Made by a program: the position numbers and the translations under genes | Notes under the pieces: generated by a model | Database searches by the model: none | What the model was told of the DNA's origin: nothing | Seen by the model: the letters and a program-made list of their open reading frames with translations, nothing else | Part shown: piece by piece, positions 1-64,000 of the stretch | How positions within the stretch are numbered: the first letter of the stretch is position 1 | Layout of the letters: each line of letters begins with the position of its first letter | NCBI GenBank assembly: GCA_046302855.1 | Contig: JBKCHH010000005.1 | Coordinates: forward strand, 26 to 64,025 | DNA: 64,000 bases | Direction: 5' to 3' | Origin: Alphaproteobacteria bacterium | GTDB lineage: Bacteria > Pseudomonadota > Alphaproteobacteria > Rickettsiales > UBA8987

Positions 1-124
1 CCAACTTAAAAATCCATCGCGGACTATCAAAAACCAGAAAGAAAAACGCTATAAAATTCTTCCTAAAAAACTTCAAAAAAAAACCAAAATAGCACCACAC
101 TTATTTAATTATGCCAAGTTTTTC

Positions 125-236
125 CGCTCTAGTGCACCACGCTTTGCCCTTAAGGCTTCGCGTGGCGCAGCCATCCGAAACCGTTAGGCTGAAGCAGTGT
201 CCGTCGCAACTCGCAAGAGCGAAGACGGGCTGATGA
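125..236. repeat. G+C-rich structured segment downstream of hemC, possibly a divergent fragment of the palindromic element family
   Basis: G+C well above flanks. Nested stems include a ctcGCAAgag hairpin. Shares the aaggcttcg motif and a ...ctgatgac terminus with elements elsewhere in the window. Confidence 0.3.
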
Positions 237-253
237 CATATGCTCTAAGTGTA

Positions 254-1198
254 TCACCACCTTAATAAATTTCCAGCGTTTTTTGTTATTTCTTCAGCAG
301 AAATTTCGCACATTTCTTTAGCATCGCTTAAATTGCCTTGCTTTTTTACTTCGTAGCTCTCTGTTCCATCTTCTGAAAATAAAATTGCCTTGAAGGAAAA
401 TTTATCGTCATCCACAATTTTGCCAATGCCGGCTAAGGGCGTAACGCAAGAACCCTGCATTTTACGAAGAAAAGCCCGCTCTGCCTTTATCTCTAAAAAA
501 GATTCCTTATGGTTAATTTTTTCTAACATAGCAATTATATGCTGATTTTTTTCTAAACACTCTATGCCAATAGCACCCTGCCCAATGGCTGGCAGAATTT
601 CCGCTTCTGAGAAAATATATTTTATATGGGCAGTCATATCGCTTCTTTTAAGGCCGGCAAAGGCAAGTATTGTGGCATCCACCTGCTTTTCTTGCAGTTT
701 TTTTATGCGGGTGTGAATATTGCCCCTAAAAGGCACAATTTTTATATCATTCCTAATTCTTAGCATTTGAGCTTTTCGCCTTAGCGACGATGTGCCAATT
801 ACCGCACCCTTTGGTAATTCTTGTATGGAATTGGTATTTAGAGATATAAAGGCATCCCTTGCATCCTCCCTCTCCAAAATGCAGGCAATTTTCATTTTTT
901 CTGGTAGCTTATAGGGCATATCTTTCATTGAATGCACGGCTATGTCTATTTTGTTCTCGCTTAAAGCATCTTCCAGCTCTTTAGTAAAAAGCCCCTTGCC
1001 ACCAATGGTAGCCAAGTTTTTGTTAAATAATTTATCGCCCGTTGTTACAATTTTAACAATTTCAATTTGATTTTGCGTAAGCTCTGGATAAGCACCAAGA
1101 AGCCTGTTTTTAACCTCACTTGCTTGTGCAATAGCAAGCAGGCTGTTTCTTGTTCCAATTCTAATTTGGGCAGGGCATTTATTCACTTTTTTATTCAA
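254..1198 (-). CDS. hemC: porphobilinogen deaminase (hydroxymethylbilane synthase)
   Basis: HemC core IRIGTRNSLLAIAQA...GGKGLFTKELE...AVHSMKDMP. The first 74 codons of tracked ORF 254..1420 overlap tsaE and look non-coding. TTG at 1198 (or ATT at 1201) gives about 314 aa; the start is uncertain. Confidence 0.85.
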   Translation of the reverse strand: MNKKVNKCPAQIRIGTRNSLLAIAQASEVKNRLLGAYPELTQNQIEIVKIVTTGDKLFNKNLATIGGKGLFTKELEDALSENKIDIAVHSMKDMPYKLPEKMKIACILEREDARDAFISLNTNSIQELPKGAVIGTSSLRRKAQMLRIRNDIKIVPFRGNIHTRIKKLQEKQVDATILAFAGLKRSDMTAHIKYIFSEAEILPAIGQGAIGIECLEKNQHIIAMLEKINHKESFLEIKAERAFLRKMQGSCVTPLAGIGKIVDDDKFSFKAILFSEDGTESYEVKKQGNLSDAKEMCEISAEEITKNAGNLLRW

Positions 1199-1244
1199 AA
1201 TATTAGCTTTCCTGATAGAAAGAAATGAATAGTTTGCAAGTAAT

Positions 1245-1664
1245 ATGATTATTAAAAGTTTAAATGATTTAAAAAAATTCTTAAAAAGTTTCGCCAAACA
1301 AATATCTGGTAATGAAATTATTTTGCTAAAAGGTGGTTTAGGGCTTGGTAAAACTACTTTTGTAAAGGAGCTTTTAAAAATTCTGCACCCAAAACTTAAC
1401 CTTAGCGTAACTAGCCCCACCTTTACTATTTTGAACCTATATGAAGCAGAAAATAAAAAAATTTATCATTATGATTTGTATCGCATAAAATCAACAGCTG
1501 AACTTTATGAGATTGGCTTTTTTGATAATCTTGGTGAAGATTTAATTTTTATAGAATGGCCAGACTTAATAATTGATTACTTAAAAAAATCTAAATTAAA
1601 ATTCATAACTATAGAGTTAAAATTTGTTGGGGAAACAAGAGAGATTCTAATCAATGGCACTTAG
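1245..1664 (+). CDS. tsaE: tRNA t6A37 biosynthesis ATPase TsaE
   Basis: 139 aa. P-loop LKGGLGLGKTTFVKELL, then SPTFTI and YHYDLYR motifs typical of YjeE/TsaE. Confidence 0.85.
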   Translation: MIIKSLNDLKKFLKSFAKQISGNEIILLKGGLGLGKTTFVKELLKILHPKLNLSVTSPTFTILNLYEAENKKIYHYDLYRIKSTAELYEIGFFDNLGEDLIFIEWPDLIIDYLKKSKLKFITIELKFVGETREILINGT

Positions 1665-2376
1665 TGCCATGCACAAAAGGCGGATGCAAAAACAAGGTTA
1701 AAAAAGCAACCATAATTATTATTACGGCTAGAATTTTGGGCAAAATAATGGTGTTTTTTATTCTATCAATAATTTCTTTACCAACCACTCCGCTAGTTAC
1801 CATAGAGGGCAAGGTTCCAATACCAAAAAAAAGCATAATAATTCCACTACTTAATATATTATAATTTTGTAGGCTGGCGGAAGTGGTAAGGGCATAAAAA
1901 ATAGTGGAATAGACCATGCTGCAGGGCAACAAACCCCACACCATTCCGCTAAAAAACCAAGCTGGTTTGCTTTTGAATCTATCTAGCCTTGCCCCAATTT
2001 TGCTAACAGTTTTTTCTATTCTGCCAAAAAAACTAGTAAATAATTTTATGTTTGGCAAAAAATTTCCTATTTTAAAGGCAAGATACAAAAGGGTGAAACA
2101 GGCAATTAGCCTCAAGATACTTAAACCATAGCTTTGATTAATGTGGCCAACAAACTCTGCCCCTAAAAACCCCACCAAAATTCCAAACAACAGGTAAGAA
2201 AAAACTCTACCAAAATTATAGAGGAAAATTTTTATATAGTTCTTGTTCGCATTGGTAGTTATTCCAATGGAAGAGGCAATAGCCCCGCACATTCCAAGAC
2301 AGTGCAAACTAGCTGATAGCCCAAGTATCAACCCACTTAATGCATTTAAAGCTATTATGTAGATTTCTGGTGTCAT
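1651..2376 (-). CDS. polytopic membrane protein, DsbD_2 / TauE-SafE-like
   Basis: 241 aa with about 6-7 hydrophobic spans. HCLGMCGAIA and GLLPCSMVY motifs. 4-nt overlap with the upstream MetW-like ORF. Confidence 0.6.
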   Translation of the reverse strand: MTPEIYIIALNALSGLILGLSASLHCLGMCGAIASSIGITTNANKNYIKIFLYNFGRVFSYLLFGILVGFLGAEFVGHINQSYGLSILRLIACFTLLYLAFKIGNFLPNIKLFTSFFGRIEKTVSKIGARLDRFKSKPAWFFSGMVWGLLPCSMVYSTIFYALTTSASLQNYNILSSGIIMLFFGIGTLPSMVTSGVVGKEIIDRIKNTIILPKILAVIIIMVAFLTLFLHPPFVHGTKCH

Positions 2377-2990
2377 AACACCTTTCCCTCTTCCACCACA
2401 AAAACTCCGTATTTGCCAAATAGATTAGGGATGAATCTACCATCGCTAAAAAATGGTATGGTGGTTTTTCTTATTATATAATACTTGTTTAAAATTTTGT
2501 ATTTCAGTTCTTTTTTTAGCAGATGATACATATCGGTAATGGTGCAAAAGTGAATGTTTGGCGTTTCGTACCAAGCAAATGATAGGTCTTTGGTAACAGG
2601 CATTTTGCCCTTAATTCCAAGATAAAATCTATTTTGAATATAGCCAAAATTAGGAATCACAATAATAACCTTGTTTGCTATCCGCATTGCCTGCTCAATA
2701 ACCTGTTTGGGGTTTTTTGTTACCTGAGAGGTTTGGCACAAAATAGCGTAATCGAAGCGTTTGTTACCGTAATAATGCAAATCATTATCAGCATCACCTT
2801 GGATAACATTAAAACCTTTGCTTAATGCCTTGCCTACCTTTTCTGAATCTATATCTATGCCGTTTAGAGTAATATTTTTCTTTTTCTTAAGAAGGCTAAG
2901 CAATCTTCCCCCACCGCAACCAATATCTAGCACAGAAGAGTTATCTTCAATTAGCTTGTAGATTATTTTATGATCAGTTCTGGCTACCAT
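2373..2990 (-). CDS. MetW-like SAM-dependent methyltransferase
   Basis: 205 aa. LDIGCGGGRLL SAM motif and C-terminal KGKMPVTKDLSFAWYETPNIHFCTITD, closely matching MetW. No metX is adjacent. Confidence 0.7.
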   Translation of the reverse strand: MVARTDHKIIYKLIEDNSSVLDIGCGGGRLLSLLKKKKNITLNGIDIDSEKVGKALSKGFNVIQGDADNDLHYYGNKRFDYAILCQTSQVTKNPKQVIEQAMRIANKVIIVIPNFGYIQNRFYLGIKGKMPVTKDLSFAWYETPNIHFCTITDMYHLLKKELKYKILNKYYIIRKTTIPFFSDGRFIPNLFGKYGVFVVEEGKVL

Positions 2991-2996
2991 TATATA

Positions 2997-3323
2997 TTAT
3001 TTTTTTCGTAATTTATGATACAAGTCGCCAAATCTTTTAACAAAACTATCGTTTAACTTATCTATTGATAGAAACAATGAAACTAAACTTGCTATAAAAA
3101 TTTGTGTTTTCTTATCACTTAAATAAAATGGCAACTGATTAGAGTTTATTATAACCGTATATAATAAATCGGTACACATCATTACTGTTAAGAAAGAGGC
3201 GATAATCTCTACTAGGTCTAAAGTTCTAAAGTGTTGTTTAAGAGCTATACTTTTTATAATATTAAGAATTATCACAAGAGCTATAAAACTTAGTAAAATA
3301 TATAAAAGTTTTCCCTGAAACAT
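2997..3323 (-). CDS. hypothetical membrane protein
   Basis: 108 aa ORF with three hydrophobic segments and no recognisable motif. Confidence 0.4.
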   Translation of the reverse strand: MFQGKLLYILLSFIALVIILNIIKSIALKQHFRTLDLVEIIASFLTVMMCTDLLYTVIINSNQLPFYLSDKKTQIFIASLVSLFLSIDKLNDSFVKRFGDLYHKLRKK

Positions 3324-3330
3324 TTCTACA

Positions 3331-3546
3331 CTACTTGCTATTTTCCTTCTGCTCCATTTCAGCTAATATCCAGCCCAATAAACCACCCACTAAAGCCCCA
3401 ACTAAGCCCGGAATAATCATACTTCCTAAAAAAGCAGTGCCACCAGCAATAACCGCCTTGTAGGCAGTATCTTGAGTATAATCTTGATTTTTTGAAGAAT
3501 TTTTCCGCATAAGCCTGTTTATAGCACAAATATTAAAAATATGCAA
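3331..3546 (-). CDS. small glycine-zipper membrane protein (hypothetical)
   Basis: 71 aa. C-terminal GGTAFLGSMIIPGLVGALVGGLLGWIL. The start may be the internal Met at 3510. Confidence 0.4.
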   Translation of the reverse strand: MHIFNICAINRLMRKNSSKNQDYTQDTAYKAVIAGGTAFLGSMIIPGLVGALVGGLLGWILAEMEQKENSK

Positions 3547-3564
3547 ATTTTAAAATTATTTAGC

Positions 3565-5490
3565 TCAGTAGCTTGTTATAAAATCCAAAAAAATTTTTTT
3601 AGGAACATTTAAAATATCAATATCGGCAATGTTTTGTGGCTTATCATAACCAACATAAACGCCAACTACAACATCTGAATTGTAACCTATATACCAGCTA
3701 TCAAAATTTTCTCTTGTGATACCGTTTATGCCAACATATTGAATTTCATTAATTGCATCCTCAAAGTTTTTATTTAGATTTTCAATTTTGTTAGTTTCAA
3801 AAAGCTGGTCTTTTTTTATGATGGTTTTATACACAGTTTCGCCTTCGTTATCCTGCACAAAATTTATTGAGGTGAGGGGAATTTTTACGCCACTATTAGC
3901 AAAAACTAAAAATGCCTCAACAATATTTAGCAAACTTTCTTCGCTAGATTTAATTACTTTTGAATCATCTAAAAGTTCTTTTGTTAACAGCAAAAAGGGA
4001 TTAATTAAAGTGCCAAGTTTTCGCTTAGATAAGGCCCTGTTAAATTGGCTTTGCTGATAGTTAAAGCCACCAATAAGGGAAAGAATTTCCCCTGTTTTTG
4101 CATTTGCCACAATCATCGCCCCATTAATTATAGGAATCTGCACTGGCGTATAGGCCTTATTATTTTTCTGCACTAGAATTATATCGCCTAAAGATAGAAC
4201 CTCTTGAATGGGTTTGAGTGAAGATTGCTTTTCGCCATTTTCATCTATTACATAGTTTGTTTTATAGGCTCTTTTCATCCAATCAAATTCGTTTAAAGGG
4301 ATAACGGCAACCTTACCAGTGCTAAGACCAATTATTATCTCATTATTTTTTGCATCGATTCGCAAAATGGCGGCAATTTCCACATCGTCATTATATTTTA
4401 AACTGTTTAGGTGAGAAAATTTGTTTTTTAGCTCACTTTCCCACTCCACAAAATCATCCACCTTGCCAATTTTGCCTAAAAAACCAAATGATTTAGAATA
4501 GCTTACCAAGTTATCTTGAAAGGTTTTTAGGGCAAGTTTATGAGTTTTTTCATCTAGGGTAGAAAAAATACTTAAGGCGCCAGATTCTATTTTATTTTCA
4601 TCTAACTTGGTTCGTAATTCTTTTAAAAGAGCGTCTCTAAAATACTGCTTATCTGCAATTAGGGGAGACTTCTGCATATTGTTTTTTATCACCACCTTTT
4701 CATTTATGGCGTTGATGAATTCAGCATCTGAAATTAGATGATTTTCACGCATCATGTGCAAAATTATATTGCGTCTGTTAATGGCATTATCGTAATTTCT
4801 AATGGGGTTGAACTTTGATGGAGCCTTAGGAATGCCAGCCAGCAGGGCTATTTCTGCAATGGTTAAATCTTCTAGTTTCTTATCAAAATATTTTTTGGCA
4901 CTGCTTACCACGCCATAAGAGTTTGAGCCTAAAAAAGTATTATTCAAATAAATTTCTAAGATTTTTTCTTTAGAAAAACTTTGATTAATGCGGTTGGCAA
5001 GAATTGCCTCCTTTATTTTTCTCTCAAAGGTTTTATCTTGCGATAGAAAAATGTTTTTAGCAATCTGTTGCGTTATGGTAGAGCCACCCTGCAGGCTTCC
5101 TGTATCTAACTCTAGGGAGAGCTTTAGATTGTTAAAAATTGCCCGCAAGATGCCCTTAAAATCTAGCCCGCCATGTTCATAAAAGTTTCTATCTTCAGCT
5201 ATTAAAAAGGCATTTTGGATTGCTTTGGGGATATATTCTAGTGGCACAAAGGCTCGGTTATCCCGCCCAAAATCGTCAATTAGATTATAATTAGAGGTGT
5301 AGATTTTAGAAATTTTTTGCGGTTGCAGGGAATATAATATTCTGTGGTCTGGAATTTCACTATTAAAATAGGCAATAAGCACAATTATCGTGCTAATTAA
5401 CAGCAGTGCCAATAGCAAAAACACAGAGAAAATGCCTTTTAACAGACGGAATTTCGGGCGGTATTTATTGTTATTCTTTCTTTTAGGCAT
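3565..5490 (-). CDS. class A PBP-like protein: intact GT51 transglycosylase domain, degenerate transpeptidase domain
   Basis: 641 aa with an N-terminal TM anchor. GT51 motifs EDRNFYEHGG, GGSTITQQIAKN and RKIKEA are present. At the expected SxxK position it reads LGTLINPF, and the KTG-equivalent reads GINGIT. Confidence 0.8.
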   Translation of the reverse strand: MPKRKNNNKYRPKFRLLKGIFSVFLLLALLLISTIIVLIAYFNSEIPDHRILYSLQPQKISKIYTSNYNLIDDFGRDNRAFVPLEYIPKAIQNAFLIAEDRNFYEHGGLDFKGILRAIFNNLKLSLELDTGSLQGGSTITQQIAKNIFLSQDKTFERKIKEAILANRINQSFSKEKILEIYLNNTFLGSNSYGVVSSAKKYFDKKLEDLTIAEIALLAGIPKAPSKFNPIRNYDNAINRRNIILHMMRENHLISDAEFINAINEKVVIKNNMQKSPLIADKQYFRDALLKELRTKLDENKIESGALSIFSTLDEKTHKLALKTFQDNLVSYSKSFGFLGKIGKVDDFVEWESELKNKFSHLNSLKYNDDVEIAAILRIDAKNNEIIIGLSTGKVAVIPLNEFDWMKRAYKTNYVIDENGEKQSSLKPIQEVLSLGDIILVQKNNKAYTPVQIPIINGAMIVANAKTGEILSLIGGFNYQQSQFNRALSKRKLGTLINPFLLLTKELLDDSKVIKSSEESLLNIVEAFLVFANSGVKIPLTSINFVQDNEGETVYKTIIKKDQLFETNKIENLNKNFEDAINEIQYVGINGITRENFDSWYIGYNSDVVVGVYVGYDKPQNIADIDILNVPKKIFLDFITSY

Positions 5491-5570
5491 TTCTACTTGA
5501 ACCTTAATATAGTTTTTAAGCTATGATGAGAAGCTATTAATATCAATAGTAAAAAATTTGGTTGTGAGGG

Positions 5571-6914
5571 CTAAATGCTAATCCTTTTCACAACCTCATC
5601 CACGCCTAAAATTTTGATTAGTTCAGAAAGGGAGGGGCCTTCTTCTATGCCAATAAGGGCTTTTCTAAGCGGAATACCAAGCTCTTTGAATTTTAGATTA
5701 TGGTCTTTTAAATAGGTTTTTATGAACTGCTCTGGATTTTCTAAAAAACTGCTTTGGTGCTTTGCTAGATAATGGCTAAACTGTTGAATAATAGGCTTTT
5801 CTTGTGCAGAGATTTCTAATTTTTCAAAATTGCCTTCTATTAAGTTTGTAACCAGTTGCTTTAGCTCATTTAGGTTCTTTACTCTGTCTTTAAATAGGTT
5901 GATTGCTTGCAGAGTTTTATCATCATCTAATAGGTTAGATAATTTAGCCAAGCTATTGTTATCACTATTTTTTATATAGTGATGATTCAAAAAATGCAGT
6001 TTTTCTAAATTAAACATTGCAGGGGCGGAGCCTAAGCCTTCTAAGGAAAATAGCTCTATGGCCTGCTGTTTGGAAAAGATTTCATCATCGCCATGCCCCC
6101 AGCCAAGGCGAAGCAGATAGTTAAACATCGCTTCTGGCAAGATGCCCATATGTTTATAATCTATAAGGCTAGTAGCACCGTGCCTTTTGGATAGTTTGGC
6201 ACCATCACTGCCGTGAATTAGGGGAATGTGGCAGGTTTGAGGCATGTGCCAGTTCATAGCATCATAGATAATTTTTTGGCGGAAGCTGTTGGTAAAGTGG
6301 TCATCACCGCGGATTATGTGGGTAATTTGCATATCAAAATCATCCACCACTACCGAGTGCATATAGGTGGGCGTGCCATCTGAACGAAGGATTATAAAAT
6401 CATCCAGCTCTTCTGCCCGCACCCTTACTTCACCCTTTATGGCATCATTTATAACTACCTCACCGTTTAGAGGTGCCTTTATGCGGATGGAAGGCTGGAC
6501 CGTTTGCTGAATGGTTTTTGATGGCTCTGCATCCCGCCACTTTCTATCATATTTATAAACTCTACCTTCTTGCTCTGCCTTCTCTCTTTTTTCTTTTAGC
6601 TCATGTTCGGTTTCGTAGCAGTAGTATGCCTTGCCTTGTTTTAATAGTTCAATAGCAACTTGTTTGTGCCTTGCTTCCGCCTGGGATTGTATATAGGCAT
6701 CCCCATCCCAATCTAGCCCCAGCCATTTTAGCCCTTCATAGATGGCATTAATTGCCTGAAGAGTTGAGCGTTTTTTATCTGTATCTTCAACTCTCAGCAA
6801 AAACTTGCCATTATTTCTTTTAGCAAAAAGATAATTAAACAAGGCGGTTCTTGCCCCACCAATATGAAGATAACCAGTGGGCGAGGGGGCGAAGCGAACT
6901 GTTATATTAGTCAT
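5571..6914 (-). CDS. gltX: glutamyl-tRNA synthetase
   Basis: 447 aa. Class I signatures HIGGARTALFNY and KLSKR. Confidence 0.9.
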   Translation of the reverse strand: MTNITVRFAPSPTGYLHIGGARTALFNYLFAKRNNGKFLLRVEDTDKKRSTLQAINAIYEGLKWLGLDWDGDAYIQSQAEARHKQVAIELLKQGKAYYCYETEHELKEKREKAEQEGRVYKYDRKWRDAEPSKTIQQTVQPSIRIKAPLNGEVVINDAIKGEVRVRAEELDDFIILRSDGTPTYMHSVVVDDFDMQITHIIRGDDHFTNSFRQKIIYDAMNWHMPQTCHIPLIHGSDGAKLSKRHGATSLIDYKHMGILPEAMFNYLLRLGWGHGDDEIFSKQQAIELFSLEGLGSAPAMFNLEKLHFLNHHYIKNSDNNSLAKLSNLLDDDKTLQAINLFKDRVKNLNELKQLVTNLIEGNFEKLEISAQEKPIIQQFSHYLAKHQSSFLENPEQFIKTYLKDHNLKFKELGIPLRKALIGIEEGPSLSELIKILGVDEVVKRISI

Positions 6915-6957
6915 AATAAATAAGCAAAAAGTTTAGGCATAAAAATAAAAACGGATC

Positions 6958-7096
6958 GTTATTGCGAGGAGTCAAAATTTATTTTTGGCGACAAAGCAAT
7001 CCATAAGCAAGGTAGAGTTTAGTTTTCAGAAATAGTTATTGCAAGAAAAACCATTTTTGTGGATTGCCACGCTCGCTAAAGCTCGCTCGCAATGAC
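6958..7096. repeat. palindromic MITE/RPE-like element, type A
   Basis: Termini gttattgcgagg...ctcgcaatgac. Core caatccataagcaaggtagag...tgtggattgccac is shared with the copies at 15954, 17539, 23706 and 56906. Confidence 0.8.
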
Positions 7097-7102
7097 GATA
7101 TG

Positions 7103-7147
7103 TAAAAAAATAGGGTTGCTTTTAAGAAAACTTAAAGCCAACCCTAT
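7103..7147 (-). terminator. Rho-independent terminator of the pilin-like gene
   Basis: On the minus strand, stem tagggttg/caacccta is followed by a T7 run, about 30 nt after the stop at 7179. Confidence 0.55.
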
Positions 7148-7178
7148 CTTAAAGAACTTTTATAATTTATAATAAATA

Positions 7179-7964
7179 CTAGAAACCAATTTTAGTAGCT
7201 ATTATACAACCTGGTATTATAGCAGATGCGTTAGCAGTAGTATTAGCTTCATCTACATAATAGTCTGTAGGAGCAGGAGCAGTACCAACTACTGCACAAT
7301 TAGCTACCGTGGCAGACATTGGGGTACTAACTACACCACTAGCAGTTGTGGCGGAAGTTACAAAAAATGTACCAGTATGCGGTTTTGCATCATCTATTTT
7401 ACTATCTAAAGCATATGATTCTGAACCAGAAAGACCGCTAGTGCCAGTTAAAGCATCTACCCCCGTATAGGAATTGCTCGCAGCTACATAGGTTGGAGTT
7501 GTACCAAATATTAGATAGTTTGCGGTTGTTGTGCTACCAGAGTTTAACAAAAGACCAGAAGATTTCCTAACTTTTGCAGGTATAACATTCGCGGCATTAG
7601 GTGCAGTATCTTGTATTAAGCCAGCCAAGAAAAGCGACTGAAAAGCAACATTAGCTTCTGTTCCGGCGGTCTGTACAACACCCTCAATAAACCCATCCCC
7701 ATCTGGGGTTGTTGTTGCAGCAATAGTGCTAAAAAATCTGGTAGGATTTGGTAAATCACCCGGTAAAAAGCTGTATTTTGTTTGGAAAGCACCAATTGAA
7801 GTTTTTATCTCTTCAATTTGGCGTAATTGACCCCTTACTTTTGCTTGGGCTATTAGAGCTTGCCCAGCAAGCACACCTGAAACTATTAAGCCAATTATTA
7901 CTAGAACTATAGAAAGCTCTACCAGTGTAAAACCTGCCTGGTTTTTTTGTTTATTGATATTCAT
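7179..7964 (-). CDS. type IV pilin / pseudopilin-like protein with prepilin N-terminal methylation motif
   Basis: 261 aa. N-terminus KNQAGFTLVELSIVLVIIGLIV (G/F cleavage site, Glu5). Thr/Ala/Gly-rich body and a C-terminal Cys pair (NCAVVG...PGCII). TAGGAG RBS. Confidence 0.75.
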   Translation of the reverse strand: MNINKQKNQAGFTLVELSIVLVIIGLIVSGVLAGQALIAQAKVRGQLRQIEEIKTSIGAFQTKYSFLPGDLPNPTRFFSTIAATTTPDGDGFIEGVVQTAGTEANVAFQSLFLAGLIQDTAPNAANVIPAKVRKSSGLLLNSGSTTTANYLIFGTTPTYVAASNSYTGVDALTGTSGLSGSESYALDSKIDDAKPHTGTFFVTSATTASGVVSTPMSATVANCAVVGTAPAPTDYYVDEANTTANASAIIPGCIIATKIGF

Positions 7965-8042
7965 AAATTATTCTCCTAAAAAGGGTTGATTACACCCTAC
8001 TGTTATTACAAGTATTTATATATGCAAGCTATTTTTTAGTTT

Positions 8043-9302
8043 ATGACCTTCAATTACAAAAAACACCTCCATCACCTTTGGTTACCATATAGTAATGGGG
8101 TTGATGAGCCGATTTTGCAACCTATCAAAAGGGCAAGGGGCGTGCATTTAACCAATTATAAGAATGAGAAGATAATTGATGGCATTTCTTCTTGGTGGTG
8201 TGTATCGCACGGGCATAACCATCCACACATTGTTAAGGCTATAAAAAGCCAGCTAAAAGATTTTTCGCACATTATGTTTGGCAACCTTGCCCATAAGCCG
8301 GCTTATCTTTTGGCAGAAAAATTAATAGGGCTAATTGGTAGTGGTATTAAGAGAGTATTTTATAGTGATTCCGGCTCAGTAGCGGTAGAAGTGGCGTTGA
8401 AGATGGCGGTGCAGTATTATACTAATCAAGGCTTTGTTAACAAAACAAAATTCATTCATTTTGAAAATGGCTATCATGGGGAAACCCTTGGCGCAATGAG
8501 CGTATCACAAGGTTTTGGTAATTTTCAAACTAGCCTTGGCAATTTTGTTCCGCAAAACTTTTGTTTAAAAATTCCAAATTCAGATAAAGATTTTGCTCAG
8601 TTTGAAGAATTCTTGCATAAAAACCACGGGCAAATTGCAGGGCTAATTATTGAGCCTTTGGTGCAGGGTGCTGGTGGTTTTAAATTCCACAGCAAAGAAA
8701 CTTTAGAAAAAATATTTAGCATCACCAAAAAATACGATATTTTATTTATTCTAGATGAAATTATGGTGGGGTTTTTAAAGCTGGGCAAAAGCCTGTTTGC
8801 TTTTCAGCAAACTAATATTCAGCCAGATATAATATGTTTAAGCAAGGGTTTAACTGGCGGAGCATTGCCCCTTGCCATTACTGCTGTGAGGGAGGAAATA
8901 TACAAACAGTTTTCATCAAAAGATGGAGAGAAAACCTTTAATCACGGTGGCACCTTTATGGCAAACCCGCTTGCCTGTAGCGCCGCCATTGCCTCACTTG
9001 AATTGTTTGCAGGGGAGAAAAGAAAAAACCAAGTGGCAAAAATTGAGGAGCAGTTGAAATTAGGGCTGAAGCCCAACGCCAAAATCAAAGAAATCCGCAT
9101 TCAGGGGGCAATTGGCGTTCTGGAGTTAAAAACCAGCAACCCAAAAATAATCCACAAATTAAGGGAAAAGTTCTTGTATGAACAGCTGGTGCTAATTCGC
9201 CCCTTTGCTAATGTTATTTACTTAATGCCTCCATTTATTATAAGGGAAGGGGAACTAGAAAAATTAATCAAAGCCATATATAAGGTGCTTGATGAAATCT
9301 AA
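8043..9302 (+). CDS. bioA: adenosylmethionine-8-amino-7-oxononanoate aminotransferase
   Basis: 419 aa. SSWWCVSHGHNHPHI, DEIMVGF, and PLP-lysine context LSKGLTGG. Confidence 0.85.
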   Translation: MTFNYKKHLHHLWLPYSNGVDEPILQPIKRARGVHLTNYKNEKIIDGISSWWCVSHGHNHPHIVKAIKSQLKDFSHIMFGNLAHKPAYLLAEKLIGLIGSGIKRVFYSDSGSVAVEVALKMAVQYYTNQGFVNKTKFIHFENGYHGETLGAMSVSQGFGNFQTSLGNFVPQNFCLKIPNSDKDFAQFEEFLHKNHGQIAGLIIEPLVQGAGGFKFHSKETLEKIFSITKKYDILFILDEIMVGFLKLGKSLFAFQQTNIQPDIICLSKGLTGGALPLAITAVREEIYKQFSSKDGEKTFNHGGTFMANPLACSAAIASLELFAGEKRKNQVAKIEEQLKLGLKPNAKIKEIRIQGAIGVLELKTSNPKIIHKLREKFLYEQLVLIRPFANVIYLMPPFIIREGELEKLIKAIYKVLDEI

Positions 9303-10236
9303 AAACAAACAAATAGCCATAATTGGTGCTGGGGCTTGGGGAACGGCAATAGCCAATGTAATTTCTAACAATCTTGAGCAGGTAAAAATTTGGGCATTAG
9401 AAAAGCAGGTGGCGGATGAAATTAATCTGCATCACAAAAATAGCCTCTATTTACCAAATATTATTTTAAACAAAAAAATCATAGCATCTAATATCTTAAA
9501 AGAAATAGTTGATAATGTAGATTATATATTTTTAGTAACCCCTTCTAAATTTATAGAAAATCAGGTTATAGAGTTAAAGTCAATAATTCCACCCAAAACG
9601 CCAATAGTAATTTGTAGCAAGGGGATAGATGAAAAAACTGGCGAACTGCCCCACCAAATAATATCAAGGCACTTAAAAAATCCGCTACTGGTTTTAAGTG
9701 GACCATCTTTCGCCAAAGAGGTTGCAAATGGCATCTATACAGAAGTTTGCTTGGCGGGCAGTTCCACAAAAATTGCTACTGAAATAAAGGGCTATGTTGA
9801 GACTAAAAGTTTTAAAGTTAAGGTTACAAAAGATTTAATTGGGGCAGAAGTTGCAGGGGCGATGAAAAATGTAATAGCTGTAGCCTGCGGTATTCTAGAT
9901 GGCAAAGGTGAGGGGCAAAATACAAGGGCGGTTATGATAACCAATGGTTTACAAGAAATGGTTGCAATCACCAAAAAAATGGGTGGGGCAGAAAAAACCA
10001 TCTATAACCTTTGCGGAGTGGGTGATTTAGTTTTAACTGCAACCTCCACCACTTCTCGCAACTTTTCTTTCGGCGTGGAGCTGGGCAGAGGCGGAAAAAA
10101 ATCCATTATCGAAAAACAAAAAAAATCAGTTGCAGAAGGAGTTTTTTCTTGCTACGGCTTAATGGTATTGTGTAAAAAAATTAATTATAACTCAAAAATT
10201 TGTGAGTTTGTTTATGAATACCTTCAAAAAAATTAG
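9289..10236 (+). CDS. gpsA: NAD(P)H-dependent glycerol-3-phosphate dehydrogenase
   Basis: 315 aa. IAIIGAGAWGTAIA Rossmann motif, LSGPSFAKEV, GAMKNVIAVACG. Confidence 0.9.
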   Translation: MMKSKNKQIAIIGAGAWGTAIANVISNNLEQVKIWALEKQVADEINLHHKNSLYLPNIILNKKIIASNILKEIVDNVDYIFLVTPSKFIENQVIELKSIIPPKTPIVICSKGIDEKTGELPHQIISRHLKNPLLVLSGPSFAKEVANGIYTEVCLAGSSTKIATEIKGYVETKSFKVKVTKDLIGAEVAGAMKNVIAVACGILDGKGEGQNTRAVMITNGLQEMVAITKKMGGAEKTIYNLCGVGDLVLTATSTTSRNFSFGVELGRGGKKSIIEKQKKSVAEGVFSCYGLMVLCKKINYNSKICEFVYEYLQKN

Positions 10237-10831
10237 CCTATTTTTTTCAATATCAATTATTTTAAGTTCTTGCTTAGCCCTAGCCATTGGCGGTGGGGCA
10301 ATAGTTGCCACCAATACCATTAAAGAGAAATCTTACGGACAATCTTTAGATGATGCCACCATCAAAACAAAAATCACCACAGAGCTAGTAAATAAAATGG
10401 GTAAGTACTTCGATATTTATCTGGATGTAAATGAAGGTAATGTGCTTATAACCGGTGCGGTTATAAGTGCCGAAGATAGTGCCAATGCAGAAAATATTAT
10501 AAAAAACACGCCTAATGTGCAAAGAATTTTTAATCGCTTAGAGATAGGCAAAAGCAGAAGTATTGGGCAAAAAACTAGCGATAAGCTAACCTCCGCCAAT
10601 CTTTCCCGCAAGTTTTTGTTTGATGATTCGGTTGATTATATCAATGAGTATATAACCGTGTATAATAATAAGGTTTATATAATGGGTATTGCTAGAAGTG
10701 AGGCGGAACTGAACAAAATCATTGGCATCGCTAAGGCAGAAGACGGGGTGGAAAAGGTTGAAACCTTCGTTAGAATTGAATCTGGCTATGTAAAACCGAA
10801 GGTGAATAATAAGGTAAATAAGGGTGAGTAG
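10214..10831 (+). CDS. BON-domain lipoprotein (OsmY-like)
   Basis: ATG at 10214, lipobox ILSSC, two BON-like segments (DDATIKTKI...NVLITGAV; KVYIMGIARSEAE). Confidence 0.65.
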   Translation: MNTFKKISLFFSISIILSSCLALAIGGGAIVATNTIKEKSYGQSLDDATIKTKITTELVNKMGKYFDIYLDVNEGNVLITGAVISAEDSANAENIIKNTPNVQRIFNRLEIGKSRSIGQKTSDKLTSANLSRKFLFDDSVDYINEYITVYNNKVYIMGIARSEAELNKIIGIAKAEDGVEKVETFVRIESGYVKPKVNNKVNKGE

Positions 10832-10842
10832 CTGTAGTTCTT

Positions 10843-11331
10843 ATGACCATAATTCTTGGAATAGATCCGGGGCTAAATAATACTGGGCTTGGGCTAATTG
10901 ATTTTGATGGCAATAAACTTGCCTTTATAGCCAGCCAAACCATTATCAATAAACATTCCCTTTCCACTAGCGAAAAGCTAAAAAATTTAAATGAGCAACT
11001 AAATTTGTTCATAAGTAAGCACGCAACTAATGAGGTAGCGATTGAAGAAACATTTGTGAATGTAAACCCGCTTACCTCCTTAAGCCTAGGGCAGGCAAGG
11101 GGGGCAATAATATTAACTATCGTGTTAAATAATTTGCCTATTTTTGAATATTCCTCTACTAAGATAAAAAAATCGGTAACCTCTTCTGGGCGGGCATCTA
11201 AAGAGCAAATTTCTTCTATGATAAAATTTTTTCTCCCAAAGGCAGTTTTTGATTCTGAACATTCAGCTGATGCCTTAGCTGTAGCCATTTGCCACGCTAA
11301 TAACTCTAATTTAAGAAAATATGTTCGCTAA
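10843..11331 (+). CDS. ruvC: Holliday junction resolvase RuvC
   Basis: 162 aa. ILGIDPGLNNTGLG, AIEETFVN, and DSEHSADALAVAICH catalytic acidic residues. Confidence 0.9.
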   Translation: MTIILGIDPGLNNTGLGLIDFDGNKLAFIASQTIINKHSLSTSEKLKNLNEQLNLFISKHATNEVAIEETFVNVNPLTSLSLGQARGAIILTIVLNNLPIFEYSSTKIKKSVTSSGRASKEQISSMIKFFLPKAVFDSEHSADALAVAICHANNSNLRKYVR

Positions 11332-11935
11332 ACTAAACGGCATTGTAGATAGTGTAAAAGATAATGAGCTTATAATAGATGTAAATGGCGTGGGCTATGT
11401 GCTTTCCTGCTCTATTCTAACCAGTTCAAAGTTGGAGCTTGGCAAGCCAGCCAAGGTTTTTGTTCATACGCAGGTTAAGGAAGATGCTATTGATTTATTT
11501 GCCTTTTTTCAAGAGGAAGAAAAGGAGTGGTTTTTGCTTCTAAACCAAGTAAATGGCGTTAGTGGCAAAACGGCAATCAATATACTTTCGCAAATTTCTT
11601 TGAGCGAAATTGCCTATTCCATTCAAAATGAAGACAAAAAAATACTGCAAAAAATTTCTGGTATTGGCGAAAAGCTGGCCGCCAGAATTATTCTGGAGCT
11701 AAAAAATAATAAAAAAGTTAAGCTACTACTGGGTAGTATGGGGGCAGAAAGGGTTGATGGCGGCAAGCTAGCTTCTAACCTAAATTTACAAGAGGTTGAA
11801 GTGGCATTAGTATCTTTAGGCTACAAGAAATATGATATAAATCAAGTGCTTAACAATTTAAGTAAAGAGGTAGCAGATTTTAATAAAATCCCCACTTCGC
11901 AACTAATACGCCTTGCCTTGCAGAGGTTGAGGTAG
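11321..11935 (+). CDS. ruvA: Holliday junction DNA helicase subunit RuvA
   Basis: 204 aa. GVGYVLSCS, LFAFFQEEEKEWFLLL, HhH-like ISGIGEKLAARIILELK. Overlaps ruvC by 11 nt. No ruvB follows. Confidence 0.9.
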   Translation: MFAKLNGIVDSVKDNELIIDVNGVGYVLSCSILTSSKLELGKPAKVFVHTQVKEDAIDLFAFFQEEEKEWFLLLNQVNGVSGKTAINILSQISLSEIAYSIQNEDKKILQKISGIGEKLAARIILELKNNKKVKLLLGSMGAERVDGGKLASNLNLQEVEVALVSLGYKKYDINQVLNNLSKEVADFNKIPTSQLIRLALQRLR

Positions 11936-11936
11936 G

Positions 11937-12365
11937 TTAAAACTCCGCAATCGCGTGCAGGGCAGAGGTATAAGATGAAATTCCAAGCCCACAAATTACA
12001 CCATTTGCCGCGCGGGATATATAAGAAACCTGCCTAAAGTCTTCTCTTTTAAAAATGTTAGAAATGTGAACCTCAATAATTGGTTTTTTAAAGCTAAGTA
12101 AAGCGTCCATAATTGCAATTGAGGTGTGGGTGTAGGCCCCTCCATTAATTATAATTCCATCAATTTTGCCAATAGAATCTTGAATCTTATCTATAATGCC
12201 ACCTTCACTGTTAGATTGAAAGAAATCAACCTTAAGCCCCAGCTCTTTTCCAACCGATTTGCATTTTTTCTCGATACTTTCTAAAGTAATTGAGCCGTAA
12301 ATTTCTTTTTCTCTAATATCTAACTTATTTAAGTTAGGGCCGTTGATAATTAGTATGTTTTTCAT
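11937..12365 (-). CDS. aroQ: type II 3-dehydroquinate dehydratase
   Basis: 142 aa. ILIINGPNLNKL...REKEIYG, NGGAYTHTSIA, EVHISNI. Confidence 0.9.
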   Translation of the reverse strand: MKNILIINGPNLNKLDIREKEIYGSITLESIEKKCKSVGKELGLKVDFFQSNSEGGIIDKIQDSIGKIDGIIINGGAYTHTSIAIMDALLSFKKPIIEVHISNIFKREDFRQVSYISRAANGVICGLGISSYTSALHAIAEF

Positions 12366-12411
12366 ATAATAGTTCTAAAGTGGGAAGAATTATTACACCA
12401 AAAAATTGTAA

Positions 12412-13815
12412 ATGTCAAAAAAAGGGATAATATTATTTAGAAATGACCTTAGGCTGTTTGATAATCCAGCTATTTTTCATGCCGTGAATGAAAATAGCAG
12501 GGTTGTATTTTTATATATTTTAGATGAAGATTCAGAAAATAAGTGGCAGATGGGTTCTGCCCAAAAGTGGTGGTTGCATAATTCTTTAAAGGCACTGGAT
12601 GAATCTTTAAAACAATATGGGCAAAGGCTAATACTAAAAAAAGGCAATACTGAAAAAATATTAAGAGAGTTAAAAGATGATGATACAACCATCTATTGGA
12701 ACAGGGTTTATGAGCCTTATTTTATTAGTAGAGACAACTACTTAAAAGAAACACTCGAAAGCAAATCTTATAATGCTAGCCTTTTATATGAACCTTTTGA
12801 AATAAAAAACGGTAGTGGCGAATATTACAAGGTCTTTACCCATTTTTGGAAGGCGTGCCTTGCTTTAAACAAAAAGTTTTTCACTTATAAGATTCCACCA
12901 ATTCCATCTCTACAAGAAAATATAAAATCAGATAGGCTGGAGGATTTTAATCTTCTACCAAAACGCAATTGGGCTGATGGCTTTGGCGACATTTGGGTGG
13001 CGGGTGAAAATGGGGCAATAAAAAAGTTTGATAGGTTTATTGAATTTGGGCTAAATAACTATGATGGCGGAAGAGATTTGCCTGCTAAAAACTTTGTCTC
13101 CAACCTTTCCCCTCATCTGCATTTTGGCGAAATTTCGCTTAAGTATATGCTGGAAAAGTTGCAAGCCCTTCCCCCAAGCAACCACATTACCAAATACATT
13201 GCTGAGCTTGGTTGGCGAGAATTTTCGTATCACCTGCTTTATAACTTTCCACAACTTCCAGAGCAGAATTTTAGAAAGGAATTTGATAAGTTCCCTTGGG
13301 TTAGCGATGCTAATTTGCTAAAAAAATGGCAAAGGGGTGAAACTGGCTACCCCATAGTAGATGCAGGCATGAAGGAGTTGTGGCTTACTGGCACTATGCA
13401 TAATAGGGTGCGGATGATTACCGCCTCTTTCCTAATAAAAGATTTGCTGATTGATTGGAGGGAGGGGGCAAGGTGGTTTTGGGATTGTTTGCTGGATGCA
13501 GATTTGGCTAGCAATTCCGCCTCTTGGCAGTGGGTGGCAGGCAGTGGAGCAGATTCCGCGCCATATTTTCGCATTTTTAACCCCGTGCTACAGGGTGAAA
13601 AAAATGATAGTGATGGCGAATATGTAAAAAAATTCTTACCAGTTTTGGCAAATATTCCTAAAGAATTTATCCACAAACCTTGGGAAATAGGCGAGACAAG
13701 GCTAAAACAATGCGGTGTTATTTTGGGAGAAAATTATCCCCACAGAATAGTTCTGCATCAGCAGGCAAAGGATAGGGCAATGGCTGGGTATAAGGGGATG
13801 AGGGGTTTGCCATGA
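12412..13815 (+). CDS. phrB: deoxyribodipyrimidine photolyase / cryptochrome family protein
   Basis: 467 aa. LSPHLHFGEIS, GYPIVDAGMKELWLTGTMHNRVRM, DADLASNSASWQW. Confidence 0.85.
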   Translation: MSKKGIILFRNDLRLFDNPAIFHAVNENSRVVFLYILDEDSENKWQMGSAQKWWLHNSLKALDESLKQYGQRLILKKGNTEKILRELKDDDTTIYWNRVYEPYFISRDNYLKETLESKSYNASLLYEPFEIKNGSGEYYKVFTHFWKACLALNKKFFTYKIPPIPSLQENIKSDRLEDFNLLPKRNWADGFGDIWVAGENGAIKKFDRFIEFGLNNYDGGRDLPAKNFVSNLSPHLHFGEISLKYMLEKLQALPPSNHITKYIAELGWREFSYHLLYNFPQLPEQNFRKEFDKFPWVSDANLLKKWQRGETGYPIVDAGMKELWLTGTMHNRVRMITASFLIKDLLIDWREGARWFWDCLLDADLASNSASWQWVAGSGADSAPYFRIFNPVLQGEKNDSDGEYVKKFLPVLANIPKEFIHKPWEIGETRLKQCGVILGENYPHRIVLHQQAKDRAMAGYKGMRGLP

Positions 13816-13950
13816 TTTTTACGCTACTAAAATTTATTCCTTTAAAAATAATTATATGGTGATAGTAATAAATCTTATGTTGAAATTAATTTTTTATATT
13901 ATAAAAGCGAAAACTATTTAAAAACTGAACTTAACTAAAAGGTAATAAAA

Positions 13951-14184
13951 ATGAGCGATATAGAATCTAAAGTTAAAAAAATTGTTGCTGAACACTTAGA
14001 TACAGACGAAGATAATGTTCGCATTGATTCTAATTTTGTGGACGATTTAGGTGCCGATTCTCTAGATCAAGTAGAGCTAGTAATGGCTTTTGAAGAAGAA
14101 TTCGATATTGAAATTCCAGATGATGCCTCCGAAAAAATTCTTACAGTGGGTGATGCTGTAAGGTATATAGAAGCTAATTCTTAA
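13951..14184 (+). CDS. acpP: acyl carrier protein
   Basis: 77 aa. [20 protein letters not shown] phosphopantetheine site. Confidence 0.95.
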
Positions 14185-14195
14185 ACTAACCATAA

Positions 14196-15464
14196 ATGGT
14201 TCATCAATTAAGAAGAGTAGTAGTAACCGGTATTGGGCTTGTTACCCCCTTAGCTTGTGGGGTTGAACATACTTGGAAAAAGCTAATTGCTGGCGAAAGT
14301 GGGGTGGGGAAAATTACCCGTTTTGATGCCTCTAATATCTCTGCTCAAATAGCGGGGGAAGTGCCTTTTGGTGAAGAAGACTGGCAGTTTAATCCGGAAA
14401 GAGCCTTTTCTAAAAAAGATATCAAAAAAAATGACCTCTTCATTCAGTTTGCCATGCATGCTAGTGATGAGGCGATTAAAGATTCTGGCTGGTTGCCAGA
14501 AAAGGAAGAAGATTTCAAAAGAACCGGCGTTTTAATTGGGGCTGGTATTGGTGGCTTACCCGCCATTGAAGAATGTTCGCTAATTATGGAGAGGGATGGC
14601 TACCGCAGGGTTAGCCCATTTTTTATCCCTTCTGCCTTAATAAATTTAAGTTCAGGGCAGGTTTCTATAAAATATGGCTATAGAGGCCCTAACCACTCAG
14701 TAGTTACCGCCTGTGCCACAGGCGCACACGCTATTGGTGATGCTGCCAGATTAATTCAATTTGGTGATGCCGATGTTATGATTGCAGGTTCAAGCGAAGC
14801 AACCATTTGCCCAGCTGGCATAGGCGGTTTTGCGGCCGCTAGAGCCCTTTCTACAAAATATAATGATACTCCACAAAAGGCATCTAGACCTTGGGATGAT
14901 GCCAGAGACGGCTTCGTAATGGGCGAAGGGGCTGGAATTGTGGTATTAGAAGAATATGAACATGCCAAAAAAAGAAATGCCAAAATATATGGCGAAGTGG
15001 TTGGCTATGGCTTATCTGGCGATGGTTATCATGTAACTGCTCCACACCCTGAAGGTAGGGGTGGGTATGATGCTATGTTTAACGCTATGAAACGCTCTGG
15101 GCTAAATACTTCCGATGTAGATTACATCAACGCCCACGGCACCTCTACGCCACTTGGTGATATTATAGAGCTAAATGCGGTAAAAAAACTATTTGGTGCT
15201 AGTTCTTACGATTTGGCAATGTCTTCCACTAAATCTGCCATTGCACACCTGCTAGGTGGGGCTGGTAGCGTGGAGGCAATCTTTTCAATTCTTGCCATGC
15301 GGGATGGTATAATTCCACCCACCTTGAATTTAGATAACCCATCTGAGGGTTGCGATTTAAACCTTGTTCCCCATAAGGCGCAGGAAAAAAAGGTAAAGGT
15401 GGCAATGTCTAACTCCTTTGGCTTTGGTGGCACTAATGTGAGTTTGGTATTTAAGAAGGTTTAG
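14196..15464 (+). CDS. fabF: 3-oxoacyl-ACP synthase II
   Basis: 422 aa. VVTACATGAHAIGDA (active Cys), INAHGTSTPLGD, NSFGFGGTN. Confidence 0.95.
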   Translation: MVHQLRRVVVTGIGLVTPLACGVEHTWKKLIAGESGVGKITRFDASNISAQIAGEVPFGEEDWQFNPERAFSKKDIKKNDLFIQFAMHASDEAIKDSGWLPEKEEDFKRTGVLIGAGIGGLPAIEECSLIMERDGYRRVSPFFIPSALINLSSGQVSIKYGYRGPNHSVVTACATGAHAIGDAARLIQFGDADVMIAGSSEATICPAGIGGFAAARALSTKYNDTPQKASRPWDDARDGFVMGEGAGIVVLEEYEHAKKRNAKIYGEVVGYGLSGDGYHVTAPHPEGRGGYDAMFNAMKRSGLNTSDVDYINAHGTSTPLGDIIELNAVKKLFGASSYDLAMSSTKSAIAHLLGGAGSVEAIFSILAMRDGIIPPTLNLDNPSEGCDLNLVPHKAQEKKVKVAMSNSFGFGGTNVSLVFKKV

Positions 15465-15488
15465 AGTGGTTTTTGTGGGGGAAGAAAA

Positions 15489-15513
15489 GTGGGCCCCTTG
15501 TAAGGGGACCCAC
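15489..15513 (-). terminator. Rho-independent terminator of unit A
   Basis: On the minus strand, gtgggtcccc-ttacaa-ggggcccac is followed by ttttctt. Confidence 0.65.
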
Positions 15514-15536
15514 GGTTAGTTCTTCGGTCAGTCGCC

Positions 15537-15779
15537 CTAAAAATTAGGGTTGTTATTGTAGCAGGACGTTAATGAGAAGGTGCGCCTGCCTCCGAAGAGG
15601 GCGGTGTGTAAATTACTTCGGAAAGCTAACATAGCCTTCTTTATAATTTCGTGTTTCTGCTCATCGGGAAAGCTACCGATTGGGTCAATACGCCCATTGA
15701 CGACCACTTCGGTGACATACCAATTTCCATCACTCACATTCCGACTTATCTCAAGGGTGACTTTAACTTTTTCGTGCAT
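15537..15779 (-). CDS. hypothetical 80 aa protein inside unit A (coding status uncertain)
   Basis: AAGGAG lies 9 nt upstream of the ATG. The N-terminal 55 aa look protein-like (KVKVTLEISRNVSDGNWYVTEVVVNGRIDPIGSFPDEQKHEIIKKAML). The C-terminal third runs through stem-loop sequence. No family recognised. Confidence 0.35.
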   Translation of the reverse strand: MHEKVKVTLEISRNVSDGNWYVTEVVVNGRIDPIGSFPDEQKHEIIKKAMLAFRSNLHTALFGGRRTFSLTSCYNNNPNF

Positions 15780-15845
15780 GATGCTGTTCTCCTTAGCTAG
15801 TGGAAGGAATTAATCAAAAGGGACACCTGCCTCCGAAGGTGTAAA

Positions 15846-15950
15846 AATGGAACAATAGCAGTTTAACAGAGAGAGAGAGATAGAGTTTTCAATATAAAAT
15901 ATTGATTTCAGATAAGATTTTTTTGAAGTTTTAACCAAATTTTAACACTC
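15846..15950 (-). promoter_or_regulatory. conserved upstream module, copy A (paralogous to 45269..45365)
   Basis: Aligns with copy B. TTAA-N7-TTAAC (15931..15946), TTGAAA (15887..15892), (GA)n tract 15868..15880, TGCTATTGT extended -10-like (15852..15860). Confidence 0.5.
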
Positions 15951-15953
15951 TCT

Positions 15954-16084
15954 GTCATTGCGAGCGAGAGCTTTGCTTAGAAAGCGTGGCAATCCACAAA
16001 AATGGTTTTTCTTGAAAAAAACGACTGAAATCTAAGCTCTGCCTTGTTTATGGATTGCCTTGTCGCTTCGCTCCTCGCAATGAC
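15954..16084. repeat. palindromic MITE/RPE-like element, type A (inverted relative to 17539 copy)
   Basis: gtcattgcgagcgag...cctcgcaatgac termini. The core is the reverse complement of the 17539..17667 copy. Confidence 0.85.
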
Positions 16085-16140
16085 GACAAAAATAATAACG
16101 CCTAAAACTTTATAAAAAATTAATAATGCAGTAGTCTTTA

Positions 16141-16258
16141 ATTGCTATTGAATCGAAGTAAAAAACAATCCATAAACAAGATAGAACTTGGGCGTAAGGT
16201 ATTTTTTCAAGAAAAAACATTGTTGTGGATTGCTTCACCAAAAATGGCTCGCAATAAC
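16141..16258. repeat. degenerate type A palindromic element
   Basis: attgctattgaatcgaag...caatccataaacaagatagaacttgg...tgtggattgcttc...ctcgcaataac. Decayed termini. Confidence 0.6.
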
Positions 16259-16274
16259 CTGATAATAGCAGCTA

Positions 16275-17015
16275 TTAATCCTCATCTCCTTCAGAATCAT
16301 CATCTTCGCTATCTTCGTCTGATTTCTTTTTGGATTTTTTATCGCCATCTTTACAGGCAACTTGCAACCCATTATTTTCAGTTGGGCAGTTAGAAACCTT
16401 TAGTTCTTTTTTAGCTTCAACAGGAGCCGGTTTTGCTATAGAAGACTTGATTATAGCAGGGGTTAGCTTTTTGCTCTCACCAGTAAAGCCTTTGAAGAAC
16501 TTTTCAGTTGTTTTAACATTGCTTTTTACCCTTATGTTTAAACTACCATTATCTTCTTTATTGCTAAAGGCGTGAACGAACATATCTTTAGTTTTGTAAT
16601 CTTCTGGTTTCCAATCTAGCACAATATCGCCAAAATAGTTCACTTGACCCTTTTTAGCAACAAAGCTGTAGCCTTCTATGGTTTTGTTTCTTTCTAAGTG
16701 TTTAATAGAATAGCCCTTGCCAGCTAAATTACAGTGAATTTTAGTGAAATCCACATTGCCAGCCGGAGATTCTATAATCACATAATTATTTTTGGTTTTA
16801 TAAACATTTACTTCGCCAGCGGTGCTAGTAAAGGTATAGTCGCAACCGTTTTTGAATTCAGTTCCGTTAGATGTAAAATCTTTAAAGTTAGTAGTTATTT
16901 TTCCAACTGAAACCACTTTGTTTTTTGGTGTTTGTGATAAATTGTATTTATCAATTTTAGAGCTAGAGCAGGCAGTGAATAAAAATAGAGATAAAACCAA
17001 TATTAAAAAACGCAT
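16275..17015 (-). CDS. hypothetical lipoprotein with acidic C-terminal tail
   Basis: 246 aa. Signal plus lipobox LFLFTACSS. C-terminus KKSKKKSDEDSEDDDSEGDED. Confidence 0.6.
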   Translation of the reverse strand: MRFLILVLSLFLFTACSSSKIDKYNLSQTPKNKVVSVGKITTNFKDFTSNGTEFKNGCDYTFTSTAGEVNVYKTKNNYVIIESPAGNVDFTKIHCNLAGKGYSIKHLERNKTIEGYSFVAKKGQVNYFGDIVLDWKPEDYKTKDMFVHAFSNKEDNGSLNIRVKSNVKTTEKFFKGFTGESKKLTPAIIKSSIAKPAPVEAKKELKVSNCPTENNGLQVACKDGDKKSKKKSDEDSEDDDSEGDED

Positions 17016-17095
17016 AAATTTTTCCTAAAGTAAGTTGTTAATTGTATTGCCTAATAAGCCTTTTGTTTGTAATTGCAAGCACTAAAGCTATTGAT

Positions 17096-17527
17096 ATGAA
17101 AAATAAAAACATAGTGTTGGCAGGTTTGGGGAGCTTTTTGGCTCTGTTAATTCTTGGGTTTTTAAATGATATAAGTTTGCACCCTTTACTGGTTGCATCT
17201 TTTGGTGCATCGGCAGTTTTGCTATTTGTAGTGCCAGATGCCCCCTTTTCGCAACCAAAGAATGTAATTTTTGGGCATCTTATCTGTGCTGCCATTGGGC
17301 TAATATTTGTGGAGATTCCTTTTAACCCCATTTTTATGCAGGCATTGGCTCTTGGCGTTGCTATTATGCTGATGATGGCTTTTAAGGTGGTTCACCCAGC
17401 CTCTGGTAGCTTGCCTATTATAATTTTCCACACCCACCCAACACCCTTGTTTATTCTATTCCCTGTTTTTAGCGGAACTATTATTTTGGTAGCTACGGCT
17501 TATATTTATAATAAGGTTAGAAAATAA
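17096..17527 (+). CDS. HPP-family membrane protein
   Basis: ATG at 17096. Four hydrophobic spans. VVHPASGSLPII resembles the HPP motif. Confidence 0.55.
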   Translation: MKNKNIVLAGLGSFLALLILGFLNDISLHPLLVASFGASAVLLFVVPDAPFSQPKNVIFGHLICAAIGLIFVEIPFNPIFMQALALGVAIMLMMAFKVVHPASGSLPIIIFHTHPTPLFILFPVFSGTIILVATAYIYNKVRK

Positions 17528-17538
17528 TAAAAAAAGCC

Positions 17539-17667
17539 GTCATTGCGAGGAGCGAAGCGACAAAGCAATCCACAAACAAGGCAGAGCTTGGATTTCAGAT
17601 GCTTTTTGCAAGAAAAACCTTTGTTGTGGATTGCCACACTTCGAGCAAAGCTCTCGCTCGCAATGAC
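17539..17667. repeat. palindromic MITE/RPE-like element, type A (best-preserved copy)
   Basis: gtcattgcgaggagcgaagcgacaaagcaatccacaaacaaggcagagcttgg...ttgttgtggattgccacacttcgagcaaagctctcgctcgcaatgac. Lies in the convergent gap between the HPP gene and frr. Confidence 0.9.
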
Positions 17668-17690
17668 CTCCGTCGAATTAACAAATAATC

Positions 17691-18248
17691 CTAAAAACTT
17701 AAAATATCCTTTTCCTTATCATGGAAAAGTTTTTCAAGCTCGGCTATATATTTATCGGTAAGTTTTTGCACTTGGTCAGAGCCTCTACGAAGATCATCTT
17801 CAGTTATTTCATCTTCCTTTTCTTGTTTTTTGAAAAAATCAATAGAATCCCGCCTAATGTTGCGAATAGCAATCCTAGATTCCTCTAAAAACTTAGAGGC
17901 AATTTTTACTAGCTCTTTTCTTCTCTCGCCACTTAGTTCTGGCATTGGTAGGCGAATTAAAGTGCCATCTACCACTGGGTTGATGCCAATTTGTGAATCT
18001 ATAATTGCCTTTTCAACCGCCTTTATATTTGCCTTATCCCACACCTGCAAAGAAATCATTCTTGCTTCTGGCACAGAAATGGTTGCAACATTGCTAAGTG
18101 GAGCTGGGCTACCATAAACCTCAACCCTAATATTATCAACTAGGCTAGCAGATGCCCTGCCGGTTCTAAGCCCAGATAACTTTTGCTTAAAAAAAGCAAC
18201 TGCTTTTTGCATTTTTTCTTCTGTTTCTTTAAGGCTATGGATTGTCAT
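17691..18248 (-). CDS. frr: ribosome recycling factor
   Basis: 185 aa. LSGLRTGRASASLVDNIRVEVYGS, IRNIRRD. Confidence 0.95.
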   Translation of the reverse strand: MTIHSLKETEEKMQKAVAFFKQKLSGLRTGRASASLVDNIRVEVYGSPAPLSNVATISVPEARMISLQVWDKANIKAVEKAIIDSQIGINPVVDGTLIRLPMPELSGERRKELVKIASKFLEESRIAIRNIRRDSIDFFKKQEKEDEITEDDLRRGSDQVQKLTDKYIAELEKLFHDKEKDILSF

Positions 18249-18260
18249 AAGACTTGCCCC

Positions 18261-18452
18261 TTATTCAACGATGAAAGCGGCTGGCTCTTCAAATATTTTT
18301 CTGCCATTATAATAGCCATCTGGCGAAATTTGATGCGGGCGAGAAAGCTCCCCCGAAGTAGCGTTTTCAACCAAATTCACTGCCTTTAAAGCATCGTGAG
18401 ATCTTCTCATGTTGCGACAAGATTTAGACTTTTTCTTTTTTGGAACTGCCAT
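18261..18452 (-). CDS. rpmF: 50S ribosomal protein L32
   Basis: 63 aa. [22 protein letters not shown]. Confidence 0.9.
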
Positions 18453-18550
18453 AAAATTTAAGGGTTAAATTAATATTTTTTTGTTGATATTTTAGTTAAA
18501 GTGTGTGTCTCTATACATTATAATAAACAAAATTCTACTATTTTTTTACT

Positions 18551-18994
18551 ATGAAAAAAATTATTTTATTACTTACCATTTCTGTTTTATTTTCTGCCTG
18601 TGAAAAAAATGTAAAAACGGGCTATATAATCGACCCCCTAAAGGTGGATCAAATAAAGGTGGGCAAAACAAAATCAGATACTGTAAGAAAAATTCTTGGC
18701 ACACCATCTTTTGTTTCAACCGCTAGTAATTTAGAATGGTATTATGTGGGTTCAGACCTAAAGCAAAAGCCAGTTACCAAGCCAAAGCTAACTAAAAACA
18801 CCGTGCTAATAATAAGGTTCGATAAAAAAGATGTGGTTTCCTACATTAGCGAAGAAGATAATATTAATAAGGTGCGGGATATAAAATTTGTGCAAGAATC
18901 CACCAAAACTGAAGGCAATAGCACCACCGCCGTTGAGCAGTTCTTAGGAAATTTAGGTAAGTATAACACTGCTGATGACAAAGACAGCAAGTAA
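18551..18994 (+). CDS. bamE: outer membrane protein assembly factor BamE (SmpA/OmlA lipoprotein)
   Basis: 147 aa. Lipobox LFSACE. GYIIDPLKVDQIKVGKTKSDTVRKILGTPSF. Confidence 0.7.
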   Translation: MKKIILLLTISVLFSACEKNVKTGYIIDPLKVDQIKVGKTKSDTVRKILGTPSFVSTASNLEWYYVGSDLKQKPVTKPKLTKNTVLIIRFDKKDVVSYISEEDNINKVRDIKFVQESTKTEGNSTTAVEQFLGNLGKYNTADDKDSK

Positions 18995-19008
18995 AAAATA
19001 ATTTCCCT

Positions 19009-19036
19009 CTTGAAATAATTTTTTATCATCCTAAAT
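19009..19036 (+). promoter_or_regulatory. RpoH (sigma32)-type heat-shock promoter upstream of groES
   Basis: CTTG-N17-CCTAAAT versus the alphaproteobacterial consensus CTTG-N17/18-CYTATNT (6/7 in the -10 part). About 35 nt upstream of the groES ATG. No CIRCE seen. Confidence 0.5.
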
Positions 19037-19069
19037 AGACCATCCAAACAATTAAAAGGAGAAAAAACA

Positions 19070-19369
19070 ATGTCTATAAGACCATTACATGATAGGCTTT
19101 TGGTAAAAAGGCTGGAAGAAGAAACCAAAACATCATCTGGTATTATAATTCCAGATTCTGCCAAAGAAAAACCAACTAAAGGCAAGGTGGTTGCCATTGG
19201 GCATGGTTATAGAAATGAAGAAACTGGCAAATTTACCCCGCTTGATGTTAAGGTGGGTGATGTAATTCTGTTTGCTAAATGGGGTGGCACAGAAGTAAAA
19301 TATAATGGCGAAGAATTGCTTATCTTAAAAGAAAGCGATGTTCTAGCTGTTGTTGATGAGAAGAAATAA
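19070..19369 (+). CDS. groES: co-chaperonin GroES
   Basis: 99 aa. [33 protein letters not shown]. Confidence 0.95.
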
Positions 19370-21064
<1,695 letters not shown>

Positions 21065-21073
21065 TCGCTAACA

Positions 21074-21290
21074 GTCATGAGCCGAGGGAGTCTCGCTGAA
21101 GCGATAGCGGAAGCAGACGACGCGGCAATCCAGACTAGCCTTCACCGTCATTGCGAGAAGTCTCGCTGAAGCGATAGCGGAAGCAGACGACGCGGCAATC
21201 CAGTTTATAAATACAATATTTTAGAATTTCTTTTTGAACTTTATTTACTGGATTGCTTCTGCACGAGCCTTGCTCTGCTAAGCTCATGAC
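21074..21290. repeat. composite type B palindromic element with tandemly duplicated left arm
   Basis: Left arm ...agtctcgctgaagcgatagcggaagcagacgacgcggcaatccag occurs twice (21074..21133 and 21147..21203). Outer termini are gtcatgagc / gctcatgac. Core ctggattgc. Confidence 0.8.
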
Positions 21291-21321
21291 GATCTATATT
21301 TAGCAAACACTTCTAACCCTC

Positions 21322-23475
21322 CTACTTCACCATTTTTCGAACAACATTTCTGGTGCCTTCGCCTATTTTGTTGCCTATTTGTTCGTTATCACCGGTAATT
21401 ATTTTGCCGACACTCTCTATACTTGCAATCTTACCGCCAAAGCCGAAAGATTGCCACAGGTTCACCATATTCTGTAGCAGGGCAAAAACAAAATATAGGC
21501 TAGCTAAAAACACTAGGAAGTAGCTAAATACATCGCTCCATTCTAAACGAACGCCACCCTCCTCTACATTCCCTTCGGTTGTTAACACTGGCACAAACAA
21601 GGTAAAGGTGCTAGCACCAGTAGTAGTAGCACTAGAAGAAGAGGCTACGCTAGATCCTGCACCCCCACCACCACCTTTATTATTAAGCACAGCCCCTGTA
21701 ATGCAATTTCCTATAGGGTTTACAGCCCCGCCCCCAGTTGGGTAACATTCAAAGTGTAAATGCACACCTGTACTTCTACCCGTAGTTCCCATATCTGCTA
21801 TTCTTGCCCCAGCCTCTACTATATCGCCCCTTTCCACTAAAAATTTATTTAAGTGAAGATACCTAGTGAAACCACCGTTACAATCCCACACTTCTAGTTC
21901 ATTACCCGCCTTAGAACCGGGGTAATCAGGAACAAGCCTATTAACTATACCGTAAACATTAGCACAAACTGGTGAACCTTTGTCCCAGGCAAGATCTATT
22001 CCCCAATGCATTCTACCCCATCTCCAGCCATAGCCTGAAGTAAATACATGGAAAGGAGCTGGATGGCACCTATCGCTAACAGCAAATCCCTTAGTCTTTG
22101 TTGCATCTGGATTGCAATCGGTAATTCTGCATCCTGGACCAGCCTTACCGCTACCAGGCGAGCCATTACAAGTAGCCAAAAATTTCTGTTTTTCAGCCTG
22201 ACTCAATCCCCCACCGCCACCATAGGCACCACTTGAAGTGGCACTGGATGATTGGTCTGAATTTTGTGTTTTGCCCCCAAGGATAGATTTTTTATCTATC
22301 TTACCTCCATTTATTACCGTCCAAGCATCACACAGGTTTTTACTACTTTTGTCTAATATATTGAAAGAAAAGAATAAAACCCCAACATAAATACCAAAAA
22401 ATAAGGCATTGCCAAATATTACTATGGTTAGCGTATTAAGCATTTTTCTAAATTTTTTGAAAATGGAAAGGGGGCCAAACAATGGGAGCAAAAGAATGGT
22501 GAGCAGAAACAATAGACTTGTTCCCACATAGATAAAAAATATGTTGATGGTAAGGCGAATTATATACCAGATAATCATTATTAGTATCAAAGCTAAGGCT
22601 AAGCCAAAGCCAAAGGAAAAAAACAGCACTATAAAGAAGGTGATTATTTTAAACTCTTTTGAAAAGGCTAATTGGTATAAGTTAAAACCACTCGCACAGG
22701 CTCCCTCGCCAGAAAAGATAACCAAGCCAAAAACACGCATTATAATGGTGCTTAGTTTTTTAAATACCACCAACAAAACCCCATCTTGCGAACTGGCATA
22801 ATAGGTGGGGTCATAGGCTTGTGAGGCACTAATTGCAATCCCTTCCCCTATTCCCCTTATGAACTTCATTAACTCTTCTACATTATCTATATTAATGGTG
22901 GCAAAGGCGAAAGAGGCGTAAAAAACGGTGGTGAAGAATTCTGATACTGGATTTTCTATTAAACCTAGTGAAAGCCTATAACCAAATAGAAAAATAAAAA
23001 CTATTACTATAGAGTAGCTAAGTGTTTTAATAAAATCATCCTCGAAAATTATCTTTCTTACCTCCTCCATATTTCTTGTTGCCTCATAGATTATACAATG
23101 GGCAATTTTTCCTAAAAAGGGGTCGTAATAGGCAATATTATTTTCATCACCACATTTCATACTATCACCCGCCAAAGACCAGTTTAGGGCAGTATTGCCA
23201 GTGCAATCTGCATAGGCTATAAGGTTTTTTTCATTAGCCTCGTTTAGGGCTTTTATTTTAGCTTGAATGGAAACAAGTAGCGATTGGTTATTGTTCTGCC
23301 TAGCTATGTCTTGTTGCTTGGCATAATCTTCCATTGTTTTAGCATAGGCCGTCATATCCGCCTTTGCCTTATTACATTGTTCTGGAGTGGGAGGGGTGGT
23401 GGCACCAAACCCAAAACTTGGCATTAAAACCAGCAGCAAGCATAACAGTATATATTTTATAGAAGCTCTTATCAT
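21322..23475 (-). CDS. polytopic membrane protein with embedded M23 (LytM-type) metallopeptidase domain
   Basis: 717 aa. Signal peptide, then at least six hydrophobic spans (residues about 150-380). Gly/Ser linkers. M23 motifs HWGIDLA (HxxxD) and GVHLHFE (HxH). A further C-terminal TM segment. Confidence 0.75.
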   Translation of the reverse strand: MIRASIKYILLCLLLVLMPSFGFGATTPPTPEQCNKAKADMTAYAKTMEDYAKQQDIARQNNNQSLLVSIQAKIKALNEANEKNLIAYADCTGNTALNWSLAGDSMKCGDENNIAYYDPFLGKIAHCIIYEATRNMEEVRKIIFEDDFIKTLSYSIVIVFIFLFGYRLSLGLIENPVSEFFTTVFYASFAFATINIDNVEELMKFIRGIGEGIAISASQAYDPTYYASSQDGVLLVVFKKLSTIIMRVFGLVIFSGEGACASGFNLYQLAFSKEFKIITFFIVLFFSFGFGLALALILIMIIWYIIRLTINIFFIYVGTSLLFLLTILLLPLFGPLSIFKKFRKMLNTLTIVIFGNALFFGIYVGVLFFSFNILDKSSKNLCDAWTVINGGKIDKKSILGGKTQNSDQSSSATSSGAYGGGGGLSQAEKQKFLATCNGSPGSGKAGPGCRITDCNPDATKTKGFAVSDRCHPAPFHVFTSGYGWRWGRMHWGIDLAWDKGSPVCANVYGIVNRLVPDYPGSKAGNELEVWDCNGGFTRYLHLNKFLVERGDIVEAGARIADMGTTGRSTGVHLHFECYPTGGGAVNPIGNCITGAVLNNKGGGGGAGSSVASSSSATTTGASTFTLFVPVLTTEGNVEEGGVRLEWSDVFSYFLVFLASLYFVFALLQNMVNLWQSFGFGGKIASIESVGKIITGDNEQIGNKIGEGTRNVVRKMVK

Positions 23476-23705
23476 TGGCCAAAATCTATAATAAAAAGAA
23501 TAACTACCTGAATTTATAGCAGTTTTTTATGAATAAATTATTATAAAGCTATAGAATCTTAAAGTTTTTTATCACTTCTTTTCTTCGCTGTAAAGGTTTA
23601 GGATATGTAGTGGTTTTTAGTAAGGGGAATAAAAGCAAACAATCGTAATTGATGTAAAGGTGTAATGCCAATAAGTATAAATAAGTATCCAAATCTAGGT
23701 ATATC

Positions 23706-23834
23706 GTCATTGCGATGAGCTTTAGCGAAGAAGCAATCCATAAACAAGGTAGAGCTTGGGTATCAGATATTTTTTCAAGAAAAACCATTTTTGTGGATTG
23801 CCACACTTCGAGCAAAGCTCTCGTTCGCAATGAC
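23706..23834. repeat. palindromic MITE/RPE-like element, type A
   Basis: gtcattgcgatgag...caatccataaacaaggtagagcttgg...gtggattgccacacttcgagcaaagctctcgttcgcaatgac. Confidence 0.9.
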
Positions 23835-23841
23835 GATTTCT

Positions 23842-23886
23842 AAAAAAAAGGCGAACCCTAAACATTGTATGTTTAAAGCCCGCCCT
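23842..23886 (-). terminator. probable Rho-independent terminator after the phasin-like gene
   Basis: On the minus strand, an imperfect stem (ggcg...aaacat-aca-atgttt...cgcc) is followed by a T8 run. Confidence 0.45.
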
Positions 23887-23909
23887 TATTCAAAAATTAT
23901 CAGCAATAA

Positions 23910-24503
23910 TTAGTTGCTTTTTTTAGCAGAAGACTCAGCCTTTTTTGCAGCAGAGCTTGCACCATTGCTAGCAGCAGAATAGCCATTTTGTAAATTGCTA
24001 AAGCTACTTTGAGCCTGTTTGAAGAACTCAGAAATTAACTGAGAAAAATCATTAGCAGACTGAGACGCTTGCTTAGAAAGGCTTTCTAAAACTTGGTTAT
24101 TAGCTTGAGCCACTTTCGCACCAATGCTACTAACATCGTTAGCTAGTTTTTCAGAAGATTGTTGAAATGTTCTAGAAACAATTGCGGCAGCTTCTCTTGG
24201 GTTTTTTGAAGCAACTATTTCTTTAAAGGCATTTAAACCTTCATCGGCATTAGCTTGCAAAGTTTTTGCAATTTGATTAAAATTGTTTTGGCTGTTTTCA
24301 ACCACTACTTCCATAGCTTCTTGAGCAGTTGCAACATTTTGCTTTAAGAACTCTTGAGCCTTTTGTTGAAAAGCGTTATTCTTGCTAGAATTTTGTGCTT
24401 GGCTGAAAAAACCCTGCACATTATCTTGCCAAGATTGGTAGTTATTTTGGAACTGTTCTTGAAAATTTTTTCCAAAACTAAAAATATCATTGTAGTTAGC
24501 CAT
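23910..24503 (-). CDS. phasin-like (PHA granule-associated) protein, tentative
   Basis: 197 aa. Helical, Q/N/A/S-rich, no Cys or Trp-rich core. Composition and Ala/Lys-rich C-terminus resemble phasins. phbB is present in the window. Confidence 0.45.
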   Translation of the reverse strand: MANYNDIFSFGKNFQEQFQNNYQSWQDNVQGFFSQAQNSSKNNAFQQKAQEFLKQNVATAQEAMEVVVENSQNNFNQIAKTLQANADEGLNAFKEIVASKNPREAAAIVSRTFQQSSEKLANDVSSIGAKVAQANNQVLESLSKQASQSANDFSQLISEFFKQAQSSFSNLQNGYSAASNGASSAAKKAESSAKKSN

Positions 24504-24606
24504 TTTTCCCCCTATTTAGGTGTTAAAGTTTACTCTAACATTATATAGGCTTAAACTTCTATGGAGTCAAGAATTATTTTGTGCAATGCAAAAAATATAA
24601 AGAGAT

Positions 24607-25203
24607 ATGCGTATAAGTAGTGGGCTTTTAAAAGGAAGGAAAATCTCTTCCAAACTGCCGAATAACAAAGAACTAGAAGGCTTTCGCCCAACTTCTGGTA
24701 AGGTAAAACAGGCTATTTTTAACATAATAATTCACAACCAAAATTTTCCTGATAGGTTTTTACAAAGTGCAAATGTGCTAGATTTATGCTGTGGCACAGG
24801 CTCACTTGGTATAGAGGCAATTTCACGCGGGGCGTTAGGTGCCACCTTTATTGATAATAATATTGAAATTCTAAAATTAGCTGAAAAAAATGTGGCCCAT
24901 TTAGGGGCAGATTACGCTAAAAAAGCCAAGTTTTTACGCATGGACGCCTTTGAAATTCCACCCAAAAAGCCCACCCAAGCTGGGTTTGATTTAATTTTTT
25001 TAGACCCGCCCTATAAAGAGCCTAAAACCTATATTCTGCCTAACCTTATGGTTGATACTGGCTGGCTAAATAAAAATGGTTTTATAGTTTTAGAAACCAA
25101 TAAAAGTTTTGAGATAAAAGAATTAAGCCCCAAATTAAAACTGCTGATTGAGAAAAAATACAATAACACTAAGGTGTTTATTTTTGGGTATAATCTTCTC
25201 TAA
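24607..25203 (+). CDS. rsmD: 16S rRNA (guanine966-N2)-methyltransferase RsmD
   Basis: 198 aa. RPTSGKVKQAIFNI, LDLCCGTGSLGIEAISRGA, IFLDPPY. Confidence 0.85.
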   Translation: MRISSGLLKGRKISSKLPNNKELEGFRPTSGKVKQAIFNIIIHNQNFPDRFLQSANVLDLCCGTGSLGIEAISRGALGATFIDNNIEILKLAEKNVAHLGADYAKKAKFLRMDAFEIPPKKPTQAGFDLIFLDPPYKEPKTYILPNLMVDTGWLNKNGFIVLETNKSFEIKELSPKLKLLIEKKYNNTKVFIFGYNLL

Positions 25204-25720
25204 CATAAACTGGCTCTATGTTATTGGTGGTAAGATGTTGAAACTTATGATAAAAACTTATCATATCTTTGGCTGAGAAATCTATTTCATCAAATTCATT
25301 TGCATCTTTTAATGTTATTTCGCTGATTGCCTTCAAATTCTTATCAAATTTTTGATGAAAAATTTGCCCCCTTTTGGCATCTTGCTTTATTTCTATTGGG
25401 TTTAGCCCATCGTATAATTTGAATGCCAAAAGTTGTGTTGAGGTTATTCCTATCAACTGGGTATTCATAGCCAGCCTAAAGCCTATGGCGGTTGAAATGG
25501 CAATTCTAATTCCGGTAAAGGTTCCGGGGCCTAAATTTACTAGAAGTGTTTTAATATCTTGGTGCTTTAGATTAGTTTTTTTTATTAACTGATTGATTTT
25601 TAACATCAAAACTTTGGAGGTATTTTCTTTTATTGCAGAATCTGCATCTTCAATAACCTCGCCATTATTTTCTATAGCTACTGAATAAATAGAATGGGCG
25701 GTGTTAATGGCTAGGAGCAT
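25178..25720 (-). CDS. tsaB: tRNA t6A37 biosynthesis protein TsaB
   Basis: 180 aa. LVNLGPGTFTGIRIAISTAIG. Starts 42 nt after the rplO stop, in the position normally held by secY. Confidence 0.75.
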   Translation of the reverse strand: MLLAINTAHSIYSVAIENNGEVIEDADSAIKENTSKVLMLKINQLIKKTNLKHQDIKTLLVNLGPGTFTGIRIAISTAIGFRLAMNTQLIGITSTQLLAFKLYDGLNPIEIKQDAKRGQIFHQKFDKNLKAISEITLKDANEFDEIDFSAKDMISFYHKFQHLTTNNIEPVYVREDYTQK

Positions 25721-25762
25721 AAACTTCTTCTAATGAACCTAATAAGATTAACAACCAATAAA

Positions 25763-26248
25763 CTATCCAACCAAGGTTTCTTTTGGCAGTTCCACTAGAA
25801 CACCGGCTGATTTTAAAGTATCGATAGCCTTTTGAGAAGCGTTATCTACCTTAATGGTGAACTTTGTTTTGCTTTTTATTTCGCCACGGGCAAGCAGTTT
25901 AATGCCATCTTTATTATTAGCCACAAGACCTAGCTTTTCTAAGCGAGTAGAATCTAAAGTATCCCCTGCTTTTATTCTACCAGATTCAAGCAGACGATTT
26001 AAATCATCTAGGTTGATTACTTCAAATTCTTTGCGATTATAATTGTAGAAGCCCCTTTTTGGTAAACGGCGGTGAATTGGCATTTGCCCACCTTCAAAAC
26101 CATTTATGGCAACGCCACTTCTTCCCTTTTGACCCTTACCACCACTTCCGCAAGTTTTACCTTTGCCAGAACCAATGCCACGCCCTACCCTTTTAAATTT
26201 TTTGTTAGAGCCTTCGGGTAATCTTATTTCATTTATTGCTAATCCCAT
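25763..26248 (-). CDS. rplO: 50S ribosomal protein L15
   Basis: 161 aa. KRVGRGIGSGKGKTCGSGGKGQKGRSG. Operon position. Confidence 0.95.
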   Translation of the reverse strand: MGLAINEIRLPEGSNKKFKRVGRGIGSGKGKTCGSGGKGQKGRSGVAINGFEGGQMPIHRRLPKRGFYNYNRKEFEVINLDDLNRLLESGRIKAGDTLDSTRLEKLGLVANNKDGIKLLARGEIKSKTKFTIKVDNASQKAIDTLKSAGVLVELPKETLVG

Positions 26249-26267
26249 AATTTTTACCTTTTTTAAG

Positions 26268-26576
26268 TTATTTTACCACTTCTAGCAGATGCTTTACCTT
26301 TTCTATCATCCCTCTAATACAAGGATTATCAGGAAGGGTTTTAGTTCTACCAATTTTATTTAAGCCAAGACCTTCTAAAACATAGGTTTGGCGAATGTTT
26401 CTTCTAGCTGCACTTCTAATTTGCTTTATAGTTACCGTTTCCCCAGTGTGAACTTTTTTAGTTGCCTTGACATCAGGTTTTACAGATGTTTTTATGGCTG
26501 GCTTTACAACCTTCTTCTCAGCCTTCTTTTCAACTTTTGTTTCAAGGGGTTTTTTATTTAAAGATTTTTCTGTCAT
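26268..26576 (-). CDS. rpmD: 50S ribosomal protein L30 with Lys-rich N-terminal extension
   Basis: 102 aa. uL30 core VTIKQIRSAARRNIRQTYVLEGLGLNKIGRT is preceded by about 40 Lys-rich residues. Confidence 0.9.
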   Translation of the reverse strand: MTEKSLNKKPLETKVEKKAEKKVVKPAIKTSVKPDVKATKKVHTGETVTIKQIRSAARRNIRQTYVLEGLGLNKIGRTKTLPDNPCIRGMIEKVKHLLEVVK

Positions 26577-26594
26577 AATTTTTGCCTCTATTTT

Positions 26595-27272
26595 TTATGC
26601 TTTTCTTTGAGCTAGAATTTCAGTAACCGCCTTGCCTCTTCTTAAAGCCACTAGTTTTGGCGGGTTAATTGATTTCAAAGCCTTAAATACTGAATATATC
26701 ATATTGAAAGAATTAGAAGATCTGGTTGATTTTACTACAACATCTTTTACTCCCAAAGCATCAAACACTGGGCGAAGTGGCCCACCTGCAATTACGCCCG
26801 TTCCAGACGGAGCAGAGCGAAGAACAACTCTACCAGCCCCTACTTTACAGGTTATATCGTGGTGAATGGTTCTGCCTTCTTTTAATGAAACCTTAAACAT
26901 CGATTTTTTTGCAAGCTGAGTGGCTTTTATTTTTGCGTCCATAACCTCTTTAGCCTTACCCTTACCAAACCCTACCCTACCCTTGCCATCACCTACTATT
27001 ACTAAGGCTGTGAAGCTAAATCTTCTACCACCCTTTACTGTTTTAGAGGTTCTATTTACCGCTACCAACCAATCTTTTAAACCATCATCTTCCCTATCAT
27101 CACCATCTCTTCTGCCTCTTTTTTGTTTTTTTGAAGCAAATTTATCGGCGTCGAAAGATTGTTTGGCAGCCTCATTTGCAGCCACTTCTTCAATAGCTTC
27201 CGCAGTGAAAAGCTCAGCAACTTCCCCTTCCGCTAGATTTTCAGTTTCGATTAAGTTTTTTTCTTCTACCAT
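26595..27272 (-). CDS. rpsE: 30S ribosomal protein S5 with acidic N-terminal extension
   Basis: 225 aa. Core VAVNRTSKTVKGGRRFSFTALVIVGDGKGRVGFG, with about 55 aa of Glu/Ala/Asp-rich leader. Confidence 0.95.
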   Translation of the reverse strand: MVEEKNLIETENLAEGEVAELFTAEAIEEVAANEAAKQSFDADKFASKKQKRGRRDGDDREDDGLKDWLVAVNRTSKTVKGGRRFSFTALVIVGDGKGRVGFGKGKAKEVMDAKIKATQLAKKSMFKVSLKEGRTIHHDITCKVGAGRVVLRSAPSGTGVIAGGPLRPVFDALGVKDVVVKSTRSSNSFNMIYSVFKALKSINPPKLVALRRGKAVTEILAQRKA

Positions 27273-27289
27273 TTTTCCTCTTTTTTATA

Positions 27290-27655
27290 TTAGAATTTTA
27301 AGCCTGATTTTCTAGCACCTTCCGCCAAGGCCTTAACTTTGCCGTGAAACAGATATGCACCCTTATCAAACAATACTTCTTTTACACCCCTTTCAAGTGC
27401 TTTTTTTGCAACCACTTCACCCACTTTTTTAGCAGATTCTATAGTAAAGCCCTTTAAGGAGTCTCTAATTTCTTTAGTTTTAGTAGAGGCGGCAGCTAGT
27501 GTTACGCCCTTTTCATCATCAATTACTTGAGCATAAATATGCTGGTTAGAACGAAAAACGCTAAGGCGAGGCTTGCCATAAGCTACTTTTTTTAGCTTAA
27601 AGCGAACCCTTCTGGCTCTGTTAATTGTATTTTCTTTCTTTTTATTCTTAAACAT
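27290..27655 (-). CDS. rplR: 50S ribosomal protein L18
   Basis: 121 aa. [18 protein letters not shown]. Operon position. Confidence 0.95.
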
Positions 27656-27672
27656 AATTTTTATTTTAAATG

Positions 27673-28206
27673 TTATTTCTTTTTACCTTCTTTGATTCTT
27701 ACATATTCACCAACATAGCGAATTCCTTTGCCCTTATAAACTTCTGGCACTTTTATTTTTCTAATTTGCGAAGCAATTAAACCAACCTCTTGTGGGTTAG
27801 CACCTTCAATAACCAATTCAGTTGGCTTTGGAGTGGTAATTTTAACTGTTTTTGGGAATTCATATTCAACTGGATGGCTAAAACCAACATTTAAAATCAG
27901 TTTATGCCCTGCAACCGAAGCCTTATAACCAACCCCCTGTAATAGCATTTCAATTTTTACGCCATTAGTAACGCCAGTAATTGCACCTTGAATTACGCTC
28001 CTGCCGGTTCCCCAGAAGGCTTTATCTTGCACCTTATCATGCAATGGCAAAACATTAATTTTATTACCAGCAATATTTACCTTGATATTTTTAGGCAATC
28101 TAACCCTAGCTTCACCTTTTGGACCCTTGGCAATAAAAAATTCGTTTTCAAGACGAACTTGAACATTAGAGCCAAACTCCACTTCTTTTGCACCTACTCT
28201 AGACAT
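27673..28206 (-). CDS. rplF: 50S ribosomal protein L6
   Basis: 177 aa. [11 protein letters not shown]...GVGYKA. Operon position. Confidence 0.95.
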
Positions 28207-28238
28207 TTTTTCCTCAAAAATATTTTATAAGTTATTAA

Positions 28239-28634
28239 TTAAAATATACTGCAAATTATTTCTCCACCTAAATTCTGCTCTCTGGCCTTATAATCAGCCA
28301 TTACACCTTTAGAAGTTGAAACAATCGCTATACCTAAACCATTACGCACCTTTGGCAACTTATCTTTAGTTGAATAGATGCGAACACCTGGTTTAGAAAT
28401 TCTTTTTATATCTTGAATAACGGCATCGTTATTATAGTAAGAAAGGGTTATTTTCAAAACTTTTTTGTTTTTACCCACTTCTTCTTCAACGAAATCTTTT
28501 ATAAAACCTTCTTCTTTAAGCACTTGCAAAACATCTTTTTTGAATTTTGATGATGGGCTACTTACATAAGCAAGCCTTGCATGCTGACCATTTCTAATGG
28601 TGGTTAATACATCTGCTATTGGATCTGTTAACAT
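28239..28634 (-). CDS. rpsH: 30S ribosomal protein S8
   Basis: 131 aa. MLTDPIADVLTTIRNG. Confidence 0.95.
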   Translation of the reverse strand: MLTDPIADVLTTIRNGQHARLAYVSSPSSKFKKDVLQVLKEEGFIKDFVEEEVGKNKKVLKITLSYYNNDAVIQDIKRISKPGVRIYSTKDKLPKVRNGLGIAIVSTSKGVMADYKAREQNLGGEIICSIF

Positions 28635-28643
28635 ATATTTCCT

Positions 28644-28949
28644 CTACCAACTTGATTTTGTTAAACCGGGAATTTCGCCTTTATTGGCAAGATCCCTTAA
28701 TGCTAGCCTACAAATGCCAAACTTACGGTAGTAAGCCCTTGATCTGCCAGTTAATTCGCATCTATTTCTTATTCTGGTTTTTGCTCCATTTCTAGGCAAA
28801 TCAGCTAATTTCATTACTAGATCAAACCTTTCTTCCATAGGAAGTTTTTTGTCGTAAATTTTTTCCTTCAATGCCAAGCGTTTTTTCTCAAACTTTTTTG
28901 ACAGTCTGATTCTTTTTTTGTTATTATTTATTGTGCTTTGTTTTGCCAT
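28644..28949 (-). CDS. rpsN: 30S ribosomal protein S14
   Basis: 101 aa. [41 protein letters not shown]. Confidence 0.95.
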
Positions 28950-28957
28950 ATTTTTTA

Positions 28958-29518
28958 TTAGTTGAGGAATGGAAAGTTAAATGCTTCTAATAATGCCCTT
29001 GCTTCAACATCATTTTTAGCGGTTGTTACAATACTAATATCTAAACCACGAATAGCACTTACATTTTCGTATGAAATTTCAGGGAACACAATCTGCTCTT
29101 TAATGCCAAGGGAATAATTGCCCTTACCATCAAAACTTTTGCCATTTAGACCCCTAAAATCTCTAATTCTTGGCATAGCGATATTTACTAGCCTATCTAA
29201 AAATTCATACATTCTGGCCTTTCTTAAGGTAACAGCACAGCCAATTGGCATGCCCTGCCTTAATTTGTAGGTGGCGATTGATTTTTTGGCTAATTTTACC
29301 TGTGGTTTTTGCCCTGCAATTGCAGTTACATCTGCCACGGCTAGATCTACTACTTTTTTATCTTTCACAGCTTCAGAGCCGACACCCATATTGATGGATA
29401 TTTTTTTGATACGAGGAACCTGCATAAGGTTAGTATAACCAAACTGCTCGGATAGTTTCTTTACCACCTCAGTATCGTAGAATTCTTGTAATCTTGCTTT
29501 ATATGCTGTTTTTTTCAT
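28958..29518 (-). CDS. rplE: 50S ribosomal protein L5
   Basis: 186 aa. [18 protein letters not shown]. Operon position. Confidence 0.95.
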
Positions 29519-29526
29519 AAATTTTA

Positions 29527-29850
29527 TTAGTCAATTATTTCTCCAGAAAGTTTAGCGAAGCGAACTTTTTTACCATCTTCTAGAATTTTATAGCCAATTT
29601 TAGTTGGCTTTTCTTCTTTAGGATCAAGATATGCAACATTAGAAATAGCAATTGGCATTTCTTTTGAAATTACGCCACCTTGTGTTTTCATAGATGGTTT
29701 AGAATGCCTTTTTACTTGATTCACACCCTCTACTAGTAGCTTTCTTTCTTCCTTGATAACCTTTAGAACAATTCCTTGCTTGCCCTTATCTTTACCAGCA
29801 ATAACTATTACCTTATCGTTCTTTTTTAGTCTTAATTTTATATTACTCAT
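29527..29850 (-). CDS. rplX: 50S ribosomal protein L24
   Basis: 107 aa. [21 protein letters not shown] motif. Confidence 0.95.
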
Positions 29851-29853
29851 AAT

Positions 29854-30222
29854 TTATAGCACCTCTGGGGCAAGGGAAAGAATTTTCATAAACCCTTTGC
29901 TTCTTAGCTCTCTTGGAACTGGGCCAAAAACCCTAGTGCCAATTGGTTCATTTTGTTTATTTAAAAGAACGGCGGCATTAGTATCAAACTTTACCGTTGA
30001 GCCATCTTTTCTTCTAATTTCTTTCTTGGTTCTAACCACTAAAGCACGGTAAACATCACCCTTATTCACTTTAGTTTTAGGAAGAGCCTGCTGAACAGAA
30101 ACTATAATTATATCGCCGATGCCACCGGTCATTTTTCTAAAGCCACCAAGCACACGGAAGCACTTAACCTTTTTAGCACCGCTGTTATCTGCCACTTCAA
30201 GAACGGTTTCTGAATTTATCAT
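29854..30222 (-). CDS. rplN: 50S ribosomal protein L14
   Basis: 122 aa. [18 protein letters not shown]. Confidence 0.95.
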
Positions 30223-30227
30223 AATAA

Positions 30228-30497
30228 TTATCCTTTTATTTCTTGTGTTACGCCCTTAGCCCTACCAGAAGAAGCAATCACCAACCACTTTTTGGTTTTT
30301 GAAATTGGCCTACTTTCTTCTATAGAAACTAAATCCCCTACCTTATATTTATTATCCTCGTCGTGAGCATAATATTTTTTAGTATCGGTAATAATTTTTT
30401 TGTATAGCTTATGAGCAAATTTTCTTGTTACCTTAACAGTAACAGTCTTATCGCCCTTATCGCTTACCACTACACCATGTAAAACTTTTTTTGACAT
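30228..30497 (-). CDS. rpsQ: 30S ribosomal protein S17
   Basis: 89 aa. [18 protein letters not shown]. Confidence 0.95.
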
Positions 30498-30502
30498 ATT
30501 TT

Positions 30503-30757
30503 TTATTTCTTAACTCTTTTTTTAACTCTTGCTTCTTTTTTAGAAACCTTTTTTTCCACCACTTCAATTCCTTTTTTTAGCTGGTTAAGCCTTGTGATAG
30601 CCTTTGCTACGGTTTTTCTATTTTTAGAAAACTGGGTAGTATCAGCTATTTCACCAGAATTTTTTTGGAGGCGAAGTTTATATAACTGCTTTTTAGTGTC
30701 AAGCACAATTGTTTTTAGTTCGTCTTCGCTTTTATTTAAAAAATCATTGAATTTCAT
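30503..30757 (-). CDS. rpmC: 50S ribosomal protein L29 with Lys-rich C-terminal tail
   Basis: 84 aa. uL29 core followed by [18 protein letters not shown]. Confidence 0.9.
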
Positions 30758-30760
30758 AAA

Positions 30761-31168
30761 TTATACCACTCTTTTTACAAATTTAGTTTTTATAGGAAGT
30801 TTTGAAGCTGCCAAATCAAAAGCACCCCTTGCCACCTCTTCACTCACCCCTTCAATTTCAAACAACACTTTGCCGGGCTTTACTCTAACTGCCCAGAATT
30901 CCACATTACCCTTACCTTTACCTTGACGAACCTCTAAAGGTTTTTTAGAAACTGGCACATCTGGAAAAATTCTTATCCAAAGTTTACCAGTTCTTTTAGT
31001 AAACCTTTGAATGGTAGATCTGCAAGCCTCAATCTGCCTTTCAGTAACTCTTTCTGGCTCTAACGCCTTCAGAGCGTAGGTTCCAAAGCTAACCTTGCTA
31101 CCAGCATAGGCTAGACCATGAATTCTGCCCTTATGAGCTTTGCGATATTTTGTTTTTTTAGGTATCAT
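30761..31168 (-). CDS. rplP: 50S ribosomal protein L16
   Basis: 135 aa. [15 protein letters not shown]. Confidence 0.95.
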
Positions 31169-31175
31169 AAGTCCT

Positions 31176-31847
31176 CTATTTTATTAATCCTTTAATTCTT
31201 TTTTCGTGCGAATAGGGATCGTGAGCGGCAATCTCGCCCTTATAAATCCATACCTTTACACCAATTACGCCATAAGTAGTATGAGCTTCTGAAGTAGCGT
31301 AATCAATATCTGCCCTTAAAGTATGAAGAGGCACCTGACCTTCTCTATACCATTCCATTCTAGCAATTTCAGAACCATTTAACCTGCCAGAACAGTTAAT
31401 TCTGATGCCCTTAGCACCAAACTTCATTGTGGTTTGCACCGCTTTTTTCAGAGCCTTTCTAAAAGCAACCCTTCTTTCAATTTGCTGAGTGATAGAATCT
31501 GCAACAATTTTAGCGTCCAGTTCTGCTTTTTTAATTTCAACTATGTTAATTTTTACCTCATCTTTAGTAATTTTACCAACTTCTTTTTTGATGGCATCTA
31601 AATCAGCCCCTTTTTTACCAATTACGATACCGGGTTTTGAAGTAAAAATTACTATCAACATTTTATTGGAAGATCTTTCAATTATCACCCTACTTACACC
31701 AGCGTTTTTTAGCTTTTCAGTGGCAATTTTTTTAATTTGAAAATCTTCGTGCAATTTGGTTTTATACAGTTTTTTTGCAAACCATCTTGAACTCCAAGTT
31801 TTGTTAATTCCTAAACGGAAACCTATTGGATTTACCTTCTGACCCAT
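31176..31847 (-). CDS. rpsC: 30S ribosomal protein S3
   Basis: 223 aa. [13 protein letters not shown]. Confidence 0.95.
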
Positions 31848-31848
31848 A

Positions 31849-32544
31849 CTATACAGCCCTCCTAGCAGTTGCTTGTAATTCTGTTACTTCAATAGTTATA
31901 TTGCTGAAAGGTTTTCTTATTTTAAATGCCCTACCCCTTGCACGGGTGTGGATTCTTTTCATTACCAAACCCTTGCCAACAATAACTTTACTAATTACCA
32001 AATTATCTATGTTTAGATTATGATTGTTTTCTGCATTGGCAATAACTGATTTTAATAGCTCTTTTACTGGCTTCGCGATTCTTTTTCTAGAAAAGTTTAG
32101 CTGCGTTAAAGCATCTGCCACATTTTGATTTCTAATTAGCGCTGCCACTAAATCTAATTTTCTAGGTGAAGTGCGAAGAAGTTTTAAGGTTGCAAATGCC
32201 TTTTTTTCGCCCGCCTTACTTACATTAGCTACCCTTTTATTTTTGCCCTTTCTTGCTTGCTTTTCAGCACCAGTAAGTTCTTTTGTTAGGGGCTTTGCTT
32301 CAATTACTTCATGCTTGTGATCATGGCTGTGACCGTGAGAATGATTATGATTATGATCGTGGCTATGGTCATGCCCGTGGTCGTGACCATGATCATGGTG
32401 ATGACGGTGATCATGCCCATGATGATCTTCATGATGATGAATAGGGTCTTTTTTATTTAACTCATTCACATTTTTTAAATGCTTATGATCATCATGCGAA
32501 GCCGAATGAGGAAAATTGCTATCTGTTTTTTTATCCTTTGTCAT
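31849..32544 (-). CDS. rplV: 50S ribosomal protein L22 with ~100 aa His/Asp-rich N-terminal extension
   Basis: 231 aa. The C-terminal ~115 aa is the uL22 core ([20 protein letters not shown]...[26 protein letters not shown]). The ATG lies 2 nt after the rpsS stop. 28 His in the first 80 residues. Confidence 0.9.
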
Positions 32545-32546
32545 AA

Positions 32547-32849
32547 TTATTTTTTAGCTGCGGTTGAAGCGGCGGCTTGTGCCATCACTTTTTTATCGTT
32601 AGGCGTATGCCCTTTGAATATGCGAGTTGGCGAAAATTCACCAAGTTTATGCCCTACCATCTGTTCTGATACCAAAACAGGCACATACTGTTTACCATTG
32701 TAAACGCCAAAAGTAAAGCCCACAAACTGAGGCAATATGGTAGATCTTCTAGATCTAGTTTTAATTACCGAGTGAGTGTTTTTTGCGTTAAGTGCTTTTT
32801 TTAATAGATGGGAATCTACAAAAGGCCCTTTCCAAACTGATCTTGTCAT
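32547..32849 (-). CDS. rpsS: 30S ribosomal protein S19
   Basis: 100 aa. [21 protein letters not shown]. Confidence 0.95.
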
Positions 32850-32860
32850 AATTTTATCCT

Positions 32861-33691
32861 CTATTTCTTATGTCTAGATTTTACTATAAAACGGCTAGAA
32901 AGTCTTCTTTTATTTCTAGTTTTTAAACCCTTAGCTGATTGACCCCAAGGCGAAACTGGGTGTCTTCCACCTGAAGTTTTACCTTCACCACCACCTAGTG
33001 GGTGATCAACCGGATTCATTGCAACACCACGCACAGTTGGGCGAATACCAAGCCATCTGCTTCTGCCCGCCTTACCAATGGTTTTATTCGAATTATCTAG
33101 GTTAGAAACCACGCCAATGGTAGCGAAGCAATCCCCATGAATTTTTCTTAGTTCGCCAGAGCGAAGTTTTACCAAAATATAATCACCATCCCTACCAGAC
33201 ACCTGTGCAAAGCTACCAGCAGATCTTGAAAGAACCCCACCGCCACCAACTTTTAGTTCTAGATTGTGGATAAATGTGCCAACTGGAATATTTTTCAGTG
33301 CCATAGCATTGCCAACCTTTATATCAGTTGTTTCATCTGCTATTACTCTATCTCCAGCCTTTAGTTTATCAGGTGCTATAATATAGGCAAGCTCACCTGT
33401 AGATTCATACTTGATTAATGCTATATAGGCTGTGCGGTTAGGATCATACTCAATCCTTTCAACACCTGCAAAAACGCCACGAACTAAGCGTTTGAAATCT
33501 ATAATGCGATATTTCTTTTTATGCCCACCGCCCTTATGACGAGTAGCAATAGTTCCAGCATTTCTTCCCTTTTTTCTATGCACATTTAGGGTTAGAGATT
33601 TTTCAGACGAACCTTTGTAGAGTTCAGACTTATCAACCGCAATATGCCCCCTAGTGCTAGGAGTAGTTGGACTGTAATTTTTTAATGCCAT
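32861..33691 (-). CDS. rplB: 50S ribosomal protein L2
   Basis: 276 aa. [30 protein letters not shown]. Confidence 0.97.
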
Positions 33692-33705
33692 AGTTTTTTC
33701 CTATA

Positions 33706-34170
33706 TTATATTGATGCGGTTAAATCTATTTGCTTAGTTCCAGAAATTGTAACGATGGCTTTTTTATAGCCACTTCTAACCCCAATTCTGCCTTTAAATA
33801 CTTTAGTTTTTGGCCTTTGATTTAAAATATTTACTTTAGAAACTTCAACGCCATAAATTTTCTCTATTGCTTCCTTCACGCTAGCCTTATTAGCATTTGG
33901 AGCAACTTTGAAAGTGGTTTTAGAAAGTTGGCTTAAAGAAGTTGCCTTTTCAGTAATGATTGGCTTAATAATTAAATCGAAATATTTTGGTTTTAAATCA
34001 ACCTCTTTCTTTTTTTCTTTCGCTGGCTTAACTGATTTTTTAGCCTCTATTTTAGCTTGAACCTTAACCTTTCTTTTAGTTTTTGCTTCAACTAAATGTG
34101 GGTTAGCTTTAAAATTAGCTTCTTTAACCAATTTTTTTGTTCTATTTTTTATTTTGATATTCTTTTTCAT
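33706..34170 (-). CDS. rplW: 50S ribosomal protein L23 with Lys-rich N-terminal extension
   Basis: 154 aa. uL23 core starts near YFDLIIKPIITEKAT and is preceded by about 52 Lys-rich residues. Confidence 0.9.
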   Translation of the reverse strand: MKKNIKIKNRTKKLVKEANFKANPHLVEAKTKRKVKVQAKIEAKKSVKPAKEKKKEVDLKPKYFDLIIKPIITEKATSLSQLSKTTFKVAPNANKASVKEAIEKIYGVEVSKVNILNQRPKTKVFKGRIGVRSGYKKAIVTISGTKQIDLTASI

Positions 34171-34176
34171 AAACTT

Positions 34177-34980
34177 TTAAGCTACCTTTTTAGCTGATTT
34201 TTTTACTGAAGATTTTTTTGCAGATGACTTCTTGGCTGGCTTTTTCTTGCCTTCGTTTTTTGCCTCAGCTTCTTTTCTTGTGGCAATTTTTTTGGTTTTT
34301 CTTTTATTTTCTTGCTCAGATTTTGCTTTTTCTACTTTCTTACCAGCAATACGGTTAAAACCAGTAATTTTTTCTTCTATAGATTGCAAAGCCTCTTTAG
34401 TTAAAACTACATTCCTACAACGCAAGATGGACATTACATTAATTGCCTTTTCTTCTAAAAACCTAGTATTTTTTATGTTGCGAACTGAAAGGTAGAAGTT
34501 TTCGTCCCTTTCTTTATTGCCCACAAAAAGTATTTTGCCCAAATTTAGTTTCTCAACCTTTTTCGCCATATCGTTAGTTGCCACCTTATCTAGCTTAAAG
34601 CTATCAACCACTATAACATTTTTTGAAGCAACCTTATCAGAAAGGGCGTGTTTTAAGCCCAAAATTCTAACTTTTTTGTTAAGTTTAATTGGATTATAAA
34701 TTTTATGATAAGCATGCGCTAAACCACCGCCACGCATTTGAGCTGAACGAAGCGAACCCTGCCTTGCTCTGCCAGTCCCCTTTTGTTTCCACGGCTTTTT
34801 GGTTGTTCCCATTACATCTTTAATGCTTTTGGTTTTTTTAGAACCATAGTGAGAATTAGCAAACTGCCAGTTGTAAACCCTTGCAATCAAGTCTTTGCGA
34901 ACCTTTAAGCCAAACACATCTTTATTTAGCTCAACTGAACCTTTTTTATCGCCATCTAAATTTATTATATCTAATTTCAT
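34177..34980 (-). CDS. rplD: 50S ribosomal protein L4 with Lys-rich C-terminal tail
   Basis: 267 aa. Core KPWKQKGTGRARQGSLRSAQMRGGG, with a tail of about 60 aa ending KKPAKKSSAKKSSVKKSAKKVA. Confidence 0.93.
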   Translation of the reverse strand: MKLDIINLDGDKKGSVELNKDVFGLKVRKDLIARVYNWQFANSHYGSKKTKSIKDVMGTTKKPWKQKGTGRARQGSLRSAQMRGGGLAHAYHKIYNPIKLNKKVRILGLKHALSDKVASKNVIVVDSFKLDKVATNDMAKKVEKLNLGKILFVGNKERDENFYLSVRNIKNTRFLEEKAINVMSILRCRNVVLTKEALQSIEEKITGFNRIAGKKVEKAKSEQENKRKTKKIATRKEAEAKNEGKKKPAKKSSAKKSSVKKSAKKVA

Positions 34981-34981
34981 A

Positions 34982-35647
34982 TTATTTCTTTAACTGAACT
35001 TGTTTTTTTGTTCTTTTTGCAACATCTTTAATTACCACAAAAGAATTTTCAGAACCAGGCACCGAACCCTTTACGCCTAGTAAATTTTTTTCAGCATCAA
35101 TCAATACAACTTTTAAGTTTTCAACTGTAATTTGATCGCAACCGTCATGACCTGCCATTTTTTTGTTTTTGAACACTCTACCTGGATCTTGCCTTTGTCC
35201 AGTTGAGCCATGCGAACGGTGAGAAATTGAAACACCGTGTGAGGCTTCTAACCCTGCAAAGTTCCATCTTTTCATAACACCAGTAAAGCCCTTACCTTTT
35301 GTAATGCCAGTAACATCTACCTTAGAATTTAATTGAAAGTGATTGGCAGAAATAGCATCACCCACCTGCGGTAGAGTAGAATTTTTAGAAACTCTAAACT
35401 CCTTCATAACTTTTTTTGGCTCTAATTTAATTTTGGCGAAATAGCCCTTTTGTTGATTGTTTAGCTTTGATGTTTTTATATCAATGGCACCAACCTTAAC
35501 ATTAACTTCTGTCTCTGATTTTATATCAACAATTTCCAAAACTTGATTATTAGCAAGTTCAAATAAAGTAATTGGCACCGCATCCCCATTATCTTGAAAT
35601 AGGGAGGTCATACCTAATTTTTTTGCTATTATTCCTACTCTTTTCAT
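34982..35647 (-). CDS. rplC: 50S ribosomal protein L3
   Basis: 221 aa. GIIAKKLGMTSLF, GKGFTGVMKRWNF. Confidence 0.95.
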   Translation of the reverse strand: MKRVGIIAKKLGMTSLFQDNGDAVPITLFELANNQVLEIVDIKSETEVNVKVGAIDIKTSKLNNQQKGYFAKIKLEPKKVMKEFRVSKNSTLPQVGDAISANHFQLNSKVDVTGITKGKGFTGVMKRWNFAGLEASHGVSISHRSHGSTGQRQDPGRVFKNKKMAGHDGCDQITVENLKVVLIDAEKNLLGVKGSVPGSENSFVVIKDVAKRTKKQVQLKK

Positions 35648-35651
35648 ATAT

Positions 35652-35972
35652 TTACGCTACATCTAAAATTTTAACATCAACTTCCACACCTGCCGGCAAA
35701 TCTAAGCGAGATAAAGCATCTAGCGTTTGTGTGTTTGATTCTAGTATATCAATTAAGCGTTTTTGCGTTCTTATTTCAAACTGCTCTCTTGATTTTTTAT
35801 CCACATGCGGGCTTCTGTTTACTGTAAATACTTCTCTTTTTGTTGGAAGAGGTATTGGCCCCTTAGACTTAGCCCCAGTTCTACGAACAGTTGCAATAAT
35901 TTCACGGGCAGATTGGTCTATCAACCTATAATCAAAACCTTTCAGTTTTATTCTTATTTTTTGCTTTTCCAT
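35652..35972 (-). CDS. rpsJ: 30S ribosomal protein S10
   Basis: 106 aa. [18 protein letters not shown]. Confidence 0.95.
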
Positions 35973-36000
35973 AAATCTGCCCTAAAATTTTTATAAGTTG

Positions 36001-37176
36001 TTATGCGATAATTTTAGTTACCACACCAGCTCCAATTGTTCTGCCACCTTCACGGATAGCAAAACGCAAGCCTTCATCCATCGCAACCGATGCAATTAGC
36101 TCAACTGAAAACCTTGTATTGTCTCCCGGCATTACCATTTCCACACCTTCTTTTAAGGTTACGGAGCCAGTTACATCGGTAGTTCTAAAATAAAACTGTG
36201 GACGGTAGCTTGTAAAGAAAGGAGTATGTCTTCCACCTTCTTCTTTGCTAAGCACATAAACTTCACATTCAAACTTAGTGTGCGGAGTAATTGAACCAGG
36301 TTTTGCTAATACTTGACCTCTTTCAACCTCTTCTCTTTTAGTTCCACGAAGAAGAATGCCCACATTATCACCAGCCTGACCTTCATTTAATATTTTACGG
36401 AACATTTCAACGCCAGTACAGATAGTTTTAATAGTTGGTTTTAAGCCAACAATTTCAATATCTTCACCAACTTTAATTTGACCCTTTTCAATTCTACCAG
36501 TAACAACCGTACCCCTTCCTTCAATTGAAAACACATCTTCAACTGGCATTAGGAAAGGTCTATCAATATCTCTTTTTGGTTGTGGAATGTAAGAATCAAC
36601 TTGGTTTAAAAGCTCACGAATTGAATCTTCACCAATAGCCTTATCCCTTCCTTCAAGCGCAGCTAAAGCCGAACCCTTAACGATTGGGATTTTATCTCCT
36701 GGGAAGTTATATTTAGTTAAAAGGTCTCTTATTTCCATTTCAACCAGCTCTAAAAGCTCTGGATCAGAAACTTGATCAACCTTATTTAAATACACAACAA
36801 TGGCCGGAACGCCAACCTGCCTTGCAAGCAGAATATGCTCACGCGTTTGTGGCATAGGACCATCAGCTGCATTTACAACTAGAATGGCACCATCCATCTG
36901 GGCAGCACCGGTTATCATGTTTTTTACATAGTCTGCGTGACCTGGACAATCCACATGCGCGTAGTGCCTTTTTGGAGTTTCATACTCCACATGCGCTGTA
37001 TTAATAGTAATACCCCTTTCCCTCTCCTCTGGAGCAGAGTCAATTTGATCATAAGCCTTAAATTCACCAAAATACTTAGTGATAGCGGCAGTTAGCGTAG
37101 TTTTTCCGTGATCCACGTGACCTATGGTTCCTATATTACAGTGTGGCTTATTTCTTTCAAATACTGCCTTATTCAT
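36001..37176 (-). CDS. tuf: elongation factor Tu
   Basis: [27 protein letters not shown]. Start taken at ATG 37176 ([12 protein letters not shown]), with AGGAG 10 nt upstream. The 14 upstream codons of the tracked ORF are rejected. Confidence 0.97.
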
Positions 37177-37228
37177 AAAATTAATACTCCTTGTTAATGT
37201 TAATAGTTTAACCACCACTTTGCTCTTT

Positions 37229-37302
37229 TGGAGCGGGTGATGGGAATCGAACCCACCTAGCCAGCTTGGAAGGCTGGAGCTTTACCACTAAGCTACACCC
37301 GC
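37229..37302 (-). tRNA. tRNA-Gly (anticodon UCC)
   Basis: 74 nt cloverleaf folded by hand. Acceptor gcgggtg/cacccgc, anticodon arm ccagc-cuUCCaa-gcugg, T-loop ttcgatt, encoded CCA. Confidence 0.9.
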
Positions 37303-37989
37303 TAAACAATTAAAAATTAACTGTTCGCCCTTAAAGCATGACTGGATTTTTCAAGTTCTTCTTAAAAAATTTTTCTTATTTTATAAGAGTTAGAGTTAGT
37401 TAAACTATTAAGCTAGATGGTGCTTTTGCCCCAGCAAAACCCAAGTAAAAATAGCCCTAAAACCTAAAAATTAGATGGCGGTTATAGTAGATAAAATTAT
37501 TATTGCAATAGCTTTTTTTGGACTTTTTTGTGGATTTTTTGGGGTTTCTAGTGGTTTTTCTATAGTTTTTTGCCAAGGCTAGAAGAGATAACTTGAAAAA
37601 TAGGTTTGGGTGTATTATGATGTTTCCCTAATTGACATCTAGTCACCTCAGCCCTAAGAAATTAGGGTCGACTAATTTTACCTAAACAACAGTTTTTTAA
37701 ATTTTTCACTTCTTTCTTTATAAAAAAAAGAAGGAGGGGGGCATTTTAGCCATCCTCCTACGCAACCGCAACCTTAACGCTTAGGTTTAACGCTTAGTTC
37801 GCTTTCTAAGCGCTCTCATTTTCATCACAGACCGGATGAAAAAATAGAGTAGCACCAGCTTTGTGAGCAGCGCTAAAAAAAGTGAAGTGACCAAAACGGT
37901 ACCTCGAAACATGTGAACACCCCTATTCTACCCTACGAAAAAAAAATCAAGAGTAAATTACTGATTTTATGCAGAAAAATATGGGTGTT

Positions 37990-38949
37990 TTAACAAATCT
38001 TTAACAAAGCTCTCTCTATTTCTTTATTACTTCTTTTGTAGCAGTAGGGAATGCCCAAATCTTGCAACTCACTAATTTCAGTAATTAGGGGAATTTCGCC
38101 AAAAAATGCCACCCCTTCTTTTTTGCAGAAAACCTGCACATTGCCATTACCGAAGGGGAATAACTTCTTGCCCGCCACTTCAAAAAAGCTCATATTTTCT
38201 ATTACACCAAGCACTGGAACCTCTAGCTTGCGGAGCATTTCTAAGGCTCTTTTTACATCTATTAACGCCACCTGCTGTGGGGTAGAAACCAAAACTACGC
38301 CACTAACATTATAAGTGCTAAACACGGTTAAATGAATATCGCCTGTGCCGGGGGGCAGGTCTAAAATTAAATAATCACAATCATCCCAACTTGCCTGCAC
38401 CATTAATTGCGAAACGGCTTTTGAAACCATTGGTCCACGCCAAATAAGGGCAGAACCCTCATCCACCAGCATTGCCATAGAAAGCACCTTTACCCCATAC
38501 TTTATAAAGGGAATGATTTTATTATCCTTAATGTCTGGCTTTTTACTTAGCCCAAAAATTTTGGCTATGGAAGGCCCGTGAATATCTAAATCTGCCAAGC
38601 CAACCCTATAGCCCTGCTTTGCTAAAGCCACAGCTAGATTAGCTGCTACAGAAGATTTCCCCACCCCACCCTTGCCACTTGCAACCGCAATAATTTTCTT
38701 TACCCCCTCTATATTTTTTTTGTTAGAAGAAATTTCCAGTTTATTAGTAAAAACAACTGAATTGTTAGCAAAGTGATATTTTTCTTTAACTAACTGCTCA
38801 ATTCTTGCTTTTAGCTTGTCTAATAAATTTTTATTTTGAGAGTCTGTTTCAAGTATTATAATTAAACGATTGTTATCAAAAGAAACTTGGCTTTTTAGCA
38901 AACTTAACTGCTCAATTTCTTTTTTTAATTCTTCCAACTTTGCTTGCAT
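37990..38949 (-). CDS. apbC: Mrp/ApbC-type iron-sulfur cluster carrier ATPase
   Basis: 319 aa. VASGKGGVGKSSVAANLA deviant Walker A, DLPPGTGD. Confidence 0.88.
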   Translation of the reverse strand: MQAKLEELKKEIEQLSLLKSQVSFDNNRLIIILETDSQNKNLLDKLKARIEQLVKEKYHFANNSVVFTNKLEISSNKKNIEGVKKIIAVASGKGGVGKSSVAANLAVALAKQGYRVGLADLDIHGPSIAKIFGLSKKPDIKDNKIIPFIKYGVKVLSMAMLVDEGSALIWRGPMVSKAVSQLMVQASWDDCDYLILDLPPGTGDIHLTVFSTYNVSGVVLVSTPQQVALIDVKRALEMLRKLEVPVLGVIENMSFFEVAGKKLFPFGNGNVQVFCKKEGVAFFGEIPLITEISELQDLGIPYCYKRSNKEIERALLKIC

Positions 38950-38996
38950 AATTATAAATTTTATTTACATAACTAATAATATCACTTTTAAAATAA

Positions 38997-40178
38997 ATGA
39001 AAAAGAAAAAGAAATTTGCTAACCAACTTATCCATTCATTCGCTACTGGGCCTTGGGGTAATTCAGGGGGTAGCTCTGGTGATAATAAGCCCAAACAACC
39101 AGCTAAAGCTATTCAAGAAAAGGGTAAAAACTTTTTTGAAGAGTTAAAAAAGAAAAAGGGCGAATTCGGCGGAAAATTTTTAAAAGACGATGGCAATAAA
39201 TCGCTTATAATCTTAGCTATTATAGTGGTTGCCTTTTTATGGCTAATAAGTGGGCTTCATGAAGTTGATGCTGGCGAGCAAGGTGTTGTGCTTCGTTTTG
39301 GGGCTTATGATAGGTTCGAATTGCCGGGGCTTCGTTACCACCTACCATACCCTATTGAAAAGGCAATTATCGTTCCCGTAGAAAAGGTGAACACAGAAAA
39401 TATCGGCTACGGTCAATCTAAAAATGTGCGTAAGTTTTTCGCTAACAACCAAAATACAAAAGAAAATTCAGTTGAAAAGAAAAACATAGCGGTGCAGGAA
39501 GGCTCGATGCTAACCTTTAACCGCAATATTGTGGTAGTGCCTTTTGCGGTAAACTGGAAAATTAAAGATGCCTATTCATTTTTATTCAACACCAAAGACC
39601 CAATAAATACCATTAGAAGCGTTGCAGAAAGCTCAATGCGGGAAATTATTGCTCAATCTAAATTCATCGATGTAATTGCGCAAGGGAAAGAAAAAATTGC
39701 CGATGATGCCAAAAATCTAATGCAAAAAATTTTAGATGACTACAAAACTGGCATTCAAATAACGCAAGTAAACTTAACCGATGTTCAACCTCCGGAAGAG
39801 GTAAAGGAAGCAATGGATGATGTAAACGGCGCTATTCAAGATAGAAACAAGGCAATAGAGCAGGCAAAGGCTTATAGGAATGATATTATCCCACGGGCAA
39901 GGGGGCAGGCACAACAGGTGATTGAAGATGCTAAGGCCTATTATGAAAAGGTAAAGGCTAATGCAGGTGGTGATTCTGAAAGGTTCCGCCAGATATATAA
40001 TGAGTACAGAAAAAATCCAGAAGTAACTAAAAGAAGGCTATATATAGATGCTATGGAACAGATTTTTACTGGTTCAGAAAAATTAATCTTAGATAAAAAA
40101 GGTTCTGGTGGCGTAGTGCCCTTTCTACCGCTAAATAATTTTGATAACTTTAACAAAGCAACCACAGTACCCAAATGA
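38997..40178 (+). CDS. hflK: FtsH protease modulator HflK
   Basis: 393 aa. N-terminal GPWG, TM, and SPFH/band-7 domain (VLRFGAYDRFELPGLRYHLPYPIE). Confidence 0.88.
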   Translation: MKKKKKFANQLIHSFATGPWGNSGGSSGDNKPKQPAKAIQEKGKNFFEELKKKKGEFGGKFLKDDGNKSLIILAIIVVAFLWLISGLHEVDAGEQGVVLRFGAYDRFELPGLRYHLPYPIEKAIIVPVEKVNTENIGYGQSKNVRKFFANNQNTKENSVEKKNIAVQEGSMLTFNRNIVVVPFAVNWKIKDAYSFLFNTKDPINTIRSVAESSMREIIAQSKFIDVIAQGKEKIADDAKNLMQKILDDYKTGIQITQVNLTDVQPPEEVKEAMDDVNGAIQDRNKAIEQAKAYRNDIIPRARGQAQQVIEDAKAYYEKVKANAGGDSERFRQIYNEYRKNPEVTKRRLYIDAMEQIFTGSEKLILDKKGSGGVVPFLPLNNFDNFNKATTVPK

Positions 40179-41224
40179 TAAAGCCTAGAAACATAATAAT
40201 ATTTATAATATTGGCTGTAGTGCTATTTTTATTTTCAGGCTCACTATTAATTGTTCGCCAAACAGAGCAGGCTTTGATATTAAGTTTCGGTCAACCCCTT
40301 AGAATAATTAATGGTGTGGATGAAGATAAACCCGGCATCTACCTAAAAAAGCCATTCTTTTTAGAAACAGTAGTAAAGTTCGATAAAAGAATTATGCATT
40401 TTGATGCGGATGCAAAGCTGGTTTCAATATCTGGTTTGAGTGTTGGTGGCGATTTAGATTCTTCTAACAAGGCAAAAAAGAAGGTGGAAATAGAAAAACT
40501 GGATGAGAAAAAGGAAGAAAAGAAAGAAGCCAGCAACACTAATATTACCGAAGATGTTAACACTTCTCGTATTATTGTAGATGCCTTCGCCAAGTATAGA
40601 ATTAACAATCCTTTAGATTACTATCAAGCAGGCTTTACTGATAGCACCCTTAGAACTAGGCTGGATGCAATTTTAGAATCTAACCTAAGAAAGGTAATAG
40701 GCACAATTTCTTTAGATGATTTGCTTACTTCAAAAAGAAGAGAAGTAATGGAAGAAATAAGGAATAAAATCAACGCAGAGCTTAGCAAAAACAAGGATGA
40801 TAAATCTAAAAACAGCACCTCTTTTGGTATAGAAATTGTTGATGTTCGCATAAAAAGGGCAGATTTAGTGCCAGACAATTACTTTCGCGTAGTAAATAAA
40901 ATGAAAGCAGAATTTGAAAAGGCTGCCAGAGAATTTAGAGCACAAGGGGCGGAAGAGGCTCAAAAAATTACCGCTGAAGCAGACAAAGAAAAAACTATTT
41001 TACTAGCAGAGGCTGATAAAAAATCAAAAATCCTAAAAGGGCAAGGCGAAGCTGAAGCTACAAAAACCTATTCTGCCGCCTATTCTCTAGATAGAAACTT
41101 CTACGAATTTTATCGTAGCCTTGAGGCCTATAAGAACTCATTAAAAAGCACTGATACTAAATTTATTTTGTCTCCAGATAGTGAATTTTTAAAATTCATG
41201 AATAAAAATCGCGATGGCGAATAA
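40175..41224 (+). CDS. hflC: FtsH protease modulator HflC
   Basis: 349 aa. 4-nt overlap with hflK. SPFH domain with a Lys/Glu-rich insertion. GIEIVDVRIKRADL. Confidence 0.85.
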   Translation: MIKPRNIIIFIILAVVLFLFSGSLLIVRQTEQALILSFGQPLRIINGVDEDKPGIYLKKPFFLETVVKFDKRIMHFDADAKLVSISGLSVGGDLDSSNKAKKKVEIEKLDEKKEEKKEASNTNITEDVNTSRIIVDAFAKYRINNPLDYYQAGFTDSTLRTRLDAILESNLRKVIGTISLDDLLTSKRREVMEEIRNKINAELSKNKDDKSKNSTSFGIEIVDVRIKRADLVPDNYFRVVNKMKAEFEKAAREFRAQGAEEAQKITAEADKEKTILLAEADKKSKILKGQGEAEATKTYSAAYSLDRNFYEFYRSLEAYKNSLKSTDTKFILSPDSEFLKFMNKNRDGE

Positions 41225-41227
41225 GAA

Positions 41228-42673
41228 ATGACGAATAGAAAACAAAAACTCTTTAACTTTCTTCTTACCCTTGCCCTATTTTTTTATTCATCACCCCTAT
41301 TTGCCAAAGATTCAATTAACGATGTTCTATTTAAAATAGAGCCAACAATAGTTACCCTATACGCTTATGGCGATAATAACTTTAGCATAAAGCGGGAAGA
41401 TTTAATTCAAAAATCTTTCGGCAAAATTCAAGTGGATCACTTTTTAAATGGCTATACCGACCAATTAACTGATCCTGCTGATAAGTTTGATGAAGAAAAA
41501 TTATCTAAAATAAAAAATTATCTAGGCACAGGCTTTATTATAGACGCAAGTGGCTATATTCTAACCAACTATTCCATTATAAAAACTGATAGTAAAATTA
41601 AGGCAATAATTGAAGGCAAGGAATATGATGTAGATACTGTTGGGGAGGATAGAAAAACCAATTTATCTCTACTAAAAGTAAAGGAGCTTTCTAACTTTCC
41701 AAGTATTGGTATTGCAGATTCAGATGCGGTAAAGGTTACCGATGAGGTTTTTATAGTAGCCAACCCCTTTAATATTGGCACCTCTGCCAGTAGCAACCAA
41801 ATTAGCTTCCGCCCCAAAGTAATGTCTGTGGGGAATTGGGAAGATTTTTTCCAGCTTTCATCTTACACCTCTATCTACTGCGGTGGTGCACCTTTAATTA
41901 ACAATGCGGGTGAAGTAGTTGGCATTTGCGATCCAAGACTTGAGAATAAAAATAACATTGGCTTTGCCATTCCCTCATCCGTAATAAAAATCTTCTTAGA
42001 GCATGTAAAAAAAGATAGGCGGATGAAAAGAATAAATGTGGGCTTTAAAGCAAAAGATATAGATGATTACGATATTTCTAAATACGGGCTATATTCAACG
42101 CAGGGGCTAATTATAGATTCAGTAAAGCCTGCAACCCCAGCTAGTGATTTGGGTTTAAAGCAAGGTGATATCATAACCCGCTTTAATGGCTTAACTGTAA
42201 AAAATAAATATAGTTTTGAGCAGATTTTGTCATCCATTCCCGTTGGCTCTAGGGTGGATGTTGATTTCATAAGAAACAGCAGGGTTAGAACCCTTGTAAT
42301 GTCTATTCAGGAATTGGAGCAAAAGGCAAATGTTTTGGCTGAAATTAATAAATCTAAAAAAAGAGAGAAACCAAAAACAAAAACCATTCTTGGGCTTGTG
42401 TTAGAGCCAATTACCGAAGAGTTAATAAAGGAATATTCTCTTGTGCAAAGCTCTAAAGGCTTGGTGGTAACGGCCGTAACTGCTGGCTCTCCTGCTGAAA
42501 CTAAGGGTATTAAATCAGGCGATTTAATTATAAAGGCAGATAGCACTGAACTAGAAAAAACAGAGGATTTATCTACCACCCTAGCTGAAGCAATAAAGGG
42601 TGGTAAAAGCTCTGTTCTTCTACTAGTTATCCGCAAGGAAAGCAGCTTTTTTGTAGTGATAGATGTGAAGTAA
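41228..42673 (+). CDS. HtrA/DegP-family protein with all three catalytic-triad positions substituted (predicted inactive), two PDZ-like regions
   Basis: 481 aa with a signal peptide. Hand alignment to E. coli DegP: TNNHVV becomes TNYSII (His to Ser), SDIALI becomes TNLSLL (Asp to Asn), GNSGGAL becomes YCGGAPL (Ser to Gly). PDZ-type GLKQGDIITRFNG and GIKSGDLIIKAD are retained. Confidence 0.8.
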   Translation: MTNRKQKLFNFLLTLALFFYSSPLFAKDSINDVLFKIEPTIVTLYAYGDNNFSIKREDLIQKSFGKIQVDHFLNGYTDQLTDPADKFDEEKLSKIKNYLGTGFIIDASGYILTNYSIIKTDSKIKAIIEGKEYDVDTVGEDRKTNLSLLKVKELSNFPSIGIADSDAVKVTDEVFIVANPFNIGTSASSNQISFRPKVMSVGNWEDFFQLSSYTSIYCGGAPLINNAGEVVGICDPRLENKNNIGFAIPSSVIKIFLEHVKKDRRMKRINVGFKAKDIDDYDISKYGLYSTQGLIIDSVKPATPASDLGLKQGDIITRFNGLTVKNKYSFEQILSSIPVGSRVDVDFIRNSRVRTLVMSIQELEQKANVLAEINKSKKREKPKTKTILGLVLEPITEELIKEYSLVQSSKGLVVTAVTAGSPAETKGIKSGDLIIKADSTELEKTEDLSTTLAEAIKGGKSSVLLLVIRKESSFFVVIDVK

Positions 42674-42693
42674 GAACCCCTAACCATTGTAAA

Positions 42694-42815
42694 GTCGCCA
42701 TTGCGAGGAGCTTTCTCAAAAAAGCGACGCGGCAATCCAGTAAATAAAATTCAAAAAATATACCAAAAATATTGTATTTATAAACTGGATTGCTTGCGTG
42801 CCGCCTCGCAATGAC
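42694..42815. repeat. palindromic element, type B
   Basis: gtcgccattgcgagg...gcgacgcggcaatccag...ctggattgcttgcgtgccgcctcgcaatgac. Lies in the convergent htrA/miaA gap. Confidence 0.85.
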
Positions 42816-42843
42816 GCGGTTTTGCCCAAAAATAAATCTTCGC

Positions 42844-43704
42844 TTACAAATCCACCCTCTCAAAAAAACTAAGTTGCGTTCTGTAAAAGGTGAATTGGCG
42901 TTTGGCGTAGTTTCTGGTATTTTGCTTGGCTTTGGTAATAGCATCTAGAAGTGAAATTTCTCCATTTAGATATTTTTTAATTTCTGGCACACCGTGCGCG
43001 CGCATTATGGGGTAAGAATCATCTAGGTTTAATTCTAGCAAGCCCTTCACTTCCTCTATCACCCCCCCTTTAATCATAGAATCAAACCGATTATTAATAT
43101 TTTCGTAAACCACCTGCCTATCAACATTTAAAAATAGTGGAGTAAAGTCTTGCAAAGGAAAACAAGGATTATCTTCAAGTTGCTGAAATTTACTAATAGA
43201 AAAACCAGTTTCAATCACCACTTCTAACGCCCTTTTTATGCGTTGCGTATCGCCTGCCTTTAGTTTATTTGCCATTAAAGGGTCTAGTTTTTGCAATTCC
43301 TCTAATTGATTGATATCCTTCACCAACTCTTTAGTTTTATTAGAAATTTTTGGAATATTACTAATGCCAAAAATAAGTGATTTTATATACATGCCAGTTC
43401 CCCCCACCAAAATTGGCGTTTTGCCAGAATTTAAGGCGTGATTAATTTCTTGCAGAGCCTTATTTCGCCAACTAGCAACTGTGCCTATTTCACTGGCATT
43501 AAGGTAAGAAAATAGCTTATGAGGATACATCTCTAGCTCTTCACTACTTGGTTGATTGGTAAGAATTGGCAGATTCTTATAAGATTGCATGGCATCGGCA
43601 TTAATTATTACCGCCTGCTTAAAGTTTTTTGCCAATTGGTAAGAGAATTTTGTTTTTCCGCTTGCAGTAGGCCCAAAAATGATAATAATTCGCGAAAATT
43701 TCAT
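42844..43704 (-). CDS. miaA: tRNA dimethylallyltransferase
   Basis: 286 aa. IIIFGPTASGKT P-loop, LVGGTGMYIKSL. Confidence 0.9.
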   Translation of the reverse strand: MKFSRIIIIFGPTASGKTKFSYQLAKNFKQAVIINADAMQSYKNLPILTNQPSSEELEMYPHKLFSYLNASEIGTVASWRNKALQEINHALNSGKTPILVGGTGMYIKSLIFGISNIPKISNKTKELVKDINQLEELQKLDPLMANKLKAGDTQRIKRALEVVIETGFSISKFQQLEDNPCFPLQDFTPLFLNVDRQVVYENINNRFDSMIKGGVIEEVKGLLELNLDDSYPIMRAHGVPEIKKYLNGEISLLDAITKAKQNTRNYAKRQFTFYRTQLSFFERVDL

Positions 43705-43722
43705 AAAGAATAAGGTATATCA

Positions 43723-44634
43723 ATGCAGGTATTAACAGCAGTATCTAACCCACATCTTACTAAACTAGATGGCACACAAATCAACCATATTACTGATATT
43801 ATTAAGAAAAATGATGGAAAAATACTAGATATCGATGCCTTAAAACAGCTAGAAGCCTTTGAGATAAGTTTTTCTACCCTCAACCCCGCCTCAGTAGATA
43901 AGATTTTTATAGAGATGGAGAAATTTAAGCAACTAAACCTAATAGACTTTGCCATTCAAGAAAAAACTGATGATAGGAAAAAAAAGCTCCTTCTTGCCGA
44001 TATGGATTCTACCATAATAGAGCAGGAATGTTTGGATGAAATGGCACTGCTAGCTGGCATAAAAGATAAAATCCAGCTAATTACCGAAAAGGCAATGCGG
44101 GGCGAAATTAACTTTGAAAATGCTTTAATTGAGAGAATAAACTATCTAACTGATGTTCCTGTAAAAATAATGGAGCAGGTCTATGAGAAAATAAAAATAA
44201 GGGCAGGTGCCAAAAGTTTGGTAAATACTATGAAGGTAAATGGCGCTAGAACAATTTTAATTTCTGGCGGCTTTACCTTTTTTACCGAAAAAATTGCTAA
44301 TGCCGTTGGTTTTGATATTCAAAAGGCAAATGTGCTAGAGGAATCAAACGGCATGTTTACCGGCAAGGTAAGAATGCCAATTTTAGGGCCAAATGCAAAG
44401 CTGGAATGTTTAAAAATAAACGCCAAAGAGCTTGGAATTTCTATCAAGCAAGCAATAGCCGTGGGTGATGGGGCAAATGACTTGGGCATAATTCAAAATG
44501 CTGGTATTGGGGTTGCATTTAAAGCCAAGCCTATAATCCGCAACGCCACTAAATTTAGAATTGATTATTGTGATTTAACTGCTTTACTATACTTTCAAGG
44601 TTATAATAGCTACGAGATTCACTATATAAATTAA
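43723..44634 (+). CDS. serB: phosphoserine phosphatase
   Basis: 303 aa. HAD motifs LLLADMDSTIIEQE, ILISGGFTFF, AVGDGANDL. Confidence 0.85.
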   Translation: MQVLTAVSNPHLTKLDGTQINHITDIIKKNDGKILDIDALKQLEAFEISFSTLNPASVDKIFIEMEKFKQLNLIDFAIQEKTDDRKKKLLLADMDSTIIEQECLDEMALLAGIKDKIQLITEKAMRGEINFENALIERINYLTDVPVKIMEQVYEKIKIRAGAKSLVNTMKVNGARTILISGGFTFFTEKIANAVGFDIQKANVLEESNGMFTGKVRMPILGPNAKLECLKINAKELGISIKQAIAVGDGANDLGIIQNAGIGVAFKAKPIIRNATKFRIDYCDLTALLYFQGYNSYEIHYIN

Positions 44635-44694
44635 CTATTTATTAATCTCTATTGTTATATATACAGAAATTAACTAAATGCTTCAGGTAGTGCC

Positions 44695-44970
44695 ATGCTA
44701 TATCTTTCTAGAAAAATAGGGGAAACGATTATAATAAATGATAATATTGAAGTTACCGTTATTGATGTAAGCGGTAAAACCGTAAAGCTGGGCTTTGTTT
44801 ACCCAAATACTGCCAGCGTTTTACGCAAAGAAATTCACGAAAGAATAAAGGCAGAAAATGAATCTGCCAAACTTTCTAACAATAGTGATGAAAATATTCA
44901 AGAAATTCAAAAGGCGTTCAAAACCCTAACCCTACGCCGTAAACAACAGCAAGAAGAAGAAAATAAGTAG
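44695..44970 (+). CDS. csrA: carbon storage regulator CsrA with extended C-terminus
   Basis: 91 aa. MLYLSRKIGETIIINDNIEVTVIDVSGKTVKLGF...VLRKEIHERI, followed by about 35 extra residues. Confidence 0.85.
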   Translation: MLYLSRKIGETIIINDNIEVTVIDVSGKTVKLGFVYPNTASVLRKEIHERIKAENESAKLSNNSDENIQEIQKAFKTLTLRRKQQQEEENK

Positions 44971-44996
44971 GCTGAAAGATTTTTAAAAGTGAGGTT

Positions 44997-45268
44997 AAAA
45001 GACCCCCAGCGGTTGCTGGGGGGGGTAGTGGGGGTGAGCTAGGCTTTCTTGCCTAACTCATCAAGATGTGATAGAGAACGGCAGGGGGAAGCGAAGCGTT
45101 ATGGCCGTCCCTTGTTTTAGGACGGTATACGACCCCCGTTCTGTTCTCATACACCCGGGAGAAGCACTGGCTTCTGTCAAATCCTCAATCAATTGACTGA
45201 GGATTCTTGCGTCGCAGGTGAAGTGCGCTTGTAGGACTTGTAGGCGACCCATTGTGGGACTCCGTAAA
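44997..45268 (-). ncRNA. G+C-rich transcription unit B: candidate structured RNA of unknown class
   Basis: G+C well above flanks. Extended -10-like TGCTATTGT (45276..45284, minus) upstream and a terminator at 45003..45022. Hairpins aatcctca-N10-tgaggatt and ccgtcc-N9-ggacgg, long-range gagaac...ggggg / ccccc...gttctc pairing, tandem cctacaag x2. The only ORF (63-97 aa) has no family-like features. Confidence 0.4.
45003..45022 (-). terminator. terminator hairpin of unit B (possibly bidirectional with csrA)
   Basis: cccccagc-ggtt-gctggggg. On the minus strand it is followed by tctttt. Lies 33 nt after the csrA stop. Confidence 0.6.
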
Positions 45269-45365
45269 AAGGTGGACAATAGCATTTTAGTAGAGAGAGA
45301 GTTGTCAATACAAAATACTGATATTTTAAAAGAAAGTTTTAGGTTTTTAACCAAATTTTAATATA
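45269..45365 (-). promoter_or_regulatory. conserved upstream module, copy B (paralogous to 15846..15950)
   Basis: TTAA-N7-TTAA (45347..45361), TTGACA (45303..45308), (GA)5 tract 45292..45301, TGCTATTGT (45276..45284). Similarity continues into the first ~15 transcribed nt (CCAYYTTTTTAC). Confidence 0.5.
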
Positions 45366-45480
45366 TGATTCAAGTGGTAACAAAGGGGCTTGGCATATTT
45401 TTATTGCTAATAATTACATCTTCTAATATAGAACCCATACTTTTAAACTTAAGTTTATTTCTATAGTTTACCTATTCTAC

Positions 45481-45497
45481 GGGGTAGAGCAGTCTGG
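45481..45497 (+). repeat. duplicated 5' fragment of tRNA-fMet
   Basis: 17/17 nt identity (ggggtagagcagtctgg) with positions 4-20 of the tRNA at 45579. Followed by a perfect 12-bp hairpin tataagtttttt/aaaaaacttata. Confidence 0.7.
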
Positions 45498-45578
45498 CCT
45501 TATAAGTTTTTTCCTTTAAAAAACTTATATAAATTAAATTTGCTACCAGACTTTTATCTCCCTCGTGTTATTACCCGT

Positions 45579-45655
<77 letters not shown>

Positions 45656-45732
45656 ATCTAAAAGTATAATTAAAAAAATGCGGCGCGTTTTAAGAATTTT
45701 TTAAGTTTGATTTTCTACCAACCCTTAAATCT

Positions 45733-46458
45733 TCAACCCATAAACTTGCCACCGTTTATGTGCAAGGTTGTGCCAGTTATATAGGAAGATTCTTCTGATG
45801 CTAAAAATAAGGCACATCTGGCAATTTCATCGGCCTGCCCTAGCCTTTTTACCGGAACAGAATCAACAATATGTTGTAAGATGGTTGCATCTATTTTTGC
45901 TACCATATCTGTTTCTACATAGCCCGGTGCTATTGCATTTACAGTAATTCCCTTAGTAGCATTTTCTAAAGCCAATGCTTTTGTGAAGCCAAGAATTCCA
46001 GCCTTTGAAGCACAATAGTTAGTTTGCCCTATCTGCCCAGTTGAGGCGTTGATTGATGCCATGTTAATTATTCTGCCAAAGCCCTTCTCCCTCATAGATT
46101 TTATTACTAGGCTTGATAAATTAAATACTGAACCTAGGTTGGTATTTATTACCGCATCCCAATTTTCTCTTGTTTGTTTGTGAAGAAAGCCATCCCTAGT
46201 AATGCCAGCGTTATTCACTAATATTTCGATAGAGCCATGCTCTTCTTCAATTTCTTTCACCGCCTTTTCACATTGAGAAAATGAAGAAACATCCCACTTT
46301 TTTACTATAATCCCAGTTTCTGCATTAAACTTATTTGCAGATTCATCATGGCTTGCATAGTTGGCTATTACCTTGTATCCACTTTCTTTAAACAGTTTGG
46401 ATACTGCCTCGCCTATTCCTCTTGTGCCGCCTGTTACTAAAACTAATTTTTTGCTCAT
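45733..46458 (-). CDS. phbB: acetoacetyl-CoA reductase (SDR family)
   Basis: 241 aa. VTGGTRGIG, NNAGITRD, and YCASKAG catalytic Tyr/Lys. The overall pattern matches PhaB better than FabG. Confidence 0.75.
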   Translation of the reverse strand: MSKKLVLVTGGTRGIGEAVSKLFKESGYKVIANYASHDESANKFNAETGIIVKKWDVSSFSQCEKAVKEIEEEHGSIEILVNNAGITRDGFLHKQTRENWDAVINTNLGSVFNLSSLVIKSMREKGFGRIINMASINASTGQIGQTNYCASKAGILGFTKALALENATKGITVNAIAPGYVETDMVAKIDATILQHIVDSVPVKRLGQADEIARCALFLASEESSYITGTTLHINGGKFMG

Positions 46459-46475
46459 ATTGCTACCATAGGTTG

Positions 46476-47687
46476 TTATTTGTGAACATATTTTCTTTTT
46501 ACAAATTCATCAACAATTTTTATGAAGTCTTGATAAATATTTTCGCCCCTTAGAGTGTGGGTTTTTTTACCATCAATAAATACTGGTGCAATGGGTGATT
46601 CTCCAGTGCCAGGCAAGCTAATGCCAATATCTGCATGTTTACTTTCTCCAGGCCCATTTACAATACAGCCCATTACCGCCACCTTCATATTTTCCACCCC
46701 CTTATATTTTTTGCTCCATTTGGGCATCTGCTCTTTTAAATAGAATTCAATATCTTGTGCTAATGTTAAAAAATATTCTGAAGTGGTTCGCCCACAACCT
46801 GGGCAAGCAGTAACTGTTGGCAAAAAAGCCCTTATGCCAAGCGATTGCAAAATTTCTCTAGCAACCTGCACCTCTTTTGTTCTATCGCCATTTGGTTCTG
46901 GAGTAAGTGAAACCCTAATGGTATCGCCAATGCCTTCATTTAATAAAATAGATAGGGCAGCAGATGAGGCAACTATGCCCTTTACCCCCATTCCAGCCTC
47001 TGTTAAGCCAAGGTGAAGGGCAAAATTGCACTTTTTTGCAAGCTCCCTATAAACCTTAACAAGGGTTTGCACCTTGCTAACCTTGCAAGAAATTATAATC
47101 TTATCTTCACCTAGCCCATACTCCATAGCCTTGTTAGCAGAAATTATGCTAGAGGAAACTAACGCCTGAACCATTACTTCATCGGCTGGTTGTGGATTTT
47201 TTAACCTAGCATTTTCATCCATTAGACTCGCTAACAAGGCTTGGTCTAGCGAACCCCAATTAACTCCAATCCGCACTGGCTTGTTGTTTTGAATGGCAAT
47301 TTGAATAATTTGAGCAAATTGCTTATCCTTTTTTTCTCCAAAGCCAACATTTCCGGGATTAATGCGATATTTATCTAATAGCCTTGCCGTTTCTGGATAT
47401 TTTTCTAGCAACAAATGCCCATTATAATGAAAATCGCCCACTATGGGAACGGGAATGTTGTTTTTTATAAGCCTTTGTTTTATTTCAGGAAATTTTTGAG
47501 CCGAAGCCTCATTATTCATGGTAATTCTAACAATTTCGCTCCCCGATAAATAGAGTTCTTTTATTTGTTGATAGGTTTTCTCAACATCACTACTATCAGT
47601 ATTGGTCATGGATTGCACCACGATAGGATTATTACCGCCCACCCAAATATTTCCAACCTTCACTGCTATAGTTTTATGCCTTAACAT
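46476..47687 (-). CDS. ispG: 4-hydroxy-3-methylbut-2-en-1-yl diphosphate synthase
   Basis: 403 aa. [30 protein letters not shown]. Confidence 0.93.
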
Positions 47688-47731
47688 TTATATTTACTGA
47701 TAGTTAAAATTTAGTAGCTTAAGGGTTATCT

Positions 47732-48208
47732 ATGAATAAAACTTTATACATAATATTTCTGCTGACCATTTTCTATGGAAATATAGTAAAGGCAAGCGCG
47801 GATTTGCAAATCCCCCGATTTGTATCTTTAAAATCAGATTCCGCTAATGCACGGTTTGGACCCGGTGCTAAGTATGACATAAAATGGCAGTATATAAAAA
47901 AGAATATGCCTATCGAAATTATTGCAGAATTTGAAGATTGGCGTAAGGTTCGTGATGTGCAGGGCGATGAGGCTTGGCTTCACCGTGCTATGCTAAGTGG
48001 TAGAAGAACCGCAATCATAACAAATAAAACGCAGTTTATAAGAGAAAAGCCAGATGAAGATTCAAAGCCAATAGCAAAACTAGAGGTGGGGGTTAGCGGT
48101 ATTTTAAAATCTTGCCAAAAAGATTATTGTTTATTTTCTATAAGAGGTTATGAGGGCTGGATAGGAAAAAAATTCATTTGGGGCGCTTATAAGGACGAAA
48201 CCTTTTAA
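47732..48208 (+). CDS. secreted bacterial SH3-like domain protein (DUF1058-like)
   Basis: 158 aa. Signal peptide, then RFVSLKSDSANARFGPGAKYDIKWQYIKKNMPIEIIAEFEDWRKVRD. Confidence 0.6.
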   Translation: MNKTLYIIFLLTIFYGNIVKASADLQIPRFVSLKSDSANARFGPGAKYDIKWQYIKKNMPIEIIAEFEDWRKVRDVQGDEAWLHRAMLSGRRTAIITNKTQFIREKPDEDSKPIAKLEVGVSGILKSCQKDYCLFSIRGYEGWIGKKFIWGAYKDETF

Positions 48209-48230
48209 AACTAATTTTAACTAATATTTT

Positions 48231-49808
48231 ATGCGAAGAATTTACCTTTATGATACTACTTTAAGAGATGGCGCCCAAACCAAGGGGATAGATTTTTCCT
48301 TAACCGATAAGCTCTCAATTATAAAAAAACTGGATGGATTTGGCATAGACTATATTGAGGCTGGCTTTCCCACTGCTAATGAAACTGATGATGCTTTATT
48401 TGCTAATTTGCCAAAAACCAAAAAATCTAATATCGTAGCCTTTGGTATGACCCATAGGGCAGATGTTAAGGTTGATAAGGATGAGCGGCTAAATAAGCTC
48501 GCAAAACTAAAGGCTAAAAAAGTTTGTATTTTTGGCAAGTCTTGGGATTTTCACCTAAAGGAAGATTTAAAAATTTCACCACAAAAAAACTTAGAGATTA
48601 TAGAAAATTCCGTTTTATACCTTGTGCAACACAAAAAAGAGGTAATTTTTGATGCTGAACATTTTTTTGATGGTTATAAATCCAACCCCTCTTATGCTCT
48701 GCAGGTAATAGAATTAGCCTTTAAGGCGGGTGCTAGATGGATTTCTTTATGCGATACTAACGGTGGCACCTTGCCTAATGAAATATTTGAAATCGTATCA
48801 AAAGTAAGCCGTGTAATTGATGGGGAAAATTTGGCAATCCACTGCCATAATGATACAGAAAATGCGGTTGCCAATTCACTTTCCGCCATTCAAGCCGGTG
48901 CTTGCCAAGTGCAGGGAACAATAAATGGTTATGGGGAAAGGTGTGGTAATGCCAATTTAATTTCCATAATCCCCTCTCTAAAATATAAAATGAAGCTGGA
49001 TGTTGGTATAAAAAATCTAGAAGATTTAAGCGAAATTTCGCAGTGGTTTGAAACCAAGCTAAATCAAGCCCATATTAATAATAGACCCTATGTTGGCAAG
49101 GATGCCTTTGCTCACAAGGGTGGTGTGCATGGCTCAGCGGTGAAAAAAAATCCCAAACTTTATGAACATATAGAGCCAGAATTAATAGGTAATGAAAGAG
49201 AGGTGGTAATTTCTAACCAAGCAGGCAAGGCTAGTTTTATTGAAAGGCTAAAGGGCGTGGGGTTGAAAATAGACTTCGATGCAAAAGAAAATAAAGCAAA
49301 GCTAGAAGAATTAGTGAGGCTTGTAAAAAATCTAGACCAAAAGGGCTACGCTTACGATAATGCTAATGCCAGTTTTGCGATTCTAGCAAAAAAGCACTTC
49401 GACCAGTTAAAAACCTTTTTTGAGCTAAAAAACTTTCGCGTAATTGTAGAAAAAAGGGTAAATGCTAATGGGGAATTGGTTACCTTTTCAGAAGCCAAAA
49501 TTAAACTAAAGGTAGGTAAAGAAGTTATTTTAGATATGGCAGAAGGGATTGGACCGGTAGATTCAATATACAAGGTATTATCTAAAACTTTAGTTAATAA
49601 GTATAAAATATTGAATAATATAAGTTTAATTGATTACAAGGTTCGCATAATTACCCCAGAAAAGGCAACGGAAGCAATCACCCGTGTGGAGATAGTATTT
49701 TTAAATAACAAGACCAATAAAAACTTTACCACCATTGGCGTATCTGAAAACATAATCGATGCCTCTTACAACGCCATAGCCGATGCCTTTAACTTTGTTT
49801 TGGGGTGA
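48231..49808 (+). CDS. cimA: citramalate synthase (isopropylmalate/citramalate synthase family)
   Basis: 525 aa. LYDTTLRDGAQTKGIDFS, HCHNDTENAVANSL, and a C-terminal LeuA-dimer-type regulatory domain. Confidence 0.8.
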   Translation: MRRIYLYDTTLRDGAQTKGIDFSLTDKLSIIKKLDGFGIDYIEAGFPTANETDDALFANLPKTKKSNIVAFGMTHRADVKVDKDERLNKLAKLKAKKVCIFGKSWDFHLKEDLKISPQKNLEIIENSVLYLVQHKKEVIFDAEHFFDGYKSNPSYALQVIELAFKAGARWISLCDTNGGTLPNEIFEIVSKVSRVIDGENLAIHCHNDTENAVANSLSAIQAGACQVQGTINGYGERCGNANLISIIPSLKYKMKLDVGIKNLEDLSEISQWFETKLNQAHINNRPYVGKDAFAHKGGVHGSAVKKNPKLYEHIEPELIGNEREVVISNQAGKASFIERLKGVGLKIDFDAKENKAKLEELVRLVKNLDQKGYAYDNANASFAILAKKHFDQLKTFFELKNFRVIVEKRVNANGELVTFSEAKIKLKVGKEVILDMAEGIGPVDSIYKVLSKTLVNKYKILNNISLIDYKVRIITPEKATEAITRVEIVFLNNKTNKNFTTIGVSENIIDASYNAIADAFNFVLG

Positions 49809-50012
49809 TTATGGGGAGCGAATACTAGGTGTAAAACCATAAACGGTAGCTCATTTAAAACAAGCACAATGGTTCTATTTCAATTCAACAGAGCCGAATT
49901 TCATATATTAGACTTCTTTCGTAACTATAAGTATCTCCCCTGTTTATTGCATTGATTTTAAAAGACTTTTTGAATAATTTTTACTTAATAATTTTTTGAA
50001 GAAAAATTATAT

Positions 50013-50080
50013 GCCCGCCCCTAATTTGCTGAAGGCAAATAGGGGCAGTGGGGGCGGGCACTTCTCAAAGGTTTTTTTTT
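50013..50080. terminator. long G+C-rich imperfect hairpin with flanking T-runs at left border of the island
   Basis: gcccgcccctaatttgc-tgaag-gcaaatagggg-(cagtg)-ggggcgggc. A T9 run lies 12 nt downstream on plus, and there is T-rich sequence on minus. The strand served is unclear. Confidence 0.35.
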
Positions 50081-50116
50081 AAGAAATAGCTTAGGTTATG
50101 AAAGAAGTCTATTACT

Positions 50117-50160
50117 CCAGTCCGCCTTCGCCAAGGCTTCGGCGAGACACTCGCTTTTGC
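50117..50160. repeat. fragment of a palindromic-element arm
   Basis: Reverse complement gcgagtgtctcgccgaagccttggcgaaggcggac closely matches the right arm of the 56906..57056 copy. No terminal inverted repeat is retained. Confidence 0.6.
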
Positions 50161-50228
50161 AACTCCGCACCAAAGGTGCGGGCAAAATCGGTGGTGGCGC
50201 AAGAAACTAACTCAGCTACTCATGCTGT

Positions 50229-50258
50229 GTATTTTTCCCTGAGAACAGGGAAAAATAC
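50229..50258. repeat. perfect 13-bp inverted repeat
   Basis: gtatttttccctg-agaa-cagggaaaaatac, followed by a third half-site cagggaaaatt. About 150 nt downstream of the CocE/NonD gene. Confidence 0.7.
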
Positions 50259-50404
50259 AGGGAAAATTCAAATTATAGCATCATGTTTTAGTATAGTTCT
50301 TAACAAAACAAAAATAACTACAATTTAACCTCTAGTCTATATAGCCAACATCTTAGTTTTTAAGTTCGTTTAATTTTTTATACCATTCCCAAGGGCGCTT
50401 GCCG

Positions 50405-52195
50405 CTAAAACTTAATTTCTCTACTTTCTGGAATAACCGGCAATATAAGTTGCGATGGGTATTCTTTTGTGTGAAAAATTTTCTGCTTGGCAACTTTTGA
50501 TTTAGTAGCAGTAGGTATGAATTCCCCCGTATTAAGGTTGCGATCATAGCGGGGGAAATTGCTACTTGATACTTCCAGCCTTATTTTATGCCCTTTTAAG
50601 AAAACATTACTGGTTGGCCATAGCTCTATTTCAATTTTAGTGGGCGCATTGCCATTAGATGCTTTGTAGGTTTGGCGTAATATTCCATCTGAAAGATTAT
50701 ACGCCAAGCCATCGGGGTGAACATCTACTAGCTTTGCGGTGAAATCTGTTGATGGCGCATCGGTTGAAACGTAGAGTATGGCTTTAATTGGGCCCGTTAC
50801 CTCAATTTTTTTAGATAACGCTGCGGTGGTGTAGACCAACACATCTGGTCGTTCTTCAATTGTATTTTGAAGTTCAATTCCTGCTCTATTACTTAACATC
50901 GCTCCCCCAGCTGTAGGTACTGGATTAGTGGGGTCATAAATATATGCATCATGTTCAGCTTTATCGTTAGTTGAAGAAATACTCAAAAAGCCATCACCAT
51001 TTAGAGTGTTCGCTTTGCCGTTACTGTGCAGATAAAATGGAACATATTTTGTGCGAGCTAATGGCCACTGGTTTTCATCACGCCAGCGATTTTCCCCCAT
51101 AACAAAAATCTTTACCTTTGGCATATTTAGTGGCGCGTTCGTTATACCCAGCACATAATCAAACCATGCGATGCTTTGGGTAACGCTTTGACTTCGGTAT
51201 GGCACTTCTTCATTTGAATTTGGCAGCTTTACAGATTTAGCATGTCCCCACGGTCCAATAACTAGGCGTGTTTCTTTGGCAACAGATGGTTTCGCCTTGG
51301 TGGCAATGGTGCTAAAATCTTCAAGTTGCGTGGGCAAGAATGGATCAAACCAACCAGCCATAAGTAATACGGGGGCCTGAATTGTTTGGGCTCTATGCTC
51401 ACCATCAATTTTTTTCCAATAATCATTTTTTTGAGTATTTAATGCCCAGTCATTGAAGAAATTCGTATCGCCAATAGCTTCATCATCAGCTTCAATAGTC
51501 GGCAAGTGATTTACACCACGGTCTAAATCTTTAAGATCAACATCCCTATCTTTTTTGCCACGACTGCGTATTGCCCAATTGATAGCGCTTTCCAGCGAGA
51601 AGGCATTTCCTGGATAAAACATTTTATAAAAATTGCTGCTGGCAATTTGTATAAAAAAAGCATTTACGCTTGGATTTTTTTGATCAGCAACTGCCCACTG
51701 GGTATAGCCAAATGCAGAGCCACCCCACATGGCAAGGCGTCCGTTATACCAAGGCTGGCTTGCTACCCATTTAAGGGTTTGAATTCCATCTTCGCGTTCA
51801 TGCATCAGCGGATAAAATTCACCGCCAGATTTATATCTACCACGTGTACCTTGTAGTACTACCGTGTAACCTCTGCTCGCCCAGTAACGCGCGATAATGC
51901 CAGAGCGCGCCTGATTACTAATGGTATCACTAAGCGGAATTCGTACTAAAATTGTTGGGGTTTTTTTAAGTCCTTTTGGGTGATATATATCCGCCACCAA
52001 TTTAACCCCATCACTGGTTTTAAAGCTAATTGTTTCCTTCGTTACACTATAATCTGCTTGCCGCACACCTTCCGAAGAAAGTAAAAATTTATTTGCAACA
52101 AAATCAGTGGTAATCGCACAGCCAGAAAGCACTAAAATAACAGTTGCCAGTTTTATGGCATTGAAAGTACGTTTTGTTAATTTTAAAATGTCCAA
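50405..52195 (-). CDS. CocE/NonD-family (S15 X-Pro dipeptidyl-peptidase-like) alpha/beta hydrolase, lipoprotein
   Basis: 596 aa. Lipobox VLSGCA. GYTVVLQGTRGRYKSGGEF. Nucleophile elbow WGGSAFGY. C-terminal WPTSNVFLKGHKIRLEVSSSNFPRYDRNLNTG. Confidence 0.8.
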   Translation of the reverse strand: MDILKLTKRTFNAIKLATVILVLSGCAITTDFVANKFLLSSEGVRQADYSVTKETISFKTSDGVKLVADIYHPKGLKKTPTILVRIPLSDTISNQARSGIIARYWASRGYTVVLQGTRGRYKSGGEFYPLMHEREDGIQTLKWVASQPWYNGRLAMWGGSAFGYTQWAVADQKNPSVNAFFIQIASSNFYKMFYPGNAFSLESAINWAIRSRGKKDRDVDLKDLDRGVNHLPTIEADDEAIGDTNFFNDWALNTQKNDYWKKIDGEHRAQTIQAPVLLMAGWFDPFLPTQLEDFSTIATKAKPSVAKETRLVIGPWGHAKSVKLPNSNEEVPYRSQSVTQSIAWFDYVLGITNAPLNMPKVKIFVMGENRWRDENQWPLARTKYVPFYLHSNGKANTLNGDGFLSISSTNDKAEHDAYIYDPTNPVPTAGGAMLSNRAGIELQNTIEERPDVLVYTTAALSKKIEVTGPIKAILYVSTDAPSTDFTAKLVDVHPDGLAYNLSDGILRQTYKASNGNAPTKIEIELWPTSNVFLKGHKIRLEVSSSNFPRYDRNLNTGEFIPTATKSKVAKQKIFHTKEYPSQLILPVIPESREIKF

Positions 52196-53271
52196 TTTAA
52201 CCCCAACCCTTTGATGTTATTTTCGCCTAAATTCACCATTCCTTTTTTACCAAACATGATGGGGCTATCATTAATATCGTGTTCTAACAGGTGCGTACCA
52301 TAAGCGCCTTCCTGAGCGATTAGGATGTCACGATATGCATTTGCCAAAGATATAGCTACTCGCGTTAAGATGCTGGTTTCGCCAACTTGTGCGCCGATGA
52401 TGAATTTAATGCCGCGTTTCCTGCATTCTTCCGCTATATCAAGTGAGCGAAGCAACCCACCCATTTTTGAAATGCGAATGTTGGGTATCCAAATGTTGGA
52501 ATCGCCTGATAAATGGTCAAGGTCTGCAATTTTTAAAAAACTCTCATCCAGAATAATTTTGCAGCCCAAATGTTCTGCCAGTGTTTTTAAGCCCACATAA
52601 TCACTAATTTTTATTGGTTCTTCAACTGCCCAAAAATATTTGGCAATAGAAGATAAATAAGTGATTGCTTCATCTGCATTATTCCATAAATTATTTGCAT
52701 CCAGCCTTATTTTAGCACTTGGTAGTGTGGTGCTAATGGCTTTGATATTTGCTTTATCAATAGAGGCATCACCAGAGATTTTCACCTTGAAATCATTAAA
52801 ACCAATCTGAATATATTGCGCCAGCTGCGCCGCAAAAACTTTGGGGTTAGATATACCAAGCACGGCGGTGTAATGAAAGCTGCCCTGAATTTCTGGAATA
52901 CCCAACACCGCTTCAATAGATTTATTTTCTAGTTTGCCAAGCAAATCAAGAATTGCCGTTTCTATGGCGCACCAAGCGGCAGGGTTTTTGTCAATAGCGG
53001 GTTGGTTGGCAGATATAAACCTTTTCAGTGAATCAATACCATCTACTTTTACTATGTCATGATGGTGGTTTGCGATAAAATCCATGCATGATTTTATACT
53101 CTCACCCGTAACATAACTGCGTGGGCAGCCCTCACCATAGACAATTACACCACTTTCTGAATAGGCTAGTGCTATTATAGTTTCTGTTTTAGTTCTCTGC
53201 GCTGATGCGTGCTTGAATGAAACACGAAACGGTATTTCCAGTTTCTTTAGTTCTATTTTTTTTAATTTCAT
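52183..53271 (-). CDS. enolase-superfamily enzyme, muconate-lactonizing-enzyme subgroup (dipeptide epimerase / N-acylamino acid racemase-like)
   Basis: 362 aa. FKVKI (KxK), RLDANNLW, VEEPI, ILDESF and RISKMGG give the MLE-subgroup ligand/base pattern. ATGA overlap with the GH3 gene. Confidence 0.75.
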   Translation of the reverse strand: MKLKKIELKKLEIPFRVSFKHASAQRTKTETIIALAYSESGVIVYGEGCPRSYVTGESIKSCMDFIANHHHDIVKVDGIDSLKRFISANQPAIDKNPAAWCAIETAILDLLGKLENKSIEAVLGIPEIQGSFHYTAVLGISNPKVFAAQLAQYIQIGFNDFKVKISGDASIDKANIKAISTTLPSAKIRLDANNLWNNADEAITYLSSIAKYFWAVEEPIKISDYVGLKTLAEHLGCKIILDESFLKIADLDHLSGDSNIWIPNIRISKMGGLLRSLDIAEECRKRGIKFIIGAQVGETSILTRVAISLANAYRDILIAQEGAYGTHLLEHDINDSPIMFGKKGMVNLGENNIKGLGLNWTF

Positions 53272-54944
53272 GGCTGTATATGCTCCTGAAATGGAAATTG
53301 TACATCGGCGCGGTATTGCAATTTTATCACCTTAAATTGCCCTTCGCGTTGTCCCGCTTTAATGCAAAGTGATTTATAGGCTTCAAGCGTTCCTTTTTTT
53401 AAGCGTTTTACATCCGCAAACTTTATTCTGCCGCTTTGTGCTTTTGATAGATATTCAATATTTAGCTCACCTAGATGGGAATTTAGTTGTTGTGCGAAAC
53501 TTAAAACATCAAATTTATCTGCTGATTCAATGTAAAGCGTATATGAGAAATCTTGCTGATCAGCCAGCATCATAAAGAATTCAGGCGTGATATTATGGGC
53601 TTTTGCAGCTTCGGTAGCGGCAGTAATTACTTGGCTTTCATAAAGCTTTTCACCTGTAAAACTGGTAACACCTTTGCCTTTTTGCACAAAAGCGATAGTT
53701 GGAGTATTTTGGTAACGGCCTGTAACTTCAATAATATCATTGATAAAATAGCGGTAGAGTCCATTTGACGTAGTGACGATGATGTAGTATTTTTTGCCCA
53801 TCTCTAGCTGCGACAGTAGTAAGATTTTCTTATTACCACCATCCCAACTTTCCACTTGCGCAAATTCGAAGAAATTATCCTGCAATGTAGGAATACCAAG
53901 GTTACGCTCACAATCAATAGTGATAGTTCCTCTAAATTCGCTTGAAAGATAGCCCATTTCAACAATTTTTGTTTCGGGTAATAGTTGTTTTTTTAGTTTT
54001 GGTATTAATAGTGCGCAGTTACCACTTGTCCAGGTTACAACACCTTGCAAATTCGGCCATATATCAGTAAAATGCAAATTTCCTTTATTTTTTTTAAGCA
54101 ATTTAAGTGCTTTTGCCCTTTGTGGATCAGGTGTAGCATAGTCTGCAAATTGCTGTTTCTGCTTGCTATTTAGCGTAACATTAAGCGCATCAAAATTGCC
54201 TGTTTCTATAAATTCTATTATTGCATCGCCTTGTTGCTGAATTATTTCGCTAAGGCGAATTAATGTGGATGGGTTTGCAGTGCCTATACAAGAAATATAA
54301 TCTTCACGCATTGCAAATGCTGCCATAAGGCTATACTTTGTCTCATAATTTTCAATTTCAAATACTGCAGGTTTTAAGACATATTTTGAAAAAATAATAT
54401 CTGGCATGTTTTCATAGATTAGCCCTGACATTGAGCCATAAGGCGTTTCATCACTTAAATGCCCTTCGATGGCGGGGCTGACAATAGCCAAAATTTTACC
54501 AGAAAAAATTTTAGGAATATCTCGGTACTGTATAAATGAAAAAATACGCTGGGCGCGTTTGTATGAATTAATCGTGCCTTTTAAAATAGGAATATATTTA
54601 GGTTTGCCCGTAGTGCCGCTTGTTTGTGCATACATTAGTGGTTTTTCGGGAACGATAGCGAAATCACCTGTTGTAATTTGCTTTTCAATGTATGGGCGCA
54701 AGTCTTCATAGGTATGCACGGGAACGCTTTTAATGAAATCTCCTACATTACGGATAGAGGAAAAATTATAATGCTTACCAAACTCAGTGTTTTTATTTTG
54801 TTTTAGTATGCGCCTAAAAATATCTTTTTGGCATTTATCTGGATTACGAGCATTACTAATAAGCGAACGCAAAAGAATATGCTTCACCAGCAGCATTTTT
54901 AGCCACATTAAACTATTGGTGATTTTTTGTTTGCGATAACTCAT
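53268..54944 (-). CDS. GH3-family acyl-acid amido synthetase (adenylate-forming)
   Basis: 558 aa. YAQTSGTTGKPKYIP, GYLSSEFRG, GLYRYFINDIIEVTG. ATGA overlaps at both ends. Confidence 0.8.
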   Translation of the reverse strand: MSYRKQKITNSLMWLKMLLVKHILLRSLISNARNPDKCQKDIFRRILKQNKNTEFGKHYNFSSIRNVGDFIKSVPVHTYEDLRPYIEKQITTGDFAIVPEKPLMYAQTSGTTGKPKYIPILKGTINSYKRAQRIFSFIQYRDIPKIFSGKILAIVSPAIEGHLSDETPYGSMSGLIYENMPDIIFSKYVLKPAVFEIENYETKYSLMAAFAMREDYISCIGTANPSTLIRLSEIIQQQGDAIIEFIETGNFDALNVTLNSKQKQQFADYATPDPQRAKALKLLKKNKGNLHFTDIWPNLQGVVTWTSGNCALLIPKLKKQLLPETKIVEMGYLSSEFRGTITIDCERNLGIPTLQDNFFEFAQVESWDGGNKKILLLSQLEMGKKYYIIVTTSNGLYRYFINDIIEVTGRYQNTPTIAFVQKGKGVTSFTGEKLYESQVITAATEAAKAHNITPEFFMMLADQQDFSYTLYIESADKFDVLSFAQQLNSHLGELNIEYLSKAQSGRIKFADVKRLKKGTLEAYKSLCIKAGQREGQFKVIKLQYRADVQFPFQEHIQP

Positions 54945-55828
54945 TTCGCTTTATCAATACCTTTAATAAACGGGGTTTTCATTTGGGTTATAAAGTCATA
55001 AGGATAGTTTCTGTTCAGTAGCCCAAGGTCGCCAACTTTCCTTTCTTTCGGGTAAAAAAAGGTACCGAACAAAATATCCCACACAATAACATTGTTACCA
55101 TAATTACTGTTAGATTCTTTAATGGTTTTAGAGTGGTGCCAGCGATGCAGCTCAGGACCACTGATGATATAGTTCAGCCAGCCCAGTTTAGTATCAACAT
55201 TACTGTGCTGAAAAAATCCTTTAATGGAATATACCACAAAATAAAGCGTCAGCACTTGTTCTGATACTCCAAGCAAGATGAATGGCAGCGCATCACAAAG
55301 AAATTGCAGTGATTTATCGATGGGGTGGAATCTGCCCACATTCAGCCAATATAACTTTTGCACCGAATGATGCACGGCATGAACACGCCAAAGCGGGATC
55401 CACATATGCGAGGCGCGGTGCAGCCAGTAACGAAGAAAATCGGCTAAAAACATCATAAGTAGCATCTGTAACCATACTGGCCAGGTGTGTGGCCATAAGC
55501 CTGTTAGTTCAAGTCCATATGCCTTTGCAAACGATACCAAATATACAGCTGTGAGTATGGTTAAAAGTTTCGGCAACACCACTTGTATAAGTAGCATGAA
55601 TGCAAGGTCGGTCTTGATTTCACTGCGATTAGGAAGCCATTCTTTTCGGTAAGGCAAAACAATCTCAAACAACGTAATTAGGCCAAGCCCGCCAATAACA
55701 CCTGCTGTAAAGCTGCTTAAGGTAAAACTTACCCCATAATGAATCAGTCCATAATACAGCCCAAGGCTTACCGCCATAACCGCTGGATACACCGTCCAAG
55801 TTAGAATATTTCTGATTTTGTTATTCAT
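54941..55828 (-). CDS. fatty acid hydroxylase superfamily (sterol desaturase-like) membrane di-iron enzyme
   Basis: About 295 aa from ATG 55828 (MNNKIRN), which overlaps the upstream stop by 8 nt. His boxes HRASH, HAVHH, HRWHH. Four or more TM spans. Confidence 0.8.
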   Translation of the reverse strand: MNNKIRNILTWTVYPAVMAVSLGLYYGLIHYGVSFTLSSFTAGVIGGLGLITLFEIVLPYRKEWLPNRSEIKTDLAFMLLIQVVLPKLLTILTAVYLVSFAKAYGLELTGLWPHTWPVWLQMLLMMFLADFLRYWLHRASHMWIPLWRVHAVHHSVQKLYWLNVGRFHPIDKSLQFLCDALPFILLGVSEQVLTLYFVVYSIKGFFQHSNVDTKLGWLNYIISGPELHRWHHSKTIKESNSNYGNNVIVWDILFGTFFYPKERKVGDLGLLNRNYPYDFITQMKTPFIKGIDKAK

Positions 55829-56267
55829 ACGCCCCCTTTTTATTACCATTTTTATAGTGAAAATGCCCAACCAGCAAAAAGAATGATGCCAGCACGATAT
55901 GAAAGAATGCAGGAATATGCGCACCCAACCAAGGGTGGCTAGTTGCAAATGTGAACCCCGCAATTAGCCGAAGCACCATCACCACAAAATAGATGCCACC
56001 CAACGCAAGCATCCATATACCTAATTTGCGCCGCGCTAAAATGTGCCCCTTTACAAAACCAGCAATTACCCAAATCATAACAAGAATAATTAGAATTTGT
56101 GATACTAGCAGCCAAGGGTAAGCTAGCTTACCACTATACCACGCCTCAAACGGCGGTAAAAAAGGCAGGTTATAAAATTTCTGGATCAACTGCACAATAA
56201 CGCGGAAAACGAATAGAATAAAGCAAATGCAAAGCCAAAGGGTATAATGCGTAACAAAAGATTTCAT
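55821..56267 (-). CDS. 4-TM membrane protein with conserved-looking intramembrane His residues (unknown family)
   Basis: 148 aa. First gene of the block. His in or near TM segments (THYTLWL; HIPAFFHIVLASFFLLVGHFHY). Its layout loosely recalls b-type cytochrome subunits. Confidence 0.5.
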   Translation of the reverse strand: MKSFVTHYTLWLCICFILFVFRVIVQLIQKFYNLPFLPPFEAWYSGKLAYPWLLVSQILIILVMIWVIAGFVKGHILARRKLGIWMLALGGIYFVVMVLRLIAGFTFATSHPWLGAHIPAFFHIVLASFFLLVGHFHYKNGNKKGAYE

Positions 56268-56718
56268 ACTTATTATCCCGTTAACCTTATTGGCTTGCTT
56301 GTATTTTTTATCTATTCCAAGACTTTTTTAATGGCAATTATATCCGATTTTCATTTTCCTCACCCTAATACGCGAGACTATTTATGAGAAAATAATTGAA
56401 AAATGAGAATAATCAACTATTTTTGAAGTTGTATTTATTTGAATGTAAAAAGAAGAAATAAGTTATGATCCCGTGGTGTATACAAATCACAATTTAATCT
56501 GATATTTTAGTTCTTTTTTTACGGTTGTGGATAAGTTTTAAGGGTAAGGGCTCAAGCATTGTTGGTCTCGAAATTTCCCGGCTGATGTTTAGCGGTACGA
56601 ATAGGGCTGATTTCAAGACCATTAGTGGTCTGAGAAAAGATGCAATCGTTGAACCTCCCTGATTTCGCGCCAGTGTGACCGCAATTAAGAATATCGCTAC
56701 AAATCAATTAAGTCAATT

Positions 56719-56794
56719 ATGGTGGAGGATAGCGGACTCGAACCGCTGACGTCTTGCTTGCAAAGCAAGTGCTCTACCAACTGAGCTAATCCCC
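56719..56794 (-). tRNA. tRNA-Ala (anticodon UGC)
   Basis: 76 nt. Acceptor gggggat/atcctcc gives the G3:U70 pair. Anticodon loop uuUGCaa. Encoded CCA. Confidence 0.9.
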
Positions 56795-56905
56795 CAAAAA
56801 ATAATATATTTATGTGATATATGTAGGGGGGTCTTTAAATGTAATATAATAAATAGTCAATAATAAACCTATTTATTTGTGGGGGGGGGGTGCTAAAGGA
56901 AAATC

Positions 56906-57056
56906 GTCATTGCTATTGACGCGAAGCGACAAAGCAATTGTCCAAAAACAAGGCAGAGCTTGGATAACAGACAAGTTTTTGCAAGAAACGCCTTTGTTGT
57001 GGATTGCCGCGTCGTCCGCCTACGCTAAGGCTTCGGCGAGACTTCCTCGCAATGAC
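56906..57056. repeat. palindromic element, type A core with type B-like extended right arm
   Basis: gtcattgctattgacgcgaagcgacaaagcaat...ggcagagcttgg...gtggattgccgcgtcgtccgcctacgctaaggcttcggcgagacttcctcgcaatgac. Confidence 0.85.
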
Positions 57057-57073
57057 GAATATCGGAACAAAAC

Positions 57074-57826
57074 CTAAAAAGGTGTAATTATATCAATAAC
57101 TTGGTTGCCAATTCTTGGTTGCTGAACATCTGAAATTAAGCCCCTACCACCGTAAGAGATTCTAGCCTCGGCTATTCTTTCCGCATCTACCGTATTTTGC
57201 GGAGTTATGTCATCTGGGCGAACCACCCCCTCTACTGTTAACTGCCTAATTTCGTTATTCACCCTAATTTCTTGTGAGCCATATATTACCAAATTGCCAT
57301 TATTAGTTACTTGGGTTACAACCGCTGCCACCTTAGTTTCAATCTTTTCTTGCCTACCAATTGAGCCTTCCCCCTTATTATCTAGGTTAGAGCTTTTGGA
57401 TAACAAATTAGAAGGGTCTGGCGTGCCGGGTAGATTTTTTATCAACAGATTATTTTCTGCACCAAATAGTTTTGGAATGCCAAGTTTATCAGATTCCTCC
57501 CTTGTTCTTTCTGTTTTATTGTTCAAATCTGCCTTATCTGAAATGGCAACATTTACGGTTAGAATATCGCCCGCATTTTTGGCTCTTTTATCGGCAAAAA
57601 ATTGCCTTGCCCCATCACTCCACAGGGAATTTTTCTTTATGTTTGCCTTATTATCTTGCTTGGCGGTGCTTGGCCACTTAATTGGCACGGAGGATTGCTT
57701 TTCATCTGGAATTTTAGATTCGCTCATCGGCGGAGCCTTGCCCACCCATTTTAGCCTATCTACCTGCGAAGATACGCATCCAGATAAAGATAAAGCTAGT
57801 AATATTGTTGCGGTAATAATTTTCAT
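57074..57826 (-). CDS. flgH: flagellar L-ring lipoprotein FlgH
   Basis: 250 aa. Lipobox LSLSGCVS. DKRAKNAGDILTVNV...NGNLVIYGSQEIRVNNEIRQLTVEGVVRPDDI. Confidence 0.9.
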   Translation of the reverse strand: MKIITATILLALSLSGCVSSQVDRLKWVGKAPPMSESKIPDEKQSSVPIKWPSTAKQDNKANIKKNSLWSDGARQFFADKRAKNAGDILTVNVAISDKADLNNKTERTREESDKLGIPKLFGAENNLLIKNLPGTPDPSNLLSKSSNLDNKGEGSIGRQEKIETKVAAVVTQVTNNGNLVIYGSQEIRVNNEIRQLTVEGVVRPDDITPQNTVDAERIAEARISYGGRGLISDVQQPRIGNQVIDIITPF

Positions 57827-58623
57827 AAGCTCTGTTCCTTTTCAATGCTTGCGGTTAAGTTATTAGCAGAAGAAAAAACGCTACCACTTCCATCTTCATT
57901 AATTTTCACCTTAATAATTTTGCCACTATCGATATTTTTTGCATCAATTATTTCACCAACTTCTGCATTTTTCATAGCCTGCAATTTGGTTTGAATGGTT
58001 ATATTGTTTGCCACATAAGTGCCAGTTATTACATCATTCTTTTTTACTAGAAATGGTCTAGTAAAATATATTGCCTTTAGCATCGCCCCTTCACGCACAG
58101 CACGGGAAGAGCTTTTGCCGATAATTTCATCTGAGGATAACATTATATCACCCCTAACCAATTTTTTTGGCATATCTGCAACCTTAATATCGCCTTCTCT
58201 TATCACTTCGCCTTTTTTAAATTCCCTTGCTAAAACAGGAACTTTAACTAATTGAACTACCCTGCCCTTTAGAGTAATTTCTTTATTTTCGCTATCTAAC
58301 ATTTCTGCCACGAACTCACCCTTTTTTTCGTTATAAGCTATATCTTTTAGCTGAAAGGTTTTGTTAGTGTTGCTGGCATTTTCTTCAAGGATTTTAAAAG
58401 GCACTAGATTGCTTTTACCCTTATAACTAAATCTTAACTGCGATAGTTTAAATTGATTATTGATATTAGGCACGCCCTTTTGGGTGGGGTTGATTTCTTC
58501 TAATTTCAGCAAAACTTCTGCTTGCAGAACTTCATTTAAATCTTCCAGTTTAAAATATTCCCCTTCCGCTTTTAGTTGAGTGAAGGAAAAAATTATAGCA
58601 AAAAATAATAGTAGCCTATTCAT
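57823..58623 (-). CDS. flgA: flagellar basal-body P-ring formation chaperone FlgA
   Basis: Start taken at Met24 of the tracked ORF (MNRLLLFF signal). C-terminal SAF-type segment LVKKNDVITGTYVANNITIQTKLQAMKNAEVGEIIDAKN. Confidence 0.75.
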   Translation of the reverse strand: MNRLLLFFAIIFSFTQLKAEGEYFKLEDLNEVLQAEVLLKLEEINPTQKGVPNINNQFKLSQLRFSYKGKSNLVPFKILEENASNTNKTFQLKDIAYNEKKGEFVAEMLDSENKEITLKGRVVQLVKVPVLAREFKKGEVIREGDIKVADMPKKLVRGDIMLSSDEIIGKSSSRAVREGAMLKAIYFTRPFLVKKNDVITGTYVANNITIQTKLQAMKNAEVGEIIDAKNIDSGKIIKVKINEDGSGSVFSSANNLTASIEKEQSL

Positions 58624-58631
58624 AAAAAATA

Positions 58632-59417
58632 TTAGTTTAATTGTGATACCCTTGCCAACATTTCGTCTGAACGCTTTAGTAGCTGAGAGCAAAATTCATA
58701 AACCCTTTGTGCCTTCATCATGTTGGTAATTTCATCCACTGAATTTACATTGGATGATTCTAAATAGCCCTGTTTTAACTCACCAAATCCGGGGTCGCCA
58801 GCAAAGCCTTGAATGGGGGCGCCACTAGTTGCAGTTTCTAAAAATAGATTGTCACCTTGAGCCTCTAACCCACCTTCATTTACAAAATTTACTATTGTAA
58901 TCTGCCCAATAATGGTATCTTGCACCTGCCCATTTACCTTGGCAGATACCACTCCTAAGTTATTGATGCTTACAGATATTGCTTCTGGTGGAATAGTAAT
59001 TCCAGGTTGAATTATATAACCTTCAGATGTTACCATTTCGCCATTTGCATTTACTGAAAAGCTCCCATCCCTTGTATAGGCCTCGGTTCCATCTGGTCTT
59101 TCTACAATAAAATAGCCTCTGCCATTTACGGCTAAATCGAACGGTCTATCAGTTTGCTGCAAGGCACCCTGCTCTAACCTTTTAGAAACAGCCACAGCCC
59201 TTACACCCAAACCAATCTGCAAGCCACTTGGAAGCAGGGTTTCATCTTGTGAAGAATCTGAACCAGTTCTCCTTAAATTTTGATATAATAAATCTGTAAA
59301 TTCCGCCCTACCCGCTTTAAAACCAGTAGTGTTGGAGTTGGCAATATTGTGCGAAATTACCTCGGTTAAAAGCTCTTGTGCTTTCATCCCTTGGGTTGCG
59401 GTGTTCATCGTTCTCAT
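58632..59417 (-). CDS. flgG: flagellar distal rod protein FlgG
   Basis: 261 aa. VISHNIANSNTTGFK, GYLESSNVN. GGGGAG RBS. Confidence 0.92.
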   Translation of the reverse strand: MRTMNTATQGMKAQELLTEVISHNIANSNTTGFKAGRAEFTDLLYQNLRRTGSDSSQDETLLPSGLQIGLGVRAVAVSKRLEQGALQQTDRPFDLAVNGRGYFIVERPDGTEAYTRDGSFSVNANGEMVTSEGYIIQPGITIPPEAISVSINNLGVVSAKVNGQVQDTIIGQITIVNFVNEGGLEAQGDNLFLETATSGAPIQGFAGDPGFGELKQGYLESSNVNSVDEITNMMKAQRVYEFCSQLLKRSDEMLARVSQLN

Positions 59418-59442
59418 AGTTTACTCCCCTTTTGGTTAATTA

Positions 59443-60282
59443 TTAATTTCCACCACCTAGCAAAACATCTATCGATTTTAATTGCAGGCGATGGTTATCT
59501 GCAACTAAACTGGCGATTGAGGTGGCATTTCTATTTACCTTCATCATCTCCGCCGTTTCAGAGATGGCACTTATATTTGAATCTTCAAGCATTCCTTGCG
59601 CCAAAACAAAATCTTCAAAAGCAGTGGCAACAGTTGGCTCTTCTTTTTTGTTGATGAACAGGCTAGAGGCAACCATTTCCATATTTAGTAAATTTTTGAA
59701 CTTAACAACTCTAAGCTGACCTCTATTTTCCCAAGCACCATTTATTCTAGAAGTTACCATTCCTTCATCTGATATTTGAATTTCTTGATCCTCCTCACCA
59801 AAGGTTATATCGCCACCTATGCTTAATATACTGTAGCCTTCTGCGTTTGTTAGCCTACCATCAGCAGAGATGGTAAAATTACCGTTTCTTGTATAGGCAT
59901 CTCCAAAGGGAGCCTTCACCACAAAAAATCCTTCGCCATTTATGGCAACATCTAGCTGTTTAGCAGTGGATTTAAGCGGACCTTGAGAAAAATCATTAAC
60001 GCCTGCGTAATCTTGCCCATAAGAAAGGGTGCGTTTGCCGTATCTAGTATTTAAATGTTTATATTCATTAAACATAACATTTTTCTGCTTAAAGCCAGAA
60101 GTATTGGCATTTGCCATATTGTTTGAAACAGTATCCAGCTGGTTATAAAGCCCAGATTGGCGAGAGATTCCAACATAAATAGCATTATCTGCTGCAAAAC
60201 TATTTATAGTATAGGTAAGCAGAATTAACGGAATAACAAAAAAATAGGCAAGATATTTTGTAGCTATTTTAGGTATCACCAT
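59443..60282 (-). CDS. flgF: flagellar proximal rod protein FlgF with ~31 aa hydrophobic N-terminal extension
   Basis: 279 aa. The rod-protein N-terminus DNAIYVGISRQ...NMANANTSGFK begins at residue 32. It is preceded by MVIPKIATKYLAYFFVIPLILLTYTINSFAA. Confidence 0.85.
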   Translation of the reverse strand: MVIPKIATKYLAYFFVIPLILLTYTINSFAADNAIYVGISRQSGLYNQLDTVSNNMANANTSGFKQKNVMFNEYKHLNTRYGKRTLSYGQDYAGVNDFSQGPLKSTAKQLDVAINGEGFFVVKAPFGDAYTRNGNFTISADGRLTNAEGYSILSIGGDITFGEEDQEIQISDEGMVTSRINGAWENRGQLRVVKFKNLLNMEMVASSLFINKKEEPTVATAFEDFVLAQGMLEDSNISAISETAEMMKVNRNATSIASLVADNHRLQLKSIDVLLGGGN

Positions 60283-60310
60283 AAGTAAAAACTATTGACC
60301 CTAGACTAAA

Positions 60311-60326
60311 GGCAATATCTGTGCCA
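60311..60326 (-). promoter_or_regulatory. sigma54 (RpoN)-type -24/-12 promoter upstream of flgF
   Basis: The minus strand reads TGGCAC-AGATA-TTGCC, matching TGGCAC-N5-TTGC. It lies 28 nt upstream of the flgF ATG and 18 nt after the preceding stop. Confidence 0.6.
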
Positions 60327-60343
60327 AAAAATTTATTCACATA

Positions 60344-60907
60344 CTACTCACACACCACCACCCTTTTATCGGTAATAATAACATCTAGTTTGTAATCATG
60401 CTCTTGTGGGCTAATGTGGTTGATTATTTGAAAATCATATGCCAAGCCAACCGCCACAATTTCTTCTACCTTGCTTAATGCCTGCAAGGTTGCATCATAG
60501 TAGCCACCGCCATAGCCAATTCTGTTGCCCTTTAAATCAACCGCAAGTAGAGGCACCAAAACTATATTCGGTAATAATAATGGCTTGGTAGATAAAGGCT
60601 CTGGAATTAGATGTTTAGCAGATTTGTATAATCTATCGCCCTTATTAAACTGCCTAAATTCTAGCAATTTAGAATTTTCAACTATTGCTGGGATGGAGGT
60701 TCTATAACCCATATCTTGCAATATTTCTATTATCAGTTCGCAACCAATTTCACCATTAATACTTGCGTAGCCTGCAACTGCGTCCCCTAACTCTAGCGGA
60801 AAATTGCCCATAAATTTAGAGGCAAGATTTCTTTCCATTAGCTTTCTTTGCTTATCATCCAAGGCTTTTCTTCTAGCCAAAATGGTTTGGCGGATTTTAC
60901 TTTTCAT
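60344..60907 (-). CDS. 5-formyltetrahydrofolate cyclo-ligase
   Basis: 187 aa. IRQTILARRKAL, LVPLLAVDLKGNRIGYGGGYYD. Confidence 0.8.
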   Translation of the reverse strand: MKSKIRQTILARRKALDDKQRKLMERNLASKFMGNFPLELGDAVAGYASINGEIGCELIIEILQDMGYRTSIPAIVENSKLLEFRQFNKGDRLYKSAKHLIPEPLSTKPLLLPNIVLVPLLAVDLKGNRIGYGGGYYDATLQALSKVEEIVAVGLAYDFQIINHISPQEHDYKLDVIITDKRVVVCE

Positions 60908-60949
60908 ATTACATATTGAATGGTATAAGTTAATTTTTAAACTTTACTC

Positions 60950-61930
60950 ATGCAACCTTTATTTAAACAGATAAAAATAGATAATATAACCTTGGCTAAT
61001 AATGTTATTCTAGCACCTATGAGTGGCGTTAGTGATAATCCTTTTAGAAGGTTAGTAAAGGGCTTTGGAAAATCTTTGGTGGTATCTGAAATGATAGCCT
61101 CTAGAGCGATGATTATGCAAACAAAAGAGTCTATGCAAAAGGCTCATTTCGATAAGACAGAATATCCCTCCAGTGTGCAATTAGCAGGGTGCGAGCCAGA
61201 TGTTATGGCAGAGGCCGCAAAACTAAATGAAGATATGGGAGCCTCTATTATAGATATTAACTTTGGTTGCCCTGTAAAAAAGGTGGTGAATGGGCATGCT
61301 GGCTCTGCCATGATGCGAGATGAAGCCAAGGCAAGGGAAGTGCTAGAGGCAACTGTAAAGGCGGTAAAAATTCCAGTAACTTTAAAAATGCGTATGGGGT
61401 GGGATTTTAATTCGCTAAATGCTCCAGTAATTGCCAAAATTGCCGAAGAGGTGGGGATAAAAATGCTTACCATCCACGGCAGAACAAGATCGCAAATGTA
61501 TGATGGCAAGGCCGATTGGAAGTTTATCCGCACTGTAAAAAATGCGGTAAAAATCCCTGTAATTGCCAATGGTGATATAAATTCCGTGCAGGACGCAGTG
61601 CAAGCATTAGAAGATTCTGGTGCAGATGGGGTAATGATTGGCAGGGGTGCTTACGGCAAGCCTTGGCTTATAAACAATATAGCCCATTATTTTGAAACAG
61701 GTGAGGTTTTGCCAGAACTAAGCAATCAAAGAAAAAAAGAAATTATTATAGAGCATTACACAGATATGCTTTCTTTCTACGGCACAGAACTTGGCGTTAG
61801 AATGGCAAGAAAACACCTGGGCTGGTATAGTGCTGGCATGCACTCCTCCGCTGATTTTCGATACAGAGTTATGAGAGAAGACTGCCCCACCAAGGTGAAG
61901 CAATATGTAGCTGAGTTTTTTAAGGATTAA
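60950..61930 (+). CDS. dusB: tRNA-dihydrouridine synthase B (NifR3 family)
   Basis: 326 aa. [31 protein letters not shown]. Confidence 0.9.
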
Positions 61931-62164
61931 AAATAGTTTTTACCACAAATCTCCCCAAAAAAACACATCTGTTAACTATTTATTAACTAAGTTTTTAGAA
62001 ACCATAATAAATACAATCATAGGTTGAAGAAAATGGGTGACGATGAACTGAGGCAAATTAGCAACATATCAACAATATTTAACCATCTTATTTAAAATCA
62101 CCCTTCCGCACTCAACTAAAAATTGTAATTTTGAATAACTAATAAAACAACAATAGGAGAGTTT

Positions 62165-62566
62165 ATGGAAGATAATTTTAACCTAAAGCACGAAAATTCT
62201 ACTGAATATGATTCTAAGCAAACAAGCCCAGAAACAGCCCTGTGGCGGGCGGTAATTACGCAGGCTTTAATGGACGCTGGCTCTTCCTCTAAAAAACAAG
62301 AAATGAACTATTCTAGGTATCATGCCAAATCTTGGTTGCAGGGCGATAGTAAAGATTTTGAACTAGTGTGTGATTTAGCAGGTTTAAACCCATATTATGT
62401 TTCTAAAAACTCTAAAAAGGCAATAGCGAAAAAATGCACTTGGCGAAAAACTAAAAAGGAAAAGGCTAGAAACTATATAAATATAATTACCCCAGATTCT
62501 ATTGATGGAATTATTACCATACCTATGCAGGCGGGGTTTCCTTCTGGTGCATCCGACGGGATTTGA
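62165..62566 (+). CDS. hypothetical phage-like protein; 3' end runs 22 nt into tRNA-Arg
   Basis: 133 aa, AGGAG RBS. The central [16 protein letters not shown]...[24 protein letters not shown] is of a kind seen in small prophage proteins (recognition by memory only). The last ~20 codons look like read-through. Confidence 0.4.
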
Positions 62567-62621
62567 ACCCATAACCTTTGCCTTCGGAGGGCAATGCTCT
62601 ATCCAGTTAAGCTACGGATGC
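62545..62621 (-). tRNA. tRNA-Arg (anticodon CCG)
   Basis: 77 nt. Acceptor gcatccg/cggatgc, anticodon arm uugcc-cuCCGaa-ggcaa, T-loop ttcaaat, encoded CCA. Confidence 0.9.
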
Positions 62622-62672
62622 TTGGGTGTAGCGATAATAGCCCTTCAATAACCATAATTATAAAATAAATCT

Positions 62673-63080
62673 ATGATTACTTTATTCGGTAGCCTTATTG
62701 GCTTTTTTGGCTCAATAATTCCAGACATTGTAAAAATATTTCAAGATAGGCAAGATAAAAGGCACGAGCTTGAGATATTAAAGTTGCAAATTGAGCGAGA
62801 AAAAACCATCCACGGACAAAAGCTAGAGGCAATTTCTCAGCAGGCAGATATTGCAGAGGCGAAAGTTTTGTATCAAACCTATAAAACAGAAATAAAATGG
62901 GTGGACGCCCTAAATGGCACTGTTCGCCCTGTTATTGCCTATAGTTTCTTTTTTCTATACGCCTTTTTAAAAATTGAACTTAGCGATAATTTGTGGACTG
63001 AGGAGGACCAAGCCATCTTCGCCGGCATCATAAGTTTTTACTTTGGGCAAAGAAGCATGTGGAAAATGCGTGGAAGATAA
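62673..63080 (+). CDS. holin-like protein (3-TM, GTA/phage-release holin type)
   Basis: 135 aa. N-terminal IIPDIVKIF..RHELEILKLQIERE, central coiled region, hydrophobic RPVIAYSFFFLYAFL and IFAGIISFYFGQRS. Immediately precedes the lysozyme. Confidence 0.55.
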   Translation: MITLFGSLIGFFGSIIPDIVKIFQDRQDKRHELEILKLQIEREKTIHGQKLEAISQQADIAEAKVLYQTYKTEIKWVDALNGTVRPVIAYSFFFLYAFLKIELSDNLWTEEDQAIFAGIISFYFGQRSMWKMRGR

Positions 63081-63085
63081 GTTTT

Positions 63086-63517
63086 ATGAAAACCAACACT
63101 TACGGCATTGAAATTATTAAGCATTTTGAAGGGTTTTCTTCCACACCCTATCTATGCCCTGCGGGCTACAAAACTATTGGCTATGGGCATTTAATAAAAG
63201 CTAATGAAAACTTCACCAGTATTACTTTAACTGAAGCGGAAGAATTACTTATAAAAGATTTAAGAAAAGCAGAAAATTCCGTGATAAATTTAATCAATAC
63301 CACACTGCATGAAAATCAATTTTCCGCCCTTGTTTCCTTTGTATATAATTTAGGTGGCGGAGCCTTGCAAGGCTCAACCCTTCGGATGAAAATTAATCGT
63401 GGTGAAACAAATGTAGAAAATGAATTTTTAAAATGGGTATATGCCAATGGTAAAAAATTGCGTGGCTTACTAAACAGGCGTATTGCAGAAGCGGAATTAT
63501 TTGCTAAGATTGATTAA
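63086..63517 (+). CDS. GH24 phage-type lysozyme (endolysin)
   Basis: Start at ATG 63086, just after the holin stop. GIEIIKHFEGFSSTPYLCPAGYKTIGYGH, NQFSALVSFVYNLG. Confidence 0.8.
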   Translation: MKTNTYGIEIIKHFEGFSSTPYLCPAGYKTIGYGHLIKANENFTSITLTEAEELLIKDLRKAENSVINLINTTLHENQFSALVSFVYNLGGGALQGSTLRMKINRGETNVENEFLKWVYANGKKLRGLLNRRIAEAELFAKID

Positions 63518-63535
63518 GGTTAACTAAAAAATTCT

Positions 63536-64000
63536 ATGAAAATAATTTTTATGGGCACGCCAAACTTTGCCCGTAATATTTTAGAAACATTAATTTCTAA
63601 TAAAAAAAATATTGTTGCTGTCTATACGCAAGCTCCTAAGCCCGCTAAAAGGGGGCAGGAATTGCAAAAATCCCCCGTTCATCTATTGGCAGAAGAACGC
63701 AATTTGCAAGTTTTTACTCCGCAAAATTTAAAAAATGAGGCAGAAAATATAAAGGCAATATCGCCAGATATTATTTTAGTGGTAGCCTATGGCATGATTC
63801 TGCCAAAAGAGATTTTAGAAATACCAAAATTTGGCTGTTTTAATGTTCACCCCTCTCTACTACCCAGATGGCGCGGTGCTTCACCCATAGAACATACTAT
63901 TATGTATAGAGATGACTCTACTGCTTGTGCAATCATAAAAATGGAGCTAGGGCTTGATGTGGGCGATATAGTTTTGGAAGAAAAAATTCAATTGAATCAT
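63536..64000 (+). CDS. fmt: methionyl-tRNA formyltransferase (5' part, truncated by window end)
   Basis: MKIIFMGTPNFA..., VVAYGMILPKEIL, NVHPSLLPRWRGASPI. Confidence 0.9.
   Translation, partial: MKIIFMGTPNFARNILETLISNKKNIVAVYTQAPKPAKRGQELQKSPVHLLAEERNLQVFTPQNLKNEAENIKAISPDIILVVAYGMILPKEILEIPKFGCFNVHPSLLPRWRGASPIEHTIMYRDDSTACAIIKMELGLDVGDIVLEEKIQLNH

What the first reader, a model, noticed from the sequence alone, without database searches (positions are those of the whole stretch)
15485..15950. G+C-rich unit A: a promoter-to-terminator mini-locus of unknown function
Seen on the minus strand, in order:
- a TTAA-N7-TTAAC box;
- TTGAAA;
- a (TC)n tract;
- TGCTATTGT, an extended -10-like element;
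- a ~360 nt body much richer in G+C than the genome;
- a strong terminator, gtgggtcccc/ggggcccac followed by a T-run.

The body holds an 80-codon ORF with a good AAGGAG RBS. It also has RNA-like features: a CCUC-UUCG-GAGG tetraloop hairpin, a 5' hairpin acacct-N8-aggtgt, and the 13-mer cttcggaggcagg present both in the leader and near the ORF 3' end. A ~30 nt motif around ccctaa-aaa-ttaggg recurs at 37652..37667. I found no hallmarks of tmRNA, RNase P, SRP or 6S RNA. The whole upstream ~100 bp is paralogous to the region upstream of unit B (45269..45365), although the two bodies are unrelated. This may be a small regulon of uncharacterised RNAs or micro-proteins under a common signal.
Basis: partly seen in the sequence, partly recalled or inferred. 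Interest (0 to 1): 0.65.

Follow-up and report, generated by a model that had tools for sequence, protein, structure and literature searches.

The report
Reused promoter module driving strain-variable micro-genes
Unit A looks like a real promoter-to-terminator mini-gene in an uncultured alphaproteobacterium: an 80-codon ORF with no relatives sits behind a ~100-bp promoter/leader module that recurs at one or two other loci, close relatives carry unrelated sequence in its place, and its function is unproven.

Summary

- **Not a known RNA.** It matches no Rfam family and as a whole folds no better than shuffled sequence.
- **Orphan ORF.** The 80-aa ORF matches only itself in a word-indexed search of 5.8 billion protein clusters and a full phmmer scan of 1.84 billion representatives.
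- **Host.** The organism is a flagellated, AT-rich alphaproteobacterium known only from metagenomes.
- **Shared module.** The upstream module is truly paralogous to the one upstream of unit B. A third, diverged copy probably precedes a 41-codon ORF at 37.9 kb.
- **Module content.** It holds a CtrA-type box (TTAA-N7-TTAAC, inverted relative to transcription) at a fixed 22 nt from a conserved ATCA block. It also holds a TTGACA-like hexamer, a (CT)n tract and -10-like elements.
- **Variable tract.** The (CT)n tract varies from about 3.5 to 9 units between loci and strains.
- **Variable cargo.** In ~95-96% identical strains the module and flanking genes are kept, but the cargo at both loci is unrelated sequence. 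Where the cargo is seen whole, or up to a contig end, it carries its own ORF of 43 to at least 120 codons.

Best reading: a reused, probably CtrA-responsive promoter/leader expressing accessory small proteins of foreign composition. Transcription, translation and the regulator are all inferred, not shown.

The parts
15928..15946 (-). Upstream box GTTAAAATTTGGTTAAAAC. It is TTAACCAAATTTTAAC (TTAA-N7-TTAAC, CtrA-type) on the + strand, and a direct repeat of GTTAA at an 11-bp period on the transcribed strand.
   Evidence: The identical 17-mer occurs at unit B (45345-45361). GTTAA-N6-GTTAA occurs 3 times in the window against 0.39 expected. Motif definition from PMC9791040.
15895..15910 (-). Conserved block ..TGAAATCAATATTTTA... 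It contains a -10-like TGAAAT (15910-15905) placed 18 nt after the TTAAAA half of the box, and a match to the IHF consensus WATCAANNNNTTR (15907-15895).
   Evidence: The box-to-ATCA spacing is exactly 22 nt in units A, B and C, by counting on the sequences. Units B and C have TAAAAT here, and so does the unit A ortholog in L175. Consensus matching only.
15887..15892 (-). TTGAAA, a -35-like hexamer. It is TTGACA in every other copy.
   Evidence: The window carries the derived A at 15888.
15868..15885 (-). (CT)n tract: 9 units, with one interruption in the window. Its length differs between loci and strains.
   Evidence: 9 units (unit A in window and L001), about 4.5 (unit A in L174), 5 (unit B in window), 3.5 (unit B in L004/L179).
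15852..15865 (-). TAAACTGCTATTGT: two overlapping -10 candidates, TAAACT and the extended -10-like TGCTATTGT.
   Evidence: Conserved in units A and B; unit C has TAGAAT at the aligned position.
15810..15851 (-). Conserved leader: TTCCATTTTTAC, then the hairpin ACACCT-TCGGAGGC-AGGTGT (15842-15823), then CCCTTTTGATTAA. This is the left copy of the 29-nt direct repeat.
   Evidence: The L174 ortholog keeps the hairpin with a U-A to C-G change at its base. BLAST homology between window and L174 ends at 15814.
15789..15794 (-). Shine-Dalgarno AAGGAG, 9 nt before the ATG.
15537..15779 (-). 80-codon orphan ORF (MHEKVKVTLEIS...NNNPNF). G+C 44%, GC3 0.52 against 0.33 in the window's genes.
15569..15597 (-). 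Right copy of the leader repeat (CTTCGGAGGCAGGCGCACCTTCTCATTAA), read in frame as about codons 61-71 of the ORF.
15535..15549 (-). CCCTAATTTTTAGGG hairpin, which contains the stop codon. A second copy lies at 37652-37667.
   Evidence: (z -3.2).
15485..15513 (-). Intrinsic terminator GTGGGTCCCC-TTACAA-GGGGCCCAC plus a T-run, 25 nt from the stop of the convergent fabF.
   Evidence: A similar hairpin is kept in strain L171 but not in L168.
45274..45363 (-). Unit B copy of the module.
44988..45273 (-). Unit B leader, GGAG-N7-ATG (ATG 45252-45250), 63-codon ORF (45252-45061) and terminator (45022-45003). It is convergent with csrA (44695-44970).
   Evidence: (RNA fold z -5.35).
37722..38005 (-). 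Unit C, a probable diverged third copy. Box GTTAAAGATTTGTTAAAAC (38005-37987), 22 nt to ATCA, TTGATT, a T9 run in place of (CT)n, TAGAAT (37930-37925), ATG at 37912, a 41-codon hydrophobic ORF and a terminator.
   Evidence: nhmmer gives only E = 5, so the link is weak.

Best explanation
**What it is.** Unit A is a stand-alone, monocistronic small-gene cassette. In order it has a promoter/leader module, a Shine-Dalgarno site, an 80-codon ORF and an intrinsic terminator.

**The module.** The ~100-115 bp module is a duplicated, reusable promoter plus 5' leader. The same module drives an unrelated ORF at unit B, and a diverged copy probably drives unit C. It combines these elements:
- an OmpR-family-type direct-repeat box that matches the alphaproteobacterial CtrA consensus;
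- a spacing-locked AT-rich block;
- a length-polymorphic (CT)n tract;
- -10-like elements.

**Proposed mechanism (inferred).** A CtrA-like response regulator binds the box and activates transcription. The (CT)n length sets either promoter geometry or leader length. The transcript is translated from the Shine-Dalgarno site and ATG into a small accessory protein.

**The cargo.** It has foreign base composition and is accessory. In ~95-96% identical strains, the sequence between the leader and the terminator at both loci is unrelated, and each alternative seen whole or to a contig end has its own ORF.

**Shown:** the anatomy, the paralogy of the module, the orphan status of the ORF, its composition, the cargo differences between strains, and the tract polymorphism.

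**Inferred:** the transcription start, translation, the identity of the regulator, and any function of the protein.
For: **Anatomy and module**
- The anatomy is confirmed.
- The module is paralogous between units A and B. A three-way alignment with unit C shows the same box-to-ATCA spacing.
- The organism is an alphaproteobacterium: its FabF is at most 70% identical to Rickettsiales and other alphaproteobacterial MAGs. It has flagellar genes.
- CtrA motifs are TTAA-N7-TTAAC and TTAACCAT, and CtrA is conserved across alphaproteobacteria (PMC9791040). The box on the + strand is TTAACCAAATTTTAAC.
- Other TTAA-N7-TTAA boxes lie just upstream of csrA and beside GTA-type holin and lysozyme genes.

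**Coding**
- AAGGAG lies 9 nt before the ATG.
- The ORF spans 80 of the 89 codons available before the terminator (p = 0.010). Two independent cargos at unit B give p = 0.086 and 0.034.
- The ORF frame scores best of the three frames in 4 of 4 cargos. GC1 exceeds GC2 in unit A, L004 and L174.
- AlphaFold2 on the single sequence gives a compact beta/alpha model, pLDDT 66.
- A fourth cargo at the unit B locus (L185) is an ORF of at least 120 aa.

**Against an RNA gene**
- No Rfam hit. Whole-unit fold z is -1.6.

**Cargo replacement**
- L004, L179 and L182 keep csrA, the terminator and the module through the ATG at about 95%, but have an unrelated 210-nt body.
- L174 keeps unit A's module and leader but has a different ORF.
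- L171 and L168 differ from the window at the fabF-proximal end.

**The promoter core is where changes cluster**
- 3 of the 8 differences between the window and a same-strain contig over 9,123 nt fall within 23 nt of it.
Against: - There is no expression data of any kind.
- The ORF has no homolog in 5.8 billion clusters or 1.84 billion representatives. Its codon usage is non-native in every frame.
- Its last ~20 codons are read from a duplicated copy of the leader plus flanking sequence. That looks accidental or chimeric.
- The box is inverted relative to the canonical CtrA orientation. If the downstream -10 is used, the box sits near -95 rather than at -35, where most CtrA-activated promoters have it (PMC11264516).
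- No TTGACA-to--10 spacing is 16-18 nt in any copy. Observed spacings are 11-29 nt (counted).
- TTAA-N7-TTAA is not enriched in the window overall: 8 found against 11.8 expected.
- Only two solid copies of the module were seen.
- Unit B's ORF shows no codon-position signal, and its model is poor, pLDDT 51.
Confidence: 0.5

Rival explanations
1. Decaying or accidental locus. A duplicated promoter/leader sits in front of a scrap of foreign DNA or a gene fragment. The 80-codon ORF is a chimeric read-through with no selected function, and the differences between strains reflect neutral turnover at a recombination hot spot.
For: - The ORF is an orphan with non-native codon usage.
- The ORF tail is read from a duplicated leader copy.
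- In L174 the ORF ends inside a repeat, GGCATAATTAAATAAGTGTGGTG. The same repeat marks other junctions: L004, L006, L007 and window 93-115.
- The window's lineage has three derived substitutions in the promoter core, including TTGACA to TTGAAA and an interruption of the CT tract. This is compatible with decay.
- Contigs break at these loci in several assemblies.
Against: - The SD and ATG are kept, and ORFs fill 81-91% of three independent cargos.
- The body is identical in four independent samples of the same strain.
- The terminators are strong.
- One alternative cargo is an ORF of at least 120 aa.
- The AlphaFold2 model of the unit A product is moderately confident.
Confidence: 0.25
2. Non-coding or dual-function small RNA. 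The transcript itself is the effector, and the ORF is fortuitous or secondary. It could, for example, be a CtrA-controlled riboregulator or a partner of the CsrA encoded next to unit B.
For: - G+C-rich bodies with strong terminators.
- The leader hairpin shows a compensatory change between strains.
- GGA lies in the hairpin loop and in the Shine-Dalgarno site.
- Unit B RNA is strongly structured (z -5.35), and its L004 replacement less so (z -3.46).
- csrA is adjacent to unit B.
- CtrA-dependent sRNAs exist in Caulobacter, for example CcnA (PMC8959179).
Against: - No Rfam family matches, even at E<=10.
- Unit A as a whole is not unusually structured (z -1.6), and the leader hairpins are unremarkable (z about -0.5 to -1.1).
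- GGA is not enriched: 5 against 5.05 expected in unit A, 3 against 3.18 in unit B.
- The unrelated bodies at one locus in close strains share only the leader, SD and ATG. That points to translation as the common property.
Confidence: 0.15
3. The module is the outward-facing end of a mobile element (MITE, IS or small integrative cassette) rather than a resident regulated promoter. Units A and B are then insertion products.
For: - Unit A's module abuts a palindromic ~130-nt repeat family.
- Leader-length direct repeats flank 212 nt of unit A.
- The repeat GGCATAATTAAA.. recurs at the variable junctions and beside tRNA-Met.
- Unit B lies next to a tRNA-Met with duplicated 5' fragments.
Against: - Units B and C lack the palindromic repeat next to the module.
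- The A/B paralogy starts exactly at the box and ends in the leader, with no terminal inverted repeats.
- No transposase or integrase lies nearby.
- The module is absent from viral contigs, and the unit A body from plasmids and phages.
- The module stays in place while the cargo changes.
Confidence: 0.1

Closest known systems
Putative mobile promoters / promoter reuse (Matus-Garcia, Nijveen & van Passel 2012, PMC3488235; PMC3575422)
   Same: A highly similar ~100-bp upstream region sits in front of non-homologous genes within one genome.
   Different: - Here the shared piece extends into the 5' leader, and at unit B up to the SD and ATG.
- It carries a response-regulator-type box and a dinucleotide repeat.
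- The downstream genes themselves are exchanged between close strains.
- No link to a transposable element is shown.
CtrA-dependent promoters of alphaproteobacteria (TTAA-N7-TTAAC / TTAACCAT; PMC9791040, PMC11264516)
   Same: - The box matches the 9-mer consensus exactly on one strand, and begins with TTAACCAA (7 of 8 positions of the 8-mer).
- The host is an alphaproteobacterium with flagellar and GTA-like genes, which are typical CtrA targets.
- An embedded TTAAAA-N16-18-T(A/G)AAAT would place the box at -35.
   Different: - The box is inverted relative to the direction of transcription.
- With the downstream -10, the box is about 95 bp upstream of the start.
- CtrA itself was not seen in the window, and no binding data exist.
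Promoters made phase-variable by simple-sequence repeats. From my own knowledge: Haemophilus hifA/B (TA)n, Neisseria porA/opc homopolymers, and Mycoplasma vlp poly(A) with a conserved 5' region and variable genes.
   Same: A short tandem repeat lies between -35-like and -10-like hexamers, and its unit number differs between strains and loci (3.5 to 9).
   Different: - No spacing observed equals 16-18 nt.
- No within-population switching could be examined.
- The products are not surface proteins: they have no signal peptide.
- The tract may instead lie within the 5' UTR.
Integron Pc/attI expression platform with exchangeable cassettes
   Same: A fixed promoter and leader sit in front of exchangeable, promoterless, compositionally foreign small ORFs. 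Short repeats occur at cassette borders.
   Different: - No integrase and no attC sites.
- One cargo per locus.
- No array.
- The exchange mechanism is unknown.
Csr/Rsm-type CsrA-sequestering sRNAs (CsrB, RsmY/Z)
   Same: An independent G+C-rich transcript with its own upstream regulator box and terminator. Unit B is adjacent to csrA.
   Different: GGA motifs are at chance level, there is no Rfam match, and an ORF preceded by an SD fills the body.

Membership tests
Any Rfam 15 RNA family (including 6S, tmRNA, RNase P, SRP, alphaproteobacterial sRNAs, CsrB/Rsm) | Covariance-model score at or above the gathering threshold | tested here: not met
   One search found only four tRNAs in the window. 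(E<=10) gave only chance-level miRNA/snoRNA-type hits over units A and B.
Csr/Rsm CsrA-sponge sRNA | Many GGA / ANGGA motifs, well above chance, mostly in hairpin loops | tested here: not met
   unit A has 5 GGA against 5.05 expected; unit B has 3 against 3.18.
CtrA regulon promoter | TTAA-N7-TTAAC (or TTAACCAT) motif in the promoter region | tested here: met
   TTAACCAAATTTTAAC at 15931-15946 on the + strand, which is inverted relative to unit A. Unit B has TTAACCAAATTTTAAT. Motif definition from PMC9791040.
CtrA regulon promoter | Box overlapping the -35 position of the activated promoter (the usual case, PMC11264516) | tested here: inconclusive
   This depends on the unknown transcription start. 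TTAAAA-N16-18-T(A/G)AAAT is embedded in the module. The alternative downstream -10 (TAAACT / TGCTATTGT) would put the box near -95.
CtrA regulon promoter | CtrA encoded by the organism, and CtrA binding or dependence | not testable with these tools
   The genome beyond the window is not in the searchable collections. None of the roughly 15 window proteins scanned against Pfam is a response regulator.
Putative mobile promoter (PMC3488235) | Highly similar upstream region in front of non-homologous genes in one genome | tested here: met
   Searches show the module similarity. The cargo ORFs match no common family, and the only A/B nucleotide similarity found is in the module.
Putative mobile promoter (PMC3488235) | Association with a mobile element that could move it | tested here: inconclusive
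   A palindromic repeat abuts unit A only. The junction repeat GGCATAATTAAA.. lies near variable cargos. No transposase or integrase is present.
SSR phase-variable promoter (contingency locus) | Repeat-number polymorphism of a tract within the promoter | tested here: met
   Between loci and strains the tract has 9, about 4.5, 5 and 3.5 CT units.
SSR phase-variable promoter (contingency locus) | Reversible, high-frequency switching within a population that changes expression | not testable with these tools
   Only consensus assemblies are available. Same-strain contigs from four samples carry the same length.
Integron gene cassette | intI integrase, attI, and attC at the cassette 3' end | tested here: not met
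   No integrase-sized ORF lies near either unit. I did not run a dedicated attC search. The only shared 3' motifs are the terminator and a 15-nt hairpin.
Known protein families (Pfam, NCBIfam, PHROGs, PADLOC) | Profile-HMM match at or above the curated cut-off, or a significant E-value | tested here: not met
   Searches give nothing for the unit A ORF or any alternative cargo ORF.
Armadillo-repeat protein | A significant match to an ARM repeat and an all-helical fold | tested here: not met
   the E-value of 7e-9 against designed ARM proteins is the sum of four weak matches to identical repeats, each with i-E 2.6-33. Pfam Arm is not hit. AlphaFold2 predicts beta strands where helices would be.

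The most novel reading that the evidence does not exclude
Units A, B and perhaps C are 'expression sites'. Each has a fixed CtrA-type box, an SSR-containing promoter and a leader, and acts as a landing pad into which short foreign ORF cassettes are swapped by a still-unknown recombination mechanism.

Hints in that direction are the duplicated leader flanking 212 nt of unit A, and the GGCATAATTAAA.. junction repeat. Together these would give an endosymbiont-like alphaproteobacterium a strain-specific set of micro-proteins, timed by the cell cycle and possibly phase-variable (effectors or conflict genes). It would be an integron-like logic without an integron.
Probability: 0.12. Interest if true: 0.8.

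Novelty: new variant of a known kind. Interest (0 to 1): 0.45.

Why it matters
If the reading holds, it shows how a reduced, AT-rich alphaproteobacterial genome puts newly acquired or newly arisen micro-genes under an existing regulatory signal. A ready-made promoter/leader is reused, and only the cargo turns over between strains.

It would also add small orphan proteins to the CtrA-type regulon of an uncultured lineage. It gives a concrete sequence handle, the module profile, for counting such loci in metagenomes.

If the locus is only decaying DNA behind a duplicated promoter, the finding is ordinary.

Tried and rejected
**RNA and promoter readings**
- Rfam at both thresholds gave nothing.
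- The Csr-sponge idea is rejected: GGA is at chance level.
- A sigma-54 reading of the core fails. GG and GC are 6 nt apart, not 10, and GG is absent in the window's own copy (by eye).
- A canonical sigma-70 pair is not found in unit A.
- CTATTGT as a shared promoter word with csrA is not enriched: 11 against 9.5 expected.
- A diversity-generating retroelement is rejected. The repeat differences are not adenine-specific, and I saw no reverse-transcriptase-like gene near either unit.

**Protein readings**
- Armadillo-repeat similarity is an artefact of summing matches to identical repeats.
- My own guess of a HicB/UPF0150-like fold got no support: every Foldseek match against the PDB has E > 1.

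**Searches for relatives and further copies**
- Unit A body against plasmids and phages: no match.
- Module pattern in metagenome contigs and in viral contigs: no match. The metagenome collection evidently lacks the samples that hold this organism.
- FabF-anchored scans of genome and metagenome contigs reached at most 70% identity, so they gave no usable synteny.
- A protein search with the peptide that a gene caller would read across the module, meant to find further copies, found nothing. Searches failed on parameter limits.
- Exact look-ups of the unit C peptide and of EF-Tu are not on record, so unit C could not be compared between strains.
- nhmmer with the module profile found no further copy in the window, and none in the roughly 160 other alphaproteobacterial loci.
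Full report

Yes. Reading 15300-16200 on the minus strand and locating each motif by script gives the following.

| Element | Coordinates |
|---|---|
| Box GTTAAAATTTGGTTAAAAC | 15946-15928 |
| TTGAAA | 15892-15887 |
| (CT)n tract | 15885-15868 |
| TAAACT / TGCTATTGT | 15865-15852 |
| Hairpin ACACCT-N8-AGGTGT | 15842-15823 |
| AAGGAG (9 nt before the ATG) | 15794-15789 |
| 80-codon ORF | 15779-15537 |
| Second 13-mer, within CCTC-TTCG-GAGG | 15597-15585 |
| CCCTAATTTTTAGGG | 15535-15549 |
| Terminator (-18.5 kcal/mol, z -3.9) | 15513-15489 |

The transcript region is 46% G+C against 37% for the window.

- The box is TTAA-N7-TTAAC only on the + strand.
- TTGAAA and TATTGT are 29 nt apart, so they are not a canonical sigma-70 pair. 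The scan finds none.
- The 13-mer is the core of a 29-nt, 83%-identical direct repeat (15838-15810 and 15597-15569). By eye it extends to about 44 nt, so the leader is duplicated inside the 3' part of the ORF. A repeat of at least 13 nt arose in 2 of 2000 shuffles.
- The motif shared with 37652-37667 is only the ~20-nt hairpin. Two copies still exceed the 0.02 expected.

**2. It is not a known RNA or a known protein.**

- Rfam finds only four tRNAs in the window at gathering score. Over units A and B it finds nothing but chance-level hits at E<=10.
- Unit A as a whole folds no better than shuffles (z -1.6). Its leader hairpins are unremarkable.
- The 80-aa ORF matches only itself, both in the word-indexed search of 5.8 billion clusters and in a full phmmer scan of 1.84 billion representatives.
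- It matches nothing in Pfam, PHROGs, NCBIfam or PADLOC.
- A PDB hit to designed armadillo-repeat proteins (E 7e-9) is the sum of four weak matches to identical repeats. I discount it.
- AlphaFold2 on the single sequence gives a compact beta-beta-alpha-beta model, pLDDT 66. It has no structural neighbour in the PDB.

**3. Host and context.**

- FabF, immediately convergent with unit A, is at most 70% identical to anything in the genome or metagenome contig collections. The best hits are Rickettsiales and other alphaproteobacterial MAGs.
- The window also encodes FlgF/G/H, a pilin-like protein, a phasin, a GTA-type holin and a phage lysozyme. It also encodes a CsrA, convergent with unit B.
- The same strain occurs in several metagenomes at about 99.8-100% identity (L001-L003, L005, L173, L181, L183). 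Strains about 95-96% identical occur in others (L004, L006, L007, L168, L171, L174, L175, L179, L182, L185).

**4. The upstream module.**

- Units A and B share about 100 nt, starting exactly at the box and running into the leader. A profile search finds just these two copies in the window (E about 1e-21), and none in about 160 other alphaproteobacterial loci.
- A three-way alignment shows that the region upstream of a 41-codon hydrophobic ORF at 37.9 kb (unit C) has the same order of blocks. These are the box GTTAAAGATTTGTTAAAAC, the same 22-nt distance to ATCA, TTGAtt, a T9 run in place of (CT)n, and TAGAAT. Statistically this third copy is weak (nhmmer E = 5).
- The direct repeat GTTAA-N6-GTTAA occurs three times in the window against 0.39 expected.
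- The box equals the CtrA consensus TTAA-N7-TTAAC, and begins with TTAACCAA, close to the 8-mer TTAACCAT (PMC9791040). It is inverted relative to the units.
- Two core promoters are possible:
  - (a) The TTAAAA half of the box acts as -35, followed 16-18 nt later by TAAAAT. This is seen in units B and C and in the L175 ortholog of unit A; the window has TGAAAT. It is the usual CtrA layout (PMC11264516).
  - (b) The downstream TAAACT / extended -10-like TGCTATTGT is used, which puts the box near -95.
- The (CT)n tract has 9, about 4.5, 5 and 3.5 units in unit A (window), unit A (L174), unit B (window) and unit B (L004) respectively.
- No TTGACA-to--10 spacing is 16-18 nt in any copy.
- Of the 8 differences between the window and a same-strain contig over 9,123 nt, three fall within 23 nt of the promoter core. 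They are TTGACA to TTGAAA, an interruption of the tract, and GG to GT. In each case the window carries the derived state (with L174/L175 as outgroups).

**5. The cargo varies between strains.**

At unit B:
- L004, L179 and L182 keep csrA, the terminator and the module through the SD and ATG at about 95%. They carry an unrelated 210-nt body with its own 64-codon ORF.
- L185 carries yet another body, with an ORF of at least 120 aa open to the contig end.
- L006 and L007 have a third junction.

At unit A:
- L174 keeps the module and the leader hairpin, with a U-A to C-G change at its base. It then has a different ORF. BLAST homology with the window ends at 15814, at the end of the left leader repeat.
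- L171 and L168 diverge from the window at or before the terminator on the fabF side.

**6. Coding or RNA?**

- The ORFs anchored on the SD and ATG fill 80 of 89, 63 of 79 and 64 of 73 available codons in three unrelated cargos. Shuffle p values are 0.010, 0.086 and 0.034.
- The ORF frame scores best of the three frames in all four cargos. GC1 exceeds GC2 in three of them, but codon usage is non-native throughout: GC3 is 0.52 against 0.33.
- GGA motifs are at chance level, so this is not a CsrA sponge.
- Unit B RNA is strongly structured (z -5.35). Its ORF has no codon-position signal, and its AlphaFold2 model is poor. An RNA role therefore cannot be excluded for that unit.
- Against a selected protein in unit A: it is an orphan, and its last ~20 codons are read from the duplicated leader and flank.

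**7. Interpretation.**

Most likely (about 0.5), unit A is a monocistronic accessory micro-gene expressed from a reused promoter/leader module that is probably CtrA-responsive.

| Rival | Weight |
|---|---|
| Neutral or decaying scrap behind a duplicated promoter | 0.25 |
| Non-coding or dual-function RNA | 0.15 |
| Module as part of a mobile element | 0.10 |

The closest described concept is promoter reuse, or 'putative mobile promoters' (PMC3488235). Resemblances to SSR phase-variable promoters and to integron expression platforms concern how it may work, not membership of those families.

Nothing here shows transcription, translation or regulator binding.

Noticed in passing
window 6956-7100, 15954-16085, 16160-16240, 17538-17667, 23704-23834, 56895-57049; second family 21083-21256, 42696-42793: Two families of ~60-130-nt palindromic intergenic repeats, reminiscent of MITEs or Rickettsia palindromic elements (..GCAATCCA..TGGATTGC..CTCGCAATGAC). 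One copy directly abuts unit A's module.
   Followed up: partly
window 17042-17527 (HPP-family gene), flanked by inverted repeat arms 15982-16085 / 17538-17641: The HPP membrane-protein gene is absent from the ~95% strains L174 and L175, where frr is followed directly by the 246-aa lipoprotein gene. The indel coincides with copies of the palindromic repeat.
   Followed up: partly
window 45479-45502 and tRNA-Met 45579-45655; L004 3780-4200; L183; L179: The 5' part of tRNA-Met plus about 80 nt of upstream sequence is duplicated next to unit B. The copy number of this ~100-nt unit differs between assemblies, from one extra copy in the window to at least four in L004, where an N-gap interrupts the array.
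   Followed up: partly
window 93-115 (-); L004 4445-4466; L006 3448-3469; L007 2527-2548; L174 6540-6561; related 17-mers beside tRNA-Met (window 45664-45680; L004 4264-4298): The repeat GGCATAATTAAA(T/G)AAGTGTGGTG marks junctions where strains differ. It ends the ORF in L174's unit A cargo and the 143-aa ORF in L004 with the same ..FRHN* residues. It may be a recombination or mobile-element end.
   Followed up: partly
L004 4456-5409 (-), between tRNA-Met and the fabG-like gene: A two-gene insertion (143 aa and 169 aa) that the window lacks. The 169-aa protein weakly matches the PADLOC candidate defence family PDC-M32A (E 1.5e-5).
   Followed up: partly
window 44631-44645 and 61972-61986: The identical 15-mer TTAACTATTTATTAA (TTAA-N7-TTAA) lies about 50 nt upstream of csrA. 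It also lies upstream of ORF 62165-62566, next to a GTA-type holin (62673-63080) and a phage lysozyme (63059-63517). These are possible canonical-orientation CtrA boxes.
   Followed up: partly
window 37722-38005 (-): Unit C: a CtrA-type box at the end of the mrp gene, a T9 run, TAGAAT, a 41-codon hydrophobic ORF with a basic tail (MFRGTVLVTSLFLALLTKLVLLYFFIRSVMKMRALRKRTKR), and a strong terminator. The peptide resembles a type I toxin or small membrane protein. It is not on record as a called gene.
   Followed up: partly
window 45180-45205: A near-perfect 26-nt palindrome, AATCCTCA(A/G)TCAATTGA(T/C)TGAGGATT, lies inside unit B's body. It contributes to the unusually stable predicted RNA structure (z -5.35).
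   Followed up: no
window 116-253 and 49809-50404: Further G+C-rich intergenic patches (up to 53% in 150 nt) with hairpins and repeat fragments, but without the module.
   Followed up: no
window 44695-44970: A CsrA homolog (Pfam PF02599) with a ~30-aa acidic/basic C-terminal extension, in an alphaproteobacterium that also has flagellar genes. No fliW was looked for.
   Followed up: no

Follow-up and report, generated by a model that had tools for sequence, protein, structure and literature searches.

Results

Architecture and predicted topology

The window, by which we mean the whole 64 kb stretch of alphaproteobacterial DNA that was analyzed, carries on its minus strand a gene for a 717-aa polytopic membrane protein in which an M23 peptidase domain is embedded. 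The open reading frame and its order of domains are present exactly as the first-pass annotation of this DNA had described them. The features of the locus are as follows:

21322..23475, minus strand: whole gene, ATG start, 717 aa; polytopic membrane protein with embedded M23 peptidase
23404..23475, minus strand: signal peptide, residues 1-24, from hydropathy; also in L001 and P0062
23032..23403, minus strand: predicted periplasmic N-domain, residues 25-148; helical hairpin, four invariant Cys, YYDPF motif
22354..23031, minus strand: polytopic membrane block, residues 149-374; four strong and two weaker TM segments; sequence orphan
22930..23016, minus strand: TM1 and FGYRLSLGLIENPVSEF, residues 154-182; sole segment with above-noise VirB6 similarity (hhalign, tblastn)
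22435..22467, minus strand: predicted cytoplasmic loop SIFKKFRKMLN, residues 337-347; invariant, four K/R and no D/E; main topogenic marker
22048..22353, minus strand: linker 1, residues 375-476; Ser/Gly-rich, GGGGG run, four invariant Cys
21700..22047, minus strand: M23 catalytic core, residues 477-592; H490, D494, H541, H572 and H574 invariant
21706..22278, minus strand: hypervariable recombining cassette, approximately residues 400-590, from nucleotide identity among three populations
21538..21699, minus strand: linker 2, residues 593-646; Gly/Ser/Thr-rich
21466..21537, minus strand: terminal TM helix TM7, residues 647-670, from hydropathy; weaker hydrophobicity in P0062
21322..21465, minus strand: cytoplasmic K/R-rich tail, residues 671-717, and stop codon, from topology prediction
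21074..21290, no strand: palindromic MITE-like element with a 45-nt internal duplication; outside the gene's system
23706..23834, no strand: palindromic MITE-like element, second copy; incidental
23847..23887, minus strand: terminator-like hairpin with a 19-bp stem and T-run, after the upstream phasin gene

The signal sequence MIRASIKYILLCLLLVL is kept in the 87%-identical relative L001, where it lies 5′ of the annotated start, and has a counterpart in the 39%-identical homologue P0062. By hydropathy, strong TM segments lie at residues 149-172, 277-305, 309-336, 348-374 and 647-670, and weaker ones at 181-196 (short) and 233-254 (with K/R inside), such that the earlier count of at least six TM helices holds if the two weaker segments are included and fails otherwise. 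Because these two segments are weak, the exact number of spans is uncertain, though under both even-parity alternatives the M23 domain is still predicted to be periplasmic. Both the signal peptide and the Cys domain are placed outside, and the KKFRK loop inside after five (or three) spans. These markers are self-consistent in all members, and a cytoplasmic M23 domain, which the first-pass annotation had named as the outcome contrary to its own reading, was not predicted. GGGGG runs occur at residues 419-423 and 601-605, and 12 Cys are invariant across the three full-length members (four in the N-domain, C260, and seven in linker 1 and the M23 domain). AF2 models reached a pLDDT of 31 at full length and 43 for the N-terminal 400 aa, with the N-domain the sole part at 60-68, and were too poor for fold comparison; Foldseek searches of the PDB with these low-pLDDT models gave a best E of ∼1.

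An intact M23 active site

At residues 488-587 the protein matches PF01551 along the whole profile (positions 1-96 of 96), scoring 71 bits where the cut-off is 28.7, with E 9.9e-20; P0062 scores 74.8 bits against the same family, and the best PDB match is 9gy1_A (E 2.3e-21). The HWGID motif (H490, D494), H541 and the HLH motif (H572, H574) are invariant in the window protein, P0002 and P0062, and the M23 catalytic and zinc residues are also present in P0063. The complete active-site set reported at first pass is therefore confirmed both by Pfam and by invariance at 39% overall identity, and the intact motifs suggest a domain that is catalytically competent, not degenerate like EnvC/NlpD. No whole-protein cut-off was reached among the NCBIfam equivalogs for MepM, ShyA, DipM, NlpD and EnvC (best score 63 bits versus 500, for NF052336; MepM 57 versus 341; ShyA 52 versus 700). 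The closest M23 cores are those of cyanobacterial LysM-M23 proteins, at ∼48-50% identity.

A rare protein family

Searches covered a clustered set of 5.8 billion proteins, 1.84 billion representatives, the species genomes of GTDB and metagenomes from JGI, and among the 5.8 billion proteins the family amounts to four alleles and one distant member. The distant member, P0062, carries the same architecture throughout, showing that the fusion is kept in a relative at 39% identity, and an independent version of identical length (717 aa), P0184, was found in JGI/Logan. Exhaustive phmmer, a profile search, a GTDB genome scan and a PDB profile search gave no new family members, nor did two metagenome scans, including one with a 42-bit custom pattern, FKKFRKMLN, where all 6 matches were due to chance. 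In all of these searches the N-terminal block had no relatives beyond its own family, and no unrelated transporter or permease family, the other contrary outcome foreseen at first pass, was matched. The architecture had been called unusual, and among the databases searched the same layout occurs only in P0001/P0184, P0002, P0063/P0185 and P0062; its members come only from a few populations of uncultured Alphaproteobacteria.

Genomic neighborhood

In three populations the gene lies in the common order phasin gene, M23 gene and convergent groEL-groES. The terminator-like hairpin after the phasin gene implies that the M23 gene has its own transcript; an operon with the phasin gene is unlikely across this strong hairpin, and the M23 gene is probably monocistronic in a housekeeping neighborhood. 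For P0062, a YibQ-type PF04748 gene precedes the M23 gene at a distance of 88 bp.

The two palindromes that had been seen to bracket the gene are both real, but they do not form a meaningful bracket, as they belong to a MITE-like repeat with ∼7-8 copies in the window (17 end-motif matches versus 2.8 expected), and the corresponding intergenic spaces of the close relative L001 lack this repeat. For this reason their position beside the gene is coincidental, and they were ruled out as part of its system. No prophage or defense context was found. PADLOC gave no match, and a known defense system was rejected. A prophage, endolysin or tape-measure origin was also rejected, since phage and PHROG matches cover residues ∼440-600 only and the context is one of housekeeping genes.

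A hypervariable catalytic cassette

Nucleotide identity among the three populations falls to 48-78% in the cassette, while the flanks and groEL are 93-100% identical, and the three populations, with near-identical backgrounds, carry three alleles. Synonymous divergence (dS) is 0.05-0.13 in the flanks; in the core, dS reaches 1.06 and dN 0.42, and GC3 of the core is 48-50% versus 31-39%. All three alleles keep the catalytic residues and the family-specific Cys. Most of the variability falls within the N-terminal half of the M23 core, where the substrate-groove loops of M23 enzymes lie, and no local paralogous M23 donor was found in the window or related contigs. Judged from these sequence comparisons, the M23 core is a recombining hypervariable cassette that is exchanged between strains, which is not typical of a housekeeping autolysin. 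Exchange of the catalytic module between strains would place whatever the module recognizes under diversifying or balancing pressure.

Similarity to VirB6 and TrbL

The first-pass annotation had likened the membrane block to TrbL/VirB6, and of this proposal a weak, sub-threshold VirB6 signal persists while the TrbL part does not. PF04610 is the only Pfam family that matches the N-terminal block at E<=10, and it does so in P0062 only, where residues 136-354 are collinear with profile positions 2-181 of 215 at 15.5 bits (E 0.015, gathering cut-off 25.9); in the same Pfam search a true VirB6 matches an unrelated membrane family at E 0.012. The window protein and P0002 gave no PF04610 match at E<=10, and the gathering threshold was not reached. 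With an unbiased profile, hhalign returned probabilities of 27-37% against VirB6 (P 4e-4 to 7e-4), which rose to 53-75% after the matching Iodobacter VirB6 was added to the profile. The VirB6 scores of 23-42 exceed the decoy maximum of 21.5 (41 real polytopic decoys and 60 shuffles), with the alignment confident over 29-100 columns only (the N-helix, TM1 and TM2), while a true TrbL-VirB6 pair gave 98.2% (E 4e-14). The C-terminal half of VirB6 stayed within hhalign noise, and TrbL profiles gave 0.2-2%, with no signal, so that a TrbL-type as opposed to a VirB6-type relationship was rejected. Across 7.3 Gb of plasmids, tblastn gave a single match (E=5), to a VirB6; with custom VirB6/TrbL HMMs, the window protein scored below negative controls. 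The N-domain was rejected as a VirB5/TrbJ-like cap (hhalign 0.1% versus 96.9% for the positive control). The N-out topology with a cytoplasmic end of the core is compatible with VirB6, though generic and not diagnostic.

The search for other virB/trb genes that had been proposed at first pass found no type IV secretion system (T4SS) gene in the 64 kb window or in the contigs of L001, L002, L003 and L105. In contrast, all 21 reference VirB6/TrbL loci (reference T4SS sequences include NC_001735, NC_003292 and NC_028464) have T4SS neighbors, either virB5/eex/virB8 or trbJ/trbK/trbF. At its locus, the M23 gene does not belong to a set of T4SS genes. The supposed fit to a lineage with scattered T4SS genes was not supported either, as what the window encodes includes broad metabolism, a photolyase and flagellar components; GroEL is <=74% identical to diverse Alphaproteobacteria, and neither window content nor the GroEL comparison indicates a Rickettsiales-type genome. 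The membrane scaffold is a sequence orphan, and the odds that it is a highly diverged VirB6-type module appear roughly even.

Discussion

A proposed peptidase tethered at both ends

Our preferred reading, to which we would give an even chance, is that the protein acts as a stand-alone M23 zinc endopeptidase integrated in the inner membrane, which would cut peptidoglycan peptide cross-links only near its own membrane scaffold. In the predicted topology, the signal peptide and disulfide-capable N-domain face the periplasm, and the chain passes through an odd number of TM spans to the invariant cytoplasmic KKFRK loop, after which TM6 brings it back to the periplasm. There, a linker of ∼100 aa, the M23 domain and a second linker of ∼55 aa hang between TM6 and TM7, with the C-terminal tail in the cytoplasm. 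Such a double tether may limit the reach of the enzyme to the sacculus directly above the protein, and the polytopic block may serve as a built-in anchor or regulator, as separate partners do for other M23 enzymes. The catalytic module would be swapped between strains by recombination, its recognition target being a peptidoglycan chemotype, a partner or an inhibitor. A core morphogenetic role is argued against because the family is rare.

With M23/LytM enzymes (PF01551; LytM, lysostaphin, MepM, ShyA), the window protein shares the HxxxD motif, the catalytic His and HxH. Known members are secreted, lipoproteins or held by a single anchor, with LysM, OapA, coiled-coil or SH3b modules, whereas in the window protein a six-TM block precedes the domain and a terminal TM helix follows it. 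In FtsEX-EnvC, an M23-type domain is controlled at the inner membrane by the polytopic partner FtsX. In Csd1-Csd2-Csd7 of H. pylori, an M23-type domain is likewise held at the inner membrane by a polytopic protein, Csd7 being the partner of Csd1/Csd2 (bioRxiv 10.1101/2025.08.29.672660). The likeness to the Csd and FtsEX-EnvC systems would be one of shared logic; theirs are separate polypeptides, and catalysis is degenerate in both EnvC and Csd2. The Gram-positive T4SS of pCF10 has a dedicated membrane-anchored cell-wall hydrolase, PrgK, with a LytM/M23-type domain (PMC11323569), but PrgK is held by one anchor only, carries three hydrolase domains of which the LytM domain is inactive and degenerate, and has its gene within the T4SS operon. 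P0061 (PF05569 Peptidase_M56, PF01551 and PF01464) also bears an M23 domain on a multi-span module, though its membrane module is of the BlaR1 type (M56), no TM segment follows the M23 domain, and it has no homology to the N-terminal block.

Among secretion proteins, VirB6/TrbL (TrwI of R388, PDB 8RT9/7O3J) resembles the window protein as a polytopic inner-membrane protein with a periplasmic N-terminal helix; the sub-threshold VirB6 likeness of the block is collinear over the N-helix, TM1, a G-x5-G-x4-P-x2-E-F motif and TM2. Unlike VirB6/TrbL, the window protein begins with a signal peptide that is cleavable and a Cys domain of 120 aa, and is fused to a hydrolase. The F-type TraG bears an entry-exclusion determinant that is variable. 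In Rickettsiales, extended VirB6 paralogs join a VirB6-like polytopic module to large extra domains (PMC7648143). Both differ from the window protein in that they pass PF04610/TraG_N thresholds and lie in or near T4SS loci, and a literature search for VirB6 with M23 found no such fusion. The family also resembles polymorphic toxin and cassette-exchange loci in combining conserved anchor or delivery parts with a divergent, recombining enzymatic module, but its variable module is internal, bordered by the conserved TM7 and tail, and not C-terminal. No immunity gene lies immediately downstream, and Pfam and PADLOC found no delivery domain.

Alternative explanations

Three other accounts of the protein were weighed. 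An artefact (a chimeric assembly, a fused or frameshifted gene pair or a decaying pseudogene) might be suspected in a metagenome-assembled genome where mobile repeats flank the gene, but the reading frame is intact in independent assemblies from NCBI, ENA, JGI and Logan, and dN/dS is ∼0.1-0.4 in every segment. Because, moreover, the 39%-identical homologue has the full architecture, with invariant catalytic residues and all 12 invariant Cys, this account is effectively refuted. It is doubtful, though less so, that the periplasm-exposed M23 cassette is a conflict interface, a variable surface serving in exclusion, antagonism or interaction with phage. It could be targeted by phage entry proteins or competitor inhibitors, or could determine exclusion as the variable region does in F/SXT TraG, and the exchange of alleles would then come from an arms race instead of cell-wall housekeeping. 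Such a role is consistent with the sharp bounds of the cassette, its saturated dS and raised GC3, the three alleles in near-identical backgrounds with catalytic residues retained, and the concentration of variability where the substrate-groove loops lie. Set against it are a downstream side occupied by a MITE and convergent groEL, with no adjacent immunity-like or partner gene, the lack of a PADLOC match or of phage relatives of the N-terminal block, and a sample of three alleles only. Also, a domain tethered at both ends to the inner membrane of its producer cannot reach another cell unless released.

VirB1 normally makes a local hole in the wall, and VirB6 sits in the inner membrane beneath VirB5 (PMC12624023). 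The window protein could, improbably in our estimate, be a diverged VirB6/TrbL T4SS stalk subunit whose fused M23 domain replaces VirB1 and opens the sacculus at the assembly site, in which case a VirB6-like pentamer would ring the axis with five tethered peptidases. PF04610 as the sole, collinear Pfam match of the block (in P0062), hhalign scores above decoys and a sole plasmid tblastn match that is a VirB6 all lean this way, as do the compatible N-out, five-span, C-in topology ahead of TM6 and the existence of extended VirB6 proteins in Rickettsiales (PMC7648143). However, all scores are below family thresholds, PF04610 misses the window protein, custom VirB6/TrbL HMMs rate it under negative controls, and there is no signal to TrbL or to the C-terminal half of VirB6. 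The N-domain is unlike VirB5/TrbJ, neither the 64 kb nor the contigs of three relatives contain a T4SS gene, nothing points to a Rickettsiales-like genome, and the family is extremely rare while T4SSs are common. The weak VirB6 signal keeps a secretion-machine role in view. A further, similarly improbable account would make the protein a VirB6-derived platform, exapted or an orphan stalk, with a tethered, exchangeable endopeptidase; its pentamer would open the sacculus at a defined hole through which a machine could span the envelope, and the cassette would be polymorphic through a periplasmic arms race with entry or exclusion factors, phage or inhibitors.

Implications

The means by which bacteria keep dangerous cell-wall hydrolases at one spot are an open question. 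Known confinement relies either on separate membrane partners, as in FtsEX-EnvC, Csd7-Csd1 and ActH-LytH, or on lytic enzymes dedicated to a particular machine, as with VirB1, FlgJ and PrgK. Under our preferred reading of a stand-alone endopeptidase, this protein would achieve confinement within one polypeptide, its active M23 enzyme being fastened at either end to a polytopic scaffold of its own, and would for that reason provide a compact model for the spatial control of peptidoglycan cleavage. If the weak VirB6 link were true, the protein would be the first known hydrolase fusion of a VirB6-type module and would speak for the reuse of T4SS stalk modules. For a cell-wall enzyme, a recombining catalytic cassette within a gene that is near-identical elsewhere is an unusual population-genetic signature, and it points to an unrecognized selective pressure.

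Architecture, rarity and topology of the M23 protein

The protein is encoded by a single reverse-strand gene:

21322..23475 (-), M23 gene, ATG start, 717 aa

Its layout is exactly that described in the first-pass annotation, with a signal peptide (residues 1-24), a transmembrane block, two linkers carrying GGGGG runs, an M23 domain and a last transmembrane helix. The block had been counted as at least six closely packed helices; by Kyte-Doolittle hydropathy 149-172, 277-305, 309-336 and 348-374 are strong, as is the final 647-670, and the remaining 181-196 and 233-254 are weaker. Peptidase_M23 is the sole Pfam domain over threshold (residues 488-587, E 9.9e-20, 71 bits against a cut-off of 28.7), with no other family found for the whole protein at E<=1, and the closest solved structure to the domain is 9gy1_A (E 2.3e-21). 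The NCBIfam equivalogs MepM, ShyA, DipM, NlpD and EnvC gave domain-only matches far under their cut-offs. Both expected active-site motifs, HWGID and HLH, are present, and by its sequence the protein belongs to peptidase family M23.

When 5.8 billion clusters were searched through a word index, only two full-length matches came up: P0002, a homolog of 87% identity, and the query's own entry (NCBI MFN5351088.1, 'MAG: M23 family metallopeptidase [Alphaproteobacteria bacterium]'). The remaining 59 matches cover the M23 domain only. Exhaustive phmmer with residues 1-450 against 1.84 billion representatives added one distant member, P0062 (42% identity), and profile search contributed only one fragment, P0063; no more members appeared in scans of GTDB species genomes or JGI metagenomes, or when metagenomes were scanned with a 42-bit pattern written to fit the FKKFRKMLN loop, which is invariant. 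Relatives at full length are P0002 and P0062, the latter keeping the architecture from signal peptide through tail. Across the members, 12 cysteines and the five catalytic/zinc residues of M23 do not vary. An artefact or pseudogene is excluded by this kept architecture, by an intact ORF in independent NCBI, ENA, JGI and Logan assemblies (one call of 717 aa among them), and by a dN/dS well under 1 in all segments of the gene against L001, the contig of the close relative. Since that relative keeps the upstream MIRASIKYILLCLLLVL sequence, the longer start and signal peptide are supported. The protein is real, conserved and very rare.

Topology markers are consistent across all members. The signal peptide and the N-domain, with its 4 invariant Cys, mark the periplasm, and the loop SIFKKFRKMLN (4 K/R, 0 D/E), likewise invariant, marks the cytoplasm. 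Beyond TM6 come a linker containing Cys and then the M23 domain, which together hold 7 invariant Cys, and a K/R-rich tail follows TM7. The M23 domain is accordingly predicted to be periplasmic, whether both weak segments cross the membrane or neither does, and not cytoplasmic, the placement named beforehand as fatal to the channel-subunit reading. It is tethered to the membrane at either end by linkers of ~100 and ~55 residues.

The catalytic core is exchanged as a cassette

Compared with L001, the window gene shows 96-98% amino acid identity over the N-domain, membrane block, TM7 and tail (dS 0.05-0.13), whereas its M23 core (residues 477-592) shows only 58% amino acid and 62% nucleotide identity (dN 0.42, dS 1.06), with the linkers in between. 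A third allele, that of P0063 on L105, comes from a third population, where the synteny is conserved; its core is 68% identical to that of the window protein and 53% to that of P0002, and its flanks are 96-100% identical. In 90-nt windows all three allele pairs fall to 48-78% identity over about residues 400-590, whereas groEL and the flanks of the gene stay at 93-100%. Because dS climbs along with dN, this is allele replacement by recombination, not merely fast evolution. The catalytic residues and the family-specific Cys persist in every allele, so the donors are family members. GC3 of the core (21700-22047 (-)) is 49.6% in the window and 47.5% in L001, versus 31-39% in other segments of the gene (overall GC of the window, 37%), which is consistent with imported alleles. 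No paralogous M23 donor was found in the window or the related contigs on hand, PADLOC gave no match, and PHROGs matches were confined to the M23 domain. The polymorphism implies diversifying or balancing selection on the periplasmic interface, for which phage, the peptidoglycan chemotype, or else a partner or an inhibitor may be the agent.

Genomic neighbourhood and flanking repeats

The gene stands alone among housekeeping genes, between a phasin gene (with a strong terminator-like hairpin 3' of it, 23887-23847) and convergent groES-groEL, an order repeated in L001, L105 and the contig of a further relative, L002. The first-pass annotation had suggested that a channel-peptidase fusion would suit lineages whose type IV secretion genes are scattered and lack a VirB1 lytic enzyme. 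Pfam scans of 40 further window ORFs returned HemC, PBP1a, GltX, photolyase, FabF, HflK/C, DegP, LeuA, GcpE, FlgH/A/G/F and similar, with no virB/trb genes; GroEL reaches at most 74% identity, to scattered Alphaproteobacteria, and neither comparison gave any sign of a reduced Rickettsiales-type genome.

The neighbours of the P0062 gene are PDH-E1beta, a YibQ-type gene and acyl-CoA dehydrogenase. The YibQ-type 'divergent polysaccharide deacetylase' (PF04748; contig L003, 2160-3035 (+)) precedes the P0062 gene by 88 bp in the same orientation, and the two may be linked in a cell-envelope function; in E. coli, yibQ comes after the M23-family gene envC.

Several other loci were recorded. FlgH (L-ring), FlgA, FlgG and FlgF basal-body genes (57074-60282 (-), ~35 kb from the M23 gene) make the organism probably flagellated; flagellar rod assembly also requires a local peptidoglycan hydrolase. 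At the window edge, a GTA-type 3-TM holin (PF11351, 62673-63080 (+)) overlaps a phage lysozyme (PF00959, 63059-63517 (+)), which looks like a gene-transfer-agent-style lysis cassette. The ribosomal-protein operon stops at L15 and passes directly to a TsaB-like gene, without secY-adk (25178-26248 (-); kept in L001, 7386-8468). A 246-aa ORF lacking a Pfam match beside RRF (16275-17015 (-); L001 15888-16628; L105 4971-5711) is an unannotated conserved protein whose position is kept in three populations. Co-directional PepX-type S15 peptidase, MR/MLE enolase-superfamily, GH3-family (acyl-acid amido synthetase-like) and fatty-acid hydroxylase-family genes (50405-55963 (-)), an odd mix for a bacterium, may form a small-molecule conjugation or modification pathway.

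Both elements beside the gene are true palindromic units with arms CGTCATTGCGA...GCAATCCA / TGGATTGC...TCGCAATGACG. They belong to a MITE-like family (~120-220 nt, termini CGTCATTGCGA...TCGCAATGACG, inner arms GCAATCCA/TGGATTGC, always intergenic) whose end motif has 17 matches in the window versus 2.8 expected, giving about 7-8 intergenic copies:

6958-7096, MITE-like copy
15954-16084 (plus 16249-16258), MITE-like copy
17539-17667, MITE-like copy
21074-21290, MITE-like copy with a 45-nt internal tandem-like duplication (21089-21133 and 21159-21203)
23706-23834, MITE-like copy
42697-42815, MITE-like copy
56906-57056, MITE-like copy

With copies across the window and none beside the M23 gene in syntenic L001, the bracketing palindromes, though real, are incidental insertions and not part of the gene's system. 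One copy adjoins a solitary gene (7179-7964 (-)) whose 261-aa product carries the prepilin-type N-terminal methylation motif PF07963.

Possible relationship of the membrane block to VirB6

The membrane block had been likened to TrbL/VirB6 by topology. A scan of the first 400 residues of every member against 24,736 Pfam families at E<=10 returned a single family, PF04610 (TrbL/VirB6), and only for P0062, where residues 136-354 align to profile 2-181 of 215 at E 0.015 (15.5 bits, under the gathering score of 25.9). Neither P0002 nor the window protein had any match, and NCBIfam gave nothing for these regions. In the same Pfam scan a genuine VirB6, TraD (R46), matched unrelated DUF2079 at E 0.012.

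Profile comparisons used TrwI (R388), TraD (R46), eight more plasmid VirB6, ten TrwI-like and ten TrbL proteins. In hhalign, the true remote pair TrbL versus VirB6 reached 98.2% (E 4e-14, 257 columns), and the family profile reached 36.6% against VirB6 (score 36, 30 columns, TM1 plus FGYRLSLGLIENPVSEF against TrwI YGWLIIRGAVEMPVAEF) and 0.2% against TrbL; a reversed decoy got 16%. Locally shuffled decoys matched the observed score in 0/60 cases with the VirB6 profile and 3/60 with the combined profile. Real polytopic ORFs from the fetched loci, 41 in all, gave a median score of 15.8 and a maximum of 21.4; by comparison, the window block scored 23.2, the P0062 block 32.7 and the family profile 33.3, with the P0062 block aligned over 100 collinear columns (VirB6 positions 6-112). 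With custom VirB6/TrbL HMMs, the window protein fell under the negative controls and P0062 barely over them. In tblastn against 72,556 plasmids the window block had no match, and the P0062 block had one (E=5), within an Iodobacter plasmid VirB6 gene located between virB5 and virB8/9/10; the match spans the N-helix and TM1 of this VirB6 and includes IFAYRVMLGRVQNLFSE versus IFGYMIIAGRVQNSFQE. Adding this VirB6, a biased step, raised the scores to 28.4 (window block), 41.9 (P0062 block, 75%) and 38.0 (family profile, 53%). The C-terminal half shows just a collinear GP-motif region scoring within noise, Foldseek on the better of two low-confidence AF2 models (pLDDT 31 and 43) gave no match, and a VirB5/TrbJ-like N-domain was rejected by hhalign for want of similarity. 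What survives of the proposal is a similarity that recurs but stays below threshold, covering the N-terminal third of VirB6, and on these profiles we put the chance of true remote homology at about even; TrbL gave no signal, and membership of the window protein in PF04610 is not established.

Comparison with known systems and proposed mechanism

The likeness to two known kinds of protein goes no further than analogy: PrgK, a T4SS hydrolase that is anchored in the membrane and whose LytM domain is degenerate (PMC11323569), and the extended forms of VirB6 (PMC7648143). As P0061 (M56 + M23 + SLT) has another polytopic-anchored M23 architecture, an M23 domain on a polytopic anchor is not unique as a general idea. 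The literature search found no description of a VirB6/TrbL-M23 fusion, and what is new here lies in this scaffold, in the tethering at both ends and in a core that can be exchanged.

FtsX acts as membrane partner for EnvC, and by analogy the polytopic block could be an anchor, perhaps a gate, for the M23 enzyme. Csd7 plays this role for Csd1/Csd2 (bioRxiv 10.1101/2025.08.29.672660). Peptidoglycan cross-links would then be cut only within reach of the leash, above the enzyme's own scaffold. VirB6 forms a pentameric stalk base (PMC12624023), and if the scaffold oligomerises likewise, several peptidase domains would be arranged round one axis, as a hole-puncher.

Follow-up and report, generated by a model that had tools for sequence, protein, structure and literature searches.

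A conserved histidine-rich N-terminal arm, possibly metal binding, on ribosomal protein uL22 of a deep alphaproteobacterial lineage

Why should the gene for a ribosomal protein open with some hundred codons of histidine-rich sequence, and is that sequence made into protein at all? The question is raised by rplV in the window, by which we mean the whole stretch of DNA analysed, 64 kb long and with a G+C content of 37%. Here, we follow the reading frame from its start codon to the uL22 core, ask what selection has acted on the added sequence and where else it is found, and weigh what it might do on the ribosome.

The reading frame and start codon of rplV

The coordinates of the gene, its neighbors, and its parts are collected in Table 1. 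The C-terminal part of the product matches PF00237 (Ribosomal_L22) with 123 bits (E 7e-36; curated cut-off, 28 bits) over residues 118-220 and with full coverage of the model. An AlphaFold model built from a 9-sequence alignment has helices at residues 127-175 and strands at 182-200 and 206-222, the uL22 fold with its long beta-hairpin, at a pLDDT of 79-93 over most of the core, and Foldseek matched this core to the uL22 chains of 70S structures and to 1bxe with target-normalised TM-scores of 0.85-0.90. The preliminary description had let the core begin near residue 115, which agrees with the Pfam boundary and with a first predicted core strand at 115. By domain, fold, and operon position, the window protein is uL22. 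Residues 1-111 have pLDDT values below 50 and no secondary structure, and the arm of ~98 residues is predicted to be intrinsically disordered.

Table 1. Features of the rplV locus, with positions numbered along the window
Feature	Position	Strand	Basis or remark
rplV, complete ORF, 231 aa and stop; uL22 with N-terminal His-rich extension	31849..32544	-	ORF list, PF00237
rpsS (uS19), upstream gene	32547..32849	-	TAA stop 2 nt before the rplV ATG
rpsC (uS3), downstream gene	31176..31847	-	begins 1 nt after the rplV stop
N-terminal cap, residues 1-35	32440..32544	-	alignments; first 8 residues invariant in both clades
Dense (HX)n tract, residues 36-78	32311..32439	-	24 His, 7 Asp, 4 Gly, 3 Ser, 2 Asn, 0 Cys
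Linker, residues 79-117, with invariant motif	32194..32310	-	alignment against ordinary 127-137-aa L22
uL22 core domain, residues 118-220	31885..32193	-	Pfam, AlphaFold, Foldseek
ATT codon (Ile81), NCBI start of MFN5351106.1	32302..32304	-	just past the His tract; judged incorrect

One rplV was seen within the 64-kb window; it occupies the canonical operon site, and the arm is fused to its product. The order rpsS-rplV-rpsC, that of the S10 operon, is also present in contigs of relatives (L085-L089). A protein identical to the window product exists in public data, and a search of 5.8 billion proteins returned no near-identical core without the tail.

The composition of the arm is extreme. A count of 28 His in 80 residues, with the dense block at nt 32311..32439, had been given in the preliminary description, and our recount matches it exactly: of residues 1-80, 28 are His and 12 are Asp, and the dense tract (residues 36-78) is 56% His (24/43). 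In the other 21 proteins of the operon, His makes up 1.6% of residues on average, and the probability of drawing at least 28 of 80 by chance is ~7e-30. Residues 1-99 contain 20 overlapping HxH motifs and five HH motifs. No Cys occurs in uL22 in the six sequences compared, and the Cys anchors of Hpn and HspA are absent.

Is the arm translated? The ATG of rplV lies at 32544-32542; its position 2 nt past the rpsS stop, noted earlier with the strand left unnamed, agrees with the ORF list, which puts the gene on the minus strand. At the base composition of the window, 117 random codons would run without a stop with a probability of ~3e-4, in line with the earlier judgment that about 100 such codons are improbable by chance. 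Ahead of the uL22 core, the only in-frame ATG, GTG, or TTG codons are ATG1 and GTG26: the codon scan bears out the earlier remark that no ATG separates the start from the core, and between codon 26 and the core it found no GTG or TTG either.

Two annotations of the start are in circulation. JGI gene calls give the long form, at 227-235 aa, whereas NCBI record MFN5351106.1 gives a 151-aa product that starts at ATT. Were the NCBI record right, translation would begin internally, at ATT81 or another non-canonical codon, and the run of His codons would be an untranslated spacer. Besides the record itself, this reading has on its side that ATG1 is not preceded by a Shine-Dalgarno sequence. However, ATT81 is not preceded by one either, and half of the genes in the operon dispense with it, relying on coupling. 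From tuf to rplO, 22/22 genes start with ATG at a spacing of 1-32 nt, and a start at Ile81 would open a gap of 242 nt among them. No internal promoter or terminator stands out, and the minus strand is without a terminator. In the sister clade, the ATT81 codon is missing, and codon 26 is GTT instead of GTG. The supposed spacer also carries codon-level purifying selection, indels that are all in frame, and an invariant N-terminal octapeptide (see below). We consider an internal start extremely unlikely; the ATT start is unsupported, and we judge it to be incorrect.

The protein was assembled in independent samples from JGI, ENA, and Logan, on >20 contigs in all, and therefore is not an artefact of assembly. 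Together, these comparisons of frame, spacing, and codons show, as far as genomic data can, that the arm is real and is translated from the ATG adjoining rpsS.

Selection on the arm and its likely origin

In the search of 5.8 billion proteins, three 90%-identity clusters span the whole query, and their members fall into two clades with ~70% protein identity. Both clades have the N-terminus MTKDKKTD, the His tract, and the invariant linker. Between the window and the sister clade (L003), the extension has a dN of 0.31 and a dS of ~2, giving an omega of ~0.16, next to an omega of 0.13 for the core. Within the His tract, amino acid identity between the two is 74% with synonymous sites saturated; CAT and CAC switch freely between clades, and His is retained. 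Across the six sequences compared, 19/28 His of the extension (21/30 in the whole protein) are invariant, and the extension holds 26-30 His in a length of 89-96 residues.

The same pattern is seen within the species. Between the window and L085, there are 11 synonymous and 3 non-synonymous changes in the extension and 7 synonymous and 0 non-synonymous changes in the core. The window and L085-L087 differ by a clean in-frame deletion of 12 nt (4 codons, HDHG) in the extension, and in the codon alignment the indels between any pair are all multiples of 3, with those between clades being 3 to 24 nt long. A polymorphism in repeat length between strains, suggested earlier as something to look for, is thus present and comes in whole codons. 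Frame-disrupted extensions in close relatives, which had been named as evidence that would speak against a genuine fusion, did not appear: nine distinct sequences on >20 contigs are all in frame. The proposal that the His tract is fused to L22 has therefore held up, with the tract in the same reading frame, conserved, and under constraint. We conclude from these codon-level comparisons that the extension is shown to be under purifying selection. A 31-nt stretch identical between clades had raised the possibility of constraint on the DNA itself, made less likely by the synonymous variants that L085 and L088 carry.

These results bear on the simplest account of the arm, in which a GATCAT microsatellite expanded in an exposed, unconstrained N-terminus and was kept as harmless, with no function. 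Several observations are what such an expansion would leave behind: the repeat is degenerate with a period of 6, it differs by 12 nt between strains and by indels of 3 to 24 nt between clades, the arm is predicted to be disordered, and several other ribosomal proteins of the operon carry extensions of their own (Lys-rich tails on L4, L23, L29, and L30). A neutral repeat, however, would have decayed or gone out of frame. Instead, the invariant His residues have persisted despite saturated synonymous sites, omega in the extension is as low as in the core, and synonymous changes outnumber non-synonymous ones at the population level as well. The non-repetitive flanks (MTKDKKTD and the linker motif) are also invariant, and the number of His stays steady whatever the length. 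We regard a functionless expansion as unlikely.

How the arm was acquired can be approached by comparison with tail-less proteins. Ordinary alphaproteobacterial L22 proteins (127-137 aa) start with M-G/S-K, which aligns with K99-G100-K101 of the window protein, so that the sequence gained upstream amounts to ~98 residues. The closest relatives without the tail have a core identity of 65-67%; in these, 12-13 nt separate rpsS from rplV and nothing lies between the two genes, which leaves fusion with a small upstream His-rich ORF unsupported. Tandem Repeats Finder reported a degenerate period-6 array at 32341-32440 (16.7 copies, 61% matches), whose unit, ATGATC on the plus strand, reads GAT-CAT (Asp-His) on the coding strand. 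The array and the 12-nt polymorphism among strains point to growth by slippage. The arm would probably have arisen from a GATCAT (Asp-His) hexamer inserted after rpsS and ahead of the M-G-K at which rplV ancestrally started, and slippage would then have expanded it.

An antisense ORF is present at 32283-32444 and is due to the GATCAT repeat being self-complementary. A role for the self-complementary GAUCAU repeat in RNA structure is unsupported (fold z = -1.43).

Distribution of histidine-rich uL22

The arm is rare. A HMMER search with a profile of six sequences against 1.84 billion 50%-identity representatives gave 9562 L22 matches, and the best 150 of these 9562 include one full-length representative, P0003, at 444 bits. 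The next match, at 190 bits, has an internally duplicated core and is probably a mis-assembly. Arm-bearing L22 accordingly forms one 50%-identity cluster among the 1.84 billion representative proteins. Mapping the orthologues, as the preliminary description had proposed, leads to this one cluster and the two clades described above.

Within these best 150 matches, the 30 N-extended L22 proteins inspected were chimeras, frameshift products, or proteins with Lys/Ala-rich extensions, and none of the 30 has a His-rich extension. Like the window protein, the N-extended bacterial uL22 proteins P0134, P0136, P0279, and P0242 have a disordered, low-complexity extension at the N-terminus, but theirs are rich in Lys, Ala, and Pro, of the rRNA-binding type, and none is rich in His like the arm of the window protein. 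In Microvirga, two apparent long matches to query residues 34-225 (L005 and L006) proved to be tblastn read-through into the S19 frame; the true L22 there is an ordinary protein of 128 aa.

Scans of contigs added little to this picture. When the whole protein was used against genome contigs, the matches listed, at least 600 of them, were dominated by the universal ANAENNHN pattern and were uninformative on close relatives. Metagenome contigs were scanned with the arm alignment and with a 27-nt probe shared by the window and L003, and neither matched; that collection evidently does not hold these contigs.

The host itself stands apart from named genera. The closest relative of the GroEL encoded in the window is 92% identical and is assumed to belong to the sister clade, the following ones are at 81% and 78%, and named genera (Sphingomonas and Parasphingopyxis) come in only at 73-76%. 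From these identities, we take the host to be a deep, uncultured alphaproteobacterial lineage. The L22 genes of the nearest GroEL relatives were sought by synteny, but gene order was not conserved. Judged from the proteins and contigs searched, the His arm is limited to a narrow clade inside this lineage.

In the literature searched, we found no description of a His-rich L22 or of any His-rich ribosomal protein. The earlier statement that no L22 of this type was known is thus borne out by the literature searched, and among the database matches inspected none lies outside one lineage. Such extensions are probably under-counted in databases, given that the NCBI pipeline trimmed this one to an ATT start.

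A candidate metal-binding arm beside the tunnel exit

What might the arm do? The preliminary description had compared its HD/HG repeats with the Ni-, Zn-, and Co-binding tails of other proteins, and a likeness in composition and motif to HypB, LarC, SlyD, and PA4063 was recovered here. Against PDB sequences, the arm matches best to the His tract of PA4063 (DUF2796; E 5.5e-5) and also to the tail of SlyD, and Pfam gave a weak match to the His loop of ZIP transporters. A word-index search with the arm alone returned five matches, all compositional, and did not recover uL22 itself. Among the five are a fragment with an N-terminal MCGHCGC motif followed by HGHGHSHDHGHDH, which we take to be a HypB-like protein, and a PF01969 protein (LarC-type nickel insertion) with His inserts. 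As read from these alignments, the resemblance of the arm to known metal-binding tracts is compositional and does not reflect homology. Tracts of the (HX)n kind are ligands for Ni(II), Zn(II), Co(II), and Cu(II). The His content of the tract and its layout of HxH and HH motifs lie at or above the level of at least 25-45% His that marks tracts of the Hpn, HspA, HypB, and SlyD type, and the disorder of their apo forms is matched by the AlphaFold prediction; the Cys or Cys-Cys anchor of Hpn and HspA is lacking. With no Cys and a pattern of HDH, HGH, and HSH, Zn and Ni would fit equally well.

Several known systems provide points of comparison. PA4063 is a periplasmic zinc-binding protein of Pseudomonas aeruginosa; its HEHEHEH loop resembles the arm, but the fold is different and the likeness is confined to that His-rich loop. 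The His stretches of HypB, LarC, SlyD, UreE, and CooJ are dipeptide repeats of the HDHGHDHSH type, as in the window arm, but the domains to which they are joined (GTPase, PPIase, or insertase) supply a defined enzyme with metal, whereas the partner here is the ribosome. Hpn and Hpn-2 are similar in His fraction (47% in Hpn [PMC3856676] and 56% over 43 residues in the tract), in disorder (predicted, in our case), and in having multiple sites of the HxH type. They differ in being free-standing, in their Cys-Cys motifs, and, for Hpn-2, in poly-Gln; the window tract is fused to uL22 and is not homologous to them.

The closest parallel in kind is HspA, the GroES of Helicobacter, whose His/Cys-rich tail binds nickel and serves for its storage or sequestration; when the tail is deleted, the nickel content of the cell falls and the maturation of hydrogenase is impaired (PMC3856676). 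Like uL22 of the window, HspA of Helicobacter pylori is an essential, abundant housekeeping protein with a lineage-specific, dispensable-looking, His-rich tail. HspA is, however, a co-chaperonin with a shorter, C-terminal tail that includes Cys, whereas the arm belongs to a ribosomal protein, is N-terminal, and has no Cys. HspA is also tied to NikR and hydrogenase, none of whose genes are found in the 64-kb window.

A second parallel comes from the ribosome itself, in which the Zn-ribbon (C+) proteins constitute a mobilisable pool of Zn (PMC11672702). The concept of the ribosome as a metal reservoir that scales with ribosome number would be common to these proteins (L31, L33, L36, S14, and S18) and to the window arm. 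Each C+ protein holds one structural Zn through CxxC pairs and is swapped for a Zur-regulated C- paralogue, and the Cys-less window uL22 is ruled out as a protein of this class. Where a ribbon takes one Zn, a poly-His arm without fixed structure could accommodate several ions; for the window uL22, no paralogue is known.

In the 50S subunit, the globular domain of uL22 faces the solvent and belongs to the ring that it forms with uL23, uL24, and uL29 around the tunnel exit. Because of this established position, the arm is expected to be exposed by the tunnel exit, with one copy per ribosome. We favor, with moderate confidence, a model in which the arm is a ribosome-tethered metal buffer or reservoir. 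Each ribosome would bear one flexible, multivalent arm of imidazole and carboxylate groups beside the tunnel exit, which would most likely bind several divalent transition-metal ions (Zn, Ni, Co, or Cu) reversibly, and the capacity of such a buffer or reservoir would be set by the number of ribosomes. The feature under selection is the set of 26-30 His alternating with Asp, Gly, Ser, and Asn. Several observations weigh against this model. No metal-pathway genes lie near the arm (hydrogenase, urease, Zur, NikR, and metal-transporter genes were all looked for in the 64-kb window, and none was found), the Lys-rich, low-complexity extensions on other ribosomal proteins of the lineage show that extensions are generally tolerated, and the length of the tract differs between strains, as expected of a slippage-prone repeat.

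A more active part in translation, with the arm handing Zn or Ni to nascent metalloproteins or making the activity, dimerisation, or hibernation of the ribosome dependent on metal or pH, we consider improbable. Quite unlikely, too, is a role that is structural or responsive to pH alone, in which the arm would bind rRNA or neighboring ribosomes on acidification (as in hibernation or condensation) or make up for a change in rRNA specific to the lineage. The computed net charge of residues 1-99, which goes from -2.0 at pH 7 to +9.9 at pH 6, would suit such a switch, as would a tether on the 50S surface that is predicted to be disordered, in a lineage rich in ribosomal-protein extensions. However, metal-binding tracts, and not rRNA-binding tails, show such a strict alternation of His with Asp, Gly, Ser, and Asn (HxH), and the tails of the rRNA type in this same operon are rich in Lys.

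It might also be asked whether the arm stays on the ribosome. The N-terminus of L27 is removed by Prp in Firmicutes, and uL22 could in principle be a precursor from which the arm is cleaved after translation, freeing a His-rich, Hpn-like peptide in step with the ribosomal proteins. As a module, the arm is disordered, separable, and similar to Hpn in size, and its conserved junction with the core could, speculatively, be a processing site. Yet no protease gene is associated with it, and the junction is conserved because it matches the normal basic N-terminus of alphaproteobacterial L22, with which it aligns. We know of no precedent for N-terminal cleavage of uL22 and hold this alternative to be very improbable.

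Finally, the 28 His codons might act during translation, gauging the charging of histidyl-tRNA and so matching the output of uL22 and of the ribosomal proteins coupled downstream to the supply of histidine. The operon is tightly coupled and rplV does have many His codons at its 5' end, but these alternate with other codons and form no run, the peptide is in frame with the core, and the spacer residues and flanks likewise bear the mark of selection. There is no terminator/antiterminator, and the RNA is not unusually structured, as its fold z-score shows. A sensor of this kind is highly improbable. A leader peptide of the hisL type was likewise rejected, there being no separate short ORF and no terminator on the minus strand.

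As far as our searches show, the metal buffer that we favor would be built on the first His-rich, metal-type tail on a ribosomal protein. In effect, the arm gives the 50S subunit a His tag of natural origin, and placed on uL22 of E. coli it would allow tag-free purification of ribosomes by IMAC. Its place beside the exit tunnel makes co-translational metallation a concrete, testable idea. If the arm binds metal, each ribosome of this lineage would carry several exchangeable metal sites, and the ribosome pool would perhaps be a sizeable metal buffer. The notion of the ribosome as a zinc reservoir would then be widened: beside ribbons that each hold one structural Zn, it would take in a poly-His store of high capacity. 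With HspA, the GroES homologue of Helicobacter, as the first case, uL22 would be the second in which an essential housekeeping protein has been enlisted to handle metal.

Operon layout and other long ribosomal proteins

The last gene of the spc operon in the window is rplO, which is followed by a TsaB-like gene instead of secY-adk-rpsM-rpsK-rpoA; the usual spc/alpha cluster is therefore broken here. Within the rplV operon, we observed that L23, L4, L30, L29 and S19 are also of unusual length, with L30 reaching 102 residues in the window, compared to 98 in the same-species contig L085 and 69 in L088 of the sister clade. Among these extended proteins, a His-rich extension is found only in L22. 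The lineage seems inclined to ribosomal-protein extensions.

Features discussed in the text, in window coordinates except for the L091 entry
Feature	Position	Strand	Details
DsbD_2-family membrane protein	1651-2376	minus	PF13386; HCLGMCG motif
TsaB-like gene	25178-26248	minus	PF00814 (Pfam) on L085 homologue
L30	26268-26576	minus	102 aa
L29	30503-30757	minus	84 aa
31-nt stretch in rplV	32235-32265	minus	encodes 10 residues; comparison with L003
Antisense ORF	32283-32444	plus	53 aa, Asp/His/Gly-rich
NCBI rplV start	32302-32304	minus	ATT (Ile81); MFN5351106.1
S19	32547-32849	minus	100 aa; Ala-rich tail
L23	33706-34170	minus	154 aa; Lys-rich N-extension, ~55 aa
L4	34177-34980	minus	267 aa; Lys-rich C-tail, ~60 aa
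Region with OlsE-like hydroxylase and OlsH-like (GH3) genes	52183-55963	minus
tRNA-Arg(CCG)	62545-62621		region 62545-63517 (+/-)
Small membrane ORF	62673-63080		region 62545-63517 (+/-); candidate holin
Phage-type lysozyme gene	63059-63517		region 62545-63517 (+/-); PF00959
Ankyrin-repeat protein	L091 18240-21512		1090 aa; near groEL; 2.1-Mb contig, ERZ25072999

Other genes and the wider lineage

Besides the DsbD_2-family gene, which adjoins a MetW-like methyltransferase, no gene in the window has a conceivable metal or thiol link, and we found no tie between this gene and rplV. At the window edge, the small membrane ORF, which could be a holin, precedes the lysozyme gene, and both adjoin the tRNA; this region may be a remnant of a prophage or gene-transfer agent. 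The OlsE-like and OlsH-like genes, whose matches fall below family cut-offs, have as neighbors a racemase or epimerase of the enolase superfamily and a hydrolase of the CocE/NonD type; this group may be a modification cluster for ornithine lipid or amino-lipid. The ankyrin-repeat protein of L091, a relative with a small genome (about 2.1 Mb) and a GroEL 78% identical to that of the window, is a hint of possible host association in the wider lineage.

The rplV extension in nucleic acid and in annotation

Across the 31-nt stretch, the window and L003 of the sister clade are identical at every nucleotide, although synonymous sites outside it are saturated. Within the stretch, a single synonymous change is seen in L085 (GCG) and another in L088 (AAA). 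Protein constraint together with strong codon preference may suffice to explain this identity, and an RNA-level role is possible. The sense RNA of the His tract showed no unusual structure (z = -1.43). The antisense ORF mirrors the tract because the GATCAT repeats are self-complementary, and it almost certainly does not represent a gene.

In the NCBI annotation of this contig, the rplV product begins at Ile81, has 151 residues and lacks the His tract; in JGI gene calls it has 227-235 residues. The ATT start appears to be an artefact of choosing starts by homology during annotation, a practice that would conceal extensions such as the His tract of rplV in databases.

Follow-up and report, generated by a model that had tools for sequence, protein, structure and literature searches.

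A triad-less HtrA-family protein encoded beside hflK and hflC in an uncultured alphaproteobacterium and maintained by purifying selection

The 64-kb stretch of DNA analysed here (hereafter, the window) encodes, directly downstream of hflK and hflC, a full-length protein of the HtrA/DegP/DegQ type in which the catalytic His, Asp and Ser are all replaced, and the gene is at present under strong purifying selection. The protein is predicted to be non-proteolytic. As the best explanation of the whole we propose a protease-free holdase or chaperone cage derived from an hflKC-linked HtrA, an account to which we assign about an even chance (roughly 0.5). DegP-type HtrAs are both protease and chaperone, and the debate over the in vivo weight of each activity has relied chiefly on point mutants; a natural loss of proteolysis in which the scaffold, the PDZ domains and the constraint on sequence are kept would thus offer a clean test of a protease-free HtrA.

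An HtrA-type gene in the hflK-hflC string

The htrA-like open reading frame (41228..42673, + strand) begins with ATG, encodes 481 aa, and comprises a putative signal peptide, a trypsin-like pseudoprotease domain and two PDZ domains. Two SPFH/Band_7 genes precede it on the same strand: hflK (38997..40178), the first of the string, overlaps hflC (40175..41224) by 4 nt, and the hflC stop codon lies 3 nt (GAA) before the htrA-like start, with both genes in the same reading frame. Divergent from hflK is a gene for an mrp/apbC-type ParA-like ATPase (37990..38949, − strand), whose place beside the hflKC-htrA locus is conserved in Alphaproteobacteria, and the convergent neighbour downstream is miaA (IPPT; 42844..43704, − strand). 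The initial annotation had recognised a DegP homologue of this length and spacing in an hflK-hflC-htrA string, and the Pfam domains, the predicted structure and the gene order bear it out. A promoter and terminator scan of positions 38800-43000 returned counts not above those of shuffled sequence and was uninformative on operon structure.

Proteins with this degenerate triad form a clade known from only about eight sequences, which fall into two sub-clades; the protein of the second, or sister, sub-clade is 67–70% identical to that of the window. The least conserved segment between them (20% identity) is the predicted Sec signal peptide, aa 1-26 (41228..41305, + strand; MTNRKQKLFNFLLTLALFFYSSPLFA followed by KD), in which we read a basic n-region (MTNRKQK), a hydrophobic core and a cleavage site between PLFA and KD. 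The AF2 model places an N-terminal helix at aa 2-20. An LA-loop-like segment follows (aa 52-99; 41381..41524, + strand) that is 77% identical between sub-clades, against 67% overall, and that includes His71, the sole His conserved across both; AF2 pLDDT falls below 50 over much of it (aa 65-82 and 85-88). Pfam assigns Trypsin_2 to aa 100-233 (E-value 1.4e-20), within a trypsin-like (S1C) domain with a remodelled, putatively non-catalytic active site at aa 96-262 (41513..42013, + strand), and two PDZ domains, PDZ1 at about aa 268-359 (42029..42304, + strand) and PDZ2 at about aa 389-479 (42392..42664, + strand). The carboxylate-binding loop of PDZ1 is kept (R268-I-N-V-G272-F, for a consensus of R-G-W-L-G-V), and PDZ2 retains all five of its highly conserved columns.

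Replacement of the triad and remodelling of the active site

The triad columns were set by three independent alignments: phmmer against solved DegP, DegQ and HtrA chains, MAFFT with intact homologues, and a purpose-built HMM trained on 58 intact homologues. All three place Ser116 (TCC, 41573..41575) in the catalytic His column, where TNNHV has become TNYSI; Asn145 (AAT, 41660..41662) in the Asp column, where KTDLAL has become KTNLSL; and Gly219 (GGT, 41882..41884) in the column of the nucleophile, where GNSGGP has become YCGGAP (all + strand). The loss of all three residues, first proposed from a hand alignment, is thereby upheld, and the profile search that had been suggested as a check recovers Trypsin_2 and both PDZ domains with no genuine His, Asp or Ser in these columns. 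Such a loss is exceptional, as 261 of the 264 nearest homologues outside the clade keep H-D-S and none lacks the His.

The changes extend well beyond the triad. The former L1/oxyanion-hole motif GNSGG is now Y217-C218-G219-G220-A221 (41876..41890, + strand), so that Tyr217 and Cys218 occupy the oxyanion-hole Gly and Asn columns, and Cys234 (41927..41929, + strand) replaces the Asn, 96% conserved, of the 'GINTAI' strand. Of 52 highly conserved columns in the protease domain, 23 have a different residue in both sub-clades, and in 16 of these 23 the two sub-clades agree on the new residue (for instance Y217, C218, C234, R237, F194, K197 and N190); over the L1-L2 segment they share 79% identity. 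Many of the replaced residues presumably lie in the regions that correspond to the LD, L1 and L2 loops of DegP structures, and the segment after the 'GINTAI' strand, presumably loop L2, lacks 3 residues relative to intact homologues. Residues of the activation relay that couples PDZ1 to the protease domain are changed as well, which may mean that the PDZ domains serve another partner. The remodelled former active site and the LA-like loop are both strongly conserved, which points to a new and specific site of binding rather than to a generic holdase surface.

The mature protein contains exactly two Cys residues, Cys218 and Cys234; both border the former active site, stand in columns where Asn is otherwise 99% and 96% invariant, and are conserved in both sub-clades. 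One could read in this a new chemistry at the remodelled site (metal, thiol/redox or non-canonical hydrolysis) that uses the two Cys and possibly His71, which sits within the highly conserved LA-like loop, and MamO sets a precedent for repurposing of an HtrA pseudoprotease domain for metal binding. We regard this as improbable, since two periplasmic Cys are most simply a structural disulfide, no His or Asp is placed by homology to activate a Cys, and the loop bearing His71 is modelled with confidence below 50.

The sister sub-clade carries the same His-to-Ser and Asp-to-Asn replacements, and by alignment the nucleophile column is the only one of the triad to differ: it is Ser (AGT/AGC) in the sister sub-clade and Gly (GGT) in that of the window, one nucleotide step apart. 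That either Gly or Ser is tolerated here argues for a position that has fallen out of use. We also weighed a non-canonical, Ser-based catalysis for the sister sub-clade; this Gly/Ser variation makes it unlikely, as does the absence of His and Asp from that sub-clade too.

Predicted fold and family assignment

The AF2 model (mean pLDDT 83.7) retains the HtrA fold. Its best Foldseek matches in the PDB are DegP, DegQ, HtrA and DegS, with E-values as low as 7e-33 and TM-scores reaching 0.88 across the protease domain and PDZ1, in keeping with the initial reading that the protease framework and both PDZ domains persist. Core strand motifs, namely P39, V42, 'GFII' and 'FAIPS', are likewise shared with intact HtrAs. 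The alignment to TIGR02037 (Do/DegP/DegQ) spans model positions 3-433 of 434, but the score of 237.1 bits is below the curated cutoff of 416.2, and the protein falls far under every cutoff of the DegP, DegQ and DegS equivalog models. It has the trypsin-like domain and two PDZ domains of the Do/DegP/DegQ family and lacks the His-Asp-Ser triad with its GNSGG motif. Existing names are 'PDZ domain-containing protein' (NCBI MFN5351117.1) and 'serine protease Do' (JGI); the latter, a homology-based label, is wrong for this protein.

Since neither the fold nor the peptide-binding loops of the two PDZ domains have been lost, the protein most likely still binds clients and oligomerises. DegP with the S210A substitution reportedly keeps its chaperone/holdase activity and forms 12- and 24-mer cages.

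Positional orthology and accelerated divergence

The order mrp(−)/hflK/hflC/htrA is common to the window and to four relatives with an intact HtrA (loci L009, L010, L021 and L022); in two of these (L009 and L010) miaA lies downstream of htrA on the same strand, with other genes between. By position, the htrA-like gene is orthologous to the intact hflK-hflC-linked htrA of Alphaproteobacteria. Among the intact loci HtrA is 47–56% identical, above HflK (40–47%) and HflC (34–50%). The window HtrA is only 26–29% identical to the HtrAs of these loci, and 26–34% to any intact member, whereas the window HflK, HflC and Mrp show the usual 33–53%. The htrA-like protein shows accelerated divergence, about twice that of its neighbours.

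The gene could instead encode a protein that regulates an active HtrA paralogue encoded elsewhere in the genome, forming mixed oligomers with it or exerting allosteric activation or restraint in the style of MamO and MamE. This is the rival we take most seriously, although it is clearly less probable than a cage. Free-living Alphaproteobacteria usually encode several HtrA paralogues, and window genes such as those for photolyase, leuA, hemC and an aminotransferase look free-living. The retained core strand motifs would fit a putative oligomer interface, and active/inactive HtrA pairs recur, as in MamO and inactive MamE duplicates (PMC4794232). On the other side, the intact-HtrA HMM run against all six-frame ORFs of the 64-kb window found only the htrA-like gene itself, so that a second HtrA is absent from the window; the catalytically dead copy occupies the ancestral hflKC locus and does not look like a recent duplicate; and identities of 26–29% to intact HtrAs make mixed trimers less likely. 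When retrieved HtrA matches were ranked by AT-rich amino-acid composition, none of the top 10 could be traced to the MAG of MFN5351117.1.

A more speculative proposal is that the hflKC-linked HtrA, possibly the only one of the lineage, was turned into a ligand sensor in which a C218/C234/H71 site for metal, redox or peptide, placed where the catalytic cleft used to be, would couple the periplasm to HflKC-FtsH quality control, the organism then having no DegP-type protease. We consider it a long shot.

The locus of the sister sub-clade is arranged differently. There the htrA-like gene sits between sua5 and GTA-like genes, away from hflKC, and hflC (78% identical to the window hflC) is followed by a YHS-domain gene, so the link to HflKC is not obligatory. 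This bears on the idea that HtrA oligomerisation was exapted for a fixed periplasmic assembly, a structural scaffold that could be associated with the HflKC cage. HflKC forms large periplasm-facing assemblies, and the window gene follows hflKC at very close spacing; both the LA-like loop and the surface of the former active site are highly conserved, and the lattice protein PflC is a triad-less HtrA homologue with the same Asp-to-Asn change (PMC12222027). The sister gene away from hflKC speaks against a scaffold, as does the fact that the window protein, unlike PflC, is not shortened and retains the loop of the catalytic His as well as the binding loops of its two PDZ domains; we consider this role unlikely.

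Searches for further members added none to the clade. A protein search of contigs of GTDB representative genomes gave as its sole match an unrelated Flavobacteriales PDZ protein, and a scan of metagenome contigs with the clade alignment, which relied on unspecific patterns (DK[FY]DEEK, KDIDDYD), returned only ordinary HtrA/PDZ loci of 25–35% identity. As to the lineage itself, its own GroEL copies are 92–100% identical, the next metagenome proteins at most 81%, and named taxa about 73–76%; the nearest homologues of HflC (38–44%) include 'Rickettsiales bacterium' MAGs.

Purifying selection on the degenerate gene

Comparison with a 94%-identical relative (L003) gives an omega of 0.065 (dS 0.26), and two members of the second sub-clade (L002 and L008) give 0.095 (dS 0.43), values comparable to that of 0.041 for the neighbouring miaA. 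Over all comparisons omega ranges from 0.065 to 0.13, with dS up to saturation. Within the lineage the protease domain shows 1 non-synonymous against 19 synonymous differences, and no copy has an interrupted ORF. The gene is identical, with 0 nucleotide differences, on four metagenome contigs that were assembled independently and whose DNA is readable, and an assembly artefact is for this reason excluded; a fifth occurrence is listed without DNA.

The initial annotation had offered, besides a pseudoprotease kept for a non-catalytic role, an early-stage pseudogene. Three lost catalytic residues and a score under the curated family cutoffs would suit decay or a sequencing error. The low omega, together with His-to-Ser and Asp-to-Asn replacements common to both sub-clades, shows that the gene is not decaying, and with intact ORFs and identical contigs these results refute both a pseudogene and an artefact, which we now find scarcely credible. 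What stands is the other suggestion: the triad is lost, the fold and PDZ domains are kept, selection is purifying, and the replacements are shared at 70% identity. As to the suggested check for conservation of the substitutions in relatives, those in the His and Asp columns recur; the column of the nucleophile differs, being Ser in the sister sub-clade.

A model for a protease-free HtrA

We propose that the ancestor was an hflK-hflC-linked DegP/DegQ-type HtrA of Alphaproteobacteria, from which the present gene would descend directly in position. One lineage, uncultured and low in GC, would have lost the catalytic His and Asp, and in the window sub-clade also the Ser; the oxyanion hole and many conserved loop residues would have gone too. 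Rapid divergence may then have been followed by fixation as a non-enzymatic periplasmic protein, probably exported through the predicted Sec signal peptide. Client binding most likely persists, the presumed clients being envelope proteins with C-termini exposed or with stretches unfolded, and so, most likely, does oligomerisation, to give a protease-free holdase/chaperone cage. In the window sub-clade the protein and HflKC are probably expressed together and serve the quality control of envelope and membrane proteins. Export, oligomerisation, the binding of clients, a chaperone function and joint transcription with hflKC are all inferred; the concrete role would be that of a cage or holdase of HtrA type, exported and non-proteolytic, or else of a scaffold or regulator.

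Comparison with known systems

We found no description of a triad-less HtrA linked to hflKC, and the only bacterial precedents found for the loss are MamO and PflC, after which this protein would be a third independent example of a repurposed bacterial HtrA scaffold. It has both features that mark the class of HtrA-family pseudoproteases (MamO, PflC and inactive MamE copies), a degenerate triad and selection.

MamO is an alphaproteobacterial pseudoprotease of the HtrA family with a degenerate triad, non-glycine oxyanion-hole residues and non-catalytic functions, and it promotes MamE-dependent proteolysis (PMC4794232). MamO carries a TauE transporter domain at its C-terminus and a di-histidine metal site, and its gene lies in the magnetosome island; the window protein differs in its two PDZ domains and is encoded beside hflKC. 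Against the MamO model NF040961 the window protein scores 40.8 bits (cutoff 800), it lacks TauE, and its neighbours are hflKC, mrp and miaA; it is not MamO. PflC of Campylobacter jejuni is a periplasmic protease-PDZ-PDZ homologue of HtrA that has no triad and forms the medial disk of the flagellar motor (PMC12222027). PflC is 364 residues long, no longer has the His-bearing loop, and belongs to the flagellar motor of Campylobacterota; the window protein has 481 aa, all loops and no flagellar context. Judged by the description of PflC (its length, its taxon and the TNYS that here aligns ungapped), membership in that group is unlikely.

With intact DegP and DegQ (Do family, MEROPS S1C) the protein shares domain order, predicted fold, position beside hflKC and the PDZ loops, but not the His, Asp and Ser or the oxyanion hole. 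As a functional model the closest parallel is E. coli DegP S210A, likewise an HtrA scaffold without proteolysis; there, however, one residue is changed and the activation machinery is whole, whereas in the window protein the entire active-site region is remodelled and its new residues are conserved.

Loss of the catalytic triad

The htrA-like gene (41228..42673, + strand) follows hflK (38997..40178, +) and hflC (40175..41224, +), which overlap by 4 nt and each encode an SPFH/Band_7 protein (Pfam). TAA GAA alone stands between hflC and the htrA-like ATG (41222..41230), leaving a 3-nt gap after the hflC stop codon and a reading frame common to both genes; the full-length, 481-aa ORF closely coupled to hflC is as the initial annotation described it. 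Pfam assigns Trypsin_2 to aa 100–233, followed by two PDZ domains, in agreement with the claim that the protease-fold framework and both PDZ segments remain.

We set the triad columns by three alignments: phmmer against solved DegP, DegQ and HtrA chains, MAFFT with intact homologues (those keeping His-Asp-Ser), and a custom HMM built from 58 intact homologues. All three place Ser116 in the catalytic His column (TNYS), Asn145 in the Asp column (KTNL) and Gly219 in the Ser column, where GNSGG reads YCGGA. The proposed replacement of all three residues is thereby confirmed, and the earlier description of the gene proved right overall in every detail open to checking. Outside the clade, 261 of the 264 nearest homologues keep His-Asp-Ser; the remaining three have His and Ser, with Asp alone changed, to Glu (H-E-S) in P0091 and P0382 (505 aa; 'MAG TPA: DegQ family serine endoprotease [bacterium]'), otherwise ordinary HtrA homologues, and to Asn (H-N-S) in P0266. 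Elsewhere in the HtrA family, sporadic members vary at the Asp residue alone. An assembly error was rejected, since four independently assembled metagenome contigs with readable DNA carry the identical htrA-like gene (0 nucleotide differences).

Two sub-clades under purifying selection

Protein databases contain two sub-clades of triad-less HtrA. Sub-clade 1 (P0001, P0122, P0124 and loci L003–L007) is 96–100% identical to the window protein, with the order hflC-htrA*-miaA, where htrA* is the triad-less gene; sub-clade 2 (P0002 at locus L002 and P0125 at L008) is ~70% identical. By the Nei-Gojobori method, omega for the htrA-like gene is 0.065 between the window and L003 (dS 0.26), 0.095 within sub-clade 2 (L002 vs L008, dS 0.43) and ~0.13 between sub-clades, where dS is saturated; for miaA, window vs L003, it is 0.041 (dS 0.18). 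In the protease-like domain, the window and L003 differ by 1 non-synonymous and 19 synonymous substitutions. His-to-Ser and Asp-to-Asn are also present in sub-clade 2, and the nucleophile column holds Ser (AGT/AGC) there and Gly (GGT), one step away, in sub-clade 1. The His and Asp losses are therefore common to both sub-clades, and the ex-nucleophile position varies freely; across the sub-clades, the first two substitutions are conserved and the third is not. The suggestion of an early-stage pseudogene is rejected on these omega values and the common His/Asp changes. Triad loss with retention of the fold and PDZ domains, at omega 0.065 and 0.095, instead favors the initial claim of a pseudo-protease kept for a non-catalytic role.

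Origin and accelerated divergence

For comparison we took the loci with the best intact matches and nearest HflC homologues: L009 and L010 (Rhodospirillales MAGs), L021 (GCA_054015435.1) and L022 (a 2.1-Mb contig). All four encode an HtrA with an intact triad in the order mrp(-)/hflK/hflC/htrA, mrp(-) being an mrp/apbC-type ParA-like ATPase gene divergent from hflK; in L009 and L010 a small DUF2065 gene, absent from this position in the window, lies between hflC and htrA. This order makes the window gene the positional orthologue of the alphaproteobacterial hflKC-linked HtrA. Among the four intact genomes, identities are 38–55% for Mrp, 40–47% for HflK, 34–50% for HflC and 47–56% for HtrA, so that HtrA exceeds HflK and HflC; between the window and these genomes they are 38–53%, 38–44%, 33–44% and 26–29%, HtrA being the lowest of the four. 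These pairwise identities indicate an acceleration specific to the htrA-like gene in the window lineage. When 1.84 billion representatives were searched exhaustively with phmmer, the clade comprised one 50%-identity cluster and one fragment, with no sequence intermediate between these and the ordinary HtrAs, whose identity is ≤34%; judged by the sequences searched, the triad-less lineage is isolated and small.

The window comes from an uncultured alphaproteobacterium of 37% GC. Its GroEL is ~76% identical to that of the closest named taxon and ≤81% to the nearest metagenome sequences outside the lineage; for HflC the latter figure is ≤44%. At 349 aa, HflC is longer than most of its homologues outside the lineage (284–336 aa), apparently owing to a Lys/Glu-rich segment at ~aa 88–130 (KKKVEIEKLDEKKEEKKEASNTN...); relatives 99% and 78% identical to it have 349 and 356 aa. 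Genes for a photolyase, leuA, hemC, fabF and an aminotransferase in the window suggest a free-living cell. Two genes downstream of miaA is a CsrA-family gene (44695..44970, +, 91 aa), unrelated to the htrA-like gene. A class-A PBP-like protein of 640 aa (3565..5490, −) matches Pfam Transgly and PCB_OB, with no transpeptidase domain in a Pfam search at E≤1e-5, and is a possible second example in the window of an enzyme whose catalytic domain is absent or degenerate.

In sub-clade 2 (L008, 4550..8116), the triad-less gene is flanked by a Sua5/YciO gene on one side and by DUF2793 and Phage-tail_3/Rcc01698_C (GTA-like) genes on the other, and on L019 (344..2887) and L020 the genes after an hflC 78% identical to that of the window are a YHS-domain gene and secF. 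We infer that these contigs come from one organism. The separate settings imply that the position of the gene with respect to hflKC has changed in one sub-clade or the other, and its place away from hflC makes an obligatory functional link with HflKC less likely.

A remodelled protease domain

Fifty-two columns of the protease domain are at least 85% conserved among intact homologues; both sub-clades have lost the conserved residue at 23 of them, and a single sub-clade at 7 others. The replaced columns include the triad, the L1/oxyanion-hole motif (D211, A212, I214, N215, G217, N218, G221), a stretch that we take from DegP structures to be the LD region (G182, V187, G190, I191, A194, R197), and N234 and I237 of the 'GINTAI' strand, which presumably leads into loop L2, as in DegP; intact homologues have 3 residues more in the segment after this strand. 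At 16 of the 23 columns both sub-clades carry the same replacement, and identity between them is 79% in the L1-L2 segment (aa 204–250) and 77% in the LA-like N-terminal loop (aa 52–99), compared with 67% overall, which argues that the remodelled region is itself constrained. The PDZ domains are better kept (9 of 16 conserved columns in PDZ1, including the carboxylate-binding Arg268 and Gly272, and 5 of 5 in PDZ2). An AF2 model (mean pLDDT 83.7) has low confidence only at the predicted signal-peptide junction, LA-like loop and inter-PDZ linker, and its best structural matches are DegP, DegQ, HtrA and DegS.

Only two cysteines occur in the mature protein, C218 (41879..41881) and C234 (41927..41929), each replacing a near-invariant Asn flanking the ex-active site and both present in both sub-clades; the sole His conserved in both is His71, in the LA-like loop. 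The cysteines could form a disulfide or ligand site, and their conserved placement speaks for a new site that would serve a ligand, a metal or thiol chemistry, a reading we regard as very improbable.

Proposed function and classification

DegP S210A, the protease-dead E. coli variant, is the model of an HtrA acting as holdase or chaperone without proteolysis. The reading best supported by our data, to which we give a probability of about 0.5, is by analogy an exported HtrA scaffold, incapable of cleavage, that would probably still bind clients by means of its PDZ domains and its oligomeric build, and act as a holdase or chaperone, probably co-expressed with HflKC in the window's sub-clade. Alternatively, the protein may work with or regulate an active HtrA paralogue, as MamO does with MamE (PMC4794232), but an intact-HtrA HMM found no second, intact HtrA among the ORFs of the 64-kb window, none of the candidates examined from outside it could be linked to the same MAG, and we consider this role unlikely. 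A structural scaffold, as in the HtrA homologue PflC (PMC12222027), seems more doubtful still.

By homology and position, the window protein is a member of the HtrA/DegQ family. It aligns end to end with TIGR02037, the NCBIfam Do-family model, with a score of 237 bits where the cutoff is 416, and falls far under every cutoff of the DegP, DegQ, DegS and MamE equivalog models (NCBIfam). Lacking the triad and missing these curated cutoffs, it does not merit classification as a Do-family serine endopeptidase: the NCBI name 'PDZ domain-containing protein' is neutral and fitting, and the JGI name 'serine protease Do' inappropriate. Should the complete genome contain no active HtrA, or the Cys/His site turn out to bind a ligand, the significance of the protein would grow. 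It belongs beside MamO and PflC in the class of bacterial HtrA pseudoproteases, and differs from both in its independent origin, its full DegQ architecture, its place at the ancestral hflKC locus and the conservation of its ex-active-site replacement residues.
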